Assembly (NCBI GenBank): GCA_965153455.1 | Contig: OZ234493.1 | Location: 1,116,001 to 1,180,000 of the forward strand | DNA: 64,000 nucleotides | From: Sphagnum compactum | Taxonomy: Eukaryota | Direction of reading: 5' to 3' | Shown: piece by piece, positions 1 through 64,000 of the stretch | How positions within the stretch are numbered: the stretch's first letter is position 1 | Layout of the letters: the number at the start of each line of letters is the position of its first letter | The notes under the pieces: generated by a model | What the model was told of the DNA's origin: nothing | The model's input: the letters and a program-made list of their open reading frames with translations, nothing else | The model's database searches: none | Position numbers and translations under genes: made by a program

Positions 1-3
1 CAG

Positions 4-3000
4 GTGAAACGGTTGGAGAAGCAGAGGGAGTTTCTCACCCTCTGGAAGGCGGATGTGCTCAATGGCTTCAATTTAGAAGCCTCGTATGTGGACGTGAAAT
101 TGCAAGCCTGTGATGGCACACCCGTCTTTGCGCACAAAGCCGTGCTGGTTAGCTTCTTCTTCTTCTTCTTCTTCTGCTTATACCTGCCTGCCTTTTCCTT
201 GGTCCTAATAATAAGTCTCGTGCGTTTATACTCCCTTCGTTTTGTCTGCGCAATTCCAACCGCATTACGTGCAAATCCCTGTGGTGATGCAATTTGACTC
301 GAGGAAATTTTTTTTGGTCAGGAATGAATCTGTGACTATAGACGCCGAAAGATGTCAGTCGAAGATACCGCTTTCTGTTACTCTATTGTTGTGCTCATAT
401 ATGTGCAACCTTCTCTCAGGGAGAGTAGATTTGTAGGAGACTGAGACCTTGAGGAAAAAGTCCTTAGCACGTTCATTTATGTTTTAGAGCCTTGAGGCCA
501 ATCTCGGTCATCGTCCATAACGATGCTGAACTCTCGATAAGAGAGGGGGGGGGGGGAGAGCCGGTGTAGGCAGATCCAGAACAAGGAAAATTATTTTTTT
601 CTGGAAATTGTACGTTTTAAACTTCTTAAGGAATTGCAGGCTGCCAGATCCGAAGAAATTGACGCTATCTTTCAGGCGGACACAAATGCTAAGGAAATAG
701 AAATACCAGAAATGGCTGGTGAGGAACTGAAGGCATTTGTGAGCTTCTTCTACACAGGAAGCCTCCCCATCAATGTGATTGCAGAATACATGACAACTTT
801 CTTGCACGTAGCAGAGAAATACAAGGTTCATTATCTTGCAGCAGTATGTGAAGATGTGCTGGTGTCCAAGCTTTCTAGAGATAATGCAATCACAACTTTC
901 GATATAGCTAAGAAATATTGCTCCAGCGATGTAAAAGAAGCCGTGCTGAAGAAGGCACTGAAGATGGGTGAAATATCAACATATGGGGAGTACAAGCTGT
1001 ACACACAGAAAGACCCAGGGTTGCTGCTGGAATTTTATGAGCAGCTGTCAGAAAGGATAGGGCCATTGCTGGCTAAAAGACGCCGTATCACACCAGGTAT
1101 GTTCCATCTAGCATTGTGGACTTACAACTTTTTGTTTCTGGTGTGGCATTGTGCCAAGCAATTACAGGGTTTGCTGTGAACTCAGATTGCTGGAACCAGA
1201 TTATACCCTAAGGCAGTCTGATATCATCAGTTCCTTAGATCAGTACTTTCATTTTGAAGCAGCATATGTACACCTGTTTTTCTGGCAGCACTGTGTGCTA
1301 TGAAACATGGAGTGCTTGCAGTGGATCTGCTGATGACATGCTGGACTTTGTCCAGTGATGAGGCTAATCCTGTCTCGGATGGATTCATCTCAGTGAGAGC
1401 CCAAACTGCCTAGAGAATATGTGAGTGCTGGTTTTCTGGTTTCAGTAACAATGTGACCCATGTTAGGAGTTTTCTTACTCTGGAATGGACATCATTATGC
1501 ACAAATGCCGTGAAGAATTAGTTTGTTTACTTTTTCAAACAATGCAGAAAATGGTGCCGGTGATCATGATGTGAACAATACCCTTACATTCTATGATAAA
1601 GGCACTGGGAAGTCAGAGAGTGGCGATGATGAAGTCGAGGATGACCAAAAGGGAGATGATGATGATATGAGGCATGACGGTGAAAATGAGTTCTCTTTAG
1701 GTAATGATTTATAGCATATGCTCCCTTCATCTGCCTGTTCCTGTGTTTTGACCTATAACCTTTGTCTATTATCCTGGAAATTTTACTTCTTGTAGAAGGT
1801 AGTTTATTGGTTTCTTTGATGGGCTGGGACACAAGTTAAGAGGAGAGGGAAGAGAAAGCATTGCAGACACATACCTCTTAGGTACGGTTGTAGTAGTGCA
1901 TGTCTGTTCTGAATGTTGAAGGCAGGATTTTGTTGGTTGTTCTGTGTGTCCAAGGTGATGCTGGATGAATGATGTTTCTTTTGGGCTGGTTGGCACTTTT
2001 TGTTGTACAAGAGAGATGGGAAAGGGCTTTTTTACCTGAAAGTCTAGTGTAAAGTCATGAAAGGTGGTTAATAGGAACTTTGATTTGCAGGAAGCACAGT
2101 GCCACCTAATGGATCTTCTCCGTTTGGTAGTGGTGGCAATAGTGGTAGAGTTGTATTCTGGCATGGAGGACCACCAATCCCACCTCAGCATGGTGGCACC
2201 ATTACAGGTGATGGGTATGATAAGGGAGCAACGTATGTCCCAAGTCACAGGCCTGCCTTCGATAACCAGATTGTATCAGGTCCACCTTATGGAGTGCCTC
2301 CCTTCATGCCTCCAGTGTACCCTAGCAGTCCACTTCTGAGGTGAGGACTATGGCATCATACAGCTCCTGCTTGCATTTTGTACCATCAACACAGTTGTGG
2401 TTGTCAGGGAGTGCAGTTCTACTGAGTTTTATGTTTGTACAGCCACACTGATTACATGGAGATATGTGTGTTTCTTTCTGAATTTGCAAGGTACATGTGA
2501 GCCCATGGACTACTCTTTATAGTCACCATGTATTGCAAAAATACATTTGACCTCAGTTTTCAGAATTTTACAGGGTTTGTGATATTTTCCTTGCTCTGTT
2601 GTGACCTTTTTCAGGGGAGGGTTTCCTGGAGCTGGGACAGGAGCTGTGGTTTCTATGGAAGTAGGGCCTGTTGTTGGGGAGGATCTGGTTCAAGAGCCTA
2701 AAGGCAAGAGAGTTCCATCAGATGGCCAGACAAAGCTTGAGGGAAAACGTGGCCAGAACTGGACAAATAGTGAGGTGGAGGCTCTGGTTGCTTTGAGGGG
2801 TGAGATGCATGATGAGTTTGTCAGAAATAAGCAAAAGCAGGGTATGTAATTGCTTTGCACAACATTCACTTCTCTTGCATGTGAGTGTTCAGAGTATGTG
2901 TCTGTGTAGTCAAAGTGATGATAACAGTAGGTATCTTGATATTGACATACTGTTAAAAGTCAAATGCTGACATCCTTTGCTTTGCCAAACCTGGTGAATT

Positions 3001-3632
3001 GAGCAAACACACAGCATTAGCTTATCACTGTTGTCCCAAGTAATCATGACAAGCACTCCACCTTGCAACAACAAGAATGAAGTTCAAATGTGGTGATTTC
3101 ATTTGAGGTAGAGAAGATTAGTGTTGGTGAGCAGAGTGCTTAGTGCTCAGCCTCAGTTTCCGTGCAGAGTATTCAGTAGACACTTTGTGTCGGTGGAAAT
3201 TGCTTAGTGTCAATGGAGTACCATTCTAGAGAGTAGCAAACATTCCACTGAGGATATGATTGACTTCTTAGTTGCAGGGAATGAATTCCTGAAGAACTTT
3301 GTTTGCAAATGGTTGCAGGTGTAAATACATGGAACAAACTCCACATCAGGATGCAGGCCACGTGCAGAGGGTTTCATAAGACTGCAAATGCTTGCAAGAA
3401 GAAATACTCGATCCTGTATAATGAGTACAAAAAGGACAGAGAGAGTTTAAAAGAGAATGGGGACGTTGAGGCATCAGGTACTCCAGGTACCAGAAGCAAG
3501 AAATGTGCATATTTTGACCAGATGGACATGTGGCACCTTAAGAGACTCGAAAATAAGGTTGGTCTTGCAGGAGGTACTGCAGATAGTCCATGCACTAGCA
3601 CAGAGGATATGGAGATCAAAGAGGAAGAGTAG
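4..3632 (+). CDS. BTB/POZ-domain protein fused to a C-terminal trihelix (Myb/SANT-like) DNA-binding domain; 5'-partial. Exons 4-147, 640-1096, 1548-1700, 2091-2340, 2615-2841, 3319-3632
   Basis: All five introns are GT-AG with compatible phases. BTB signature: DVKLQACDGTPVFAHKAVL|AARS...FVSFFYTG...AEKYKVHYLAAVCE. An acidic and Pro/Gly-rich linker follows. Trihelix signature: RGQNWTNSEVEALVALR...WNKLHIRM...KTANACKKKYSILYNEYKK...YFDQMD. CAG at 1-3 suggests upstream exon(s) outside the window. Confidence 0.85.
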
Positions 3633-3849
3633 ATGAAGGTTTACTGTACATACAGAGGGATGGAGGCACTAGAAGAAGGTATGTTCAAAAACCCATGTGA
3701 AAGCCCATTTAATCAGGTAACTAAGAATCTTCTGTGGCCAGCTTTTAACCATGCATTCGTTACAGAGTATATAGTGACTTGGCTGCCCTCATTGCCAAGT
3801 TGTAGACAAAGTTCTTTGTAATCTTTATCCAAGCCATTATTGTCCTGTT

Positions 3850-4610
3850 GGCCATTACATGTTTATGGTTTTATGGTACAGTTTCCTCTTGAAAGATGTT
3901 GGTCACACTTGTAAATCAGCCTTTGAAAGATTCTAAGAAGAGAGGCCAAAAGATTATGAAAGTTCACTAATTCTTCTTTTGAGTTTAAAGTTTAAACCAT
4001 TGTCCAGTGCCATTGCCAAAGAGGGTTTCCTTTCCTTTTAGGGTCTTCCCTATTGATAAAATTGTTGGAGATTTCTTGGATTCTAATGGGAAAATTAGAT
4101 AGTAGGATGTTTTGTCATGTTGCCACTTGAGTTGAAAGAAAATAGAGATGTGCATCCTTCATGCTCTCTTTCCTAGAGTCTATTAGTTTAGAAGGTAAGT
4201 CTCCCAGTCGTATATTATGGAGAAAAGGTGCTAAACCTTCTCTTTTCCGTACAAAGCTCAACCCCTTCCCTTGAGTTGCACTTCTCAATGTCTTCCTATG
4301 CTTTTTTCTAATCTCTCCTCATAATTTCATCACTGGATAGCTTGTTTCATCCACATATTCCTTCTATAGAACTTTTGGCTATAGAGATTACAGAAGAAGA
4401 TTAGTTTTTCTCTTCATCTCATGTCCAAAGGTCAGCATCTTTAGGATTTCTTGTTGTGGAGGTGTGTTGCCTTTCTCAAACTGACGCCACACCTTGAATT
4501 TGTTGTTCTGCTCAAATGGAAGGAAATCATTTAACTTGCCTTCATCACTGAAGAAAACCTTTTTTGTGTCTCTGTCAACCTTGGGTATTGGCCATGCACT
4601 CAAGTTAGGG
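3850..4610 (-). mobile_element. Decayed retroelement fragment homologous to the relic in mannosidase intron 11
   Basis: Shares collinear blocks with about 19700-19900, e.g. TAGAAGGTAAGTC at 4189 and 19741. Broken minus-strand ORF at 4388-4603. Boundaries are approximate. Confidence 0.4.
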
Positions 4611-7600
4611 TTGCAACATTTTACGTGGTTGTATTCTAAAATCAGTGACCAATTGTCCTAACTTGAGTAACTTACGGTAGAACGTATTTGTGATATCTTC
4701 AAGATTGACTGTATGTGAAAGGGGATTGTCCAAGCATTATGTTAATGAAGAATGTATGGCACTTTTGACTTAAAACTTTTGAATGTTTTGAATGTGTCGA
4801 TGCATGTACATCATTATTATGCAAAATTAATGTGGCAATATAAATTTACTAGCCCTTTCCCGAGAGTGGGGGAAATTATGCGGGATGGATGTATGTTAAG
4901 TTGCCTTGGTTGGACTTATTTTACACGGGAAATGATATCTTCCTATCATATTGATTATGAGTTTGATATTTGAAAAATGCACAAGATTTCGACTAATGAA
5001 AAGAGAACTCAATGCTGTTGAAAATTGTGAAGGTGTGTTGCTGTTTGAAAGTTAAGTTGTGCTTCAGTTTTGTCTTCAAGTTCAAATTCCTATTTTTGGG
5101 GATTTCAAGAGTCAAAATCACTGAATTTTTGTTTAAGGCATAAATTTCAAATTTAAACCCATCATTAAGGCATTAATTTTTATTTTATTTTAAATTTTAA
5201 AATTTTTTTGTATTAGTGTTTAAAGATTGATAACCTTCATGGATGATAATCAAGTCAACCAAATATGTCATTAGATTTTTGAAATTTCAATATCAAGTGG
5301 ATATCAATTTAACCAATTTATCAAAAAATAAAAAACCTTTTGGCAGGTTATTAATGCATAGCTTGATAATCAAGTTCATAATCAGGTCAAAACTCAATAA
5401 CCGACCACCGCTGGTGTGGATGTATGAAGGTTCACAATGCTTCCATTTTGGCTACTTGAAACAAACAAAAGGAGAAAGTGTGTGTATGTATGTACTTCTT
5501 TAACTCATGAATGGGCAAAGGTTGAGTATAATCCTCTCCACCACACCCGACTCCTTGTCCCATCCATGTATGCATAACAAATCGTTTGTATAATGATATT
5601 CACATATTTCAATCTTGACCTAATCGATTTACAAACTTCAAAGATATATCGAAAAAGGCAATGTAACACCAAAAGGATCAAAATATATGTAGAAGCTTAT
5701 TTTCTTACAATTTAACATGTAAATGATGTTGGAATGGATGTCACAAGTGTAAAGAATTGGAAACCAAAAGCAAGTCACTTAGAGCATCTCCATTGTGAGT
5801 CTGAAAGCCCAATACAATGATACTTTGGCATTGGCAACCGAAAATCAACGTTGGTGTGCACACCCATCACACATTCTAGATGGTAAAAGAAACCATGAGC
5901 TTAGACAACATTCCTACAACCCTCTTGCAAAGTGCAATATGCCACAATTAGATGCAGATTGCTATATGATGAAGAGCAAGAAGGGAAAGAGTTTTGTTTT
6001 AGAGGAAGAGAAATAGCTTTGCCATAATTTTCTTCATATTTCACATAACCTTACAATAGGTAATGGCCAGAAGACAACTTCATTTTGAGATCAAATTCAA
6101 GAACGTTACAATCAAAATCGCTATGTAGGTGGGTTTCACCTTGTGAAACATTTTCGACACATGTGTGATGAAATGACGGGTGGGGCCAAGTCAAGTTCTT
6201 GCAATGGAGTAAATTTTCACCATATATCAGCCCTTGCACAATAGAGCTTGCACACACCTCTCTCAAATTGATTTGTGGTGTCGGATGTAGGGGGGTGGTG
6301 GAGATGCTTTTAGTTTTATAAATGGGAAAAAAATGGATATATTTTTAAAGCCTAAATTGGAACAAGAAACCAACAACCTACTCTTCAACCGTTTTGTTTT
6401 ACTTGTTTAATTGTGTCTAACATAATCTTCAAAGCTCCTTGATCATTAGCAAAGGAATGGGGCATGTCTTGAAAAAAGATCCCGTGATAATTGATTAAGG
6501 ACAATTTCAAAAGCAAAACACCCTTGTGAACTTTACTAATAGTCAATCTTCCCACCGCATGTTAGATCTAAACATTCACCAAATTTCTCCTTGATGTGAA
6601 CCCAATAAGGATTCATCAAATTTTCAAAATCTATAAAATAATAATTTGAATAATATTACTAAAGTCTAGTCATTATGACACTACTAATATTACACCATAG
6701 TTTTTTAGAGTGATCACTACAAATGTGTGATTGTTAGTCATACACAAATAAATATTCATTATCAATAAATGAAAAATTTAAATGGCTTGTTGTGAAATAC
6801 ATTCATTTTCTTGAATTATTTATCATGAAGTTCCATAATTTAAGAAACATCACGAAATCTCCAAATAACACAACTCTTTAAATTTTGTATTAAGGTTGAT
6901 CATTGATATTGGGAGGGCCAATAAAAAAAAATTATAGAATTTGTCAAGAAGGTCAATATGACAATTTGATCACTAAGGAGCAATTTGACAACATCTTAAA
7001 TATAAGTTATGTTGACTAAAATGGAAACTCTGGAGTGCACTTGTAAGAGAAGGGTCACAAGCACAATAAATGTTGAAACTAAACTAAATAATCCATTTTG
7101 AATAACCCAAACTAAGAGTATACACATTTCTTCTTTTGATAAATCATCTTGCACATTTTTATTTATTTTTGGTAGAATATCAATAGTCCATCAATGATGT
7201 TCATGATGCCCAAGTTGGCCACCTACTCTAATAACCTTCAACTACAAGATCAATCATAGCTTCCATTGTTAGTACCCAAGTACTTGATGTTATTAACAAT
7301 ATTAAAAAATAAAATGATTGTCCTCCCTTAAAATTCTTGCACAACAACGCTCTCCATTAAACATACTAAATTGAAATTTTGCCTATGCATGCATAATCAT
7401 AAAGACTTAACGATGAGAATGAAGTAAATGTCCATTCTTTTCAAGAGGTTCTCAAGTGAATTGGCCAACAAACAAAAAATAAACCATTGCCAAAGGTCAT
7501 ATCTTCATAACAATATAACCTAAAAAAATGTTGTATATTACCATGTCCTTTCTATAAACTACTTTGACCAAATGCCAACAACCCACATAAGAAAACATTC

Positions 7601-10600
7601 ATATTATTTCCAAGTCCACCTTTCACATATATAATAGATAAATTACACCCAAACTATGACTTCATTTTCCACCAACAAGTAACAAACAAGCTCTTCTCCA
7701 CAATTCAACATTTTTAAAATTTTATTTTCCCATTTGTTCTCCTTTTGAATGAAAGATTATATATGTATAAAAGTTTCGTTTTTAGTAAGTGAAATTGATA
7801 TTAGAAAATTGCAATGGGTCTTCCTTACTAACACACACATAAGTTCGTAGGGCCTTACATATGATGTCATGTACCCCTTTCATGTTTGCAAACGTCACCC
7901 AAACTCAAACATGAAATCAAAGAAGTCAATCACATATTAATGCAAAAGAGATGTCTTTGTATAATAAGAATCACATTTTGATCCAAGTCTTGGTGGATTT
8001 ATTATTTGCTGAGAAGATCAAGGCCAAAGTGAAACAACAAAAGGAACCATAAGGTTTGTTGAAAATCCCTCCAAATGTAAAAACAACCACTCACGCATGT
8101 AATGTCAAAACACATGTTTTGAAAGACTCTCCCACCACATGTTTTTTGATATGCAAAAGTGAGTGCATTTTTTCATTTGCATGCAATATGTAAATACTAG
8201 TTCATCAAAAAAAAATTAAATTAAATAAATTAAGTCAAACGACCCATTTTTTATAATCTCATTGGCCAATTTTTTTTCTTTTACATGTAAGCACAAGCAT
8301 ATGAGTTTAATACAAAATTTAGAAGCCAACTTACTAAAGTTAACTCCTCAAAAAAAAATCAAGCATCTTAGTTTAACAATGCCAATGGCCATTTGCATTT
8401 TTTTTCACCCCGAGGCCTATCTATTCCACAAACCCTTTAAATTATTTATGTTGATATTATAACCCAAAGAAAAAACTAATATTGCAATAAATACACTCAC
8501 ATTGCTAAATACACTCATATAGGTTTCAGTCCAAGTTGAAAGTGGTGACAAACAACTTTTCATGCAATCAATGAAAATGTTCAATGTGCACACAAGAAAG
8601 CTCAAATTTTTTCATTCGGGTTTTGGGTTTAGGGTTTAAGGGGTTGAAGCGATTTTTCATTTTGTTGTTATTCCCAATGTGTTTCCCAAGTGTTTCAAAT
8701 AACACCACACTTTTGTCCCATACTAATTTGGCCTATGCCATTAGCCCAACTATGATCAAACTCTGTAATTGTTTCAAGTGTGAACAAGACCTCAATGATA
8801 GAGTTCAATTGTGAGAAAAAAATAAAAATGAAATTAATTTCCGAGGATGAAAATTATTCAAACTCAATATATCTCCTCACCTTAAGTCTAAAAATTACAA
8901 AATCACTTTCAAGAAATCTACGCATCAAAGGGTTTCCAATAGTAGCAACAATTATTTTATTTTATTTTATTTTATTGTTGGGAATTTTCTATGAAAAATT
9001 TGTTCAACTTTGGGTCCACATTGTTGTGCATTGTTAGTGATAATCAATTGATCAATTCATGAAAATCATGAAGTGATTTTGTTAATTTGAAATTCCATTC
9101 AAATGAAAATATTGAATGACATTGCATGCAAAATTGTATTGAATTTGAATTTCGATTGAATTTAATGAAATGGGATGCACGTTGGTGGAAAATATATTGA
9201 AAAAAGTATACAAACAATTGGATAAAGATATGATTAAATAAAGATTCAATGAAGTTGAAAGGAAATGAAATGCATATTGGTGGGATGTATTGCAAATTTG
9301 CTCGTGACTATGGTGTTGGAAAAAAAATGTCTAAAAGGGCACAAATTCATGAAGATATATTTCCATACCTCTTTACTTGTCCAAGTGATAATCCGATTCA
9401 TGATATATGAGACGTAAAATTGTCCTATGTAAACAAGCTTTGATGAATCGTACCATTGAAATTTTCAATATTTGTTTAGTCATGGATATAAACATTACCT
9501 AACCACCTAGATGCACCCCTACCCCATCAAAGGCTTTTCAATAATATCAAGAGCACAATGGGGCCCAATTGGTTGGGAAATTTCAATATGACAACCAAAC
9601 AAATAGTTCTACCATGAGAGGTTTGATCCTAAATTTTTAATTTTTTATGAAATCAAATTAATGGGTTCAGATTTCATTACCTTTACAAGGAGGGCCAAGC
9701 AATATAGGAAAAACATGTGTTACAAAATTTTATCAAATGGCCCTTGAAAACGAATTGCATGCAATTATTTTTTAAAATTGCCCGTTCAAAAGATTATGCT
9801 TATTTTGTTGATAATTTAGCGTCTTTTGAAAGGCCTTGACCCATCCTCATGTCACCCAAGAAAAAAACCTACTTGAGAAAAAAGAAGAAATCACCCTCTC
9901 CCGCCCTCCCCCTCTCTTTAAAGGCTCCTCCATTCCCCTTTCAAATAGGGAAAAATTCACTCCCCTTTCCACCCCACACCACCCAAAAAACAACTCTTCA
10001 AAAAAACAAGAAAAAAATAAATCCAACCCAACCCTCCCCCTTCTCCTCTACTTAAATTTTCACCTATAACTTTTTTCAACTCACTTCACTCCACCCAATG
10101 TTAAAATCGAAAATCTTGATACTTAAACTCGTAACCTTATCCATTAAACCTATTGTCGATTATCCATCCACGCCTACACCCACTCAAAATGAGTTCTCAC
10201 AATGCCTTTGTAGAATGAAAGCCAACAAACAACCTTCATTACTAGATAGATCCATTGGCCAAAGTCGAACTTTCACATATATGACCAAAGGGAAGGCCCT
10301 ATCTGCTTTCATTTTGAGGAGTGCTTGATTTTTTTGTTAAAAAGGTGATGGGCCAATCAAAGTGGCTCCTTTGGGAAAACAAAAACAAAAAAACAAAACC
10401 CTAAATTACGCAACAATAGACCCTCATGAGGGATGAGGGATGCCCTAATTGCGCTTGACTCTCAGCACAGCTCCAGGAGTGAAATTTTAAGGCTGATTAT
10501 GTCAATTTCTAGGTCAATTCCAATGGCAGAAAATGCTCAACTCTTGTGGTAGGTAGGAAGGGAGTGATAGGTTAGAAGGGCCCATTTCCATGGTCTCCAG

Positions 10601-10756
10601 TTTTGAGAAAACGATGGATGATGCCCACACACAAAATTTGGGTTGTGTTACGCACATTTGGGGTGTGTATAGACACGAGAGGCATGCATCATCAAGATCT
10701 TTAGATACCCACCACATCAACAAGGGGGGTTGTGGTGTCACACTGTGACCTTGCCA

Positions 10757-12086
10757 TCTATCTATGAAGGAAGGCAGTTTGTTTTGTAGCCATGAGAGTA
10801 ATATCGAACTGGGATACTTCAGATCGCCTTCTTGGTCTCTTTGGAAAGCTCTCAAGGCGAGAGGGCGGGGTCTGCATTGGTCAGGGCGAAACCACACTCA
10901 CATTGGTACCAATTTATACAGTGAAGATGAACAGATGAAGAAAGTCTTTCATTCAGTCAGGTCCCATTGTTTTAAAGTAGTGATGTGTGGGTCCATCATT
11001 TCAAAGCAGAGAAATGTGGGCCCTTATCTCCCTTGACTTTTGCAAATCCTTCTTCTCCTATTTATTTCCATAAGAATAGTCCTCCCCACATTTCTTCCTG
11101 CTGCTGCAGCCAACGTGGGAGACTAAACACCCCCCCTTCTTAAAGAGCTCTGTCCGGCGCTGCTTTCGCTCTGACAGTGCAGCCCTGCGGAGAACTGTGT
11201 TGTTCTGCCGCAGGGGTTTTATATTTTTGCCCTTTTTTCACTTTGTATCTGGAGTAAAGTGGAAAAATGAACTTCCTTTCCCAATGCCTAATAGTATGTC
11301 AGTGGTTAGAACCACAAGCCCTGAAGAGGAGTCGTCGGTTTGGTTCCTGTGGCCAACACTTCTAAAGTGATGGCATACAACAGTGGCGTTCAAGAGAACG
11401 ATTTTAAAGTGTTCTTCAAGCTTTTCCAAGAACATTAAAAACCCCCGGGGGGTTGCATGGTTTCTTGCATAACTGTGCAAGGCCAAAAAAGGTGTGCGAA
11501 AAGACAAGTGGAACCAGCGCCGAACAGAGCTCGTTAGGGGGTGTTTAGCGCCCCACGCAGCAAGCACTTCAAAAGAAAACCCTCTTTTCCTCCTCTTGCA
11601 ACAAAACACAAGGGGGGCCGTCGCGGCGCCCCAGAATCACAAAAAAAACAAAACGGGGGGAGGCATTGTGGCCCCCCCATCTTCCTCCTCCTGCAACAAA
11701 TTTTGCCTCAAAAAACACCAATGTGAGTGGGGTTTCACCCTCTGGCCAGGTGCATCATCGGCTTGGTTTCATGGCATTTGGACTTGTGGTGCAAAAGTTC
11801 TTGAATATTGAGTGATTTTTCACTGAAAATTAAAGTAAATCGTAGCTGAAAATTTCAGAAGAATTGGAATGTGCCTTCCATGTTGTTGGAAAGACCTTGA
11901 TAACAGGATTAAATGGAATTTATTTGGTAAGATTTGGATTCAGAATGTGGGAGATATTGATTTTTTTAAGTGATTTTTGCTGCTGAAAATTCAAATAAAG
12001 TTCCCAAAAGAACCAGGTTTTGAAAGAAAAATAAATCAGTTGAGGACGCGGTAACACTTAGGCCAAGGGCACAGGCCACACACTAG
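10757..12086 (+). mobile_element. Non-autonomous Helitron-like element, family 1, with a ~0.9 kb internal insert
   Basis: Begins A|TCTATCTATGAAGGAAGG and ends GGCC..GGCC-ACACACTAG|T. Both ends align with the shorter copy at 26742-27178. Confidence 0.65.
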
Positions 12087-12343
12087 TTTACACGGGAAAA
12101 GTATCTTATGGCAAAAGAAGAATTATGAAAAAAACTCAAATATTTCACGGTGCCAAAATATAATCTTCAAAAAATCCTCCAGAAAAAACTAAAATCCTTC
12201 AAGCGATTATTATAACTCTATAATAACTAATGTCAAGTTTCAACACAAGCCAAAATATCATGTTTCAAAAATCCTCATAATAAAAATAGACCTATTATTG
12301 ATTATTTATTACCTAGAATGGGCCAAAATCCCGTAAGCTACTA

Positions 12344-12999
12344 TCTTATATATAAAGTACCTTGTCTGTCCGTGCGTCCGTCCGTCCGACGACGTTCTGG
12401 GAGCATTTTCTATGGCAGAACCGGCCACAGAGATAACTGACCACCGGCTAAGCAGCTTGCCTCATTGTCCGCCGCTCCGTCAGTCGGACGTGTCGAGGTC
12501 CTGAAACCCAGATCGGGACCCGCCTGTCCGTCCGTCTGGTCGAGGTCCTGAAACCCAGATCCCAAATTGTAAAAGTAAAATAACCACCCAAAAACCTGCC
12601 TGGCTCCTCTTTTCCGGCAGTTCTGTGATTATGTGGATGAAATATTATACGTTTTTAGTTCCGTCCAATGAGGCTCAGAGTTCTGGATGGGTGGTTATGA
12701 GGATGAGATATCATGTATTTGTAGTTCCGTCCAATTAGGAGGAATGATTTGTGGATGAAATATTAAAGATTTTGTAGTTTTGTCCACTTAGAGTTTTGGA
12801 TGGATTGATTATGTGGATGAAATATTTATGTATTCGTAAGTTCCGTCTAATGATAAGTTTTGCATGGTGATTTATTTGGATGGAATATCATGTATTTGTA
12901 ATTCCGTCCAATTAGGAGTTCTGGTCTTTGGGGTCTCCTTTGGACTCCCAGTTTTTTCCCAGTGCCGTGTCGTGCCTTGCAGGCACGGGAGCCCACTAG
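12344..12999 (+). mobile_element. Non-autonomous Helitron, family 2, upstream of the mannosidase gene
   Basis: 5' A|TCTTATATATAAAG; 3' hairpin CGTGCC-TTGCA-GGCACG followed by CTAG|T. Internal ~55-65 bp degenerate repeats at 12630-12915. An empty-site paralogue at ~49115-49145 (minus strand) shows insertion at A|T with no TSD. Confidence 0.85.
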
Positions 13000-13756
13000 T
13001 ACTCTATAATGAATCAAAACATTAGAAACTAGAAACATGTTTCCCATAATGATTTGACCAAAGTAATTGACCATTCTATTGCAGAATAAGTTTCTAGATA
13101 CGTGTCACACTTTCAGTGGCCCAAAATTTCTTCCCAAAAAATCAATTACTCACAAGAATTGCCGCGATGTTGCCCATTCTGCAGCGTATGTCGCCCGCTG
13201 AGCTCTGTGGCGCTGTGCAACTTCCCCTGTGCAGAATGGAACTCCAATTTTACGCCGCATAACGCGCTCCGAGGGAGATTTTACGCCGCATAATGAGCTC
13301 GAGGAGCGAGCTGACCGTACATAATGGGCAGGCTCGTGGCCATTCCTGATTAGGTTAGGCAAATTCCGTCGTCACGCTCGCGTGCGTACCTTTACACCCA
13401 CGTGCCTTGTACGCACGCACTGCGCGTAGCGACTTTTGCGATCGCTGTGCTTCGGCTTCTGCGGAAGCACCATCGCCATTTCCCAGTGTCGGCCTGCCTG
13501 TTGCCGTGCTCTCAAAGTGTTTTGCACAGAGACTCAGGCTTGGGTAAAGGGTTGTGTGTACTGGAGCATTGAAAGTTGGCACCGGAACACTTGGGTTTGG
13601 CTGGATTTTTTTTTGGTTGTTGTTTCTCTAATGGGTTGTTGTTGTTCCGATTCGTTTTTTTGAGATCTTGATGGTGTTTTGCCGGAGAGGTGAATGTGGA
13701 GTGTGAAGGAGTCGGAGAGAGGGAGCGGCGTGGTTGCGGGACAGGAGGATTGGATA

Positions 13757-16700
13757 ATGGCACGGCCAAGGGCAGCCAGTTCTTGGCCACGAGTGTTGCA
13801 TCCTTCCTACTATTTGCGAAGACCTCGCCGCTTGTTGGTCCTTGTGGTATTCTTTGTGGGTACCACATTTCTGCTGTGGGATCGACATAACCTTATACAG
13901 CATCATGAGGTGACTACTTACTTTATTTGCTTTCTTTCCCTACTCCTCCTCCTCACTGGCACTAGAATTCCCGTGTTGATGAGCTTTTCTTAGGGTTTTC
14001 TTGCCTCATGAATCCTTTTCCAAGAGATGGATTCAACTGAGTGAAGAATTTTCAAAGCAGAAAGATTTTTGGGGACTTTCTTAGCCAAAAAGAATTTCAC
14101 ATTTTGTTTCTGGCAATATGGGAGACTTTTGAAGCCCATGGTGCTTCATGATGAGTGCATCATCAGCAAACACCATCGCTACTGGGTGTTGAATTGGTAG
14201 ATATAGAGATGGTGGCTCGCCCCAGGTGTCAGGTTGCCTCCTGCTTGTTGGTTGGAAAATCTCTGTCTTCATTTACAAAAAAAAAGGGTTGGTTGGCATT
14301 TTCCACTGAAGTGAAGCAAAAGTTTGATACAACTGTGGAAAGTGTGTGTGTATACTTATGCACAATGTGAGCTGCACACATTGGAAACTACATTGACCTG
14401 CTGATGAATATCATGAACATCTTGGATTTTATTGCAATGTTTTGAAACTGAAAGAGAGACAGACACATGGCTTTAAGGTCGAATCTTGGACTTAAGGGGC
14501 AGAGCGTGAACTGGAACCATGTTGGATCTTACATCTACAGCCTCTCATGTTGGCTTGTCAGCAATGCAGAGCACACTTGCGAAGATCAATCAGCAGAAGG
14601 AGAAGCTCACCCACAAGGCAGGATAAATTCCATTTCCTCTTTATGCATTATTTGTGCTTGTAGTGTTTCTGAATCTGTAGAGATCTGTAGTGGAAACTGA
14701 TTACTATCAGAGTTCTGTCTTAATGAGTGAGAAAATAAAATGCTGAGCATTTTTTATGTATGGTCTCCGCACTGAGAATACCCCTTACTAATCAGGAGGC
14801 TCCAGTTTTAGTCTGAGATTATTTCTCCGGACAGTTATCTATAGAGCTTGAGTGGAAGTCAATTTCTGTTGTGATCGCAAGAGTTCCAATCATAGACTGT
14901 AGGTGGTTTCATCAGCTGTCTTAATGAATTCTTGCTGTGCAGGTGGAGGAGTTGGCTAAGTATCTCAAAGGGGAGGGAAAGACCTTCCAGTTGGATGGTG
15001 AGGATGAAAGCAGTAGTAAGTCAGCACAACAGGGTAAGTCTGAGCAGGAAGGCATTGAGAAAGAAACAGAGGACCCAATTACAGAATACCGGAGAAGCCA
15101 AGTGAAGGCTGCTATGCTGCATGCCTGGAGCTCTTATGAGAAATATGCGTGGGGTTTCGATGAACTTCAGGTTTGTCTCTGTCACTTGAAGGATCACTGA
15201 TAGAAAGGAGGATACATTGATTCTACCTGTTAGGCTTTTAGGTCATGTATGAGATTGGATCTGATGCAGATCTAAGCACTCACTCATGCAGCATGTGCAG
15301 TGGCATTCCAAAGAAGCTCCCAAAATAGGCTCTCAAAGTTGCTGATTCTCTGTTTATTCGAATTGCCTACATATCACCTAACAGCTTCAATGAATTGCCA
15401 CCATGCAGCCTCAGTCGAGGCGGGGCGTTAATCATTTTGGAGGACTGGGAGCAACCATCATCGATTCACTGGACACACTATATATCATGGGCCTTGAGAC
15501 GCAATTCAATAAAGCTAGAGAGTATGTGTGACTCACCTTTGTAATGTTTTGTTACAGATGATATGAAAGAGTCATTAGTTGTTGCAGAAAAAAATCAGTT
15601 CTAGGAGCTACTCTGGCTTGCATTTGCGATCCCTGCCTTGTCCATCTGTTGCTGTTGGTGCATGGTTCAATGCCTTGCCTGTAAAAGTTGCTATCCTTGC
15701 TTTTTGTTGTACATTTGGGTTCCTATGTAGTTTGTTCCTCTCACATGATCAAGTGCAACTTTCATTGGTGTGAATGTGCAAACCACCTAATACCTGATGA
15801 ACTTTATGCAACTTTAACACTCCTCTTTTGTTGGTTGCACCACAGTTGGGTTGCTGAAAATTTGCACTTCAACAAAAACTATGATGCAAGTGTCTTCGAG
15901 ACCACCATTAGGTACACATCCCATGCCATTGTTGCACTTGGAAAACTTATCTGCATGCCATGAGTTGCCAAGGACTTTCTTGTCTGCTGCACCATGTTTT
16001 TCACAGTCACTGTATTGAGGAATCCTTTCCAAGTTAGATGTGAATACCAATGGAAGTGATTTCTAGTGCCAGTAGTTGCACCAAGCAGAGGAAGTTGAAG
16101 AAGTGATGGATATTTTTCTGACCCCTGTTTCCTAGGATGATTCTTTCTCCTTGGTTCAGCTGACAAGGTTCCTGTCTTCTTTCTAGATTGTGATTCCTCC
16201 ACTGGGTAACTGGGGCAGTTGGTAGCCACATTCTTCCCCAAGTCCTTTGAAGTTTAGGCATTACAAATGTTGGTGGTTGAGTGGTGACACTATTCATAAT
16301 GGGTGGACTTTTCTGTGTAACATTTAGCATGCCTCACAACAGGATTGAACTCAGAAACTGCACAGCCACACCCCCATTTTGTGTCTGAGGGATCAAGCAA
16401 ACAATTTTGATTTTGGTGATGAAATGACAAAACCCAAGAACAAGAGTGAAACAATACACATCCCAAATTTGTATTTATATAGGCCTCTATGTCCTTTAGG
16501 CATAGATGCTTGCATATACAGGGACATGCTAAAATGAAATAAAAGCTCTTTCCTTCAGAAGCTTGTTGCAGCTTGAATGAGGATACTGTTGACTTTTTTG
16601 ATTAGCAATGTCTCTTGAGTGCTAGCCAACATCACGTCTGAATCTTCCCATTGCTTCCGGAAAGGCAACAGAAACTCAGGACGCAGATTGTGTATAATGG

Positions 16701-19700
16701 TTTGCCCAAGTTTTTTGGGAAGATTATTATATGCTTATCTACACCCACTGTTGGGAGCTGATGAACTCAGTGGGTAGTCATGGCAGCTCGTCACTGCCGT
16801 TCGTGACGAAGGTGATGGTCTGTCACTTCGTGAGCGACTCTCATGAGGTTATGACTGCACTCATTGTCGTGTTACCTTTAATTGTTGTTGTGGAGATTTC
16901 TCTGCAACTTCATCGATCATCTATCTTCTCCTTTTGTGTCTCCGATGATGCTTGGCGCGTATGCCAGGGAAAAAGAAAATCAAGTAGTTCAATACCATGA
17001 GTCTTGTGTCTTCTTGTCCATGATCTATGGTGCTGAAGTACATGCCTTGAAACCAGGCAACCTCTATGCAGATGGTTGACATTGTTTCTCTCTTCATATG
17101 TTACTGGTGTGGACAGAGTGTTGGGAGGGCTGCTGAGTGCTTATGATCTTACTGCTGAAAAGATGTTCCTCACCAAGGCAAAGGAAATAGCAGACCGACT
17201 TCTTCCTGCTTGGGATACTAGAACTGGCATTCCCTACACTACAATCAACCTGGAATCTGGGCGTGCTCACAATCCTGGTTGGACTGGGGTAAGCTATATT
17301 TGTGTTTCTCATTGGAAGTCCTTGTGAGCTCGTCTACTGTTGTGTTCTTTGCACAAAGATTGATAACCCCTGAACAGGCAGTCTGCTATAACCTACCCTG
17401 AAGAATATCCCTGGATCTCAGATGGGTCCTGCAAGGAGTTATGGCACTAGAGAGGATGTGGTTGCAAGATAGGATAGAAAGTCAATTGGTGTGGTCTATG
17501 AGCTTTCTCTGATAGTCTCCCTTCCAAAATGTAGCTATGCGGGAAAGTTTGGATGTGGATAGATTTGTGTTCTGGACTAGTCTGTTGTTGAGATGTCTTT
17601 GATACTCCAAGAATGGGTTGTGAGAAATGATTTTGGTTGGTTAGGTAACTTACTAGAAGCACAACTGTGACATTTACTTTGTGTAGGGCTCAAGTGTCTT
17701 GGCTGATCTAGGAACTGAGCAAGTGGAGTTTATTGGGCTGTCCCTGAGAACTGGGGACCCCAAATACAAACATAAGGTAAGATGTATGGAACTGAAGGGA
17801 ACATGACCACTGTTTTGAACTCACCATCATTGTCAACCTTGGATTGTATAGGCTTCAGTTGTTGTGCATCAGGCTAAGGTCCCATTCTAGGGGCAGTTTT
17901 CAATTGCTTTTCAACAGACCATTGCCTGTTTTAAAGGAAGGGAATATTAAGTCAGTGGAGGTTGAGCTCTTGCTGGGTGTGCATGTAGCACAGACAGACA
18001 TACATACATACATATATATACACCCTGTTTTCCCTTCCACTTGACCATCTTCACTGCTCCTACCTTGGGTGCAGGTTGAAAATGTGATCAAGCAGCTGAG
18101 AAAACATTTCCCCAAAGATGGGCTGCTGCCCATTTACATAAGTGCAGATTCTGGGCAGCCCACAACTGGCAAAATTACATTTGGTGCAATGGGTGACAGG
18201 TAAGTTTTGGCATTGTCCACCTAATATGATGCTTTCTTGAAATGATCTACATGACAAGGAATCAGAGAGTTCATTGAGCTTCTGACTTGTGCGCTCTATC
18301 TGCACGAGTCTCTCAGTTTTTCCTTTCAAGTTGGTTGTCTGCCTGTCTTGGAATAAGGTTTTGATCTGTTTTGTGTTTTACAGCTTCTATGAATATCTGC
18401 TAAAAGTTTGGATTCAAGGGAACAAAACAGAGGTTGTGAAGCATTACAGGTACTCTTTCTGCCCTTAAAAAAAATCCTCTATTATTCAAGCCATATGTCA
18501 ATGTATGAGTTCACTATGCTAGTCCATGCAACAGATTCATAGATTGATTTGCAGCAGCAAGGGTAGTTGTTGAGCAATAGGCTATAATGTGCGCAGAGAA
18601 ATGTGGGAGCAATCTATGGAGGGCATGATGGGCTTGGTCTCAAAATCAACTCCTTCAGGTTACACCTTTCTTGCAGAGCGCTCTGGGTCCACCCTGTTCA
18701 ACAAGGTACCAAACAATGAATATGCAAAAGGTTCAATCCTGCCACAGTTGAACAATCTTAGCACAAAATCAGCCTTACTGGGAATTTGTTGCACAAAAGA
18801 AGATTCTAGAAATTTGGTGGATGCCGGCAATGTTGTCCTTACACCTGTCAACCATTGCTGCGAGATGGTCTTGGTGGAGGTGAAGTCACCTATCATTCAG
18901 GAAACTATTTAATTTTGTTGCAGATGGATGAACTGGCATGTTTCGCCCCGGGTATGCTGGCACTTGGCACAGAGGGAGCCCCACCTGAAAAAGCAGAGAA
19001 ATATTTGACACTTGCAAAGGAGGTAAAACATTGATGTTTCCAGATCCTTGATTAATCAGGTTACATGGAGCAGAAGGCGGGTTCTTTCTGCATGATGTTT
19101 GAGTACTCTCTGCTTCCTCCTACACTCTGTAAAATGTAATTCTGGACTTATTGTTTGTCTGACTGGGTTCTCCAAGATCTATGTTTTGGTGCACAAGTGC
19201 TGTCGATCTCTTGTAGTCCTTCAACTGTTTAGCTGTTGCTCCTTTGAGAGAGTCATTTATAGCTAAATTCATCTTTAAGGAATACTCTCGATCTTTTTGA
19301 TCGATTTTATCTGTGTTATGTTTCAATCCTCGCCTATCTTGTATGACACTCCTATGACATGTAAGGTTCTCTTGTCCACCTTTGAATTCTAACTGTAGTT
19401 CCTTCAGGTGATTCCATTGCTAGCCTGTCACTAAGTTTTGGGAGTATTCTTGAACTTTTGCAAAGGGGTTCATATTTTTTTCCCTCCTCTGTAGTTCTTC
19501 TGTCTTTCCAAGTTTTTTCCTTTTTTTCTCTGGGTTGCAGATTTTCATATTTCATTGCACCCTAGTGGTCAAGGGCAGAGTCCTAGTTTGTCTTAGGGAA
19601 TTCTAATGCTTTTTCACAGGCAGTTCTCTGCAAGTGCCAGCACTGTGAGCAATCTCTGAGTCAATTCAATCTTGCTGCCTCCCCAGTAGGAAGAAAATCA

Positions 19701-22700
19701 ATTAGTTTCTGTCAATCTTTGTTTTTTAGAGGCTGTAGTGTAGAAGGTAAGTCCAGTAACAGGTAGTTGCACAGAGTTTGTAATCCTGCTCCTATCATGC
19801 AGATCCTAAAGCTTTTGTTCTGCATCCTGGTTTGGAAGCCCAAAGTTCAATCCCTTCCTCTCTTAGTTGTGCTCCTCCATGCCTTTCTCTATAGAGACAG
19901 ATTGCACCCCTCATGATCCATAAACCCTAAACCATAAACCCTAAACCCTATCCATCTGTTCCTTTCCTGTTGTGTTAGCTTTTGTTTTGCTGGAGCTTAC
20001 AAAGGTTACCTTGAAAGTATTGTTGTGGATTTTTCTCTGCAATCTCTTAGATATGCATTCCTATAAGATTTTTAACTATGGAGTTTCCAAACAAAGATTG
20101 GCTCTCTGACCTTTTGTCCCGACAAAAGTTCTCTTCCAAGTTTCTTGCCCAATGTTTGTCCAAAAAAATTAGTGTTCAAACAAATTTCCTCCTCACAAGT
20201 TGGGTAGTTGAATTGGCCATACTTTGCAGCTATTCAATGTCTTGAGTCCCCTTGTAGGATGTCGTTTGTATAAAAGCAAAACCCAGTTTTTGGGTAGAGA
20301 TCTCTTCACTCCAGTCCTTACTTCATTTGATGGACAATATAGGTCTCTTATCTTTCTGAAACTCCCTGCGGTCACGGATTGTGTCTTTCCTGTGATCCAT
20401 AGAAGATTTTGGTCTACTCCCCCTAGTAGCTTGGAAGAAGTATTTTAATCTGTAGATCAAGATTTCTGTATTGGAGAGATATGGCAAAGGACTTGAGCCT
20501 CTTGGGGAAGTCATCGAGAGTAGCGATTCCAAGAAGTTCCAATTTCCAAAGATTTGTTACCCCTTGGTTGGGTGATGTAATTTCCACTGACCTAGACATC
20601 TTTTTAAAGGCCTAATTTGATTGGTCTATTTTTTAGAGGTACAAAGTTTAGATGATGTTTTCTGAACAGTTTTGTCTCTTCAAGAATCTATTTGAAAGAG
20701 GTCTTAACAATTTTTGTTCTTGAGCAAGAACAGATCTTATGGGTGCATGGGATTCAAATATATTTGATTAACAGGATAAGAACAAAATAAGGTAGTAAAA
20801 GTCTAATTTTATCTTCCTGGCTAGATTCCAGATAGATAACCTGATACATGTCCTGAGTCAGTCGTAATGCAGTGAGTTGGTATCCCAATGGGTGCACTGA
20901 TTGTGCAGTTGTAAACAACTGTCTTTTTATTTCTCTGTGTACTTTGAGGGATATCCCTCAGGAGAAGAACCCTAGGGTGTTATGTCAGGGGAGATCCTCC
21001 TATCCTTCTATGTTCCCCTGTTCCCATAAAAAGAGAGTTGTTTACATGCATGGAGTTTCCTGTACAAGTGGGTCCTCCTGAGGTTTGGGAACACTTTAAG
21101 ACTCACACCTGCAGGTGGCCCTCCCTCAGGAGAACCCACTTGTACAGGAACCTCCCCTACAACTTTTTGACTCACTTCTACCTCTTGTAATATGAGTTTA
21201 ATCTTTTGGTTCACCTTCTTGTCTCATTCTTGTCCACGTTTTCATTCTAAGTTACACTCAGTAAGAAGGTTTGTAGAGACAATCTGTTAGTTCCTAATCT
21301 CCCTGATTTCTCCACCTTCATGTATCTAGACAAAGACTATTGGCAATGGTATATGCGCAAAATCATTTTATACTTCTAATGGCTTCTCTTGCAGTTCCTT
21401 AGATTAGCCATACAATAAATTCAAACCTTTCTTCTTTTTTGTTGTTGGGTTTGTCCTCTCTCTCTTCCATGGTGCATTTTCTTCTTTGCTTCTTTAGTCA
21501 TAACCTTTTAGGTTCTGTTGAGCTAGCCAACTTTTATGGCCAACCTTATGACATTGACCCTCCTCCAATAGCTGATGAACTCCATCGGCATTTGTGGTAT
21601 CTGTTTACTACCATATGTGTTGCTGTTGAAGGTGTCTGAACATGATTACGACTTTCACTGTTGTTCAAACCCACTGTTGGGAGCTGATGAACTCAGTGGG
21701 TAGTCATGGCAGCTCGTCACTGCCGTTCGTGATGAAGGTGATGGTCTGTCACTTCGTGAGCGACTCTCATGAGGTTATGACTGCACTCATTGTCGTGTTA
21801 CCTTTAATTGTTGTTGTGGAGATTTCTCTGCAACTTCATCGATCTTTTTTCTAGTGGCTTTAGCGGATGTTCTGCATCCAAGTAGTCACCAGTGGTGTGC
21901 TTAAAGGATATGTTCAGGGTGCAGGAGGCCCCAACCACTACCCTATATATAGGCCTCTATGTCCTTTAGGCATAGATGCTTGCATATACAGGGACATGCT
22001 AAAATGAAATAAAAGCTCTTTCCTTCAGAAGCTTGTTGCAGCTTGAATGAGGATACTGTTGACTTTTTTGATTAGCAATGTCTCTTGAGTGCTAGCCAAC
22101 ATCACGTCTGAGTCTTCCCATTGCTTCCGGAAAGGCAACAGAAACTCAGGACGCAGATTGTGTATAATGGTTTGCCCAAGTTTTTTGGGAAGATTATTAT
22201 ATGCTTATCTACACCCACTGTTGGGAGCTGATGAACTCAGTGGGTAGTCATGGCAGCTCGTCACTGCCGTTCGTGATGAAGGTGATGGTCTGTCACTTCG
22301 TGAGCGACTCTCATGAGGTTATGACTGCACTCATTGTCGTGTTACCTTTAATTGTTGTTGTGGAGATTTCTCTGCAACTTCATCGATCTTGTTCAAACCT
22401 GCCCTCAGTGTTTTTGGTTATTTCATGTGTTCTTGAAGGTTTAGTTTCCTGTTGTACTGTTTGTTGATATGTTTTCAGATCTGAAATCTCTGTTACCTTG
22501 TTATTAGGTCATCTCTCAATTCTCTTGAGTTTCAGATAATTTGAAAGTATGTAGAAGTTCTTTTTACCAATGAACATATGTAATTGTTTGTTCAGCTTAC
22601 CCGGACTTGCTACAATTTCTACATGTCAACTCCTACAAAGCTTGCTGGAGAGAACTACCAATTCTATGATGGACAGGTACGCTTACAACTTTGTCATACA

Positions 22701-23536
22701 CCATTATGGCATCTAAGTTCTGGAGCTGAAGATTGCGCTGTGTGGCTAAAATCCTGTCACTATTGCTCCCATCAGTATCTAATTTTTGTTGAACGTCATA
22801 GAAAAAAGTCTGACCAATAATATATTTTGTTTGCAGGATATGCAAGTAGGGACACCCTGGAACATTTTGAGGCCAGAGACAGTTGAGTCCCTGATGTACG
22901 TGTGGCGCAAGACAGGTGATTCAAAGTATAGGGATTGGGGATGGGATATCTTCCAAGCTTTTGAGAAACAGTCACGAACTCCGACTGGCTATGTTGGCCT
23001 CAGAGATGTGAGAAACTTTCTCTTTTACCAGCCCCCACTCTTATTTCTCCATGCATTCTTACAAGGTCATGCCTCCTGTGCACCTCTCTCTAGGAAAGCT
23101 TCTCTAGTTCACTTATAGTGCTAATACGTGGTGATTGAAATTCGTGGGTGATGGAAAATTTGGCCTTTCAATATGTCCTCATGGAGGACACAATCCAGAT
23201 TATTTTTCTCATGGTCAAAGGCACAAATTGAATTTCAGTAGTTTTTCTTCTGTGGAGCTGTTTCAGGTGAGAACAGGAGAGAAAGATGACATGATGCAGA
23301 GTTTCTTTCTCGCGGAAACTTTGAAATATTTTTACTTATTGTATTCACCATCATCTGTAATACCGCTGGACAAGTGGGTTTTCAACACAGAGGCCCACCC
23401 TTTGCGAATTATCCCCCGTGTGGATGAGCCCATCAGTTTGGAAGACACACCGGAAGGCAAGGACAGCAGCATGCAGATCAAGTCAGGTTCTACACAATAC
23501 TTGAGGCAAAGACGCATTAATCCTGGAGGCAGATAA
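13757..23536 (+). CDS. MNS1: Golgi class I alpha-1,2-mannosidase (GH47), ~596 aa. Exons 13757-13909, 14570-14617 (tentative), 14943-15170, 15409-15521, 15846-15911, 17117-17288, 17687-17776, 18075-18199, 18384-18449, 18597-18705, 18924-19022, 22596-22676, 22837-23007, 23267-23536
   Basis: N-terminal type II anchor ([26 protein letters not shown]). GH47 motifs: [86 protein letters not shown]. Splice phases are consistent. MNS1 versus MNS2 orthology cannot be resolved. Confidence 0.95.
16476..16918 (+). mobile_element. Structured intronic retro-element, copy A (5'-truncated), mannosidase intron 5
   Basis: Near-identical to 21946-22388. Ends at the shared 3' terminus CTTCATCGATC. No TSD visible. 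Confidence 0.85.
19100..21600 (-). mobile_element. Heavily decayed non-LTR (LINE-like) reverse transcriptase relic in mannosidase intron 11
   Basis: Minus-strand remnants occur in RT motif order: [11 protein letters not shown] (GxPQG-like), [10 protein letters not shown] at ~21037-21048 (YVDD after three transitions), [11 protein letters not shown] (GLxxNxxK-like), then a frameshifted YLG-like motif. Many stops. Boundaries are approximate. Confidence 0.5.
19921..19950. repeat. Interstitial plant telomeric repeat tract (CCCTAAA)~4
   Basis: TAAACCCTAAACCATAAACCCTAAACCCTA. Confidence 0.8.
21669..22388 (+). mobile_element. Structured intronic retro-element, copies B+C: 1.3-unit head-to-tail insertion (544-nt period)
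   Basis: 21669-21844 repeats the last ~175 nt of 21851-22388 and is joined to it by T6. The whole insert is flanked by TTGTTCAAACC (21661-21671 and 22389-22399). Confidence 0.9.
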
Positions 23537-24248
23537 GGGCAGAACAACTAAGAGAGATTGTTGTAGTCCATATTTACTTAGCGCTTGTTGAAACTTCTTT
23601 TATTTGGTGCTAGCGGTTTTCAGATGACATCTTTTGTCAATGCGGTGCTGGCCAACAAAATTGTTTGGTCTTTCCTTATGAGCAACACATATTGCAAGCA
23701 AGTTTTGTTATAGTAATGGTAACATGTGTGATCAGTTACAAGACCAGGTGGGTCTCTTCCGAGATCTCTGTATTATGTAGTCTTGGGTATGCGATTGGGA
23801 AATGTTCATAGACCACAGGCACGATATTCTTATTGATGAAGCATTTCTCCTTTAATGAATCAACTATAGTGTCCAGCAAGCATTTCCTGTTAGGAAAGCT
23901 ATGTCTGAAAGGCCAACATGACTGCTTTTGATTGGCCCATCATAATGATTGGCCCTAATGGTGGCATTTTAATGGTTTTTCACTTTACACTGTTCAAACT
24001 CTCATGTTTTTGGGTATGGATTGGATCCCCCCCCCCTTCTCACACGCTCTATACACTATTTGCTGCCAGTTTGTCTAACATGCTCTAATGGTGTGATTTG
24101 CTGTCTTATTCACTATGAGACAATTACCATTAGCAATTACAAGAACACGACCTTGATCAACTACAGACTTAACCGAAAGCAAGCTTTTCGGTAAGCTTTT
24201 CTTTTATGGTCTTTATTTCTTCAATTAGTGTTTGAACATTACCGCTAT

Positions 24249-24309
24249 CTTTGCAAAGTACAATGTGTGCATGTCCACCTTTGCAAAGTACAATGTGTGC
24301 ATGTCCACC
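24249..24309. repeat. 30-bp tandem duplication
   Basis: CTTTGCAAAGTACAATGTGTGCATGTCCAC x2. Confidence 0.85.
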
Positions 24310-26741
24310 GGCGAGCTAACTATACTTAATGGATTCATAATGAATTTTTGAAATTAAACAATATCCTAAAAAAATCTTAAAAAGTGACATGTGAACTCAA
24401 AATATATATGAACTTATAATGTCATTTTTTATTTATTTAAAAATGATGGAATCAGATTTTATTTTATTTTAAAAGATGCATTTATATTTTCCTTATAGAA
24501 AAAAAAAATTCTGATTTTTTAAGTTGAATATTGCATTATCAAGTCTTATTAATCCATTTTTCATTCAAATTTCATGATTTTACATGCATTTTTTACTATT
24601 TATATGTTTAGCCATGTACACATTTGAATTACCCATATTTTTTTAATGGAAGCATAGGATACATATGAATGCATAAATTGTTAATTATCATACTGTAAAA
24701 TAATTAGCTAGTGTTAAAAATGGACTTTCATGAAGTCAAAATGAATGACCTAACCATGTTTTTACCCACATCCAATGCCCTTGTTGACCACAATAATTGC
24801 AAGGGCTTCATCTTTTATTGTAAATGTTACCCTCATCATTGTTTTTAACAAAATGTTTGATTTTTACCCAAAAATTTTATTCCTAATGTTTGGGACCATA
24901 GTGCAAAACTCAACAATTCACAAGTAAGTCTTCCCACAAGTTCATCAAAGGTCAAATACATCTTTCTTGGACAAATAAATTTAAGAAAAACATCATACCT
25001 ATTGAGGAGAGATTGAGAATGATTCAAGTCAAATTCCCCTTGTTTATCATGACACATATGGTTGCTAACCAATATGATTTTGACTTTTTTTCAAATGTAC
25101 TTCAACATATGAAACTTCATCCATATGGAGCAATGTTTTTTGTTTTGGCTAAATTTTGCAACCTAGCGACAAAACAAAAAAGGGCTAACAAATCCAACAA
25201 AGGGGTTTTTGAGAATTCTTTCTTTAATTCACCATATCTTGACCAAAAAAACTTAGAAGTCGCCATATTTAGACAACGTGTTCCTATAGGTTGCCAAAAC
25301 TAAGTAGGATACCCAAAAAAATCTACTAGTCCATCAGGACAATCACCATTTACTACTAATTGATGTTGAGGATCCTAACCAATGCACCTACTTGAGGAAT
25401 TTGGAAAAAAAAACACTGATATGGAGCTAGATAACTTATTAAGGAAATACATTTTTTTAGTTAGATCTTTAATTTCATATATTTCATAGAAATTCTCATA
25501 TGTATGCAATGATGAGAAACAAAATTCTCGCAGATGCAATGAGGATTGACATAGTCCTTTCTTATTTGTAAACTAGATCGAGATTAGCTAAAACTCTAAA
25601 TTGATTAAATATTAAAAGTTCAACAATTGCAATAGTGGTCATATTGTTAATGCATTTGATTCATTATTAGTGAATGTTGAAAGTTGTTTGAAAACATTTA
25701 GTGACACTAACATATCCCATTCTCATTTTCTCTCTTTGATGTTTCACTTTAACTTTCCAGCATAATAGTTTGTTGATCCTTTTAACTTGTTAAATACCAA
25801 AAACACTTCATGTTTCACACTAACTTTCCAACACATTGATTTGTTGATCTTTCTAACTTGTAGATTCTAAATACATATTGTTTAACAAGTTTGACATTTT
25901 GAGTTGACTTGATGATAATGATGTACTGTGCACTTCGTTAACTCTATGTTTTTAAAGTTAAACTCACAAATATTATATCTAAATTTAATCAAATTGAAGC
26001 CCAAACAAACCCATATATGTGTGTGTGTGTGATTTTACTCACTACATCTTGTGACAAATGGAATTTGTGTTCACATATATTTCTATTGAACCATTTGGAC
26101 TACAGCGTGGAACTTTTTCACATTTATTAGTATTGAACCATGCATTCTTAAACCTAGATTTTTTATCCTATCATGTAGAAAAGTTTGAATGTGAATTGAA
26201 TTATAAAAATAAGTAAATTTTAAAACATGTGATGATGATAATGAGTCATTAAACCAATTATAAATTATGTTTTGTTCCTATTAGTGGTGACTAATAATTT
26301 TTATTACTGAATTTTATATGTGATTAGTGTTAATTAAATAAAACAAATTTTGTATAATCTGTAAATTGAAATCAAAGTAAGGAAAATGCAAAAGACATGG
26401 GCAAGATTCCTAGCACGTTCCTTCAAGGGAAGTGCATGGATAATGCAAGAAGAAACTTTAGCAAGACTTCCTCGGTGTGCTATCACTTTGGGAGTTGGAA
26501 ATCATAAGGTGTTTTGACTATATGGATCAAGATTTGAAAGGACAAACCTTGTCAACATTGAGTCATTTTTAGCTTGTTGAAAACATTTCCAAAAGTATTA
26601 TAATTAAAGAGGGTTTCCTTTGCAAAAGAAGTATGGGTTTTGGAATATTTGTGAATCATAACTTGGAGAAAATTAAAAGTTTTAATTCACAACTTTCACA
26701 GTTTTGGCATTTTGATGAAGCCCCCATAGGAAGTTACATGA

Positions 26742-27178
26742 TCTATTTATGAAGGAAGGTAGTTTGCTTTGTTTTGTAGTTATGAGATCCACCAAATTGG
26801 GATCCTTCATATCATGTTTTTGGTGTCTTTGAAAAGCTCTCAATGATGAAGGGTGCACGGGCTTGGTTCCATGACATTTAGACTTGCGGTGTAAAAGTTC
26901 TTGAATATTGAATGATTTTTTCACTAAAAATTAAATTAAATTGTAGTTAAATTTTTCAAAAGAGTTAGAATGTGCCTTTGGTGTTGTTGGAAAGATCTTG
27001 ATGAGCAAGATTTAATGGAATTTATTTGGTAAGATTTAGAATCAGAATGTGGGAGATGTGGATTTTAAAGTGATTTATGCCATTGAAAATTCAAATAAAT
27101 TCCAAAAAACTAGGGTTTGGAACGAAAAATCAGTTGAGGATATGGTAACACTTGGTCCAACAGCACATGCCACATTAG
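26742..27178 (+). mobile_element. Non-autonomous Helitron-like element, family 1 (short copy)
   Basis: A|TCTATTTATGAAGGAAGG ... GCCACATTAG|T. Collinear with 10757-10870 plus 11750-12086. Confidence 0.65.
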
Positions 27179-30156
27179 TATATATTATACGGAAGAAAAT
27201 GATGATTCCTTAATCTAGGATGTGATGAGTCTTATAAATCCATGTTCATTAATGGCTCATATGTACACCCCACAGGCCTTCACCATTTTCTTTTTTTGGT
27301 TTGTGCAATTTGATATGATTGAAAGTTTAGTTTGAAGAGCTTGTTTTAATCCTATCTTGGAGCTTTCACACAACCTTATTGTCTTAAAGCATAGAGTAAA
27401 GGAGTGTGCCCAAGGTCTAAAAATATTTGGCAACACATTATATGAAAAATTTACTTTGATAATGTGTGGCAAACCAACAAGGGAACATCGCATGAACTAT
27501 GTTTGAATTCAAATATGGTGTTGTGTTTAGTTTTATTGTGAAAACTATGGAATCATGAAGATTATGGTTTAGAAATGGACAACTACCAAATTTCAAATCT
27601 ATTTAGTTCTTGGTATCATGGATTCTTGTTCATTTTAACAATGCAACCTTAATTTAAAACTTCCATAAGCTTCACAATATGACTGATAATAACACACTTG
27701 TTTTAAACAAACAAGAGTTCATGAAAATAAAAGCCTTGTATAAGCACATATCACTAGTGAATAAAACTAAAATGAGTTAAATTTTGGCAATCATTATTGA
27801 AAACCCCAATTTTCAACCTTCAAAAGAAAATTGATCAAAATATGAAATATAATTTTTTTGACATTTATAATTTTTTTCAATATTACAAATATATCTTTAT
27901 TAACATTCTTCGAATCAACAAATCAATTTCTTGACACACATATACATGTTATAACATGGTAGCAATTGGTATTTAACCAATGTGTAAAAATGATTGTTTA
28001 ATTAATAAAAGTGATCACTTTATGCAAATTATGGAAACATTATTTAACAAATAATAAATGAACATAATGGTCTAGTTAATAACAATGATATATTTACATA
28101 GTTTATGGTGAATCAAACTCACAAAACACACCACAACTCAAACTTGAAAAACCATCACTTCTTTTTGTATTATATACTTTACGATTGGCAGTAAAGGCTA
28201 CATCAAAATGACAAAAAATCCTAGGGCTCCTAGAAAATAGTTTAAGTTTTTTCAATTTTTGCCAAATGTATGAATCCCACAATTTTATAATGTCATATTT
28301 CCTACATACAAGTTTGATTCAATAATGTTTTAAAAAATGTTATAGCCCTTGAAAAACCTTTCTAATGCCATATCACATGTTCAATTCAAAGATCATTTTA
28401 TTGGCCTAACTTTTTAAAGCAAGGATATTGTGTTGAAAATCACTATAAAATATATCATAGTATTTTAACCATTTTGGCATAAATAATTCTTTTTGTTTTG
28501 CCGAAATTTTGAAAATTTATTTATTATTTGTGCCAAATTTTTGTAAAATAAAAGTTCAACTACCAGGTTTTGAACTGCAAACCTTCTATGATAATGACTT
28601 AAAATTGAAGCAATGTAAACAAACTAAACTATTCCATAACATTGAGAAGACTCTATTTATTATTTTGTATAACCATTACATGTTGAAATTTTCATAATTA
28701 AAAACCAAATGTTGAAGTTAAGATTTCAAATTTAATCAATTATTCAACAATTTGTTGTTGAAATGGTAGACGTGCTATGGTAATAGCTTCAAGGGATTTT
28801 GCCCTCTAGCAACTAGGTGAGATGATTAATCATTATTTGGATATAAAAATATTCATATTAATCTTTTGACATTTTGTTTTCTTTGCCACCCCCTCAAATG
28901 TGCACTTAGCCCCAAGTGACTAAACCCACAAAATTAAAGATGAAACTATTTTCTCCAAAAATGGTTATGGCACCCATCATACGCAAAAATTCATGTAATT
29001 ATTTCGAAATGTGACAATGTGATTGAAAACATTTAAATACGCATGTCAATATGATTTTTTGTATTTTTTTTTGTTTGAAAATTTTCAAAATGTGAAAAAT
29101 AAATATGAAAAGAAAATATTTTATCTTCTTTTTTGGGAGAAAAAAATCATTAGATTTGCAAAAAAATTGGAATCATGTTGCAACATTTTCTATTGGTTTG
29201 GTTTAGTTTTTAAAAATTAAATGTTTAGATAGGTTCTTAGAACATGTCATCATTGAATGTGAGATCCCTTTTGGCATTTTCATAACTAATGTGATGTTTA
29301 AAAATGAAAAATAATTCATGACAATTTTGTTTTACAACAACATGATATGACAATGTACATTAAAATAGATTGATTATTTATTTTTCCCCTAGTTATGACC
29401 AATTTATCATACAATATCAATTGTTGATGTTAAATTAATGGCAAGGCCATTTTGTATAACACACCTTGTTTTTCTTAGGATTTTAATGATTAGGGTCAAA
29501 TTATTTAAACCATAATTCATAGCTAACAACTCCAAATGGGGAATGAAAGCTCATTTTCAATATTTACACTTCAAGATATTTTCAATGATATATTAAGGGT
29601 TTTAATATGAACCATGTTTATTATTTACACTTTTGTTGCAAAAAATTGGGATTCTCTTAACATTATAATGTTAAATTTTATATTGAATTTTTTCATAAAT
29701 GTAAATATTCAAATAATAAAATTTGTCAAAAATAACTAGGTATGGGTTGTTTTACATTAAACAAGCAATGGTTACAACTTTTTAAAAATTTCTTTTTGGG
29801 TGTTTTTATTCATTAGATCAATTTCAAATTTTCAAAATATGTATATCAATATATTGAAAATAATATTATCTTAAAATAATCTCACTCACAGTTTTTTTCC
29901 CCCCTAAAATTTTAAATACACAAATTAAACAATGGTTTCAACTCTTTCAATACATGTTTGCAAACCCAGAGGGGACATTAGTTTTAAAAAAGTAAAAAAT
30001 ACATGAATAAAAATATAAGATGCAATATATTGATTTTTGAGTAAAAGTTGTAAATTAATTAGTTAAAAAGGTTCCTTTTATTCAAAAAATCAATTTAATT
30101 ATAATATAAAAACGTGTGATAATATGAAATGATGGATTATAATCAATATAAAGTGA

Positions 30157-30196
<40 letters not shown>

Positions 30197-30614
30197 GATA
30201 AAAAACTTGTTGGTAAAACATATGGGATAAAAATAAAATTTCAAATTGTTCACATTTTTCCTATTGTTCACCTCAATGTTTTATTTAGTGCAAAATCAAA
30301 ATGCAAAAAAATAAAAAGGGAATAATTTTGTAACAAAATTTTCATTTTTTTTAAATTGTCAAATTTCAAGAAATCTTGTTTTGGGAAAATTTTCACCACA
30401 TTTGGACTTTGCTTTTTTTTTTAAGTTAGCTAGAAAAAAATTAACTAGTTTTTTTTTATAAAAATTGTTTAGATGGTTTCCAAAAATCTATAAGGTTTAG
30501 GGACTAGGGTTTAGACCTTAAATATTTTTGGCTTGTACTTGTGTTTCCATAACTGATTTAGCCAAAATTTTGTTATTAAGAAAATAAAAAAAGAAAATAA
30601 TTTAAACACCCTTT

Positions 30615-31330
30615 TTCTGGCTACTTGCTTGAACCATGTATAGAAGTATGGTGATTTCTAAAGATTTTTTGCAATTTTTTTTTTTTTCCCAAATTCTAGC
30701 ATTTTTTTTTTTTTCCCAAAAACAATTGACCCAGAAATTTCCCAATTTTTGCACCCAAAAAAAGGGCTGGACTCTAGGACTCCTCAAAGGCTGCCAAGGT
30801 ACTACTACTACCATGGTAGCCAGGTCTACCCTAGTAGGGTTAGGAGGTTTTAGCCAAATTTGGTATTGAACAAAAAGCATGAAATGAAAAAAAATTAAAA
30901 AAATCCTTTGTTTTCCAGCTACCTACTTGAATTAGATATTGAAATATGGCGGTTTTGGAATATATATTTTGAATTTTTTTGGAATTTGGCGATTCATTTT
31001 TTAGGGGAAATTTTAATACCCCCCCTTTTGGCTAACAACTCAAACCACGTGTAGAAATATGGCGATTTAAAAATTGCAATATATAAATATTTTTGGATTC
31101 TGACGGTTTTCTTTTTAAAAATCATGGAATTTGTGACCCCAAAAATTTCGCACCCAAAAAAAGAGGCAAGACGCCTCAAAGCTGCCAAAGTAGTATTTAC
31201 TACTACTACAGTCTACTACGGTAGCCAAGTCTACCCTAGTACAGTTAGGTTTTAGCCAAATTTGGGCTATTAAGAAAAACATGAAATGAAGAAAAAAAAA
31301 TCATTTTTGGGCTACCTACTCGAACCATTT
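30615..31330. repeat. Degenerate ~400-bp tandem duplication upstream of the PIAL gene
   Basis: The block GCTGCCAA..TACTACTAC..GGTAGCCA.GTCTACCCTAGTA..TTTAGCCAAATTTGG..CATGAAATGAA occurs at ~30790-30890 and ~31180-31290. Confidence 0.7.
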
Positions 31331-31364
31331 AATTCCATAGGGCGATTTTAAAAGATTGTTTGCA

Positions 31365-31395
<31 letters not shown>

Positions 31396-31692
31396 TTGCG
31401 AATTTTTTAATTGTCGAATTTGTGAGCCTATTGAAAATTTAGAACTTTTTTTGCAATATTTATTTTGAAATTATGGCTATTATAAACGATCAAATTTGTG
31501 ACCCGAAAAATTCCGAAATTTCGCACCCCATTTTTTTTTGGGACCAGCAGTTTTTTTTTTGTGGCAAATTTTATTTCAAAACAAATGGCGATTAATTTTT
31601 TTGTGGCGAATTTTATTTCAAAACAAATGGTATGTCGATTAAGGTTAGGTTTGGGCTTCTTTCCGTTCCTTCTGGTTTCAATCTTTCTCTCT

Positions 31693-31723
<31 letters not shown>

Positions 31724-32176
31724 TCTGTGTCCGTGTGTGTGTCTCTCTCGTCTCTTTCCTTGACCTTCCGCCCAAATTTGAAGCAGTTTTATTTGTTATT
31801 TTTCTAGTGATGTTCAGAACCTTTTTTCTTTTTTTTCTGATGATGCCGAAGAATGTTTTACTACTGCTCAATTGAAAGCAAATTAAGCTTTTTCTCACTG
31901 ATGCAGCAGCACTACTGTGAAAAAGTTGGCCCAAGAAGAGTAGGAGGAGGAGGAGGAGGAGGAGAATATGCAATAATCTTCCGGAAGATTGGAAATGGAG
32001 AATTATGTCTCTCTCTTTTCTTGTGTCCTGACCCCTTGTCTCGTGACAAGCATCTTTTTTTAATTTCTGAAGAGTGTTCTTGATCACCTTGCTTCTTTTG
32101 TTTAGAGACTGGTTTTTTTTTCCCCGAGGAGCTGAAACGTCTCAGTTGCTAGCCGAAAAATTAAAAAGGAACAACT

Positions 32177-35100
32177 ATGAGGCAGAACAATAGGACTCGG
32201 ATGAAGAGCAGCAGCACAGGGCTTTGGAGCGAGGCGGCCTTGCGGAAACAGGTGATTGCGATCCAAAATGAGGTGACGGCGGCAGGCGCTCCTCCAAATG
32301 TGAAGGATCTTTGCATTCAGTTCATCTTACTCTCCAAGTAAGACTGCTGCTCCTGTGATCCCCTTATCTTTCTTTCTTTCTTGATGGATACCCACTTGGC
32401 CAAAAAGAAGTTCATGCTGCAGACGGCACATATATTCTATTCATTCATTTATTTCCTCGGGGCAGCAAACAGTCAGGAGATTACCATAAGAAGAGAGCGG
32501 AACTAAACAAAGAAGGTCCTCATGGGGAAGCAAAAAGGTTCAGAATGAAGAGTTACACTTGTTTGTTTGTTTGTTTGTTTGTTGTGTGTTTTTGCAGAAT
32601 GTTGGACTCTTTAGTAGCTTACAACATGAAGCCACCCTGGAGGCAAGAGATAGTCCCAGTTATTAAGCTGGTTGGTCAACTCTCCACGCAACATCTTGCC
32701 TTTGTTGAGTTTGCTCTTTGTATTCAACTTTCTTGGCCCTCAAATCTCTTTCTGAAACAAATAATGCTAAAGCAAATAATGCCAGATCTGCTGTCTAATA
32801 ACAACTACATCATGGAAAGATCAAGAAATTGTTTGTACATCATTTAGGGTTTTCCTGAAAATGGCATGATCATGGCTCGGTTCACGATGTGTATGTTGAA
32901 CTGAGAGCGTCATCTTGTTCTTTCACTAGGTTTTTGAACCTTGGTTTACTCAGTCTTCTCTTGAGGAATCCTTGGCAATGTGTATTACCAACTTTCAGCT
33001 GTTTGAGATTTATTCAGTAATGAAATTTTTTTTGGAGTTGATGAGGAAATTATTCTTGACAGAATAAATTTGTGATATCTCTTTGTGGTGACCCTTTTTG
33101 TGGTGGCAGCTTTGTAAATTCAAGGACAGTACAGAGGCCCGACCCTCACTGTTGGTGTTGCTCTTATCAGTGAAGGTATGCATCATGTATGATGCTCTCT
33201 TGTTATTTGCATTGCTGTCTGGTTTGAAGGAGATGGTTTTACTGAAGAGGGAGCTTAATTTGGCCCTACACTTTCTGTTCCAAATTTCTCTTTCCTGTGT
33301 CTCTATGACTATTATTGCTAGATGACGATAACATTTTAGGGTTTTGAGGAATGCAAGCAAACCAGTGTTGGCAATCATATGTGCTTGATGTGGGCTTAGA
33401 GCACATTGAGAACATATTATTTGAAAGCCACATCCTTCTGGAAAATACACAAATTTATCATTAGACATGATAGCATCTCTTGGAGGTGCAAAACTCCACT
33501 AGATTTTTGAATAGAACCTGAGAGTTTGCAACATGTATGGCATGCCTCAAGGCATCTGAAGAAGTGACACTGGAAGGGCAGGAATTGATCAGGGAGGATC
33601 TCAGTTGAGTACGTATTATAAGGGACACTGGTAAAAAGGAAATTAATAACTTCTCTAACAAGTTAAACTGCTTTTTCTGTGAGGGAAAAAATCTTCGCCT
33701 ATGATGTGGTCACTTTCTGCTTCATTCAACCATTTTGAAATTACCCTGTCCAGAGCACATGATGTAGAAAAGGCGGCAAAAAGATGGATGCAATAAAGTA
33801 GAGATATGAGATATTGCTAATGGTGTGGCCCACCTTTAATCAGGGGACAACACCATGGTGGCTATAGTTGACTATTTTTGGCAGGACCAGGTTTGAGTGG
33901 GCCTTCCATAATGAAGTTCATTCAGAAGCCTTTTGTGGGTTCTAGTGGTTTTCCAATTTCCATCTCTGTTTTTTCTGGGCTAGTTCTGCCTATGAGTTGA
34001 TCACATTTCCTTTCCATTTTTTGACATGGCTACTTTCTGTGAGGGATGGACAGGGTGCCTGTCAGTCAGGATGGTTGCAGCTTACTGGTACAGAGGACAT
34101 TTTTGCTACATTGAAACTGGTGAGTTTTCTGAGTTTTCTTTTGCTTATTCCAGTCCACACCGTCCCTGATTGAGAGGTGATTCATTCCAGAAGAATCCAT
34201 CACCTGATTCTGAACTGTTACATTACATGTATTCAGCATACAAGTATGGGGATAATTTACAACAGACTCTTCAGTAAATCTAACATAATATGAGTGTCTG
34301 ATAAACTTCTCCCTGTTTTGTGAAGCTCTTTGAGTACTTCACAATGAACAGTGATAGTAGTATGGCTCAATTAATGGTGGCACCTTCGGGCTCTGGAGGA
34401 TTAGCAGCCATTGACACCAGGGATGCTGCTGAGTATTTCTCTTCAACCAGCCTCAGGTGTGCATATATATCTATATATGTGACAGAATTACAATTGTGAA
34501 GTTTGATCTAAAATATTGGATGTATTGATTGCATTAGTTTGTACCAAATTTGTCACCCACACATCAATGTATTTCTGCATGCAGCCTATAAATTCAGGTC
34601 AGGAGAAGCTGTGGATATAGACATTCTTGTTTGATGAGGAATAAGGCATTCTGATTGTGATAATAGTGTGCATTTCTCTGGATCAACATGAACTCTTGTG
34701 CAGGTATTATCCACAATTAAAAATCAAGACCATATTTGTTGCCCTGCAAGCTAAGGTATGATTCAACAATTTTAGGTTGGGAAGGCAATACTTCTCGTTC
34801 ATTACATTTGTTCAACTTCCCAGTATGGTGACTGTGTAGCTGTTTCTTTTGTTTAGTTATTTCCATCTGTGGACTTGCTCTAAGAGGTGGATTTAGGTTT
34901 CTTTGTTGAGTAGAGGTTTATGTTTATGTTCACTAATCATGGGCCTGTAGTCTTAGCAAGTATTGAGGCTTATCACTAAGGCTCTTTTTCCAAATCCAGC
35001 TGTATTTGGGTTGTAATATGTCTTGGGCTGTGATGTCTGCTTGTCCCTAGTGCTCAAGGTCACATTTTGTTAGGCTCAGTGTTGTAGGACGCAGTATGTG

Positions 35101-38100
35101 AATTGGCTGTATCCCATTGACACACAGTTCTCAGTCAGTTATGAACTTTGGCATGTTAGCATGCATCACATGTTGCTGTTGAAAGTCAATGCACATGTGT
35201 GTGACTGTCCCTATAGTTCAAACCAGTCCAGTTGAAATTGGGCATGATATCAAGCCTCTCATGTTGCTGTCTAAGGTCACTGGATATGCATGTAACTGTC
35301 TCCATTGTTCAAACCACTCCTCAGTTTTTCCTGTGTTTCTAGGGCTGGAGTCTCTTCTTTTTCATGTTTTGTTTTAGGGGATTATATACTTCATCTCCTT
35401 TTTGTATGGTCTTTTCTCAATTCTATTCAGGTTGATGGTTTTTGTAAGTATGGGGAAATTCTCAAAACTTATTAAGATAGGTTATCATATCTCACACATC
35501 CAAGCATGTGCAAGTTGTTGGAAGTGGAGTTCATCTTCACATACACTCACAGTTTCCTTTGTATGCAGGCAGGTTATGAGGTTTTGGTGTGTGATTTTCA
35601 TGTTCCACCTTTCACTGGTCCAGAATCTGTGGTATGAAATCATTTGTCCTTTGTGTGAAGTGGGTAAATTTAGTCAACCCTTTTCATTGATCATGACCAA
35701 CTTCATATATGAGACTGCCTGAATACATATAAGATGCCTAGTGTTGCATTCTTGAGTAAACTCCCAGGTAGCGTGTTTGCTTTTACTCTGCATCCTTTGA
35801 GGGTCAAGATATAATGGTTCCATGTACTTTTGCAGGTGAGTGTTGTAAATGACAGATCACTTTGCAAAGGTTCTCTACACATAAGAAACATATCATGATG
35901 CAGAAAAACATATTGGGTTGTTTTTGCAGCGGTTATATGTAGGTCGGAAAGATATTGTCAACAGCTCTGCATGCCTTATCACTCCACCACAAGTAAAGTA
36001 AGGCTACATTCTCTACTCAATTGCAGGTTCTTGGGTCCAGGTTGTCCAACAAATTTTTCCCACCTTTGCCATGGAGGAAACAATAGGAGCATTATGATGT
36101 TGTAAACGAACAATGTCTAAAACCCACTATGTGGTAATACCTCTAGTTGCTTGCCTTGGTGAATTGCCATGTCAGGATTGAGGCCTTGAGAATTGAGAGG
36201 ACTTCCTCTGTGTATGTGTCCTCCGTGCCCTGCAACTCATCGTAGGAGTTCTGAAGTGCTTTTTATCACCCCTGCAGCTTCTTGGTGAATGGCAAGGAAG
36301 TGGACAGGAGAGTAACTGTGGGATTCCTGGTAAGGAGGCTGTGCTCAAATTGAGTTTGGATAGCTCCCATCATTTTTTGGCAAACTTTTGTCTGGAACAG
36401 CCAGGTTCAAGAGTCAGGTCAGTTATGGTTGGGCACATTTTTCATGGGGCTGTGTGGCATGGGAGGCAGGATGGGGGACCACAATTGCCTACAGATGTGA
36501 CAATGCTGGTAAAGGCAGGATCCAACGTACTACAAGTTATAGGTGAATTTCCTGGTGAGTTCAGCATGTAAGCTTTTGCTTGCATTTCTGTTCCACAGGT
36601 TATAATTGTCTGGTGCATATGGGATTCAGAAAGCACTTCAGCTTTCACTGGTTGTTTTTCCTTCCATTTCCTTTTTGCTTCTTGCATCCAGGCATGAGGT
36701 GGGAGCTGTGTCAGTGATCCACTCAATCCAGCAATTTCAAGTGTGGGGAGACATTATGGACATTCTTGCATGCTTTTGTCAAGCTATTGGGAGTAAACAG
36801 GGAATCATTTTGTTTGAATGCAGGCCCCTATAGCATTGCAGTTGCATCAACAATCAGGACTGCTCTTTCTACAGCAAATACTCAGTTGCAAGATTATGTT
36901 CTTCCTTCAGCAAAGACTGCAGGATTGGGGGAGATGGTGGAGGCAGATGATGAAGTGGTTGAGGGTGCTTCAAGAGTCTCTCTTCGTTGTCCAGTCAGGT
37001 ATTTCTCAGTCTGAACTTCACTAATCTGGAGTAGGGATTTACTTTTTTGTGGGCCTCTTTGGTCCCAATGGGGTACAACCTGAGACCATTGTGCTGAGTC
37101 ATAAGACACCATGGGCCAGTTGCTCTAAATCTGTCAGTCTGTTGGTTTCTTGCAATGTGAAATAGCCAAACGTCTACTCCAGAGCTTAACATTTGTCATT
37201 AGGCACTCTTTTGATTCTTGGTTAGTCTGGTGCAGAACATAGTTCTCCTGTCAACCCTTTCTTTTTTAGGTGTTGCCTTAGTTAATATTTCCACAGTGGA
37301 CTGGCAATTTACCTGGACCTGGTTGTTTTCCACTGGCTACTGCATGTCATTTACAGTTCAAGAGGGTAGGGTTCAAGTACAAGGGTTTTTAAGAAAGTTA
37401 TGTGTCAGGGTTTCTGAAAAACACATATGTTCTGAGCGTGTGTTAAGAGGCAGGCATTTTCTGTGTACAATTTATTGCATTTTTAGCAAAAACAGCCTGC
37501 TAGATGTGTAAAGTATCCAATCAACCCCAACATTTTGCTGACAGCCTTTGGCAAAACTTGCTTTACTGTTTGGCACTGCAGTCATCAACGCCTGGTGACT
37601 CCTGTCAAGGCAGCAACCTGCAGGCATCTACAGGTACTTTTAATTGTCTTCCCTTTTACAGCCTCCACATATCTTGGTGTTTTGTGTATTTCACTACTCT
37701 CTATGTAGGCCTCTCTATGCCTTAGGCTTGCTTGCTTGTACAAGGACTAGATAAACCAAAATGAAGCTTACTGTCACCAGCTTGTTGTAGCTTGAATAAG
37801 GATACTGTTAATGTTTCTTTTTAGCTATGTCTCTACAGCGGTAGCTGAGTTTTCCTGTACTCTTATCTAAACTCACTGTTGGGAGCTGATGAAGTCAGTG
37901 GGGAGTCATGGCAACTGGTTACCAATGATGCTGGTGACAGTCTGACACTTTATGAGCAACTCTCATAAGGTTATGATTGGACTCATCATTGAGTTACCTT
38001 TCAAAATATTGTTGTGGAGTTTTCTCCACGTTCTCTTAGATTGTCACATAGGTCTCTTGCAGGATTGAAACAAGTCCCGAACAGGAAAGGAGAAAAAAGT

Positions 38101-41100
38101 AGAAATTTTCTTGATACTGTTGTGGTCAAATATGTTCTGTTGGTACTGTTTAACCAGGGTGTTGAATATGTCTCCTGAAGAAATGAACTTGCAGTTCTTC
38201 ATCTATTATAGAATGTCATTTTATCCAAGTTACACGTAGTTATATAGCCAAGTTTAGCATACAGTCTTATGGAGTTGATTTGAAAAGGAGCACTTTTTAG
38301 TATCACTTTTATGGTGTCACCTGCTGGCTGCATTTAGTTTTGCTTTTTCTGGTCAAGGCCCATTACTAAGCATGTCTTCCAAACTTTACCAGTGAGCCTA
38401 AGATTCCATTGACTAATTAGTGTACTACTTTCAAATATTGCATGGTTGCTGTATCAAAGCTGGGTGTAGAATATGTAGCTCTTTCATTGAGGATATAATG
38501 TTGATCACATTAATTTGACCTAACTCTTTGGATCTAGCTTACCTTTTTCAAAAGAAGTTTGTGAGTGATCCATGTGGGGATCTTAATGTTTTGAAAGACT
38601 TGATGTCTCAGTGTTTTGATTATGACACTTTCCTCGAAATTAATGAGAGGAGACCAGCATGGAGGTGCCCATGCTGCAATTGTTGTATAACATGGCTGGA
38701 TCTCAGGGTAGACCGACAAATGGAGAAGGTATGTATTACACTCAGGGCTTCTCTGATGGCATTTGAAACTAATGATGTGTCGAATCAGAAAGTATTGGAA
38801 CTTGCTTGATTTATTAAATTCAGCATGGTTCCTTTTGACTAGTGATTTCAAATGGATTATGTGTTGCAACAGCCATTGCCTGGTTTTTCATTACAATCAC
38901 AGAAGCAGAGGTTAGTTGGGAGCTATATAGGTCCAGATGGCAATCCCAACTAATTGGAAGACTTGGGGATAGCATGACTCTGGGATCTGAGCAGAGACAT
39001 GTGTTAAGAACTTTTCTCTTAAAAGTCCATGGCAATAAGTTGTTCTTACATTTATATGTGCAGGTTCTGAAGGAAGCAGATGAAACAGTTGCAGAAGTCT
39101 TGATGATGCAAGATGGGTCATGGAAGTGTGTGGTGCTGTGTGAGGATAAGTGCATGAATGGAATTGATGGAGCCATCAATGACTTGTCTGAAGTTGGCAA
39201 AGAGTGCGTGAATGATGAAGAAGCCTCAGTTATCAACTTATGTTGTGACAGTGACTTTGAGGAAGAGCTTAGGGCAGAAGCAATGAATTGTGCAGATGCT
39301 GAACCACCAGACAGAAAGCCTAGTAGTCAGGTTTTGCAAGTGCTCATAGGAGACTGCAATCAAAGTCGTGGAGCTACTCCAGCTGCACAAGAAGGGCTAA
39401 GGATGGATGGCAGTCTCTTGAGGCCATCATCAGGGCCCTCAACTGTCAGTAATTTTCGTGACATCTCTGCAACTGGCATGCAAGGTTCTACAGGATCTCC
39501 TGGGCCTTTGCGGTCAGTACCTATTACAAGTGGGCTTTCAGGTTGCATAAGACCTATTTTGTCTGAAAGACAAGGCTATAGCCAACCAGGTCTTCAGCCA
39601 CCAGCCATAGTACAAGCCCTACCTGCTCTACATAGTCAATCTTATTACGCAAACCTGGGCTCACATGGGAGTCCTGGTACCCACCTGGGCAGTACTGGGG
39701 CACATGTAAACAGCTTGGCCTCAAGTAGTGGGCACACAGCATCCTTGCAGCTGCCTCAGTCTCTGATGGTTTCGGACATGGATACATCACCAAGGGAAGC
39801 TACTGGTGCAGTGAGTATATCTATGTACCCAGCTGGGCATTCTACCTATCTGCTTCCTTTTTCTGTTTTTATTGATGCTTGTGGCTTATTCATGCCCCAC
39901 CTTCAGTGCACTGTAGTGTGATACACAAGAGCGGTGGCTGATGTTGTCCGGGGCACTTCAGTGATGTTCTAACAATGTAGGTCACTGCCTAGTACATGAG
40001 CACCAAGTATGCTGCATCTTTGTAGTGTCATCAGTCACTCTATGTACAGTTTGAAGCCTAGAAGCCTTCCTCATTTGCAGCCTAACCTTTTGATAGCATT
40101 CAATTAAGTCTCGTTCTACGGTTCCAGACTCAGTTTTCAGGGTTGTTTTATATCACATGTCTTTTTCCAGTCTGCACCAGCCTGACATCGAGATAAGTAT
40201 GGGAACTTTAGATATTCATGTAATCAGGCAATTCATTGACAATGCACATCTGGCAGGTTGCTTGCAAGACTGTTGAATATTATGTGTTTGTATATATTTA
40301 GAGCTAAGTCTTCACAGTTGTGAGGATTTCTACTTTCCCTTTAGTGGCCTTTCTGGGGTGTGAAAGACCAATTTACTGCTCCTCCTTAACTGTTATGCTG
40401 ATCTGTACTCTTGACAGTACTTTTCCCTTGTTTGTTAACCTTTGTTTCTTTTTCTTGTGCTGTGGGTTTCTGAGGTCATGTCACCTGTCATCTGTTCATT
40501 GATTACAAATTAATTCTGTCAGGCAAGGCAGAGATGGCGAGGCGTGCAAACACTGCAAAACCCCATAGGGCCATGGTCCTCAACTCCTCAAGGTATGGTA
40601 TTTCAAAGCATTGAGCAACATCTTCTTAATGGTAATCAGTTCTCATATGCCCAACAACAAGCAACTGCTCATCCTGGATTATAACAACTTCCAGGATTTC
40701 AAGGAGGGTTACCTGCCAGATCACCAGGTGATTCCTCAGTATTAAGTGGGCATGGATTGCCTCCAACTTGTGGAAATAACTGGAGATCTGCAGGTCGCAT
40801 GAGGGGTAGTATTGCACCTATGGGAGCTGTGCGCAACACTGGTCAATCTTCTTCTGCAATTCCCTGGGTTTCTCCAGGAGCTCCAACTACTGATTTCGTT
40901 GCTGCACCTGTCCATTCTCCTGGTGTGGGGCTTTCTTTAATATCAAATGGATTCGGTATGGGATTGACAAATGCAAGGCCAGCTTTGGTGGGAAGCTCAA
41001 CAACTGGTGAAGTACCACCAAATGGAAGTGCTTCGGCAGGGACACCAGACTCTGAGTTGAGGCCATTTGTGGTCATGGGAGTGAATAGTCTAGATGGGTG

Positions 41101-41149
41101 GATGAGCTTTGCCAACTCCAACCTTGGTACAGATCCTGGTGGGCATTGA
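32177..41149 (+). CDS. PIAL: PIAL-type (PIAS-like) SUMO ligase with SP-RING/MIZ zinc finger, ~810 aa. Exons 32177-32337, 32598-32670, 33110-33175, 34054-34119, 34326-34456, 34704-34755, 35569-35631, 35930-35997, 36278-36329, 36470-36554, 36824-36998, 37582-37633, 38612-38728, 39064-39810, 40523-40592, 40695-41149
   Basis: SP-RING: EGASRVSLRCPVSHQRLVTPVKAATCRHLQCFDYDTFLEINERRPAWRCPCC. PIAL-like motifs: SACLITPPQVNFLVNGKEVDRR, GPQLPTDVT, SIM-like VINLCCDSD, C-terminal GRMRGS. No SAP or PHD domain is seen, so it is not SIZ1. The last intron is uncertain (see findings). Confidence 0.9.
37692..38041 (+). mobile_element. Structured intronic retro-element, diverged copy D, PIAL intron 12
   Basis: Collinear with copy C (AGCTTGTTG.AGCTTGAAT.AGGATACTGTT; CACTGTTGGGAGCTGATGAA.TCAGTGGG.AGTCATGGC; CTCAT.AGGTTATGA), with internal deletions. 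Confidence 0.8.
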
Positions 41150-42731
41150 AAGAAAAATTACAAACTGGCTGTCCCAGATTGTCAGCAGCACCAGTCAACA
41201 ACAAGGCAGCTTCTCGGTATCCCACTAGAGTTGACCTTCAGATCACATCAGGAGGCTGTGCCCGTGATCAAAAAAATTCCATGCCTGACCAAGTCCTCTT
41301 CTACTCAGGTTTGTGGCATTGTTTCCTTCCCAATATGTATGACAATTCTACGTTCTCAAGGTTAGTCCAAAGGACAACCCTTAAATTATTGATGTAGTCT
41401 CATTTGACAGACACGTTACACAATCCTAATCAGCTTAGCAGCGATTGAAAACATCTATTCAGATTTTAGTCTCATCTTACTGAACTTTGTATCCCATACA
41501 TTCCTGCCCCTTGCTAGGTGATGTGATCCCAAATCACAAGGTCCAAGTACCATGTTAGAGGATGCTCTTGCTCTTGGTGTCGTTAATAGCTCAAAATGCA
41601 TAGAGTGTTTCTAGCAATGAACTCCACAATGAGTTTTTAATCCCATAGCTTTTGCTTTGGGGTGGTGATGAACCTATGTGCAGTTTGAGGGAATTTCCCA
41701 ACTACATGAGGAAATCCTTAGACATGGACCTCTTGGATCCCATGGTGCCAAAAATGAGGCCTTTGTAAGGTAGGGCTATCAAGCATGCGGCAGGCAGCAG
41801 AATTGTGATGAGTGGGAGGAGTTATAAGCACATGGAAGTGGCATAGTTGTTGTCCATTATTGCTGGGAGCTTTTATTGGACCAACTCATTAACATAGCAC
41901 TCTTATAACGTCAGCCGATAGTACATGGCCAAAGGGGCAAGGATGTCTTTCCATGTGTTAACTTGCTAGTTGTGTGAAAAGGTTTTACCTTAAATAATCT
42001 TTCAACATTCCAAAGAAATCATCACCAAAAAAACCGGAAGTGGTGGAAAAATATGGTGTTAAGGTTTTTTCAAATCAACCTTTGTGACATGGATATATAA
42101 GCTTCCATCTCTGAAAGTTGTTTTCAACTGCCTTACAGTTGTGGGTGTGATTGAAATGCCCTAGTTTTCCTGGCTTGAATCCCATTCCTCTTCTTAATCC
42201 TCCCTTCATGATTTTGGTGGATGGATTTGTTCCTTTCAATCATAGCCAACGTAATTGATTACCATGGACTGCAAACATAATACAAAGGCTTCTTAAAACA
42301 ATGCAAGTCAATTCATGATTGATGGTAGGTAGCACATTCCAACTAAACATGCAAATTGTATTGTTGTTAGACTTTTGCATTGAAAACAACATTTACATGC
42401 ATACTTCGCTCTCATAGTAATTGGGGGAAAAACAAATTCCATTCATTAAATGGATGTGAAAACAACATTTCTTAGTGGAGAATTTGGAGAGACAATTACA
42501 TGGATCAAGGATTCATGCAATGTGTTGTGATCCTAGCTTAGTCTCACAACCAAGGGATTGGGTTAATGTAGGCATCAAGCTTAAAAACACACCAAAGGTT
42601 TGGAAAATAGTGGAGTGAAGAAAAGGTTCACCTAAACACTTTGGATGATTGCATAAAGGTGTGTCAATCATGGAAAAAGACCCCCGATACATCATCACAA
42701 TGGGCAATTCCTCATGACAAAAATATAACCT

Positions 42732-42762
<31 letters not shown>

Positions 42763-43723
42763 AAGAAAAGAAATAAAAAGAAAAGAAGTCAAATTGCAAT
42801 GTCCTTTGTGCATTGTAGAGATTTTGAACAAAAGCTTCGATTCAAAAATGTCACATGTCCCATGCATATAAACATGAGTATTGACATGGGATGGGTCTCA
42901 ACTTTCAATTTCATAAACACCCAAGTCATTGAACCTTACCTTACACAAAGAATTGGATGAAGTTTTGTTTATTAAAAAGATGGGAAATAAAGGTAACAAT
43001 TTACAAACAATAAGGACTTCAAGGAAAAATATATTGAAGTGAGATATAGATATATGAAACTATTGTTCATTAAGCATTTAATGGTCTAAATTTAGACCCT
43101 TTAAGGAATGGATTACATGTTTACACTTGTGACTCTAGTTAACTAAACATTTTCATAAATGTAATTTGTTCGAGATTTTTCATATAGGGTAATTATAATT
43201 GCTTTACAAACTTTGTATGAAACTTTCATTCTTCATTAATTTTGCAACTTTCATTCTTCATAAATTAATTGCTTGAGTTTAACTTGTAGTAAAAAATTGA
43301 ATAATTTTTAGAATTAGGGTGCAATAGCATTTTTTTAAGTTGTTTGATTAATATTAGGTACTAGTGTCAAATTACCAATGCCAAGTGCTCATATTACAAT
43401 ATTGTCCAATATTGTTGGAATTATAACATGAACCATTAGTGAATCTCTCTATTGTTGTAAACGAGAATGTACAAACAATTTTAATACAATATATGTACAT
43501 CAAAGGTGAAACCAAAGTTAATGTAGGGTTTTTAGAACTAATTTAGTGGCCACAAGAATGTGAAGGCAATTTTGATAATGCATAATGGAAAGATTTCATG
43601 GTACACGTTTGTAAAATGTTAGAATTCATCAATACTACAAAATTGGGTAGTTAGAAAATGACCACCTTCAAATTGGAGGCAAGAGCCCTATATGGTGAAT
43701 AATCCTTATCAAATGAACATTGC

Positions 43724-43761
<38 letters not shown>

Positions 43762-44391
43762 ATTAGGAAAAAATTAATACATAATTATGTGCAAAAGAAT
43801 AAGTAGATTTTACATTATAAAAACCAACCACTACCATGTATAAATATGTATTGTGTTAATCTGCATGACATCATATTTTAAACACAATGTAAGGAAAAAT
43901 ATGCAATTATTAAAAGATGATCATAGGTTTATTTTTTTTGTGTTATTGGCACAACCCAAGGAAATCAAAATTCATGGGTTTGATATTTCAACAATTTGTG
44001 ATATGGCAATTATGTGATGGATGAAACTTTAAAAAGGAGCTTGATTAATGTTATTTTGACAATATCTATATAGAGGTATTCCTGAAGGCTAGTTGTGGGC
44101 AACAAAAAATTTGTTGAAAAAGGAATTAAATTTGGACAATAAATCAACATATTTATGCAATAATGGAAAAACAAATTGAAACACTTCTTTTTTACCACCC
44201 CCCCCCCCCCCCCCGCCCCCAACATCAATCAATCAATGAGACTATTTCCATTAAAGCCATGGTTTTGCCATACATACTCTTATCATCAACACCTTGGAAA
44301 ATTTGATCGAAACTTGGCATATTGGCAGCAATCGTATCAAGTCAAGATATACAATAAAGTTGCAACCTTGGTTGAATGACAAGTCTTGCAT

Positions 44392-47300
44392 TCAACTAGG
44401 ACTAGTCCTTTGAATTTGTTCTTCAAGCTCCAATTTTTGGAGGTAGTTCATTTTCCTCGATATGCCCTACCATCCATCAAGGAATATGACATTTCCATAA
44501 GTGTTTATTGCTTAAGCTTGGTGTCACTTCTATGTTTGGATCCAAAAACTTTTGTCATGTTATTTCATATATATGGACTTCAATTGTGATGATCATTAAT
44601 GCCTTGAAGTTAAGCTTCTATCTTGGATAGAAGAAAACAAAGAAGAACAATATTTGATAATCACAATTTACAAGATGTTTCATAAATGTGATAACAAAAG
44701 TAAGTAATAATATGGTCATCTTGTGCTAGAGTTTGTTACATTTACCATAATGAAATTCGTAATAGTTCAAATTGTAATATTAAGCTCAAAGATGGCAAGA
44801 TTACCTCAAGCAACCTAACAAGTTTCATTTCACATTCATCAAGGACCCTTTTTTCGTGTGTTTCTTTATCACTTTCCTAAAAATGTCCATGCCATGAAAA
44901 ATGTTATAAATAACATTACATGACAGAACACCAACATAACATGATTTACCTCAAGCAACCTAACAAGTTTCATTTCACATTTGTCAAGGACCCTTTTTTC
45001 ACGTGTTTCTTTATCACTTTCCTAAAAATTTCCATGCCATGAAAAATGTTATAAATAACGTTACATGACACAACACCAACATAACATTACATACTATACA
45101 ATTTTGTCGGCTTAAGCAAAGATTTTCAAACTATATGAACTAAAATAATGTTGGGACACGTCCACTATGCAACACAAATCTCAAATATACTTTGTTCCTT
45201 TTTATTGCATGCATTGGAAAGTGTTTTAAAAATGGTGTTAAGCATAACCGATCGTTAATCAATATGTAGGCTATTCACGCCTCTAACCAAGTTAAACATT
45301 CAACTTACCACATTTTGTGTACCTCGGTGGATTTTGTCCACCAACTTTTTGGTGCCTTCCAACAATAGTATTAATGGGTACGAATTTTCTCTGTGTTGTC
45401 GTGTTGAAATGTGTCGAACATGTTCCTTTGTTTTCTCAACAAGGCCATTGACTTCTTGTAGTCGGATTACGCTTTTCCTCTACAAAAGTTAGGAAAAAAC
45501 ACATTTTGCTCAAGAGTGCATTGAATTTTGTGTTGTAGATGTTACTTAAAATCATGTAAGTGAACTCATGATCTAAAATTCTTGTGCCAAATGTTTTTAT
45601 TCATTAAAAACCTATACATGTCACGGTTATTCATTTTTAATCCATGAATTTTACAATTCAAACTATAAAATTTGGTGCATGTGTTTACATATCGTGTGGG
45701 TTGAGCGCACATAAATGGATGATTAGTGGACAACTTACTCCCACTTCAAGGCATCCAGTAAGTTTTTTTTGTAATTCACTTTTGCATTGACAAATGTCCA
45801 AATTCATAGAAAAATCCATGGTATAATTTATTTTATTTTATTTTATTTGTAAAAAAAGAAGATAATTTGAACCAATGTTGCACAATTGCACTAAACCATT
45901 TGGCATTTGGTATTAAGATTTATAGTGCCAATTAATAATGTAATCATGTTATTAAGAGATATATGTTGTAGTGTTTTTTTCCTTTTTTCTCAAATTTATG
46001 ATGTAATGCAATTGGTGATCATCCATAAGAAGATATTGCCAATTTTGGCTATATATGAGAGTCACAAAATTTAAGCATCCTGTTTCTTCTATATTAAAAT
46101 ATATTCCATAAGCCTAGTGGTTTTTTTTTTTTTTGGGGTTTAAACTTCCATTTTTCCAAGATTTGGTGAATTTGGATCTTTTTCCATAAAAGACCTTTGT
46201 AGTCAAAATCATATATTTCTAGTAAAAAGTTGCAAAATTTTGCTAGAAAAAAAAATGGAGATGTCCTTTTTTTTGTAACTTTATCGATCAACATTAAAGA
46301 GGGATCAATGATATTAAAAACATCACATTTAAACTAGTTAGTATGATGAAGGGCCTTTTCCTTATGTTACACCACTTAGTCCAACAAAAAGAAATTTAAA
46401 AGAAAATACTATTGGTTTGATGCTTAATGCAACCGCATAACGCCCAAGTAGTCACACCAAGTTTTTGGTCGATTACCCATTTTATTAATGGTCTATGATG
46501 AATTGTTTAAGTTAAGGCAATTGGGAATTAGAATATGCACCACGATTAATCATTATTTCAAAGTGAAAGAAAAATACAAGAAAGTTTGAAGAATTATACT
46601 AAAAGTGAAATCAAATTCAACTACTAATCATATCCCAAAGCCACTTTTAAACATCTCAAAAGGATTTGATGTCAAATTGAAAGGATTTTGAATTATATTG
46701 TGTTTAAAAGGAGGTAGCCTAGTTCAAGGGAATCTTATGTTTTGTGTGCTTATGTTGTGGCAACTAGTTTACTTTCAATAGTGGGTTGAAAACATCTTGG
46801 TAATGCTTTCCCTTAGGATGTTCCCTCATCCCAAGATGATGTTTAACATAGGAAATTCCATTTTAAAGCTACTAACATGTTCATATCATCTAGGTTGCAC
46901 ATCATGACTTTCACATATTTCATTTACTTTACACAACAATGTAAGAATTTTTTTAAAAAAAAATTTGTGGGTTATTATTATATTTTTCATGTGCATGTAT
47001 CCAATTATAAGGTGGTTCAAATAGCTCAAAGTGATCTCATATAACTTTGATTCATGGGCACCATCCCATTTAATTAATGTCAAAGTTATATGAAAATAAC
47101 TTATATTTAAACACATACATGGAAATCAAACATTAAGTTCCATTGTTGAAAACTTGATACTCCAAAGACTTGGAAGTATTTATAATTTTTTTTAAACACT
47201 AAATCATACAACATTTGTTCATAGTTCACACAACATGATAAAAATAAATTAATTGATACCATGATCATTTGGAGAATTCCCATGATTATGAAGGCCTCAC

Positions 47301-50300
47301 CTTGTGAGTATTAGGTATGGGTGCTTCATTTCGGAGTTGAGACAATGTTGTTTTGAGTTCTTCACGGATCTCCTTCAAATACATTGTCTTTTTTTCTTGA
47401 AGTAAATGTTCTTGATACATCTCGCGCATACTATCCACTTCCATAACCGTTTTTATCTCTTTGATGGCTTTCCTCATATGCCTTTGTGTTTTTAAGCTTA
47501 TACCTTCCTAAAAGTTTCCATGTACATGCCCCCAAACAATAGATTATTTTACTCAAAACATGCACTCAATGTTCAACGAATGTGTGTAGCTTGTAATCTC
47601 AAAATGTTTCGAGTTGTTTAATATTGTATTTTTTTCGTATAATGTAAATTGACTTAAAATCTTACCTTTTGAAATAAAAATGTGTGAACTTGATTTGCAA
47701 GGCATTAAGTATGGATTATTTACTTCTTATTTTCAACTTTTATGTTGAGAAAGGCCTTTACAATAAAAACCCCTTTTTAAGTTGAGGCATCTTGCATGAT
47801 GTGGAGGTTTTTAAGGTTCTTGTAGATTCAAATGTTCTCTTCTTGGGTTTCCCCCCAATTCATTAATTTGATATTTTGGATTGTTACATGTCATTTGCTT
47901 ATATTTACATTCCAAACCTATTATTGCACAAATTTGAAAAGGTAGAAAGTTTAGTTATGTACTATTCTCCCTCCAGGAAATAAGCTTGCTAGGAGCTGGA
48001 TTGAAAAATACCAAACAAACACAATTTAGTACATGAATAGCAAAGATTGTTGGAATTCATGGCCATTATGCAATGGATGTGGGTTCAATTTGCCACTTGG
48101 CCATGCTAATGTTACTTATAATAGAGTTAGTTTAACTATATGGTAAGGGTGGAAATCACCATGTTGGGTACTTAAGGGGAAAAAAAACACTTTGGAAAAA
48201 ATCAAGCACCTACCCTACCCCAACTATGGTGGTTTAAAAATACTACCCACCACCAAAAGAAGGTCTAGCCACCAACCTTTTCACTAGGAGAAGAAAAATA
48301 GGTTTATGGTCTCTATTAGTAAATTACTTAGTAGATATTTTAAATTTCAATCCTAGTTCTCTATTATCCAATAAATCTAAGAAAGTTTCCAACCAAACTA
48401 TTTTTTAATGTAAATCAATTCATGCACTCAAAAATTCAATGTATTGATCAACAAATGGTAAGGTTCAATAGAGGCATTTGAATAAAAGAAAGAATTAAGT
48501 TCTATTAAATCCACATCTCTCTTAAACACATATATGTATATTCCATTTTTGAGTCATAACAAGCATGCTACAAAAAATATAGGGCAAAATGTCTGAATTT
48601 AAAGAACAAAAACAATGATTAAAAAAGGAACCATTTTGTACATTTGTTTGCTTTAGGTTTTTATTCGCATAAAAACAACATTTAATATGTGAGGATATTT
48701 GCTACAAGGCTTATGTTGAAGATGGTTCCATTATCAAATGCAAAGTGATGTACAAAACATAGTTCAAAATGTGTGTGAATTTGTGTATATTTCTTTTGAC
48801 ATCCGATTTTATGGTCTAATTGCCCATGACACAAAATTTATATATTTTCATGTATGCAAGTATTGTTGTTTATTGTCCAATTTGCTAGCTTGAAAAAAGA
48901 ATTGGCTATAAATATGATGTTTTATGAGATGTTGTTGACATCCACATTCATATGCTTAATCGTATCGAAGAACTCAAACTTGTTTAAGAATACAATAATC
49001 CAAAAACATGATTTGGTATGCATGTGTAATGTTTATGCACATGTTGCCAATTTATTTGGTCATGTGTTGATCAACTGAATTTATTGGCCTTGCCTACGAA
49101 GGCAAGGATATTGTGTTTAGATTCATTATAGAGTATAGTAGCTTAAGGGATTTTGCCCCCTAGGTAATATGTATATTTTTATACGAGGATTTTTGAAAGA
49201 TGAAATTTTGGCTTGTGTTGAAACTTGAGATTAGTTATTGAGTTATAATATCTTGAAGGAACTTGGTTTCTTTTAGAGAAGTTTTTGAAGATTATATTTT
49301 TGCATGGTGAAATATTTGAGCTTCCATAATTCTTCTTTTGCCTTAAAATCCATTTTAATGTAAATGACAAGGCCACAATGTGACACACCCCTTGTTTATT
49401 AGTGGTATCAAATCAGTAACTTACTTCTTCGAGCTCTTTTCTTGCATGATCACGGGATTTGGTCGAATCAAATTGTACCATACCTAGTTGAGTGATATGG
49501 TGGCTCTTTAAATCAATGATATTTGTTAATGTTTGAAGCTGTCATGAAATATTGCAACTCCAAATGGTTCATTATGAAATTTTCAACATAACATAATTTG
49601 TTTTTCTTAAACAAGTATGTGGATTTTATGGGTAAAGAAATTTCAAGACATGATATAATGTTTTATACTTGATATTGTGACAATTTATTGGTCTACAAAG
49701 CATGTGTTCATGATCAACCCAAATATTAAAATGTGCATGAAGGTGGAATATGGTATGATATTGTACCTGAAAGTTATAAAGAATGCGTTCTTCCCTCATG
49801 TGGACCAAAATGTTTTCAAAATGTTTTTCAAGGATTTCATCATGTTTAATTTTAATGTAAATTGCCTTTAGCTTCTCGTCCAAATATCGAATTCTTAACA
49901 AGGGTGGGGTATTGGGATCCAACAAATTTGCACACTCAATTTCACTAGACCTTGTGTTTGTAATTTGACTTTGTAGCTGGCCACACATATTTTACCCATG
50001 CATTACTATTAGGGAATTGAAACTTTTTTATGTGTGTGTGTATATATATATACTTGTATGATAGCTTTTGGGTCATGGTAAACTTACAAATTATTGACAT
50101 TGGCCAACTTAACAATTAGGGAGTCGGTGGGTAAACTAGCCATCCAAAGTGAGCAAAATTGTTGGTTTTTTCAATTAATTTGTGGGGGAAGGACAATGAT
50201 ATTCGTGGTCTATAATTACAATTTGGCATTGTTCAAATATATAACACAAAGGGTTTGCATGTGACATGTCTAATGACTACATGTTCCAAGGTTTTCCAAG

Positions 50301-50394
50301 AATGTTCCTATCAAAAGTTATTTTTAAATGAAAATTATGATTATATCATAACTATAACTATAACTATATATATATATATATATATATATAGTTG

Positions 50395-50425
<31 letters not shown>

Positions 50426-51388
50426 TTTGGTTACATAGATCTACATATCATATGTAGAATTTATTTTTCACATCAAGTTTAATATTTTAATAACAATAAA
50501 TGTGATTTAGTTTTCACATTGGCTTTTAGAATGATACCTGTAATTGTTTTCCAATGGCCTTTTTTCTTTGCTCATCAAAGTCATGATGAAGAGCCAGAGC
50601 TTGTTTTCGTATTCCCAACAAGTTACTTGCTTCTTTTCTCGCGAGTCTTTCCTTTTGTTGTAGGAGAAGAAGTGCAGAATGCAAAAGCATATTTTGAGTT
50701 CTTGCCGCTCGAATGAGATATCTATTCCTACGCAACTTGATTTGTGAAGCTTCATAATATGCCCTTCCAACAATTCCTACACATACAATGAGAGGGAACA
50801 ATTACAACTAAAACCAAATAAAAATGAACTATAAATAAATAAAATGATTTGATATTCATAGTCATCCAAGTCACCAAATATTTCAACATGTCAAAAGCTT
50901 GTATCCATGGCAAGAGATGCAATATAACATTTTGCCTTAAAATTTGTAGCTCTTCCTTTGCATTGTTATAAATTTTAATTTGACAATTTTGAAAAATTAC
51001 GATGCACATTTATGTTTGATTTATTTTGGATGTTTCTTAATGAACATTCCATTATAATACAACACCTAGTAAATTTTGAACCACATATATTACATAATTG
51101 GTATTTTGATTCCTTTAATGACCCATGAAAATCCTACATGATCTTGTTTTTTGGGGATTCTTGGGACATAATCATGTCCACAAAACTACAGTCTAAGTGC
51201 AAATTTTCAAGTCCAAAACATACCATGTTATTTATACATGTTTGTGGACTTCCAATGAATTGCAACTTAATCAAGATGATGGAAGATGTAGGAGGTGTAA
51301 ACAACAAACCAAGGTGATTGATTCTATATTCAAGCACAACAACCTTCTCCTTGAGCATATTATTTCGTCTTATCTCCGCTTCAGCCAT
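44392..51388 (-). CDS. CCDC151: CCDC151/ODAD3/ODA10-like coiled-coil flagellar protein. Exons (minus) 51388-51310, 50776-50538, 49976-49767, 49538-49425, 47507-47301, 45479-45309, 45021-44950, 44876-44805, 44466-44392 (last exon tentative)
   Basis: All listed exons have AG/GT borders and join in one open frame. Ordered blocks resemble the family as I recall it: RAYYEASQIKLRRNRYLI; RIRYLDEKLKAIYIK...ILVHMREERILYNFQL; AIKEIKTVMEVDSMREMYQEHLLQE; LLEGTKKLVDKI; VLDKCEMKLVRLLE. A middle exon may be missing from my model. Confidence 0.75.
44801..45087. repeat. 145-bp tandem duplication (x2), each unit containing a 72-nt exon of the CCDC151-like gene
   Basis: TTACCTCAAGCAACCTAACAAG...AACACCAACATAACAT at 44801 and 44946. 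Confidence 0.9.
49085..49345 (-). repeat. Dispersed repeat in an intron, paralogous to 12110-12343 plus 13000-13020
   Basis: Reverse complement aligns (GGCAAAAGAAGAATTATG, AAGTTTCAACACAAGCCAAAAT, AAGCTACTA|TACTCTATAATGAATC). Confidence 0.75.
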
Positions 51389-53585
51389 GTTTGTTAACCC
51401 TTTGACCACTTTGTTCTACAACTATCAATAAGTTTTGATAGATCAATGCCACAACTTCCTTGTTGCTAAACATGGCATTTTTGTTTCCAAATTGTTGAAG
51501 GAATCCATTATTGTGATCGTGCAAATGTGTTGAGATATGTGTTGTAAACTCCCAAAAAGAGAGGAAATAATATGATACTAGTGTAAAATCTTAACTTGAT
51601 GATCTCCTTTAAGAAGTTGTGGAGAATAATAAAATACATTAGGGATACGATCTCAACAAATGTTTGCAAAACAATAAAAGGGCACATTGCATTTGTTTAC
51701 ACATTTCTTAATAATTGCAAATGTATTTTGTTGTTTCATGATATGGAATCAAACCTCAGAGAATTTGACTTGCAAGACTCTATGGAAATTTGAGAGAATA
51801 CATTTGTAGAACCTTAAAAGACATGAAAAAATGACATTTGAAGTAGATATTGAAATGTAATCCATAAATAACAACAATTTTTTTGAAAAAAAAGGTCAAC
51901 AAAAAGGTGAAAAATAACAATGAATGAGAAATATGGTATCCAGTTTATTTAATGTAACCTAATCTGTTTGAAATATTAGGTAGGTTGTTTTGACCAACTC
52001 CAACCCCCACCAATATGCTATGCCAATCATGTTGTTGGGTACCAACTCAATTTGACCAATTCCAACCCACAACCTACATTATAACATGTTGATAATGTAA
52101 AAGGATGGCAACCAAAGTAGTGTTTTTTCTACTAGTGATTTTTTGCATTGTGACAATAATAATAATAAGTAAAAAAAAATGAAGAAATTATCTTTTTAAA
52201 GGTGTTCTCACCATTTTTTGAACGATCCTAAAAAATTGCCAAAAATGTAGAAAGGTGTTTGATGTGATTATTTTGGGGATGATGATACAACAAGAAACTC
52301 ATTAAACAAGCATTAAATAGACCTAGGTCAAATAAATAAATAAATAAAATATATAGATTTGAAACATTAAAAACTCATAATTGTCATTAAATTATGTTTG
52401 GTATTGATGAAAAACTATTTTACCTATTTAACTATAATGAAAACCTATTTTACCCCTTACATTTGTTTGTTTTAATTTTACAACATGGCTATAATAAAGT
52501 ACAAAACCCAAACTCAGTATTAAACATATTGTTTAAGTTTGATAGACTATTCTACCCTAGGGTTAATTTTTTCATTAAATAATCCTTAAAATAATTTCAA
52601 ATATCTTGTATTTGAATAATTCAATCAAACGTAATATTGTAAGAATCCACATGTAAAAGAATATATGAAAATATAAATAGCATCCAACAATAAGTCCAAA
52701 ACCCAAACTAGTGTTCAAAAGTGCAATGAGATGAACAATTGAAATATTATAACTCAATACAAATGAGGTGAATAATTTGGGTTCCACGTTGTTATGCAAT
52801 ACAAGTGACAATCAAGTGATGGAAAAAATGAATTGATTTTTATTTTTTTTGAAAATTAAGTTCCAGTTCAAATGAAAATATTGAACAACATTGTATGCAT
52901 TTTGAATTGAATTCAAATTTCTAAATTGAATTGAATTAATTTAAGATTTTAAATTCAATTCAAATTCAATTCAATTTATGTTTTCAAATTGATGACCATA
53001 TTGTTAACCTTATATCTATTTCACCTAAACCAATTTTGATTATCACCGTTACAAAAATCGATATATTAAATTAATCTTGAATTATAAGATGAATGTCTTA
53101 TGTGAGAGTAAAGATGACATAATGTGTTGGGATATCAACATTTGTATGGGAATCATTGGCATTGGCAAGTGGTTGTAAGTTTGAATTCACCGGATGTCCT
53201 AACCAAGTCCATTTTGACCTCTTCAAACTCTTTAGTAGCCACAAAAGCAACCATGTGAATTTTTATTTTTATTTTTGTCACCACATGCTAGCTTTTGTGG
53301 CTACCAAGTCAACAAATTTGATTAAAACATGATTTGAAATATTGAAAATAATGTATATTCGTTGTAGAGGATCCACATAGGATTGAAAATATTATATGAA
53401 TTTTTTATGAGTAGGAGTGAAAGCACAACAATGGAATCTAGAAGTTGGGCCCAAATTGTTGGGACCACCAATTTTGGCCCTTGTTAAATGCACATGTACC
53501 TTTGTATTTAGCCCAATTTATTGATCTCAAGCTACATTTTGGCTAAATTGGGGGGCCATGTTCTTGCCCTTTGATTGACCGATTT

Positions 53586-54529
53586 CGTGATAACTCTAAT
53601 ATGTCACAAGTATTCGAGAAACCTTCATCTTGGGTTGAATTAGTGCTAAGACAATGGCATGAAAAATCATTGCCTCCTCCGTGATAACTCTAATATGTCA
53701 CAAGCATTAGAGAAACCTTCATCTTGGGTTGAATTAGTGCCAAGACAATGACATGAAGAATCATTGCCTCCTCCGTGATAACTCTAATATGTCACAAGCA
53801 TTCGAAAAACCTTCATCTTGGGTTGAATTAGTGCCAAAACAATGGCAGGACGATTCATTACCTCCTCCGTAATAACTCTAATATGTCACAAGTATTCGAA
53901 AAACCTTCATCTAGGGTTGAATTAGTGCCAAGACAATGGCATGAAAAATCATTGCCTCCTTCGTGATAACTCTAATATGTCACAAACATTCGAGAAACCA
54001 TCATCTTGGGTTGAATTAGTGCCAAGACAATGGCATGAAGAATCATTGCCTCCTCCGTGATAACTCTAATATGTCACAAGCATTCGAGAAACCTTCATCT
54101 AGGGTTGAATTAGTGCCAAGACAATGGCATGAAGAATCATTGCCTCCTCCGTGATAACTCTAATATGTCACAAGCATTCGAGAAACCATCATCTTGGGTT
54201 GAATTAGTGCCAAGACAATGGCATGAAGAATCATTGCCTCCTCCGTGATAACTCTAATATGTCACAAGCATTCGAGAAACCTTCATCTTGGGTTGAATTA
54301 GTGCCAAGACAATGGCATGAAGATTCATTGCCTCCTCTGTGATAACTCTAACATGTCACAAGCATTCGAGAAACTTTCATCTTGGGTTGAATTAGTGCCA
54401 AGACAATGACATGAAGAATCATTGCCTCCTCCGTGATAACTCTAATATGTCACAAGCATTCGAGAAACCTTCATCTTGGGTTGAATTAGTGCCAAGACAA
54501 TGGCATGAAGAATCATTGCCTCCTCCGTG
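53586..54529. repeat. Minisatellite, 10 x 94 bp
   Basis: Unit CGTGATAACTCTAATATGTCACAAGCATTCGAGAAACCTTCATCTTGGGTTGAATTAGTGCCAAGACAATGGCATGAAGAATCATTGCCTCCTC, exact 94-bp period. Confidence 0.97.
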
Positions 54530-54884
54530 TCATGCAATTATGGAATTCCATTCGATATCATTCACCCACTTATACACCATGCAAAGCACATCTAGAGATC
54601 AAACTAGAGGAAAGTTTGGTAACCTTGTTGGGCCCCCCACTAGGTTATATGATGAGGAATACAATGGCCACCTTTAAATACAAGCAATACTACCCCAATA
54701 TGGGGTCACTTATAAGGGAAAGAGAGCCATTTAATCATTCAATAAGTTGACAAAAGAACCAAGTTCCCAAATTCTTTTGTTCTTTCTCATTTGTTTGGTT
54801 CTCTTGCCTAACCCAGGTTCATCATGGGTAAGGTACATAGAGGGGCAAAAACCTAACCAGTGCCCACCCTCAGGACTGGTTGGT

Positions 54885-55195
54885 TTGAGGTATGTGGTAA
54901 AAAAAAAAAGGTAGTAAATTTTTTTCTGGTAAATAGTATAAAAACTCACTTTTCTGGTTTAAAAAAAAAGAATATTGAACTCACATTTCTGGTTTCTAAA
55001 AAAGGTATTAAACTTGGCTTTCTGGCTTTTAAAAATACACGTAATTTTTTTATTTTTTTTCTGGCTAAAAGTAGTAAACTCGCCTTCCTGGTAAATAGAC
55101 GCCTTCTCTCTGGTTTGAAAAAAGTATTGAACTCGCCTTTTCTGGCCAATTATTTATAAAAAAAGGGTATTAAATAAAACTTGGCTTTCTGGTAT
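54885..55195. repeat. Degenerate ~30-40 bp tandem repeat upstream of RabE
   Basis: Recurring AACTC(G/A)C...TTCTGG(T/C)...AAAAA(G)GTA(T/G)T units. Confidence 0.6.
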
Positions 55196-56107
55196 ATAAT
55201 TTATTAAGAAAAAAGTGAGACGAGAATATGGGAGTACCTAATAATTATTATCAGAAGACATCATAGTGTACACCGACGAACAGTCGACGGATGGATGTGT
55301 ACGCGGGGAATGCGGATGATGAATCGATGAGGGAAGAAGATCTAAGCTTTTCTAGGGTTTCGCGCTCTAGCTTTCGCTTGTTGCAAGGTTTTTGATCTTA
55401 CGAGAACGGGAGACCAAGAAGGAAGAAGAAAGAAGAAGAAGGAGGGGGAGGAGACGATGACGCGCTCCCTTTATTCATCCTCGCGATAAGTATCGCCATC
55501 GCTTGATACTTACTTACGTTCTGAAGTCTTGTCTTTTTGTTCTTCATTATTATTATTTTTCCTTTTTGGTTTCCAAAATTTCCACGCTAGAAGGAGAGAG
55601 AGAGAGAGAGAGAGAGGGGGTGCTTTCCAGGAATATTCCCACGCAGATCGCATCGGTTTCCGGGCTCGTGGAAGGAAGAAAGGCGGGGGGGTTACGTGCC
55701 AAAGTACTGTGACGACGACTTACGGGAATCGCATTGCAACTGGCCTGGTGCGTCGTTGTGCATGGCCGATCTTTAAATCATAATAATAATAATGGGAATT
55801 TGTTGCAGAGCGGAACAGTATTTCTTCGTATTGCATCGCGTTTTTTGTGGCTGGCATCGACATCAACAAGTGTGATGTGTTTCTAGGCCTTTTTTTCTTA
55901 TTGTTTTCTCTCTTTTTTACTGTTTTATTTATTGTGATTTCAAGTGCAGGGGGTTAAGTTTGCTCGTCTGCACACTAAGTAAGGGTGGCAGCAGGAGGGT
56001 GGGGGGGAAGGGGGCGGGGGGGGGGGAGAAAGAAGCTGAATCCGGTATTCAGAAAGTGGTAGAAAGTGCGCTGATCATTTTGACGCAAAGAGAGCAGCAG
56101 CTAAGCC

Positions 56108-61888
<5,781 letters not shown>

Positions 61889-63684
61889 TTGGCAAGCTTG
61901 CAGAGTGGGTAATTGAAGATTGGACGATTGAGGTTGAAAGGAATGATCGTAGAGTGCTTGTGTGTGGGTTTCCTAAACTGTGATTGGCAGCAGCTTATTA
62001 AGATCAGGGTTTTATTATGTGCACTTTAAGAGAGTTGCTAGCATTGCTTTTGGACCGATCTCACATGTGAAAGGGACATGTGCTTAAGGCTCTTCTAAAT
62101 TGTTAAGGTTGCACCATGGAGTGCACCAATCCAGATGAAGGTTTTTTTGAGTTTCCTGTGTTGACATTTCCCCCTCTTTTGTATATTACTGATTCTTTTG
62201 CTTGTCTCATTTGTAAGGTAATGAGATAGTTGAGAGCACGTCCCTGTTAGTAACTTTGGTCTGGATATCTCCTAGGTCATATACTGGTGTGAATGTTGTA
62301 GTTTTAGCGAGCTCAAAGGATGTTCAATTACTGGGAGTTGCATGAAAATGGTACAAGAATGTCTAATTGGTGCATTTGGCTCAGGTATTCAATGCAAGAT
62401 AATACAGTAAGATTATGTAGCTTCATAACCTCAAACGGCAGTGATTTCTCTTTGCTTTAAAGAGTCAAGGATAGACTGACCATTTTGCGATGGATCCTCT
62501 ATGCTGGTTGGTGCAGGAAAGAGAGGTCCTGATCAGTCTACTGATAGGTCCTGACTTGGTTACTATGAGTATTTCTTTCACAGGCTGTTGGATATGACAT
62601 TGCCTCTTGCACAGGACGTTGCAGATTCAAATTTGGTGGAGACCAGTAGTAATGTGGGCAAGTAGGTTTGCAGGATGTTATGCAGCACACGTGGAAGGAT
62701 ATGAGCAAGTATTTGAAGCACCAGAACTGCATGAGCAACTGAATGCCTGCCTATCAGAGCTTGTAAGTGGAACAATATTGTCTTGTCCTTTCATCACAGC
62801 TTGTAAAAGGAGACATAATGTCAGAGCGTGTCAGGGAGGACTATCATGTATTATCTGATGGCCAGTAGGAGGACCCAGCTGAGCAGTGGGTGGCCGCATG
62901 CTGGGTCTGACCAATGGTTGTTGTATGATGGCACTTGGGAGAGATTCTGCAACATCATTAGGAAGTTGGTAGACAATTTTCTATACCTTAAGATGTTCTC
63001 TATGTGCCAGTTGCATGCATTTGGAGGAGCAGTTGCCCCAGGAATCTCAGGGTGAAGGGCAGAATCTCTCCCAGCTTGCATGCATTTGACCAAGTCGTTG
63101 CCCTAAGAAGCTTAGGGCGCAGGGCAGAATCTCCAGGTAATGGGGTTTTTTTTGGGGAAAAATGCTAGAACCTATGGATAAGGGTAATACTGCTTTGCCC
63201 AAAATACAGTGGTTTTGGGTTTAGGGTTTTCTGAAGATGCGATTCTGGGTGCGGACCAGATTTAGGGTTGTAAATTTAAAGTGTTACTGTTGTTCAATTT
63301 AACATGATTTCTAGTTTTCCTATTCAACACATAATTTGTCCAGAAATTTTTAAAAACAATGTGAAGAACATATTTTGAAACAAATCATGTTATTATGTCA
63401 CGTTTAGCTTTAATCTACAATGAGTTGAGGCATGTGTGCAATTTTCAAAGGCAGAAAACACTACAATCTCTTATCCTAAAGTCTGACTTGTATCACCTTT
63501 ATAATTTCTAAACTTAAAAAGTCTAACTTGCATTACCCTTGCATATGCAAATGAATTGTTAGATTCATGATAAACTTTGCAACACATCTTTCCTTAGAAG
63601 AAGACTTAACACTAGAGATTTAAGATTGAATTGACACAGGACTGAAATTAACAAACATTGACAAAATCACAACAATTGAATCCG

Positions 63685-64000
63685 CTGGTTCTCTCGTGAC
63701 TAGGTTTGGTCACTTCTCAGCCGTTGTTTATGATATCGCCCCGGTTCTCTCGTGCCTGGATTGCTCAGCCGTTGTTCTTGATGTCCTCCGGTTCTCATGT
63801 GACTGGATTTGGTCACTCCTCAACCGTTGTTCCTGATAATCCGCCGGTTCTCAAGTGACTGGATTTGGTCACTCCTCAACCGTTGTTTCTGATAATCCGC
63901 CGGTTCTCAAGTGACTGGATTTGGTCACTCCTCAACCGTTGTTTCTGATAATCCGCCGGTTCTCAAGTGACTGGATTTGGTCACTCCTCAACCGTTGTTT
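63685..64000. repeat. Minisatellite with ~56-bp unit, running off the window end
   Basis: CCGGTTCTCAAGTGACTGGATTTGGTCACTCCTCAACCGTTGTTTCTGATAATCCG at 63844, 63900 and 63956. Earlier units are more diverged. Confidence 0.95.

Follow-up and report, generated by a model that had tools for sequence, protein, structure and literature searches.

The window analysed here is a stretch of DNA of 64,000 nt that contains, within an intron of a glycosyl-hydrolase-47 (GH47, alpha-mannosidase-like) gene, an insertion of more than one unit of a repeated element, which we call copy C. The C-terminal exon of the gene lies at 23135–23536. The features of the locus are as follows.

19021–22593, + strand: host intron of the GH47 gene, holding copy C in sense orientation; a spliced RNA contig has its loose end at 18991–19020
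21661–21671, + strand: left copy of the target-site duplication, TTGTTCAAACC, 11 bp, kept as a single copy at the empty site of X1
21672–21844, + strand: part assigned to a second lap of cDNA synthesis (proposed), unit positions 372–544 (3' module), ending in CTTCATCGATC and identical to 22216–22388
21845–21850, + strand: T6 (U6 in the RNA), head-to-tail junction tract and proposed annealing site of the target primer; the same junction is found in RNA contigs and in loci L095, L099 and L103
21851–22388, + strand: remaining unit, positions 7–544, assigned to the first lap of the cDNA (proposed), with the fixed 3' end CTTCATCGATC, from sequence reading and BLAST
22389–22399, + strand: right copy of the target-site duplication, TTGTTCAAACC, 11 bp

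Copy C, framed by one 11-bp duplication, is a head-to-tail series of 1.32 units, the unit being a non-coding element of 544 nt. It has a period of 544 nt, a 173-nt 3' fragment being followed by T6 and then by the remaining unit, such that the internal part between the two 173-nt repeats measures 371 nt (T6 plus unit positions 7–371). The sequence right after the first repeat is TTTTTTCTAGTGGC, while the terminal sequence at the 3' end of the element is ...GTGGAGATTTCTCTGCAACTTCATCGATC. No difference separates the two copies of the 3' part (BLAST aligns 181 nt at 99.4%, with the single mismatch in the flank), and the last 3 nt of the left duplication (ACC) also fit the element, which constitutes a microhomology at the 5' joint. 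In X1, a 522-nt contig fuses position 21660 to 22389, with 3 differing letters in 505, and lacks the entire 728 nt of copy C; the match of an X2 contig also breaks off at exactly 21660. The X1 contig is thus DNA of a close relative without the insertion. The letters and this empty site bear out the initial annotation, in which an 11-bp duplication was described around a 3' fragment of ~175 nt, a T6 and a full unit; its layout stands, while its coordinates for the T6 and for the unit were each off by one base.

Further copies of the element lie in the same window.

16476–16918, + strand: young copy A, 5'-truncated, unit 102–544, 99.5% identity to the unit
60410–60703, + strand: young copy E, 5'-truncated, element at 60423–60690 (unit 277–544), with the 13-bp duplication TTAGATTGCTTTG at both sides (60410–60422 and 60691–60703)
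37692–38026, + strand: old diverged copy, 73–79% identity (BLAST)
61402–61626, + strand: old diverged copy, 3' module only, 72–82% identity (BLAST)

Copies A and E are 99.3–99.5% identical to the unit and have their 3' end in common, and no target duplication is detectable around copy A. The exact 3' end shared by copies A, C and E, together with their variable 5' ends, had been noted before and is reproduced by BLAST; the 13-bp duplication previously ascribed to copy E is likewise present at the positions given above.

The same features were followed in a census of 120 metagenome contigs selected by a 20-nt core motif, a selection that favours copies with unit positions 372–391 and exaggerates the conservation of that motif. 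Duplications of at least 8 bp, with a median of 12, flank 33 of the 40 distinct complete young copies, compared to 16 of 776 mismatched control pairs. Across the young copies the target duplications span 6–26 bp, and in all 36 copies in which some duplication was detected the foreign sequence at the 5' end amounts to 4 nt or less. The complete young copies are 175 to 720 nt long with no pile-up of lengths and no dominant class of ~176 nt; 38 of the 40 have no 5' repeat and start at scattered internal points. Start sites do not pile up either, three to four of ~58 young copies having their 5' end at unit 357–372, and the 5' joints of truncated copies show microhomology. Every one of the 50 distinct 3' ends tallied is of the fixed kind (CATCAAGC in 24, CATCGATC in 9, CATGGATC in 7, CATCAATC in 6 and single variants in 4), 3 further ends without the motif having been set aside.

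Old copies gave an apparent pile-up of 5' ends at unit 347–371, which is partly a stop of BLAST at a variable T-run, as L081, L085, L104 and L071 extend further, and the tail-only BLAST matches in L026, L048, L111 and L119 are fragments of diverged copies. A short relative of ~200 nt, consisting of the 3' module alone, exists in at least L002 and L011; the older relatives are this module alone, and L002 has a dimer of it within one target duplication. In L108, a young copy abuts an old one.

Contigs with the element number 1931 in X1 and 2234 in X2, and its summed word depth is ~10,800–99,700, compared to ~33 in the flanks. The element thus has thousands of chromosomal copies, and the family is abundant and, since the site of copy C is empty in a close relative, young. 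The long duplications of variable length, the fixed 3' end, the 5' truncation and the empty site support a non-coding, non-autonomous element that is inserted by target-primed reverse transcription, in agreement with the initial proposal, which was based on the long duplications and the variable 5' truncation. The hallmarks of a LINE-mobilised retroposon, that is, duplications of variable length, 5' truncation and a fixed 3' end, are all present.

Among the copies examined, all seven that extend to unit position 7 or lower (window copy C, L099, the young and the old copy of L095, L103, L022 and L120) run on into the preceding unit and none starts there, so that a full unit of ~540 nt with a true 5' end, as first envisaged, is not borne out. 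The T6 junction, for which a comparison among multimers had been suggested, is intact and constant in all four young longer-than-unit DNA copies. In L099, a single 16-bp duplication surrounds a ~25-nt 3' fragment, T6 and a full unit; L022 begins from unit position ~310; and the old copy of L095 covers unit 43–544, the junction and then 4–385, which at 1.63 units is the longest copy seen. No copy has two junctions, and no tandem array of at least two full units occurs in ~1 Mb. The 5' repeats of the other longer-than-unit copies are only ~25–57 nt, compared to 173 nt in the window copy. A third unit in the old copy of L095, suggested by a local alignment (2.8 units), was supported by neither BLAST nor TRF.

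The T6 is likely to be more than a mere junction, as it behaves like a priming site. Among 50 ends, T occupies the six positions following the 3' end (+1 to +6) in 40, 37, 31, 29, 27 and 28 cases, respectively, declining to 15–17 by +9/+10, and the T runs after the 3' ends are found also in the upstream copy of the duplication. The U6 of the junction is predicted to be unpaired (P of 0.64–0.96 versus a mean of 0.33), and the other two T6 runs of the unit are predicted to be partly paired. A T6 tract also resembles a Pol III terminator.

Head-to-tail RNA of the element exists, as two RNA contigs carry the same T6 junction together with a variant that is rare in DNA. X15 and X17, metatranscriptomes of different studies and two of the six RNA runs holding the element, each have one contig of 573 nt. 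The first and last 30 nt of each coincide, and 573 equals 543 + 30 (k−1), as for a cycle closed at k = 31, which we take to be the k of Logan; the 30-nt redundancy itself is observed. The start points differ between the two contigs, and the variants are the same, namely G at 22055, T at 21964 and one T fewer at 22181 relative to the window. The G at 22055 makes up 0.4–0.7% of the DNA depth, while the AAGC end, at 15–25% of the DNA depth, is absent from the RNA contigs. A master copy with this G was sought in the 120 loci, where its 11-nt word occurs in no copy of the element, the sole match (L091) being unrelated. DNA may be present in RNA libraries, and copies of the element abound in DNA.

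The RNA cycle has a depth of 69.3, compared to 5.0–5.8 for the host exon, which we regard as a hint only; the flanking intron has a depth of zero in RNA, and the next exon is covered and spliced. In neither run is flank sequence attached to the cycle, which closes even at a mean depth of 9.5, suggesting that the junction is not rare in RNA. The most likely form of the head-to-tail RNA is a covalently closed circle of 543–544 nt. Linear concatemers, or terminally redundant transcripts from tandem masters, would give the same contigs, which therefore do not prove a circle: in a de Bruijn graph, a closed cycle would also result from a concatemer or from a linear RNA whose two ends have at least 30 nt in common. 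The earlier suggestion of copying around a circular RNA thus gains RNA contigs of two studies that close across the T6 junction, though not the circle itself.

The search for a ribozyme that could generate such a circle was negative. No Rfam family reaches the gathering score in the 64-kb window, which answers the Rfam part of the suggested database check, and no ribozyme family appears on either strand of 21500–22500 at E up to 10, where the 6 weak matches are to snoRNA, miRNA and PYLIS models (best E 0.28). A search by hand for a hammerhead core found a single CUGAUGA, on the + strand, and GAAA does not occur within 140 nt of it; the − strand has no CUGAUGA. ARAGORN reports 0 tRNAs, and the insertion has no poly(A). 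The lack of a hammerhead, of a poly(A) tail and of a tRNA head, noticed in the initial annotation, is thereby confirmed. No open frame runs round the unit, which is therefore non-coding. Judged by the consensus of the Pol III boxes, the 3' module carries a box-A-like AGTGG, whereas the match to box B is weak and not conserved; a promoter and terminator scan used models of bacterial type, whose output has no meaning for a plant.

The predicted circular fold has an energy of −181.7 kcal/mol with 68% of the bases paired, and the fold z-scores on a 543-nt cut are −5.1 (+ strand) and −4.1 (− strand). Conservation of this fold is not supported by covariation. Cells of the window fold are paired at 86.4%, compared to 86.0% in shuffled data, a value reached by 14 of 500 shuffles, and 308 of 500 shuffles score at least as high in covariation; RNAalifold on 31 copies of the 3' module yields 3 pairs. 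Dead copies, which decay neutrally, limit what these comparisons can show.

Among the 37 open reading frames of at least 250 aa in the 939 kb of loci and the window (~1 Mb), no LINE or reverse-transcriptase frame was identified, as judged by Pfam for the 10 longest, which are host plant genes or belong to no family, and by eye from the first 60 residues for the other 27. The core motif has 0 matches in a viral contig collection and is absent from two tundra "rod" circular RNAs as given in the main text of a preprint (bioRxiv 10.64898/2026.07.27.740603). A literature search on SINE or LINE retrotransposons of Sphagnum returned nothing relevant.

On balance, we favour a non-LTR retroelement that is active, non-coding and present in many copies in a moss-like plant, with a head-to-tail RNA as the template and priming at U6. 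The template would be an RNA whose unit ends are joined head to tail, most likely a circle of 543–544 nt, although rolling-circle concatemers would act alike. An enzyme of LINE type, acting in trans, would nick T-rich targets, leaving a bottom strand with an A-rich 3' end that would anneal to the sole exposed U6 tract. cDNA synthesis would then start at the C just 5' of U6, giving the fixed 3' end ...CTTCATCGATC. The enzyme would mostly drop off after 175–480 nt, leaving the observed pattern of 5'-truncated copies, microhomology joints and duplications of 6–26 bp; occasionally it would pass through U6 into a second lap, of which 21661–22399, with its 1.32 laps, would be an example. As neither a self-cleaving ribozyme nor a hammerhead core is present, the step of cutting and closing the RNA is without a mechanism. 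The more specific reading, namely a 543-nt circular RNA that has no ribozyme, or a new one, is inserted by LINE-type U6 priming and possibly amplifies a rare master from RNA to RNA, is tentative and in our estimate falls a little short of an even chance.

The same insertion could also start from a linear longer-than-unit transcript of tandem or dimeric genomic masters (e.g., 3' module, T6, 5' part and 3' module, or longer arrays), with no RNA circle and with the T6 as what may be a leaky Pol III terminator or a U tail. We consider this rather unlikely. A terminally redundant RNA or concatemer would yield the same 573-nt closed contigs, longer-than-unit DNA copies able to act as masters exist, and this origin requires no ribozyme, in keeping with the negative searches. 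The position of the T6 precisely at the fixed 3' end would suit a terminator, but an efficient one predicts a dominant class of ~176 nt, and there is none; likewise, the box-A-like motif in the 3' module and the older relatives, which are module-only and sometimes dimeric (L002), are offset by the poor box B and by young 5' ends that do not pile up at a start site. In addition, the old copy of L095 (from 43) and L022 (from ~310) reach beyond a module–spacer–module transcript, the ~1 Mb surveyed holds no tandem array of the kind such masters would form, none of the 36 duplication-bearing copies carries more than the 4 nt of foreign 5' sequence, and the RNA cycle is free of flanks in both runs and closed even at the lower depth.

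Template jumping, which is known for non-LTR reverse transcriptases, was the other option considered initially: the enzyme would have reached the 5' end of a linear unit RNA, added bases and switched to a second RNA. The structure of the window copy alone fits such a course. Jumping between linear monomers is nevertheless very unlikely, because no copy starts at the junction (0 of 7 stop at the supposed 5' end) and the junction is constant; the exact T6 in the four young DNA copies and in both RNA contigs indicates that the junction is templated, and it is present in RNA already before any reverse transcription. An ordinary insertion followed by a local tandem duplication of DNA, or by a second copy landing precisely adjacent, is more remote still. 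The element does favour T-run targets while having T6 runs itself, and the abutting copies of L108 are of this kind, but the empty site is without the whole 728 nt, one duplication brackets copy C with no second, internal one, the two repeats are identical, and L099, L095, L103 and RNA show the same junction with 5' points that differ. Finally, the window copy is bounded by two identical direct repeats of 173 nt, with 371 nt between them, which could be taken for the LTRs of a miniature element (TRIM, SMART or LTR retrozyme). This we regard as scarcely tenable: the general absence of a 5' repeat from complete young copies (38 of 40), with their scattered internal starts, refutes it, the duplication is 11 bp here and 6–26 bp elsewhere instead of 4–5 bp, the 5' repeats of other longer-than-unit copies are ~25–57 nt, the repeat has neither a TG start nor a CA end, and there is no hammerhead.

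To our knowledge, all retroelements that propagate via small circular RNAs, i.e., the plant LTR and the animal non-LTR retrozymes, have been defined and found by their hammerheads, and a ribozyme-less element would therefore be invisible to ribozyme-based searches. If the template of the present element is a circle, then circle-based retrotransposition with LINE-type insertion exists in plants too, a U-tract inside a closed RNA can replace the 3' tail in target-primed reverse transcription, and the circle is made by a pair of host nuclease and ligase or by a new self-cleaving motif. Some "viroid-like" circles in metatranscriptomes of peat, soil and permafrost may then be products of plant genomes. 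Because the family is young and abundant, a direct test on moss RNA is possible.

LINE-dependent SINEs and tail-sharing retroposons leave the footprints of target-primed reverse transcription, are non-coding, a few hundred nt long and of high copy number, and are frequent in introns. The moss element resembles SINEs in its variable duplications, 5' truncation, 5' microhomology, fixed 3' end, intronic location and high copy number. Unlike SINEs, it has no detected tRNA, 7SL or 5S head, and no Pol III promoter of the classical type. It also lacks a defined 5' end and has neither poly(A) nor simple repeats as a tail; its 3' "tail" is an internal U6 tract and its RNA is joined head to tail. The fixed-length terminal repeats, 5-bp duplication and TG...CA ends of TRIM and SMART elements are absent as well.

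In the available text of Dong et al. (2016, PMC4897178), the circRNA-derived pseudogenes of mammals appear as rare by-products that arise when L1 copies back-spliced exons. They share with the moss element a DNA junction that exists only in circular or head-to-tail RNA, implying reverse transcription around it, whereas the latter forms a dedicated family that amplifies and has a priming site of its own. The retroviroid CarSV, as far as described in the available part of a preprint (Lee et al. 2022, 10.1101/2022.07.19.500677), is likewise small, structured and non-coding and exists as DNA copies too; it has 275 nt, hammerheads in both strands and DNA linked to a pararetrovirus. Viroids, which replicate autonomously from RNA to RNA, have no DNA stage according to the same text. 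Unlike both, the moss element has its thousands of chromosomal copies, made by LINE-type insertion.

The closest comparison is with the retrozymes. In the available text on plant LTR retrozymes (Cervera, Urbina & de la Pena 2016, PMC4918200), type III hammerheads lie in LTRs of 300–400 bp, with 4-bp duplications and with a PBS and PPT matching Ty3-gypsy. Common to these and the moss element are the plant host, a non-coding, non-autonomous unit of hundreds of nt with a structured RNA, head-to-tail or circular RNA abundant in total RNA, direct terminal repeats and empty-site polymorphism between relatives. The moss element differs in having no hammerhead, duplications of 6–26 bp, truncated 5' ends and a fixed 3' end, and the last three features point to LINE-type insertion; no PBS was recognized on reading TTTTTTCTAGTGGC after the first repeat, and the 5' repeats vary from ~25 to 173 nt or are absent. 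The animal non-LTR retrozymes, as presented in the available text of Cervera & de la Pena (2020, PMC7229834), contain type I hammerheads within short tandem repeats of 150–450 bp, form long tandem arrays with units of 170–400 nt, and are tied to Penelope-like elements in the accessible part of a 2026 bioRxiv preprint. Similar to the moss element, they have no LTR, PBS or PPT, larger duplications and head-to-tail DNA copies; their RNAs, with units of a few hundred nt, occur in linear, multimeric and circular form, and a non-LTR enzyme mobilises them in trans. The moss element departs from them in lacking a ribozyme, in its mostly single, 5'-truncated, dispersed copies of at most 1.63 units and in its plant host. 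It is not a retrozyme by definition, because the defining hammerhead is absent by Rfam and by hand search, and the term "retrozyme-like" of the initial annotation holds as an analogy only. Should the circular-RNA reading be correct, for which we would give slightly less than even chances, the element would represent a plant, non-LTR, hammerhead-free counterpart of the retrozymes.

The flagged insertion, window C, consists of 1.32 units of the 544-nt element enclosed by a single target duplication, as the initial annotation had described it (an 11-bp duplication around a 3′ fragment, a T6 junction and a full unit), although with coordinates one base off. Unit positions 1–544 correspond to 21845–22388. 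The parts of the insertion and the other copies in the window, the latter located by a BLAST comparison of the region with the window, are as follows.

Element copies in the window
21661–21671 and 22389–22399: 11-bp target duplication TTGTTCAAACC, by direct reading of the sequence
21672–21844: 173-nt piece of the preceding unit, ending in CTTCATCGATC
21845–21850: T6, between the 173-nt piece and the 538-nt remainder
21851–22388: remaining 538 nt of the unit, ending in CTTCATCGATC
16476–16918, same strand as window C: young copy A, 99.3–99.5% identical
60423–60690, same strand as window C: young copy E, 99.3–99.5% identical
37692–38026, + strand: old copy
61402–61626, + strand: old copy

The period in window C is 544 nt, and the two copies of the repeated 173 nt are identical by BLAST. 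The window copies are independent insertions, because their flanking sequences are unrelated to one another. The 13-bp target duplication reported for copy E was confirmed, and none was detected in the flanks of copy A.

Judging from the BTB and glycosyl-hydrolase-47 (GH47) domains in its ORFs, the window is plant DNA; genes on related contigs include PPR-E, F-box, pyruvate kinase and the like. An RNA contig has 19020 spliced to 22594, which places window C inside a 3.6-kb GH47 intron in the sense orientation. All five window copies lie on the + strand, that of the host genes, and are hence sense in introns and genic blocks; the bias probably has its source in the preference for T-run targets meeting U-rich introns. 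Genic blocks with a G+C of about 0.40–0.45 alternate with AT-rich blocks of about 0.25–0.32 (4–10, 24–32, and 42–54 kb), and every element copy of the window is found in the former. An AT-rich block is bordered by a 94-bp tandem array (53586–54529, 10.0 copies, 94% matches), while a 56-bp tandem repeat (63764–64000, 4.2 copies, 96% matches) continues past the window end. A separate dispersed repeat at 11760–12352 is no kin of the studied element; its 11760–12080 portion resembles 26860–27174 (82.7%), and 12097–12352 resembles 49127–49355 in inverted orientation (78%).

Window C is a young insertion. Among the listed public runs, 20 of 24 contain at least half of the sampled words, six of these being RNA libraries from six studies (shares 0.59–0.63), metatranscriptomes whose labels name wetland, soil, permafrost, plant and moss and suggest a peat-moss-like host plant. 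Four runs, the DNA runs X1 and X2 and the metatranscriptomes X15 and X17, were compared with window 21400–22700. In X1, a contig of 522 nt passes directly from 21660 to 22389 with one copy of the 11-mer left and 3 other letters in 505; this is the empty site of window C in a very close relative. The match of an X2 contig (9 other letters in 261) likewise breaks off exactly at 21660. The element itself is covered by 1931 contigs in X1 and 2234 in X2. Its summed word depth of about 10,800–99,700 versus about 33 in the flanks, which rises toward the 3′ end, is not a copy number and is read only as very many copies.

The mode of insertion was addressed with a census of related copies. A 20-nt core motif (unit 372–391) matched at least 120 metagenome contigs and had no match in viral_contigs; by construction, every sampled locus contains one or more copies of it, which biases the sample. 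The unit was searched with BLAST in the 120 loci (939 kb) and in the window; the 193 resulting pieces collapse to 156 non-overlapping hits, 76 of them at least 90% identical. Both ends are visible in 40 distinct young copies. These are 175 to 720 nt long with no pile-up of lengths, 38 being shorter than the unit, and a target duplication of at least 8 bp is present in 33 of them (at least 10 bp in 30; median 12, longest 26), compared to 16 of 776 when 5′ flanks were paired with the wrong 3′ flanks. In 25 of 36 copies the duplication match extends 1–8 nt into the element, an apparent microhomology given that BLAST boundaries are soft, and 7 copies of the 36 with a detected duplication carry 1–4 nt of filler.

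The 3′ end is constant. At 50 distinct ends (3 more, with a mutated end motif, were left out), CTTCAT is followed by CAAGC (24), CGATC (9), GGATC (7), CAATC (6), or single variants (4). The next nucleotide is T in 40 of the 50, and the following positions have 37, 31, 29, 27, and 28 T, falling to 15–17 by positions 9–10. These T runs recur upstream, in the other copy of the duplication (e.g., TTTTTG, TTTTTC, TTTTGG) and are therefore part of the target rather than of the element. Read in the orientation of the element, the flanks of 43 of the 50 copies have more T than A. The duplications, the constant 3′ end and the T-run flanks are characteristic of LINE-type target-primed reverse transcription, a mechanism that is well supported here and that the initial annotation had deduced from the long duplications and variable 5′ truncation. 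Beyond the usual signature, the target T run, which reads as A on the primer strand, has its counterpart in the T6 of the element itself.

A linear monomer starting at CTAGTGG would lead one to expect that copies getting that far end there. All seven copies that reach unit position 7 or below continue instead into the 3′ part of the preceding unit.

Copies that pass through the junction (L numbers denote metagenome contigs)
Window C: 173 nt of the preceding unit before the junction
L099: about 25 nt, T6, full unit; single 16-bp duplication TTATTACATACATTAA; 7 nt filler
L095, young copy: 57 nt of the preceding unit; ends at contig edge
L103: 53 nt of the preceding unit; T6 retained, then an 11-nt deletion; ends at contig edge
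L022 (old): begins at about unit 310; T4 at the junction
L120 (old): begins at about unit 474; a deletion at the junction
L095, old copy: unit 43–544, diverged junction, 4–385; 1.63 units

L051 may be an eighth such copy (alignment from 531 to 80, score 54 vs 30 for shuffles). One alignment gives the old copy of L095 as 2.8 units, a reading that BLAST and TRF do not back and that was not counted. Ungapped contigs crossing the junction at 8–12% divergence also occur in the DNA runs (X1 records 2 + 3, X2 record 21). T6 is present at the junction in 4/4 young longer-than-unit copies. The unit has no 5′ end, and the junction is constant and traversed.

The same junction is found in RNA. X15 (2017) and X17 (2025), from separate studies, each contain one contig of exactly 573 nt. 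That of X15 aligns as a single piece on 21731–22304, spanning T6, and that of X17 covers 21953–22212 and then goes back 544 to cover 21669–21982. In both, the leading and trailing 30 nt coincide, while the start points are not the same. Logan contigs are built with k = 31, and 573 = 543 + 30 is what a closed 543-nt cycle in a de Bruijn graph would give; the 30-nt redundancy itself is observed. The cycle is 543 rather than 544 nt owing to one T fewer at 22181. Wherever the two contigs depart from the window copy they agree: both have T at 21755/22299 (the form that prevails in DNA), T at 21964, and G at 22055, which makes up only 0.7% (X1) and 0.4% (X2) of DNA depth and is absent from every element copy of the 120 loci. 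Both have the GATC end; at 21841/21843 the AAGC form has 15–25% of the DNA depth and no RNA depth. In X15 and X17 cover is absent from the flanking intron and returns, with splicing, at the next exon.

The existence of RNA with a head-to-tail junction is thus well supported. We conclude that it stems from a particular lineage and is no smear of genomic copies. A smear is what trace DNA should give, and in X1 and X2 the element does break up in this way, into pieces of 91–196 nt. A further conclusion is that the RNA cycle carries no flank at comparable abundance. The cycle closed in X15 at a mean depth of only 9.5, which suggests that junction reads are no small minority of the RNA. Since 22055G is rare in DNA and common to both RNA contigs, the expressed lineage is rare in DNA, reflecting either few master copies or amplification at the RNA level. 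Of the circular-RNA template put forward in the initial annotation, the head-to-tail RNA is borne out, whereas the 573-nt contigs are equally compatible with a circle, with a linear RNA whose ends repeat at least 30 nt, and with a long concatemer.

Scans of the unit region and the window gave no ribozyme, tRNA or other Rfam family. By motif, one CUGAUGA was found with no GAAA within 140 nt, and the other strand has no CUGAUGA, in agreement with the earlier failure to find a hammerhead. No frame is open all round the unit. Folded as a circle, the + strand has a predicted energy of −181.7 kcal/mol with 68% of bases paired; a 543-nt cut gives z values of −5.1 (+ strand) and −4.1 (− strand) against dinucleotide shuffles. 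The junction U6, preceded by a predicted hairpin (unit 509–538), is predicted to be open (unpaired probability 0.64–0.96 vs a molecule mean of 0.33), and the other T6 runs (220–225, 337–342) are partly paired. Copies always end at the junction T6, after GATC, and never at the other two, so a U run alone is insufficient to define the start site. For the 3′ module (31 copies, among which dead ones decay freely), shuffle tests gave no statistical support for a conserved fold: paired cells are 86.4% vs 86.0% shuffled (14/500 reach it), the covariation score is reached by 308/500 shuffles, and RNAalifold returns 3 pairs.

From the older relatives (70–85% identity) it can be seen that the old core of the family is the final stretch of roughly 200 nt (unit about 347–544); the 544-nt unit thus appears to be this module with about 346 nt added. 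L002:840–1400 is an older dimeric member, with two diverged roughly 200-nt 3′-module relatives head to tail within one 11-bp duplication TCTGTTCATGA. In L011:8480–9420 (− strand) the 3′ end of an old copy runs straight into a second short copy at unit position 347 or thereabouts of the latter. In L108:1380–2161 (− strand) the 3′ end of a young copy adjoins an older relative whose 5′ end lies at unit about 359. These two joints reflect either nested insertion at a preferred site or additional products of the head-to-tail kind.

We count as observed the duplications, fixed 3′ end, 5′ truncation, T-run targets, junction pass-through and head-to-tail RNA. In the mechanism that we propose, a LINE enzyme would nick the target and the A-rich primer end would base-pair with the exposed U6. 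The cDNA would then begin at the C preceding U6 and proceed backwards on an endless template, mostly ending within a few hundred nt, such that a second lap would be rare. A closed circle is the most likely template, in our judgment somewhat better than an even bet, because it yields longer-than-unit templates without a pre-existing tandem master and accounts for both the absence of flank on the RNA and the persistence of such RNA in peat and soil.

The main rival, a linear concatemer or module–spacer–module transcript from tandem masters, in which T6 might serve as a leaky Pol III terminator, is possible but distinctly less probable. The absence of a ribozyme, the resemblance of T6 to a terminator and a box-A-like motif speak for it. 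Against it, the 5′ ends of young copies do not pile up (3–4 of about 58 at unit 357–372), no 176-nt class dominates, L022 and the old copy of L095 extend too far back, and no array of at least two units occurs in about 1 Mb. Template jumping between linear monomers, which the initial annotation had offered beside the circle, is disfavoured and improbable, the junction being constant and run through rather than an end. We give still less credence to a duplication at the DNA level, and least to an LTR-type element, since 38/40 complete copies are without a 5′ repeat and the remaining ones differ in repeat length.

No paper on a comparable element in mosses was found in the literature, and a catalogued repeat entry (Dfam, Repbase, supplements) may exist. 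The 4-bp duplication, PBS, PPT and LTRs of plant retrozymes (PMC4918200) are not seen in the element, and neither are the type I hammerhead and tandem arrays of animal retrozymes (PMC7229834). It lacks the defining hammerhead of either kind and is a member of neither. Its insertion footprints are like those of LINE-dependent retroposons, but it has no SINE head, defined 5′ end or terminal tail. As a precedent for LINE-type copying around a circle, the mammalian circRNA-derived pseudogenes come closest; unlike the present element, they are accidents that form no family (PMC4897178). What it shares with retrozymes is that it is non-coding and appears to cycle between head-to-tail or circular RNA and DNA copies by means of a borrowed reverse transcriptase.

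Follow-up and report, generated by a model that had tools for sequence, protein, structure and literature searches.

A short hairpin-rich retroposon of Sphagnum compactum and its putative Penelope-like partner

What is the hairpin-rich sequence at positions 22081-22388 of a 64,000-nucleotide stretch of the Sphagnum compactum genome (assembly GCA_965153455.1, contig OZ234493.1, positions 1,116,001 to 1,180,000; hereafter the window), and does its fold matter? A sequence-only reading had described it as the body of an element, a chain of hairpins with a cloverleaf junction. We found that this interval forms the body of a non-autonomous retroposon of short length and is no stand-alone RNA gene. 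The description of a structured body stands in part, although it missed that this body is the 3′ UTR module of a mobile element.

The short element and its mobility

The interval 22081-22388 is the 3′ UTR-like body of copy C. The related features of the window are as follows.

16476..16918, + strand: full-length copy A, intronic in a GH47 mannosidase gene, with GH47 exons on both sides
19964..20058, + strand: copy H, 3′ fragment of an F-like copy (76.5% identity to 61535-61632)
21430..21660, resuming at 22400-22560, + strand: old decayed autonomous-type 3′ UTR copy, host of the B+C insertion
21661..21671 (left) and 22389-22399 (right): target-site duplication TTGTTCAAACC, 11 bp, bracketing the whole B+spacer+C insertion, 21672-22388
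21672..21852, + strand: copy B, 5′-truncated, upstream of C in tandem (pseudo-LTR arrangement)
21853..21945, + strand: spacer between B and C, about 94 bp, itself high-copy, joined head to tail to the element 3′ end
21946..22388, + strand: copy C, full-length short non-autonomous element, 443 bp, 99.5% identical to copy A over 443 bp
22379..22388, + strand: constant 3′ tail TTCATCGATC, common end point of all subfamily copies
37702..38026, + strand: copy D, diverged (73-79%)
56863..57315, + strand: decayed reverse-transcriptase remnant of an autonomous element, with three stop codons, upstream of G
58055..58265, + strand: copy G, 3′ UTR of a decayed autonomous copy
60423..60689, + strand: copy E, 5′-truncated, in an intron of a Rab-like GTPase gene
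61402..61626, + strand: copy F, old (about 73%), in a different intron of the same Rab-like GTPase gene as E

The 5′ start near 21946 is common to three independent copies (A, D and one at locus L068), and copy B matches the last 181-184 bp of A and C at 97.8-99.4% identity. The only long frame in the 443-bp element, 22168-22467, continues into the flank, and the element has no reverse transcriptase (RT) ORF. The 12-nt motif GGAGMTGRTGAA, said to persist in seven copies, does occur seven times in the window, always on the + strand, against 0.04 occurrences expected. As a count of copies, seven is nevertheless too low, since it leaves out the fragment at 19964-20058, the old host of B and C, in which the motif has decayed, and the decayed RT upstream of G. 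The window copies all lie in sense orientation, and the five that were placed (A, B, C, E and F) are intronic.

The anatomy is that of a mobile element. Among copies with 93-98% identity to C, the 5′ end falls at any point between 21944 and 22217 and the 3′ end within 22384-22395. Twenty young copies were examined for target-site duplications; six lay at contig edges, and duplications of 10-19 bp were present in 10 of the 14 assessable ones. Copy E is bracketed by a 14-bp duplication, CTTAGATTGCTTTG (60409-60422 and 60690-60703), and one single duplication encloses B, spacer and C together. Two kinds of empty site were found for the latter insertion. When it is excised, its host aligns straight through the junction with copy G and with the consensus of a subfamily called c50 (70% identity), providing a paralogous empty site, and a contig of run X15 that joins window positions 21631-21660 directly to 22389 provides an allelic one. 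No (CA)n, (C)n or (TA)n repeat was found in any of the 12 target duplications read, and the element 3′ ends bear no poly(A) or simple-repeat tail. The element is recently active and polymorphic between samples.

Two other interpretations of this region were rejected. Copies A and C, 5470 bp apart and 99.5% identical, are not the LTR pair of a retrotransposon, as their flanks differ, PBS and PPT are missing, GH47 exons lie in between and each copy has its own target duplications. The exon running from ATG to GGACAG, considered as a Copia Gag, is a GH47 exon by its splice joints (22673>22834 and 23007>23267).

In run X3, the spacer 21853-21945 has a depth of 13,372-18,096, compared with about 25-28 for single-copy DNA. 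The contig depth over the element exceeds that of single-copy DNA by a factor of hundreds to thousands, increases toward the 3′ end and drops about 20-fold past 22383. The runs that contain the element are moss, plant and permafrost metagenomes. RNA-library contigs showed a high summed depth over the element and zero for single-copy introns, and they include head-to-tail joints from 22390 to 21853 via TTTTCT/TTTTCC. As these contigs have neither strand nor ends, and as carry-over from thousands of DNA copies is possible, we claim no transcription of the element itself.

The longer relative and its reverse transcriptase

Over its 3′ ~300 nt, the short element shows homology to a longer element's 3′ UTR. 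The 23 copies of c50 have in common with C hairpins H1 and H2′, the motif and the terminal hairpin (see below), and they reach at least 1.4-1.6 kb further upstream, being variably truncated. RT motifs are encoded in three c50-type copies (L052, L094 and L018). The moss RT has 271 longer homologues, the best with 40% identity (E 9e-62), many of them with precomputed RVT_1 and/or GIY-YIG domains. The RT match corresponds to residues 422-750 of P0003, a protein of 938 aa (40% identity), and residues 596-750 of the same protein match the decayed remnant at 56863-57315 of the window (tblastn, E 1e-7).

Six homologues were scanned for domains. GIY-YIG was found near the N-terminus in four of them (residues 27-79, 95-191, 117-185 and 192-229; the match in P0003 is under Pfam's cut-off), with RVT_1 C-terminal in one, and the other two gave no hit. 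None of the moss copies extends into the nuclease domain (L018 spans P0003 residues 178-930) and none captured is a full-length autonomous one, the N-terminal nuclease thus being known from the homologues. A C-terminal nuclease has no room, because the moss ORF stops ~200 nt upstream of the motif. Pfam gave zero hits on the moss RT ORFs scanned, including that of L052, which stretches from the DK motif as far as RT motif B, and the downstream ORFs of L094, and zero on window ORFs near D. The translations of L052 and L018 contain 'YMDKCC' in the DK motif region; Chlamys elements have DK without a conserved third residue (PMC8557442). As the relatives of its RT carry an N-terminal GIY-YIG, protein homology places the longer element among the Penelope-like elements (PLEs) with the permuted, Chlamys/Naiad-type order. 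The similarity between the 3′ regions of autonomous-type and short elements is only ~70-85%, and a partner closer than the c50-type element may exist. A sequence resembling the B-C spacer was also found after the 3′ end of an autonomous-type copy (L036).

No hammerhead, other ribozyme, snoRNA or miRNA reached the Rfam gathering threshold in the window or in 12 loci, and no ribozyme family appeared in 21500-22500 at E ≤ 10. Since no Rfam family matched, the element is taken to have no hammerhead. A sub-threshold mir-1245-like hairpin was seen at 21942-21990 (E 0.4). The absence of hammerheads is likewise reported, in the text of PMC8557442, for the PLE clade with an N-terminal endonuclease.

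Folding and covariation of the hairpins

The predicted structures of copy C are the following.

22105..22152, + strand: hairpin H1, with an outer stem and an inner TTGC/GCAA stem, common to the autonomous element 3′ UTR (minimum-energy fold, c50 homology)
22155..22210, + strand: hairpin H2, long in the copy C subfamily (minimum-energy fold, alignment A3)
22213..22245, + strand: hairpin H3, whose loop and 3′ strand contain the conserved motif GGAGCTGATGAACTCAGTGGG (22224-22244)
22246..22326, + strand: multi-arm region, proposed cloverleaf, of ambiguous fold
22357..22378, + strand: 3′-terminal hairpin GTTGTGGAG/CTCTGCAAC, apex GGAG-ATTT-CTCT

All the stems proposed earlier are in place in copy C, with standard or G-U pairs throughout (22213-22220/22238-22245, 22246-22254/22318-22326, three arms, and 22357-22365/22370-22378), and the base changes quoted for copies D, F and G were read directly in the sequence. 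Both strands of 22081-22388 fold better than their shuffles, the + strand more so: -108.3 kcal/mol and z -4.38 for + (0 of 100 shuffles as good), compared with -90.4 kcal/mol and z -3.42 for -. The contention that the + strand RNA is the folded one, made from the frequency of G-U pairs, thus holds because + folds better than - in both energy and z. For further copies, the z-scores are rough, with 30 shuffles each; the + strand reached -3.0 to -3.4 in copy D, L037 and the c50 consensus, and no significant value was obtained in F, G, L032 and L107 (-1.05 to +1.4) or in controls.

Compensatory change was found in part of the body. Over 62 distinct copies, pairing in H1/H2′/H3 held in 85.6% of cells against 82.8% in shuffles, doubly changed cells numbered 64 against 25.6, and the covariation score was 0.198 against 0.158, none of 500 shuffles doing as well in any of these; slid partners scored 0.05-0.10. 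This covariation of the 5′ domain comes largely from few differences between two big subfamilies, counted many times. A rank test insensitive to phylogeny was weakly positive for the 5′ hairpins (p 0.03 and 0.012; 12-13 testable pairs, none in the top 1%).

Helices 1-5 of H1 were 75-98% paired, with double changes in five pairs. At the position of H2, a shorter hairpin of 9 bp, H2′, occurs in the autonomous lineage; its pairs alternate between GC, AU and GU (columns 112/184, 27 GC and 18 AU; columns 120/179, 14 AU, 12 GC and 9 GU). The outer 5 bp of H3 are retained (CG/UG), and its inner 2 bp are disrupted in 25-26 of 66 copies. The terminal hairpin carries an identical apex on differing lower stems, of 9 bp in copy C and 14 bp in the autonomous lineage; L013, L028 and L060 are autonomous-type copies with the apex retained on the longer stem. 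Stems are less variable than loops in H1, H2 and arm 1. As for the motif, the loci were chosen by its pattern, so that its invariance in alignments A2 and A3 is by construction. In copies outside this selection, conservation of the motif block was 0.83, compared with 0.88-0.93 for several other blocks, and the A of CUGAUGA is variable (CUGGUGA in G and in 5 of 123 copies).

The cloverleaf junction fared differently. It is not the minimum-energy fold (-52.0 compared with -63.8 kcal/mol for 22210-22392). Among 66 distinct copies, its pairing held in 83.8% of cells against 83.3% in column shuffles, and its covariation score, 0.133 against 0.129 shuffled, was equalled or exceeded in 63 of 500 shuffles. 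The minimum-energy fold, with which it is mutually exclusive, fits equally well (84.6% paired against 84.2% in shuffles; covariation 0.131 against 0.131 shuffled). Ranking the covariation of the proposed pairs against that of all column pairs gave p = 0.46 and 0.29, and RNAalifold, applied to 68 copies, returned 0 pairs and no consensus structure. The variation consists mostly of one-sided transitions, which G-U pairs tolerate anyway. The cloverleaf is therefore not supported by covariation. Of the long-term selection on RNA structure that had been proposed for the whole body, a modest case is left for H1/H2′/H3 and the terminal hairpin and none for the cloverleaf, making such selection plausible for part of the element.

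A proposed RNA signal and its alternatives

We propose that this short moss retroposon has its 3′ ~300 nt from the 3′ UTR of a Chlamys/Naiad-like PLE, and that its hairpins are most likely the cis-acting RNA signal of the PLE reverse transcriptase. The PLE would have its RT at the C-terminus and a GIY-YIG nuclease at the N-terminus. Spread by target-primed reverse transcription would explain why the 3′ end is constant and 5′ truncation random, and why there are target duplications of 10-19 bp, partial tandems forming pseudo-LTRs, and joints of the head-to-tail kind. The chain formed by H1, H2, the motif hairpin H3 and the 3′-terminal hairpin with its short tail would serve template choice and priming by the RT, and the parasite would have retained the chain because it most likely provides the template signal. 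The RT would thereby recognise the hairpin module, probably through its RNA fold rather than through blocks of sequence.

It is possible, if rather unlikely, that the element is mobile but its hairpins are not selected as RNA. The blocks would then act as DNA (for instance as promoter and transcription start in the pseudo-LTR) or as linear protein-binding sequence, and the foldability would simply follow from a composition rich in G and U and from inverted duplications of old date. The pseudo-LTR of PLEs is the site of transcription start and promoter (PMC8557442), and the failure of the cloverleaf to covary, the equally good rival fold, the empty RNAalifold result, the z of -3.4 on the - strand and the predominance of transitions absorbed by G-U pairs all agree with this explanation. 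It accounts less well for folding that exceeds dinucleotide shuffles, which control composition, for a + strand 18 kcal/mol stabler than the -, for H2′ and the terminal hairpin pairing via different sequences in different lineages, and for loops that vary more than stems in H1, H2 and arm 1. A SINE or short retroposon moved by an L1- or RTE-type LINE, with no relation to PLEs, would share the 5′ truncation, the long variable target duplications and the common 3′ end, which are LINE/SINE hallmarks too. This origin is very improbable given the lack of a poly(A) or simple-repeat tail, the absence of a SINE head (tRNA, 7SL or 5S) from the Rfam matches in the window, the GIY-YIG rather than AP endonuclease of the longer relative's RT homologues, and the existence of a partial tandem with spacer and head-to-tail junctions.

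We likewise give little credence to a retrozyme-like cycle, in which tandem copies would yield circular RNAs through a new non-hammerhead self-cleaving motif around the CUGAUGA hairpin. No Rfam ribozyme family was found even at E ≤ 10, the A of CUGAUGA varies and GAAA is absent at hammerhead distance, although this core-like string does lie inside the most recognisable motif and animals provide a precedent in non-autonomous PLE derivatives with ribozymes (preprint 10.64898/2026.07.22.740005). The head-to-tail junctions among RNA-library contigs would suit such a cycle, but they need no circle because the junction is present in the genomic DNA of the window itself, between B and the spacer. A host family of non-coding RNA genes, snoRNA-like or other, dispersed in introns is hardly credible: the sense orientation and intronic location of the copies and weak sub-threshold C/D-box matches (best sn2903, 18.6 bits, gathering 50; snoU6-53, 16.6 bits, gathering 36) are outweighed by the target duplications, 5′ truncations, empty site, very high copy number and RT-encoding relative, and nothing reached the Rfam threshold. 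A more ambitious version of our proposal has a slim chance of being right. In hammerhead-less PLEs of land plants, H1, H2, the motif hairpin GGAGCUGAUGAAGUCAGUGGG and the terminal hairpin would constitute a new RNA module replacing the hammerhead, either a self-processing motif or the first defined RT template signal, hijacked by parasites to thousands of copies.

In stringent LINE/SINE pairs, the reverse transcriptase of the LINE recognises a 3′ stem-loop that both partners carry (eel UnaL2/UnaSINE1, R2 3′ UTR). The moss parasite similarly retains its partner's 3′ UTR, with a terminal hairpin and a short tail before the integration point and no poly(A), but the partner belongs to the PLE class rather than to LINEs and recognition is here only proposed. 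Close parallels are found in non-autonomous Chlamys elements such as MRC1 of Chlamydomonas reinhardtii, which are short and non-coding and resemble an autonomous family at their 3′ end, with pseudo-LTR and head-to-tail insertions, frequent 5′ truncation and, as described in PMC8557442, no canonical hammerhead. The moss element differs from them in its clear 10-19-bp duplications at non-microsatellite sites, where Chlamys elements have an insertion bias for microsatellites, in its spacer of about 94 bp as opposed to a 30-40-bp tail (PMC8557442), and in the defined hairpin chain in common with its partner's 3′ UTR. Pseudo-LTRs and tandems are also known from canonical Penelope/Poseidon/Neptune PLEs and from the non-LTR retrozymes of animals, along with a structured RNA motif located close to the 3′ end or in the pseudo-LTR; they carry hammerheads and a C-terminal nuclease, whereas in the moss no hammerhead was found and the nuclease of the homologues is N-terminal. 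Plant LTR retrozymes and TRIMs are also small non-coding retroelements with repeats and structured RNA, but their true LTRs, PBS/PPT, 4-5-bp duplications and type III hammerheads are all missing from the moss element, which showed no LTR pair, no hammerhead and duplications of 10-19 bp.

Permuted nuclease-RT PLEs were described in 2021 in green algae, Chara, spike mosses (Selaginella), a slime mould and invertebrates (PMC8557442). In the text of that study (Craig et al. 2021, PMC8557442), mosses yielded only a few BlastP matches. A full-text search found no paper combining Penelope-like and Sphagnum, and the supplementary family lists of PMC8557442 may include moss families; a moss PLE with a short parasite is apparently undescribed. 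In this moss genome, a short parasite that is very abundant, recently active and located in gene introns would be accompanied by a permuted PLE. Genome annotation should treat the repeat as a PLE-derived retroposon to be masked, rather than as an RNA gene. The parasite and its partner, with their common 3′ hairpins, represent a concrete candidate for the RNA signal read by PLE reverse transcriptases.

Copies and insertion sites of the repeat

The hairpin region singled out by the sequence-only reading (22081-22388) lies inside a 443-bp repeat, present as copy C at 21946-22388. Searching the window with it by BLAST turned up eight pieces, every one on the + strand.

Pieces of the 443-bp repeat in the window
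Copy A, 16476-16918, + strand: 99.5% identical to C
Copy B, 21669-21852, + strand: 3' 184 bp of the repeat
Copy C, 21946-22388, + strand: 443-bp repeat, the reference
Copy D, 37702-38026, + strand: 73-79% identity
Copy E, 60423-60690, + strand: 98.9% identity, 5'-truncated
Copy F, 61402-61626, + strand: about 73% identity
Two further short 3' fragments, + strand

Copy G (~58055-58265) diverges from the repeat far more than the other copies. The 12-nt motif reported earlier in seven copies was indeed found seven times, against 0.04 occurrences expected. Copies A, B and C are located in introns of a GH47 alpha-mannosidase gene (exons by Pfam; splice joints 22673>22834 and 23007>23267 in RNA contigs) and copies E and F in introns of a Rab-like GTPase gene, all five in sense orientation within these + strand genes. 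The element-derived pieces A-I (16476-61626), representing about eight independent insertion events, are on the + strand without exception, and a sense-orientation bias this large would not be expected from chance alone (about 2 x 0.5^8). The window also holds a BTB/POZ-domain exon at 541-1176 (Pfam E 2e-10), a tandem array of a 94-bp unit at 53492-54637 (at least 10-12 copies, 91-95% identity), a 145-bp dimer at 44801-45090, and tandem repeats of 56/103-bp units at 63681-64000, reaching the window end. A separate dispersed family of 78-83% identity (11760-12080 versus 26860-27174; 12097-12352 versus 49127-49355, inverted) is unrelated to the hairpin element.

The hairpin-bearing repeat is a mobile element. 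Copy E is bounded on both sides by CTTAGATTGCTTTG, and B, a 94-bp spacer and C stand together between two copies of TTGTTCAAACC (21661-21671, 22389-22399). When this block was excised in silico, the host sequence aligned uninterrupted across the junction with G and with a related-subfamily consensus. In a contig from the RNA-library run X15, window positions 21631-21660 continue directly at 22389; this empty site therefore represents an allele or close relative lacking the insertion. The insertion is either polymorphic or confined to a single lineage or homeologue. The flank of that contig carries about 2% other differences.

A 21-nt degenerate motif, run against contigs from public metagenomes, hit at least 120 loci with at least 123 copies, and 119 of the 123 copies listed matched C, D or F. 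Copies 93-98% identical to C start anywhere in 21944-22217 and end in 22384-22395. Six of 20 young copies touched a contig end; among the 14 assessable ones, target duplications of 10-19 bp were found in 10, matches of merely 6 bp in 2, and no duplication in 2. In a DNA run, summed contig depth, which is not copy number, reached 13,000-89,000 over the element versus about 25-28 on single-copy flanks, climbing towards the 3' end and collapsing past 22383. From this profile, the repeat is very abundant and many of its members are 5'-truncated. The runs in which the stretch occurs bear moss, plant and permafrost metagenome labels, besides coded organisms, and the moss assignment follows from these labels. 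At two loci (L067:2073-2296 and L118:932-1155), alignment A3 shows three tandem units of the motif and the ~45 nt downstream of it within the element.

The longer element carrying the shared hairpins

The second large copy group, subfamily c50 (23 of the 116 clustered copies), is part of a longer element. It has in common with C, at about 70-85% identity, the hairpin H1 (22105-22152 in C), the motif hairpin H3 (22213-22245) and the terminal GGAG-ATTT-CTCT hairpin (22357-22378), whereas a short hairpin, H2', stands where C has the long H2 (22155-22210). Upstream of the motif, the variably truncated members of c50 remain homologous for up to 1,370 nt, and two loci (L018 and L047) to about -1,575. 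The translation contains the reverse transcriptase (RT) motifs FDFSTLYTKI, GIPMGTNCAVYLANFYL, RFVDDLFV and FLDLTV. This frame stops about 200 nt before the motif, so the shared hairpins form the 3' UTR of the longer element, about 455 nt. A decayed RT with three stop codons (56863-57315) lies upstream of G, which is therefore the 3' UTR of an old autonomous copy. In the L018:7155-7509 region, a second, short-element-like copy immediately precedes the truncated autonomous copy, upstream of its RT; a nested insertion or a pseudo-LTR could explain this arrangement.

The moss RT open reading frames were not recognised by Pfam. Against a large protein collection, a 334-aa frame from locus L052 matched 271 longer proteins (best 40% identity, E 9e-62), many of them with RVT_1 and/or GIY-YIG domains, and the RT match covers residues 422-750 of the 938-aa best homologue. 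Among six homologues scanned, four have GIY-YIG near the N-terminus (one match below Pfam's cut-off), followed C-terminally by RVT_1 in one of these four, and two gave no domain match. According to PMC8557442, an N-terminal GIY-YIG plus RT characterises the Naiad/Chlamys clade among Penelope-like elements (PLEs). Members of this clade show frequent 5' truncation, pseudo-LTRs from partial tandems and an extra 'tail', and lack canonical hammerheads. The moss element likewise has 5' truncation, pseudo-LTR partial tandems, a tail-like spacer and no hammerhead. The autonomous moss copies recovered all fall short of full length; the homologues, and the absence of room for further coding sequence downstream of the RT, suggest that the element would have an N-terminal nuclease. 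The spacer, 94 bp compared with a 30-40-bp tail in the same source, is itself high-copy; its joint to the element 3' end occurs in the window's own DNA as well as in RNA-library contigs from three runs. Rfam searches of the window, of 12 related loci, and of 21500-22500 at E <= 10 found neither a hammerhead nor any other family.

Folding and covariation of the hairpin chain

All stems named by the sequence-only reading are in place with proper pairing, and the base changes it cited in D, F and G were confirmed. The region 22081-22388 folds at -108.3 kcal/mol (z -4.38) on the + strand versus -90.4 (z -3.42) on the - strand; therefore, both the structured region and the + strand preference are real. 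Other copies were compared with 30 shuffles each.

Folding z-scores, + strand
Copy D: -3.4
c50 consensus: -3.1
L037: -3.0
L116: -1.8
Copy F: -1.05
L032: -0.75
L107: -0.33
Copy G: +1.4
Three flanking controls: -0.2 to +1.3

In this small sample, the spread fits a fold of active masters that decays after insertion. The 5' end of the short element (21942-21990) is also a hairpin, TATATAGGCCTCTATG...CATAGATGCTTGCATATA, with a sub-threshold mir-1245 match (21.4 bits versus 79) and a resemblance to a TATA box.

Compensatory change under selection on structure had been proposed for the whole chain, and has modest support in its 5' hairpins. In 63 copies (62 distinct) of the short and autonomous lineages, the hand-defined H1, H2' and H3 had 85.6% of cells paired versus 82.8% after shuffling, 64 doubly changed cells versus 25.6, and a covariation score of 0.198 versus 0.158 (each 0/500), with 0.05-0.10 for slid partners; the C-row fold gave similar figures. 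H2' occurs in GG/CC, AG/CU and AA/UU versions in diverged copies (alignment A3), and the change from TTGC/GCAA to TCAC/GTGA has a wobble intermediate, TTGC/GTGA, in L048. A rank test on 12-13 testable pairs gave p 0.03 and 0.012, a weakly positive outcome with no pair among the top 1%. A large share of the signal traces back to a handful of differences that separate two big subfamilies, each of them entering the count repeatedly. The terminal hairpin keeps its apex; its lower stem is different and longer in the intact autonomous-type loci L013, L028 and L060 (14 bp versus 9 bp in C). Because the motif was the criterion for choosing loci, its invariance in these alignments is by construction; among by-stander copies, conservation of the block AGCTGATGAA was 83%, similar to or below several other blocks (88-93%). 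The least conserved stretches are the loops of H1, H2 and arm 1.

The proposed cloverleaf junction (22246-22326) was not supported in the corresponding analysis. In the 3' domain (22210-22392 and relatives; 68 copies, 66 distinct rows), its cells were paired at 83.8% versus 83.3% after column shuffling (9/500 as high), with 29 double changes versus 17.3 (2/500), matched or exceeded by slid partners, and a covariation score of 0.133 versus 0.129 (63/500). The minimum-energy fold, 12 kcal/mol more stable, excludes the first two cloverleaf arms and scores alike (paired 84.6 versus 84.2; covariation 0.131 versus 0.131, 205/500). RNAalifold predicted zero pairs on this alignment, and a G-test with average-product correction over 8,778 column pairs revealed no enrichment at cloverleaf or minimum-energy pairs (p 0.46 and 0.29), its top pairs being subfamily-diagnostic sites. 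Changes in the cloverleaf are mostly one-sided transitions tolerated by G-U pairs. Because of these results, the cloverleaf is one possible fold without evolutionary support.

Related elements and a proposed mechanism

The closest known elements are the non-autonomous Chlamys elements of green algae. The present element differs from them in its moss host, in long, clear target duplications that lie in ordinary sequence and not in microsatellites, in its 94-bp spacer, and in a definable hairpin chain that it shares with its partner. A full-text literature search found no paper pairing Penelope-like (or Penelope and transposable) with Sphagnum. In the portions consulted, a 2022 review gives only conifers and Selaginella for plant PLEs (PMC9033089), and Craig et al. 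give mosses as BlastP matches only (PMC8557442).

The mobile-element anatomy is established: the short element joins its own 140-nt 5' part to a partner-like 3' UTR. It is presumably transcribed. RNA-library contigs have high summed depth on the element and none on neighbouring single-copy introns; they give no strand, and carry-over from thousands of DNA copies is possible, so this depth need not reflect transcription. The PLE reverse transcriptase would then bind the 3' module and, starting at the constant 3' end, copy the element into nicked targets. Truncated copies would result, along with 10-19-bp duplications and the occasional tandem product. In certain LINE/SINE pairs, the two partners have a common 3' stem-loop, and by analogy, we infer that the PLE enzyme may recognise this RNA. 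The main interest of the pair is the handle it may offer on RNA choice by PLE reverse transcriptases.
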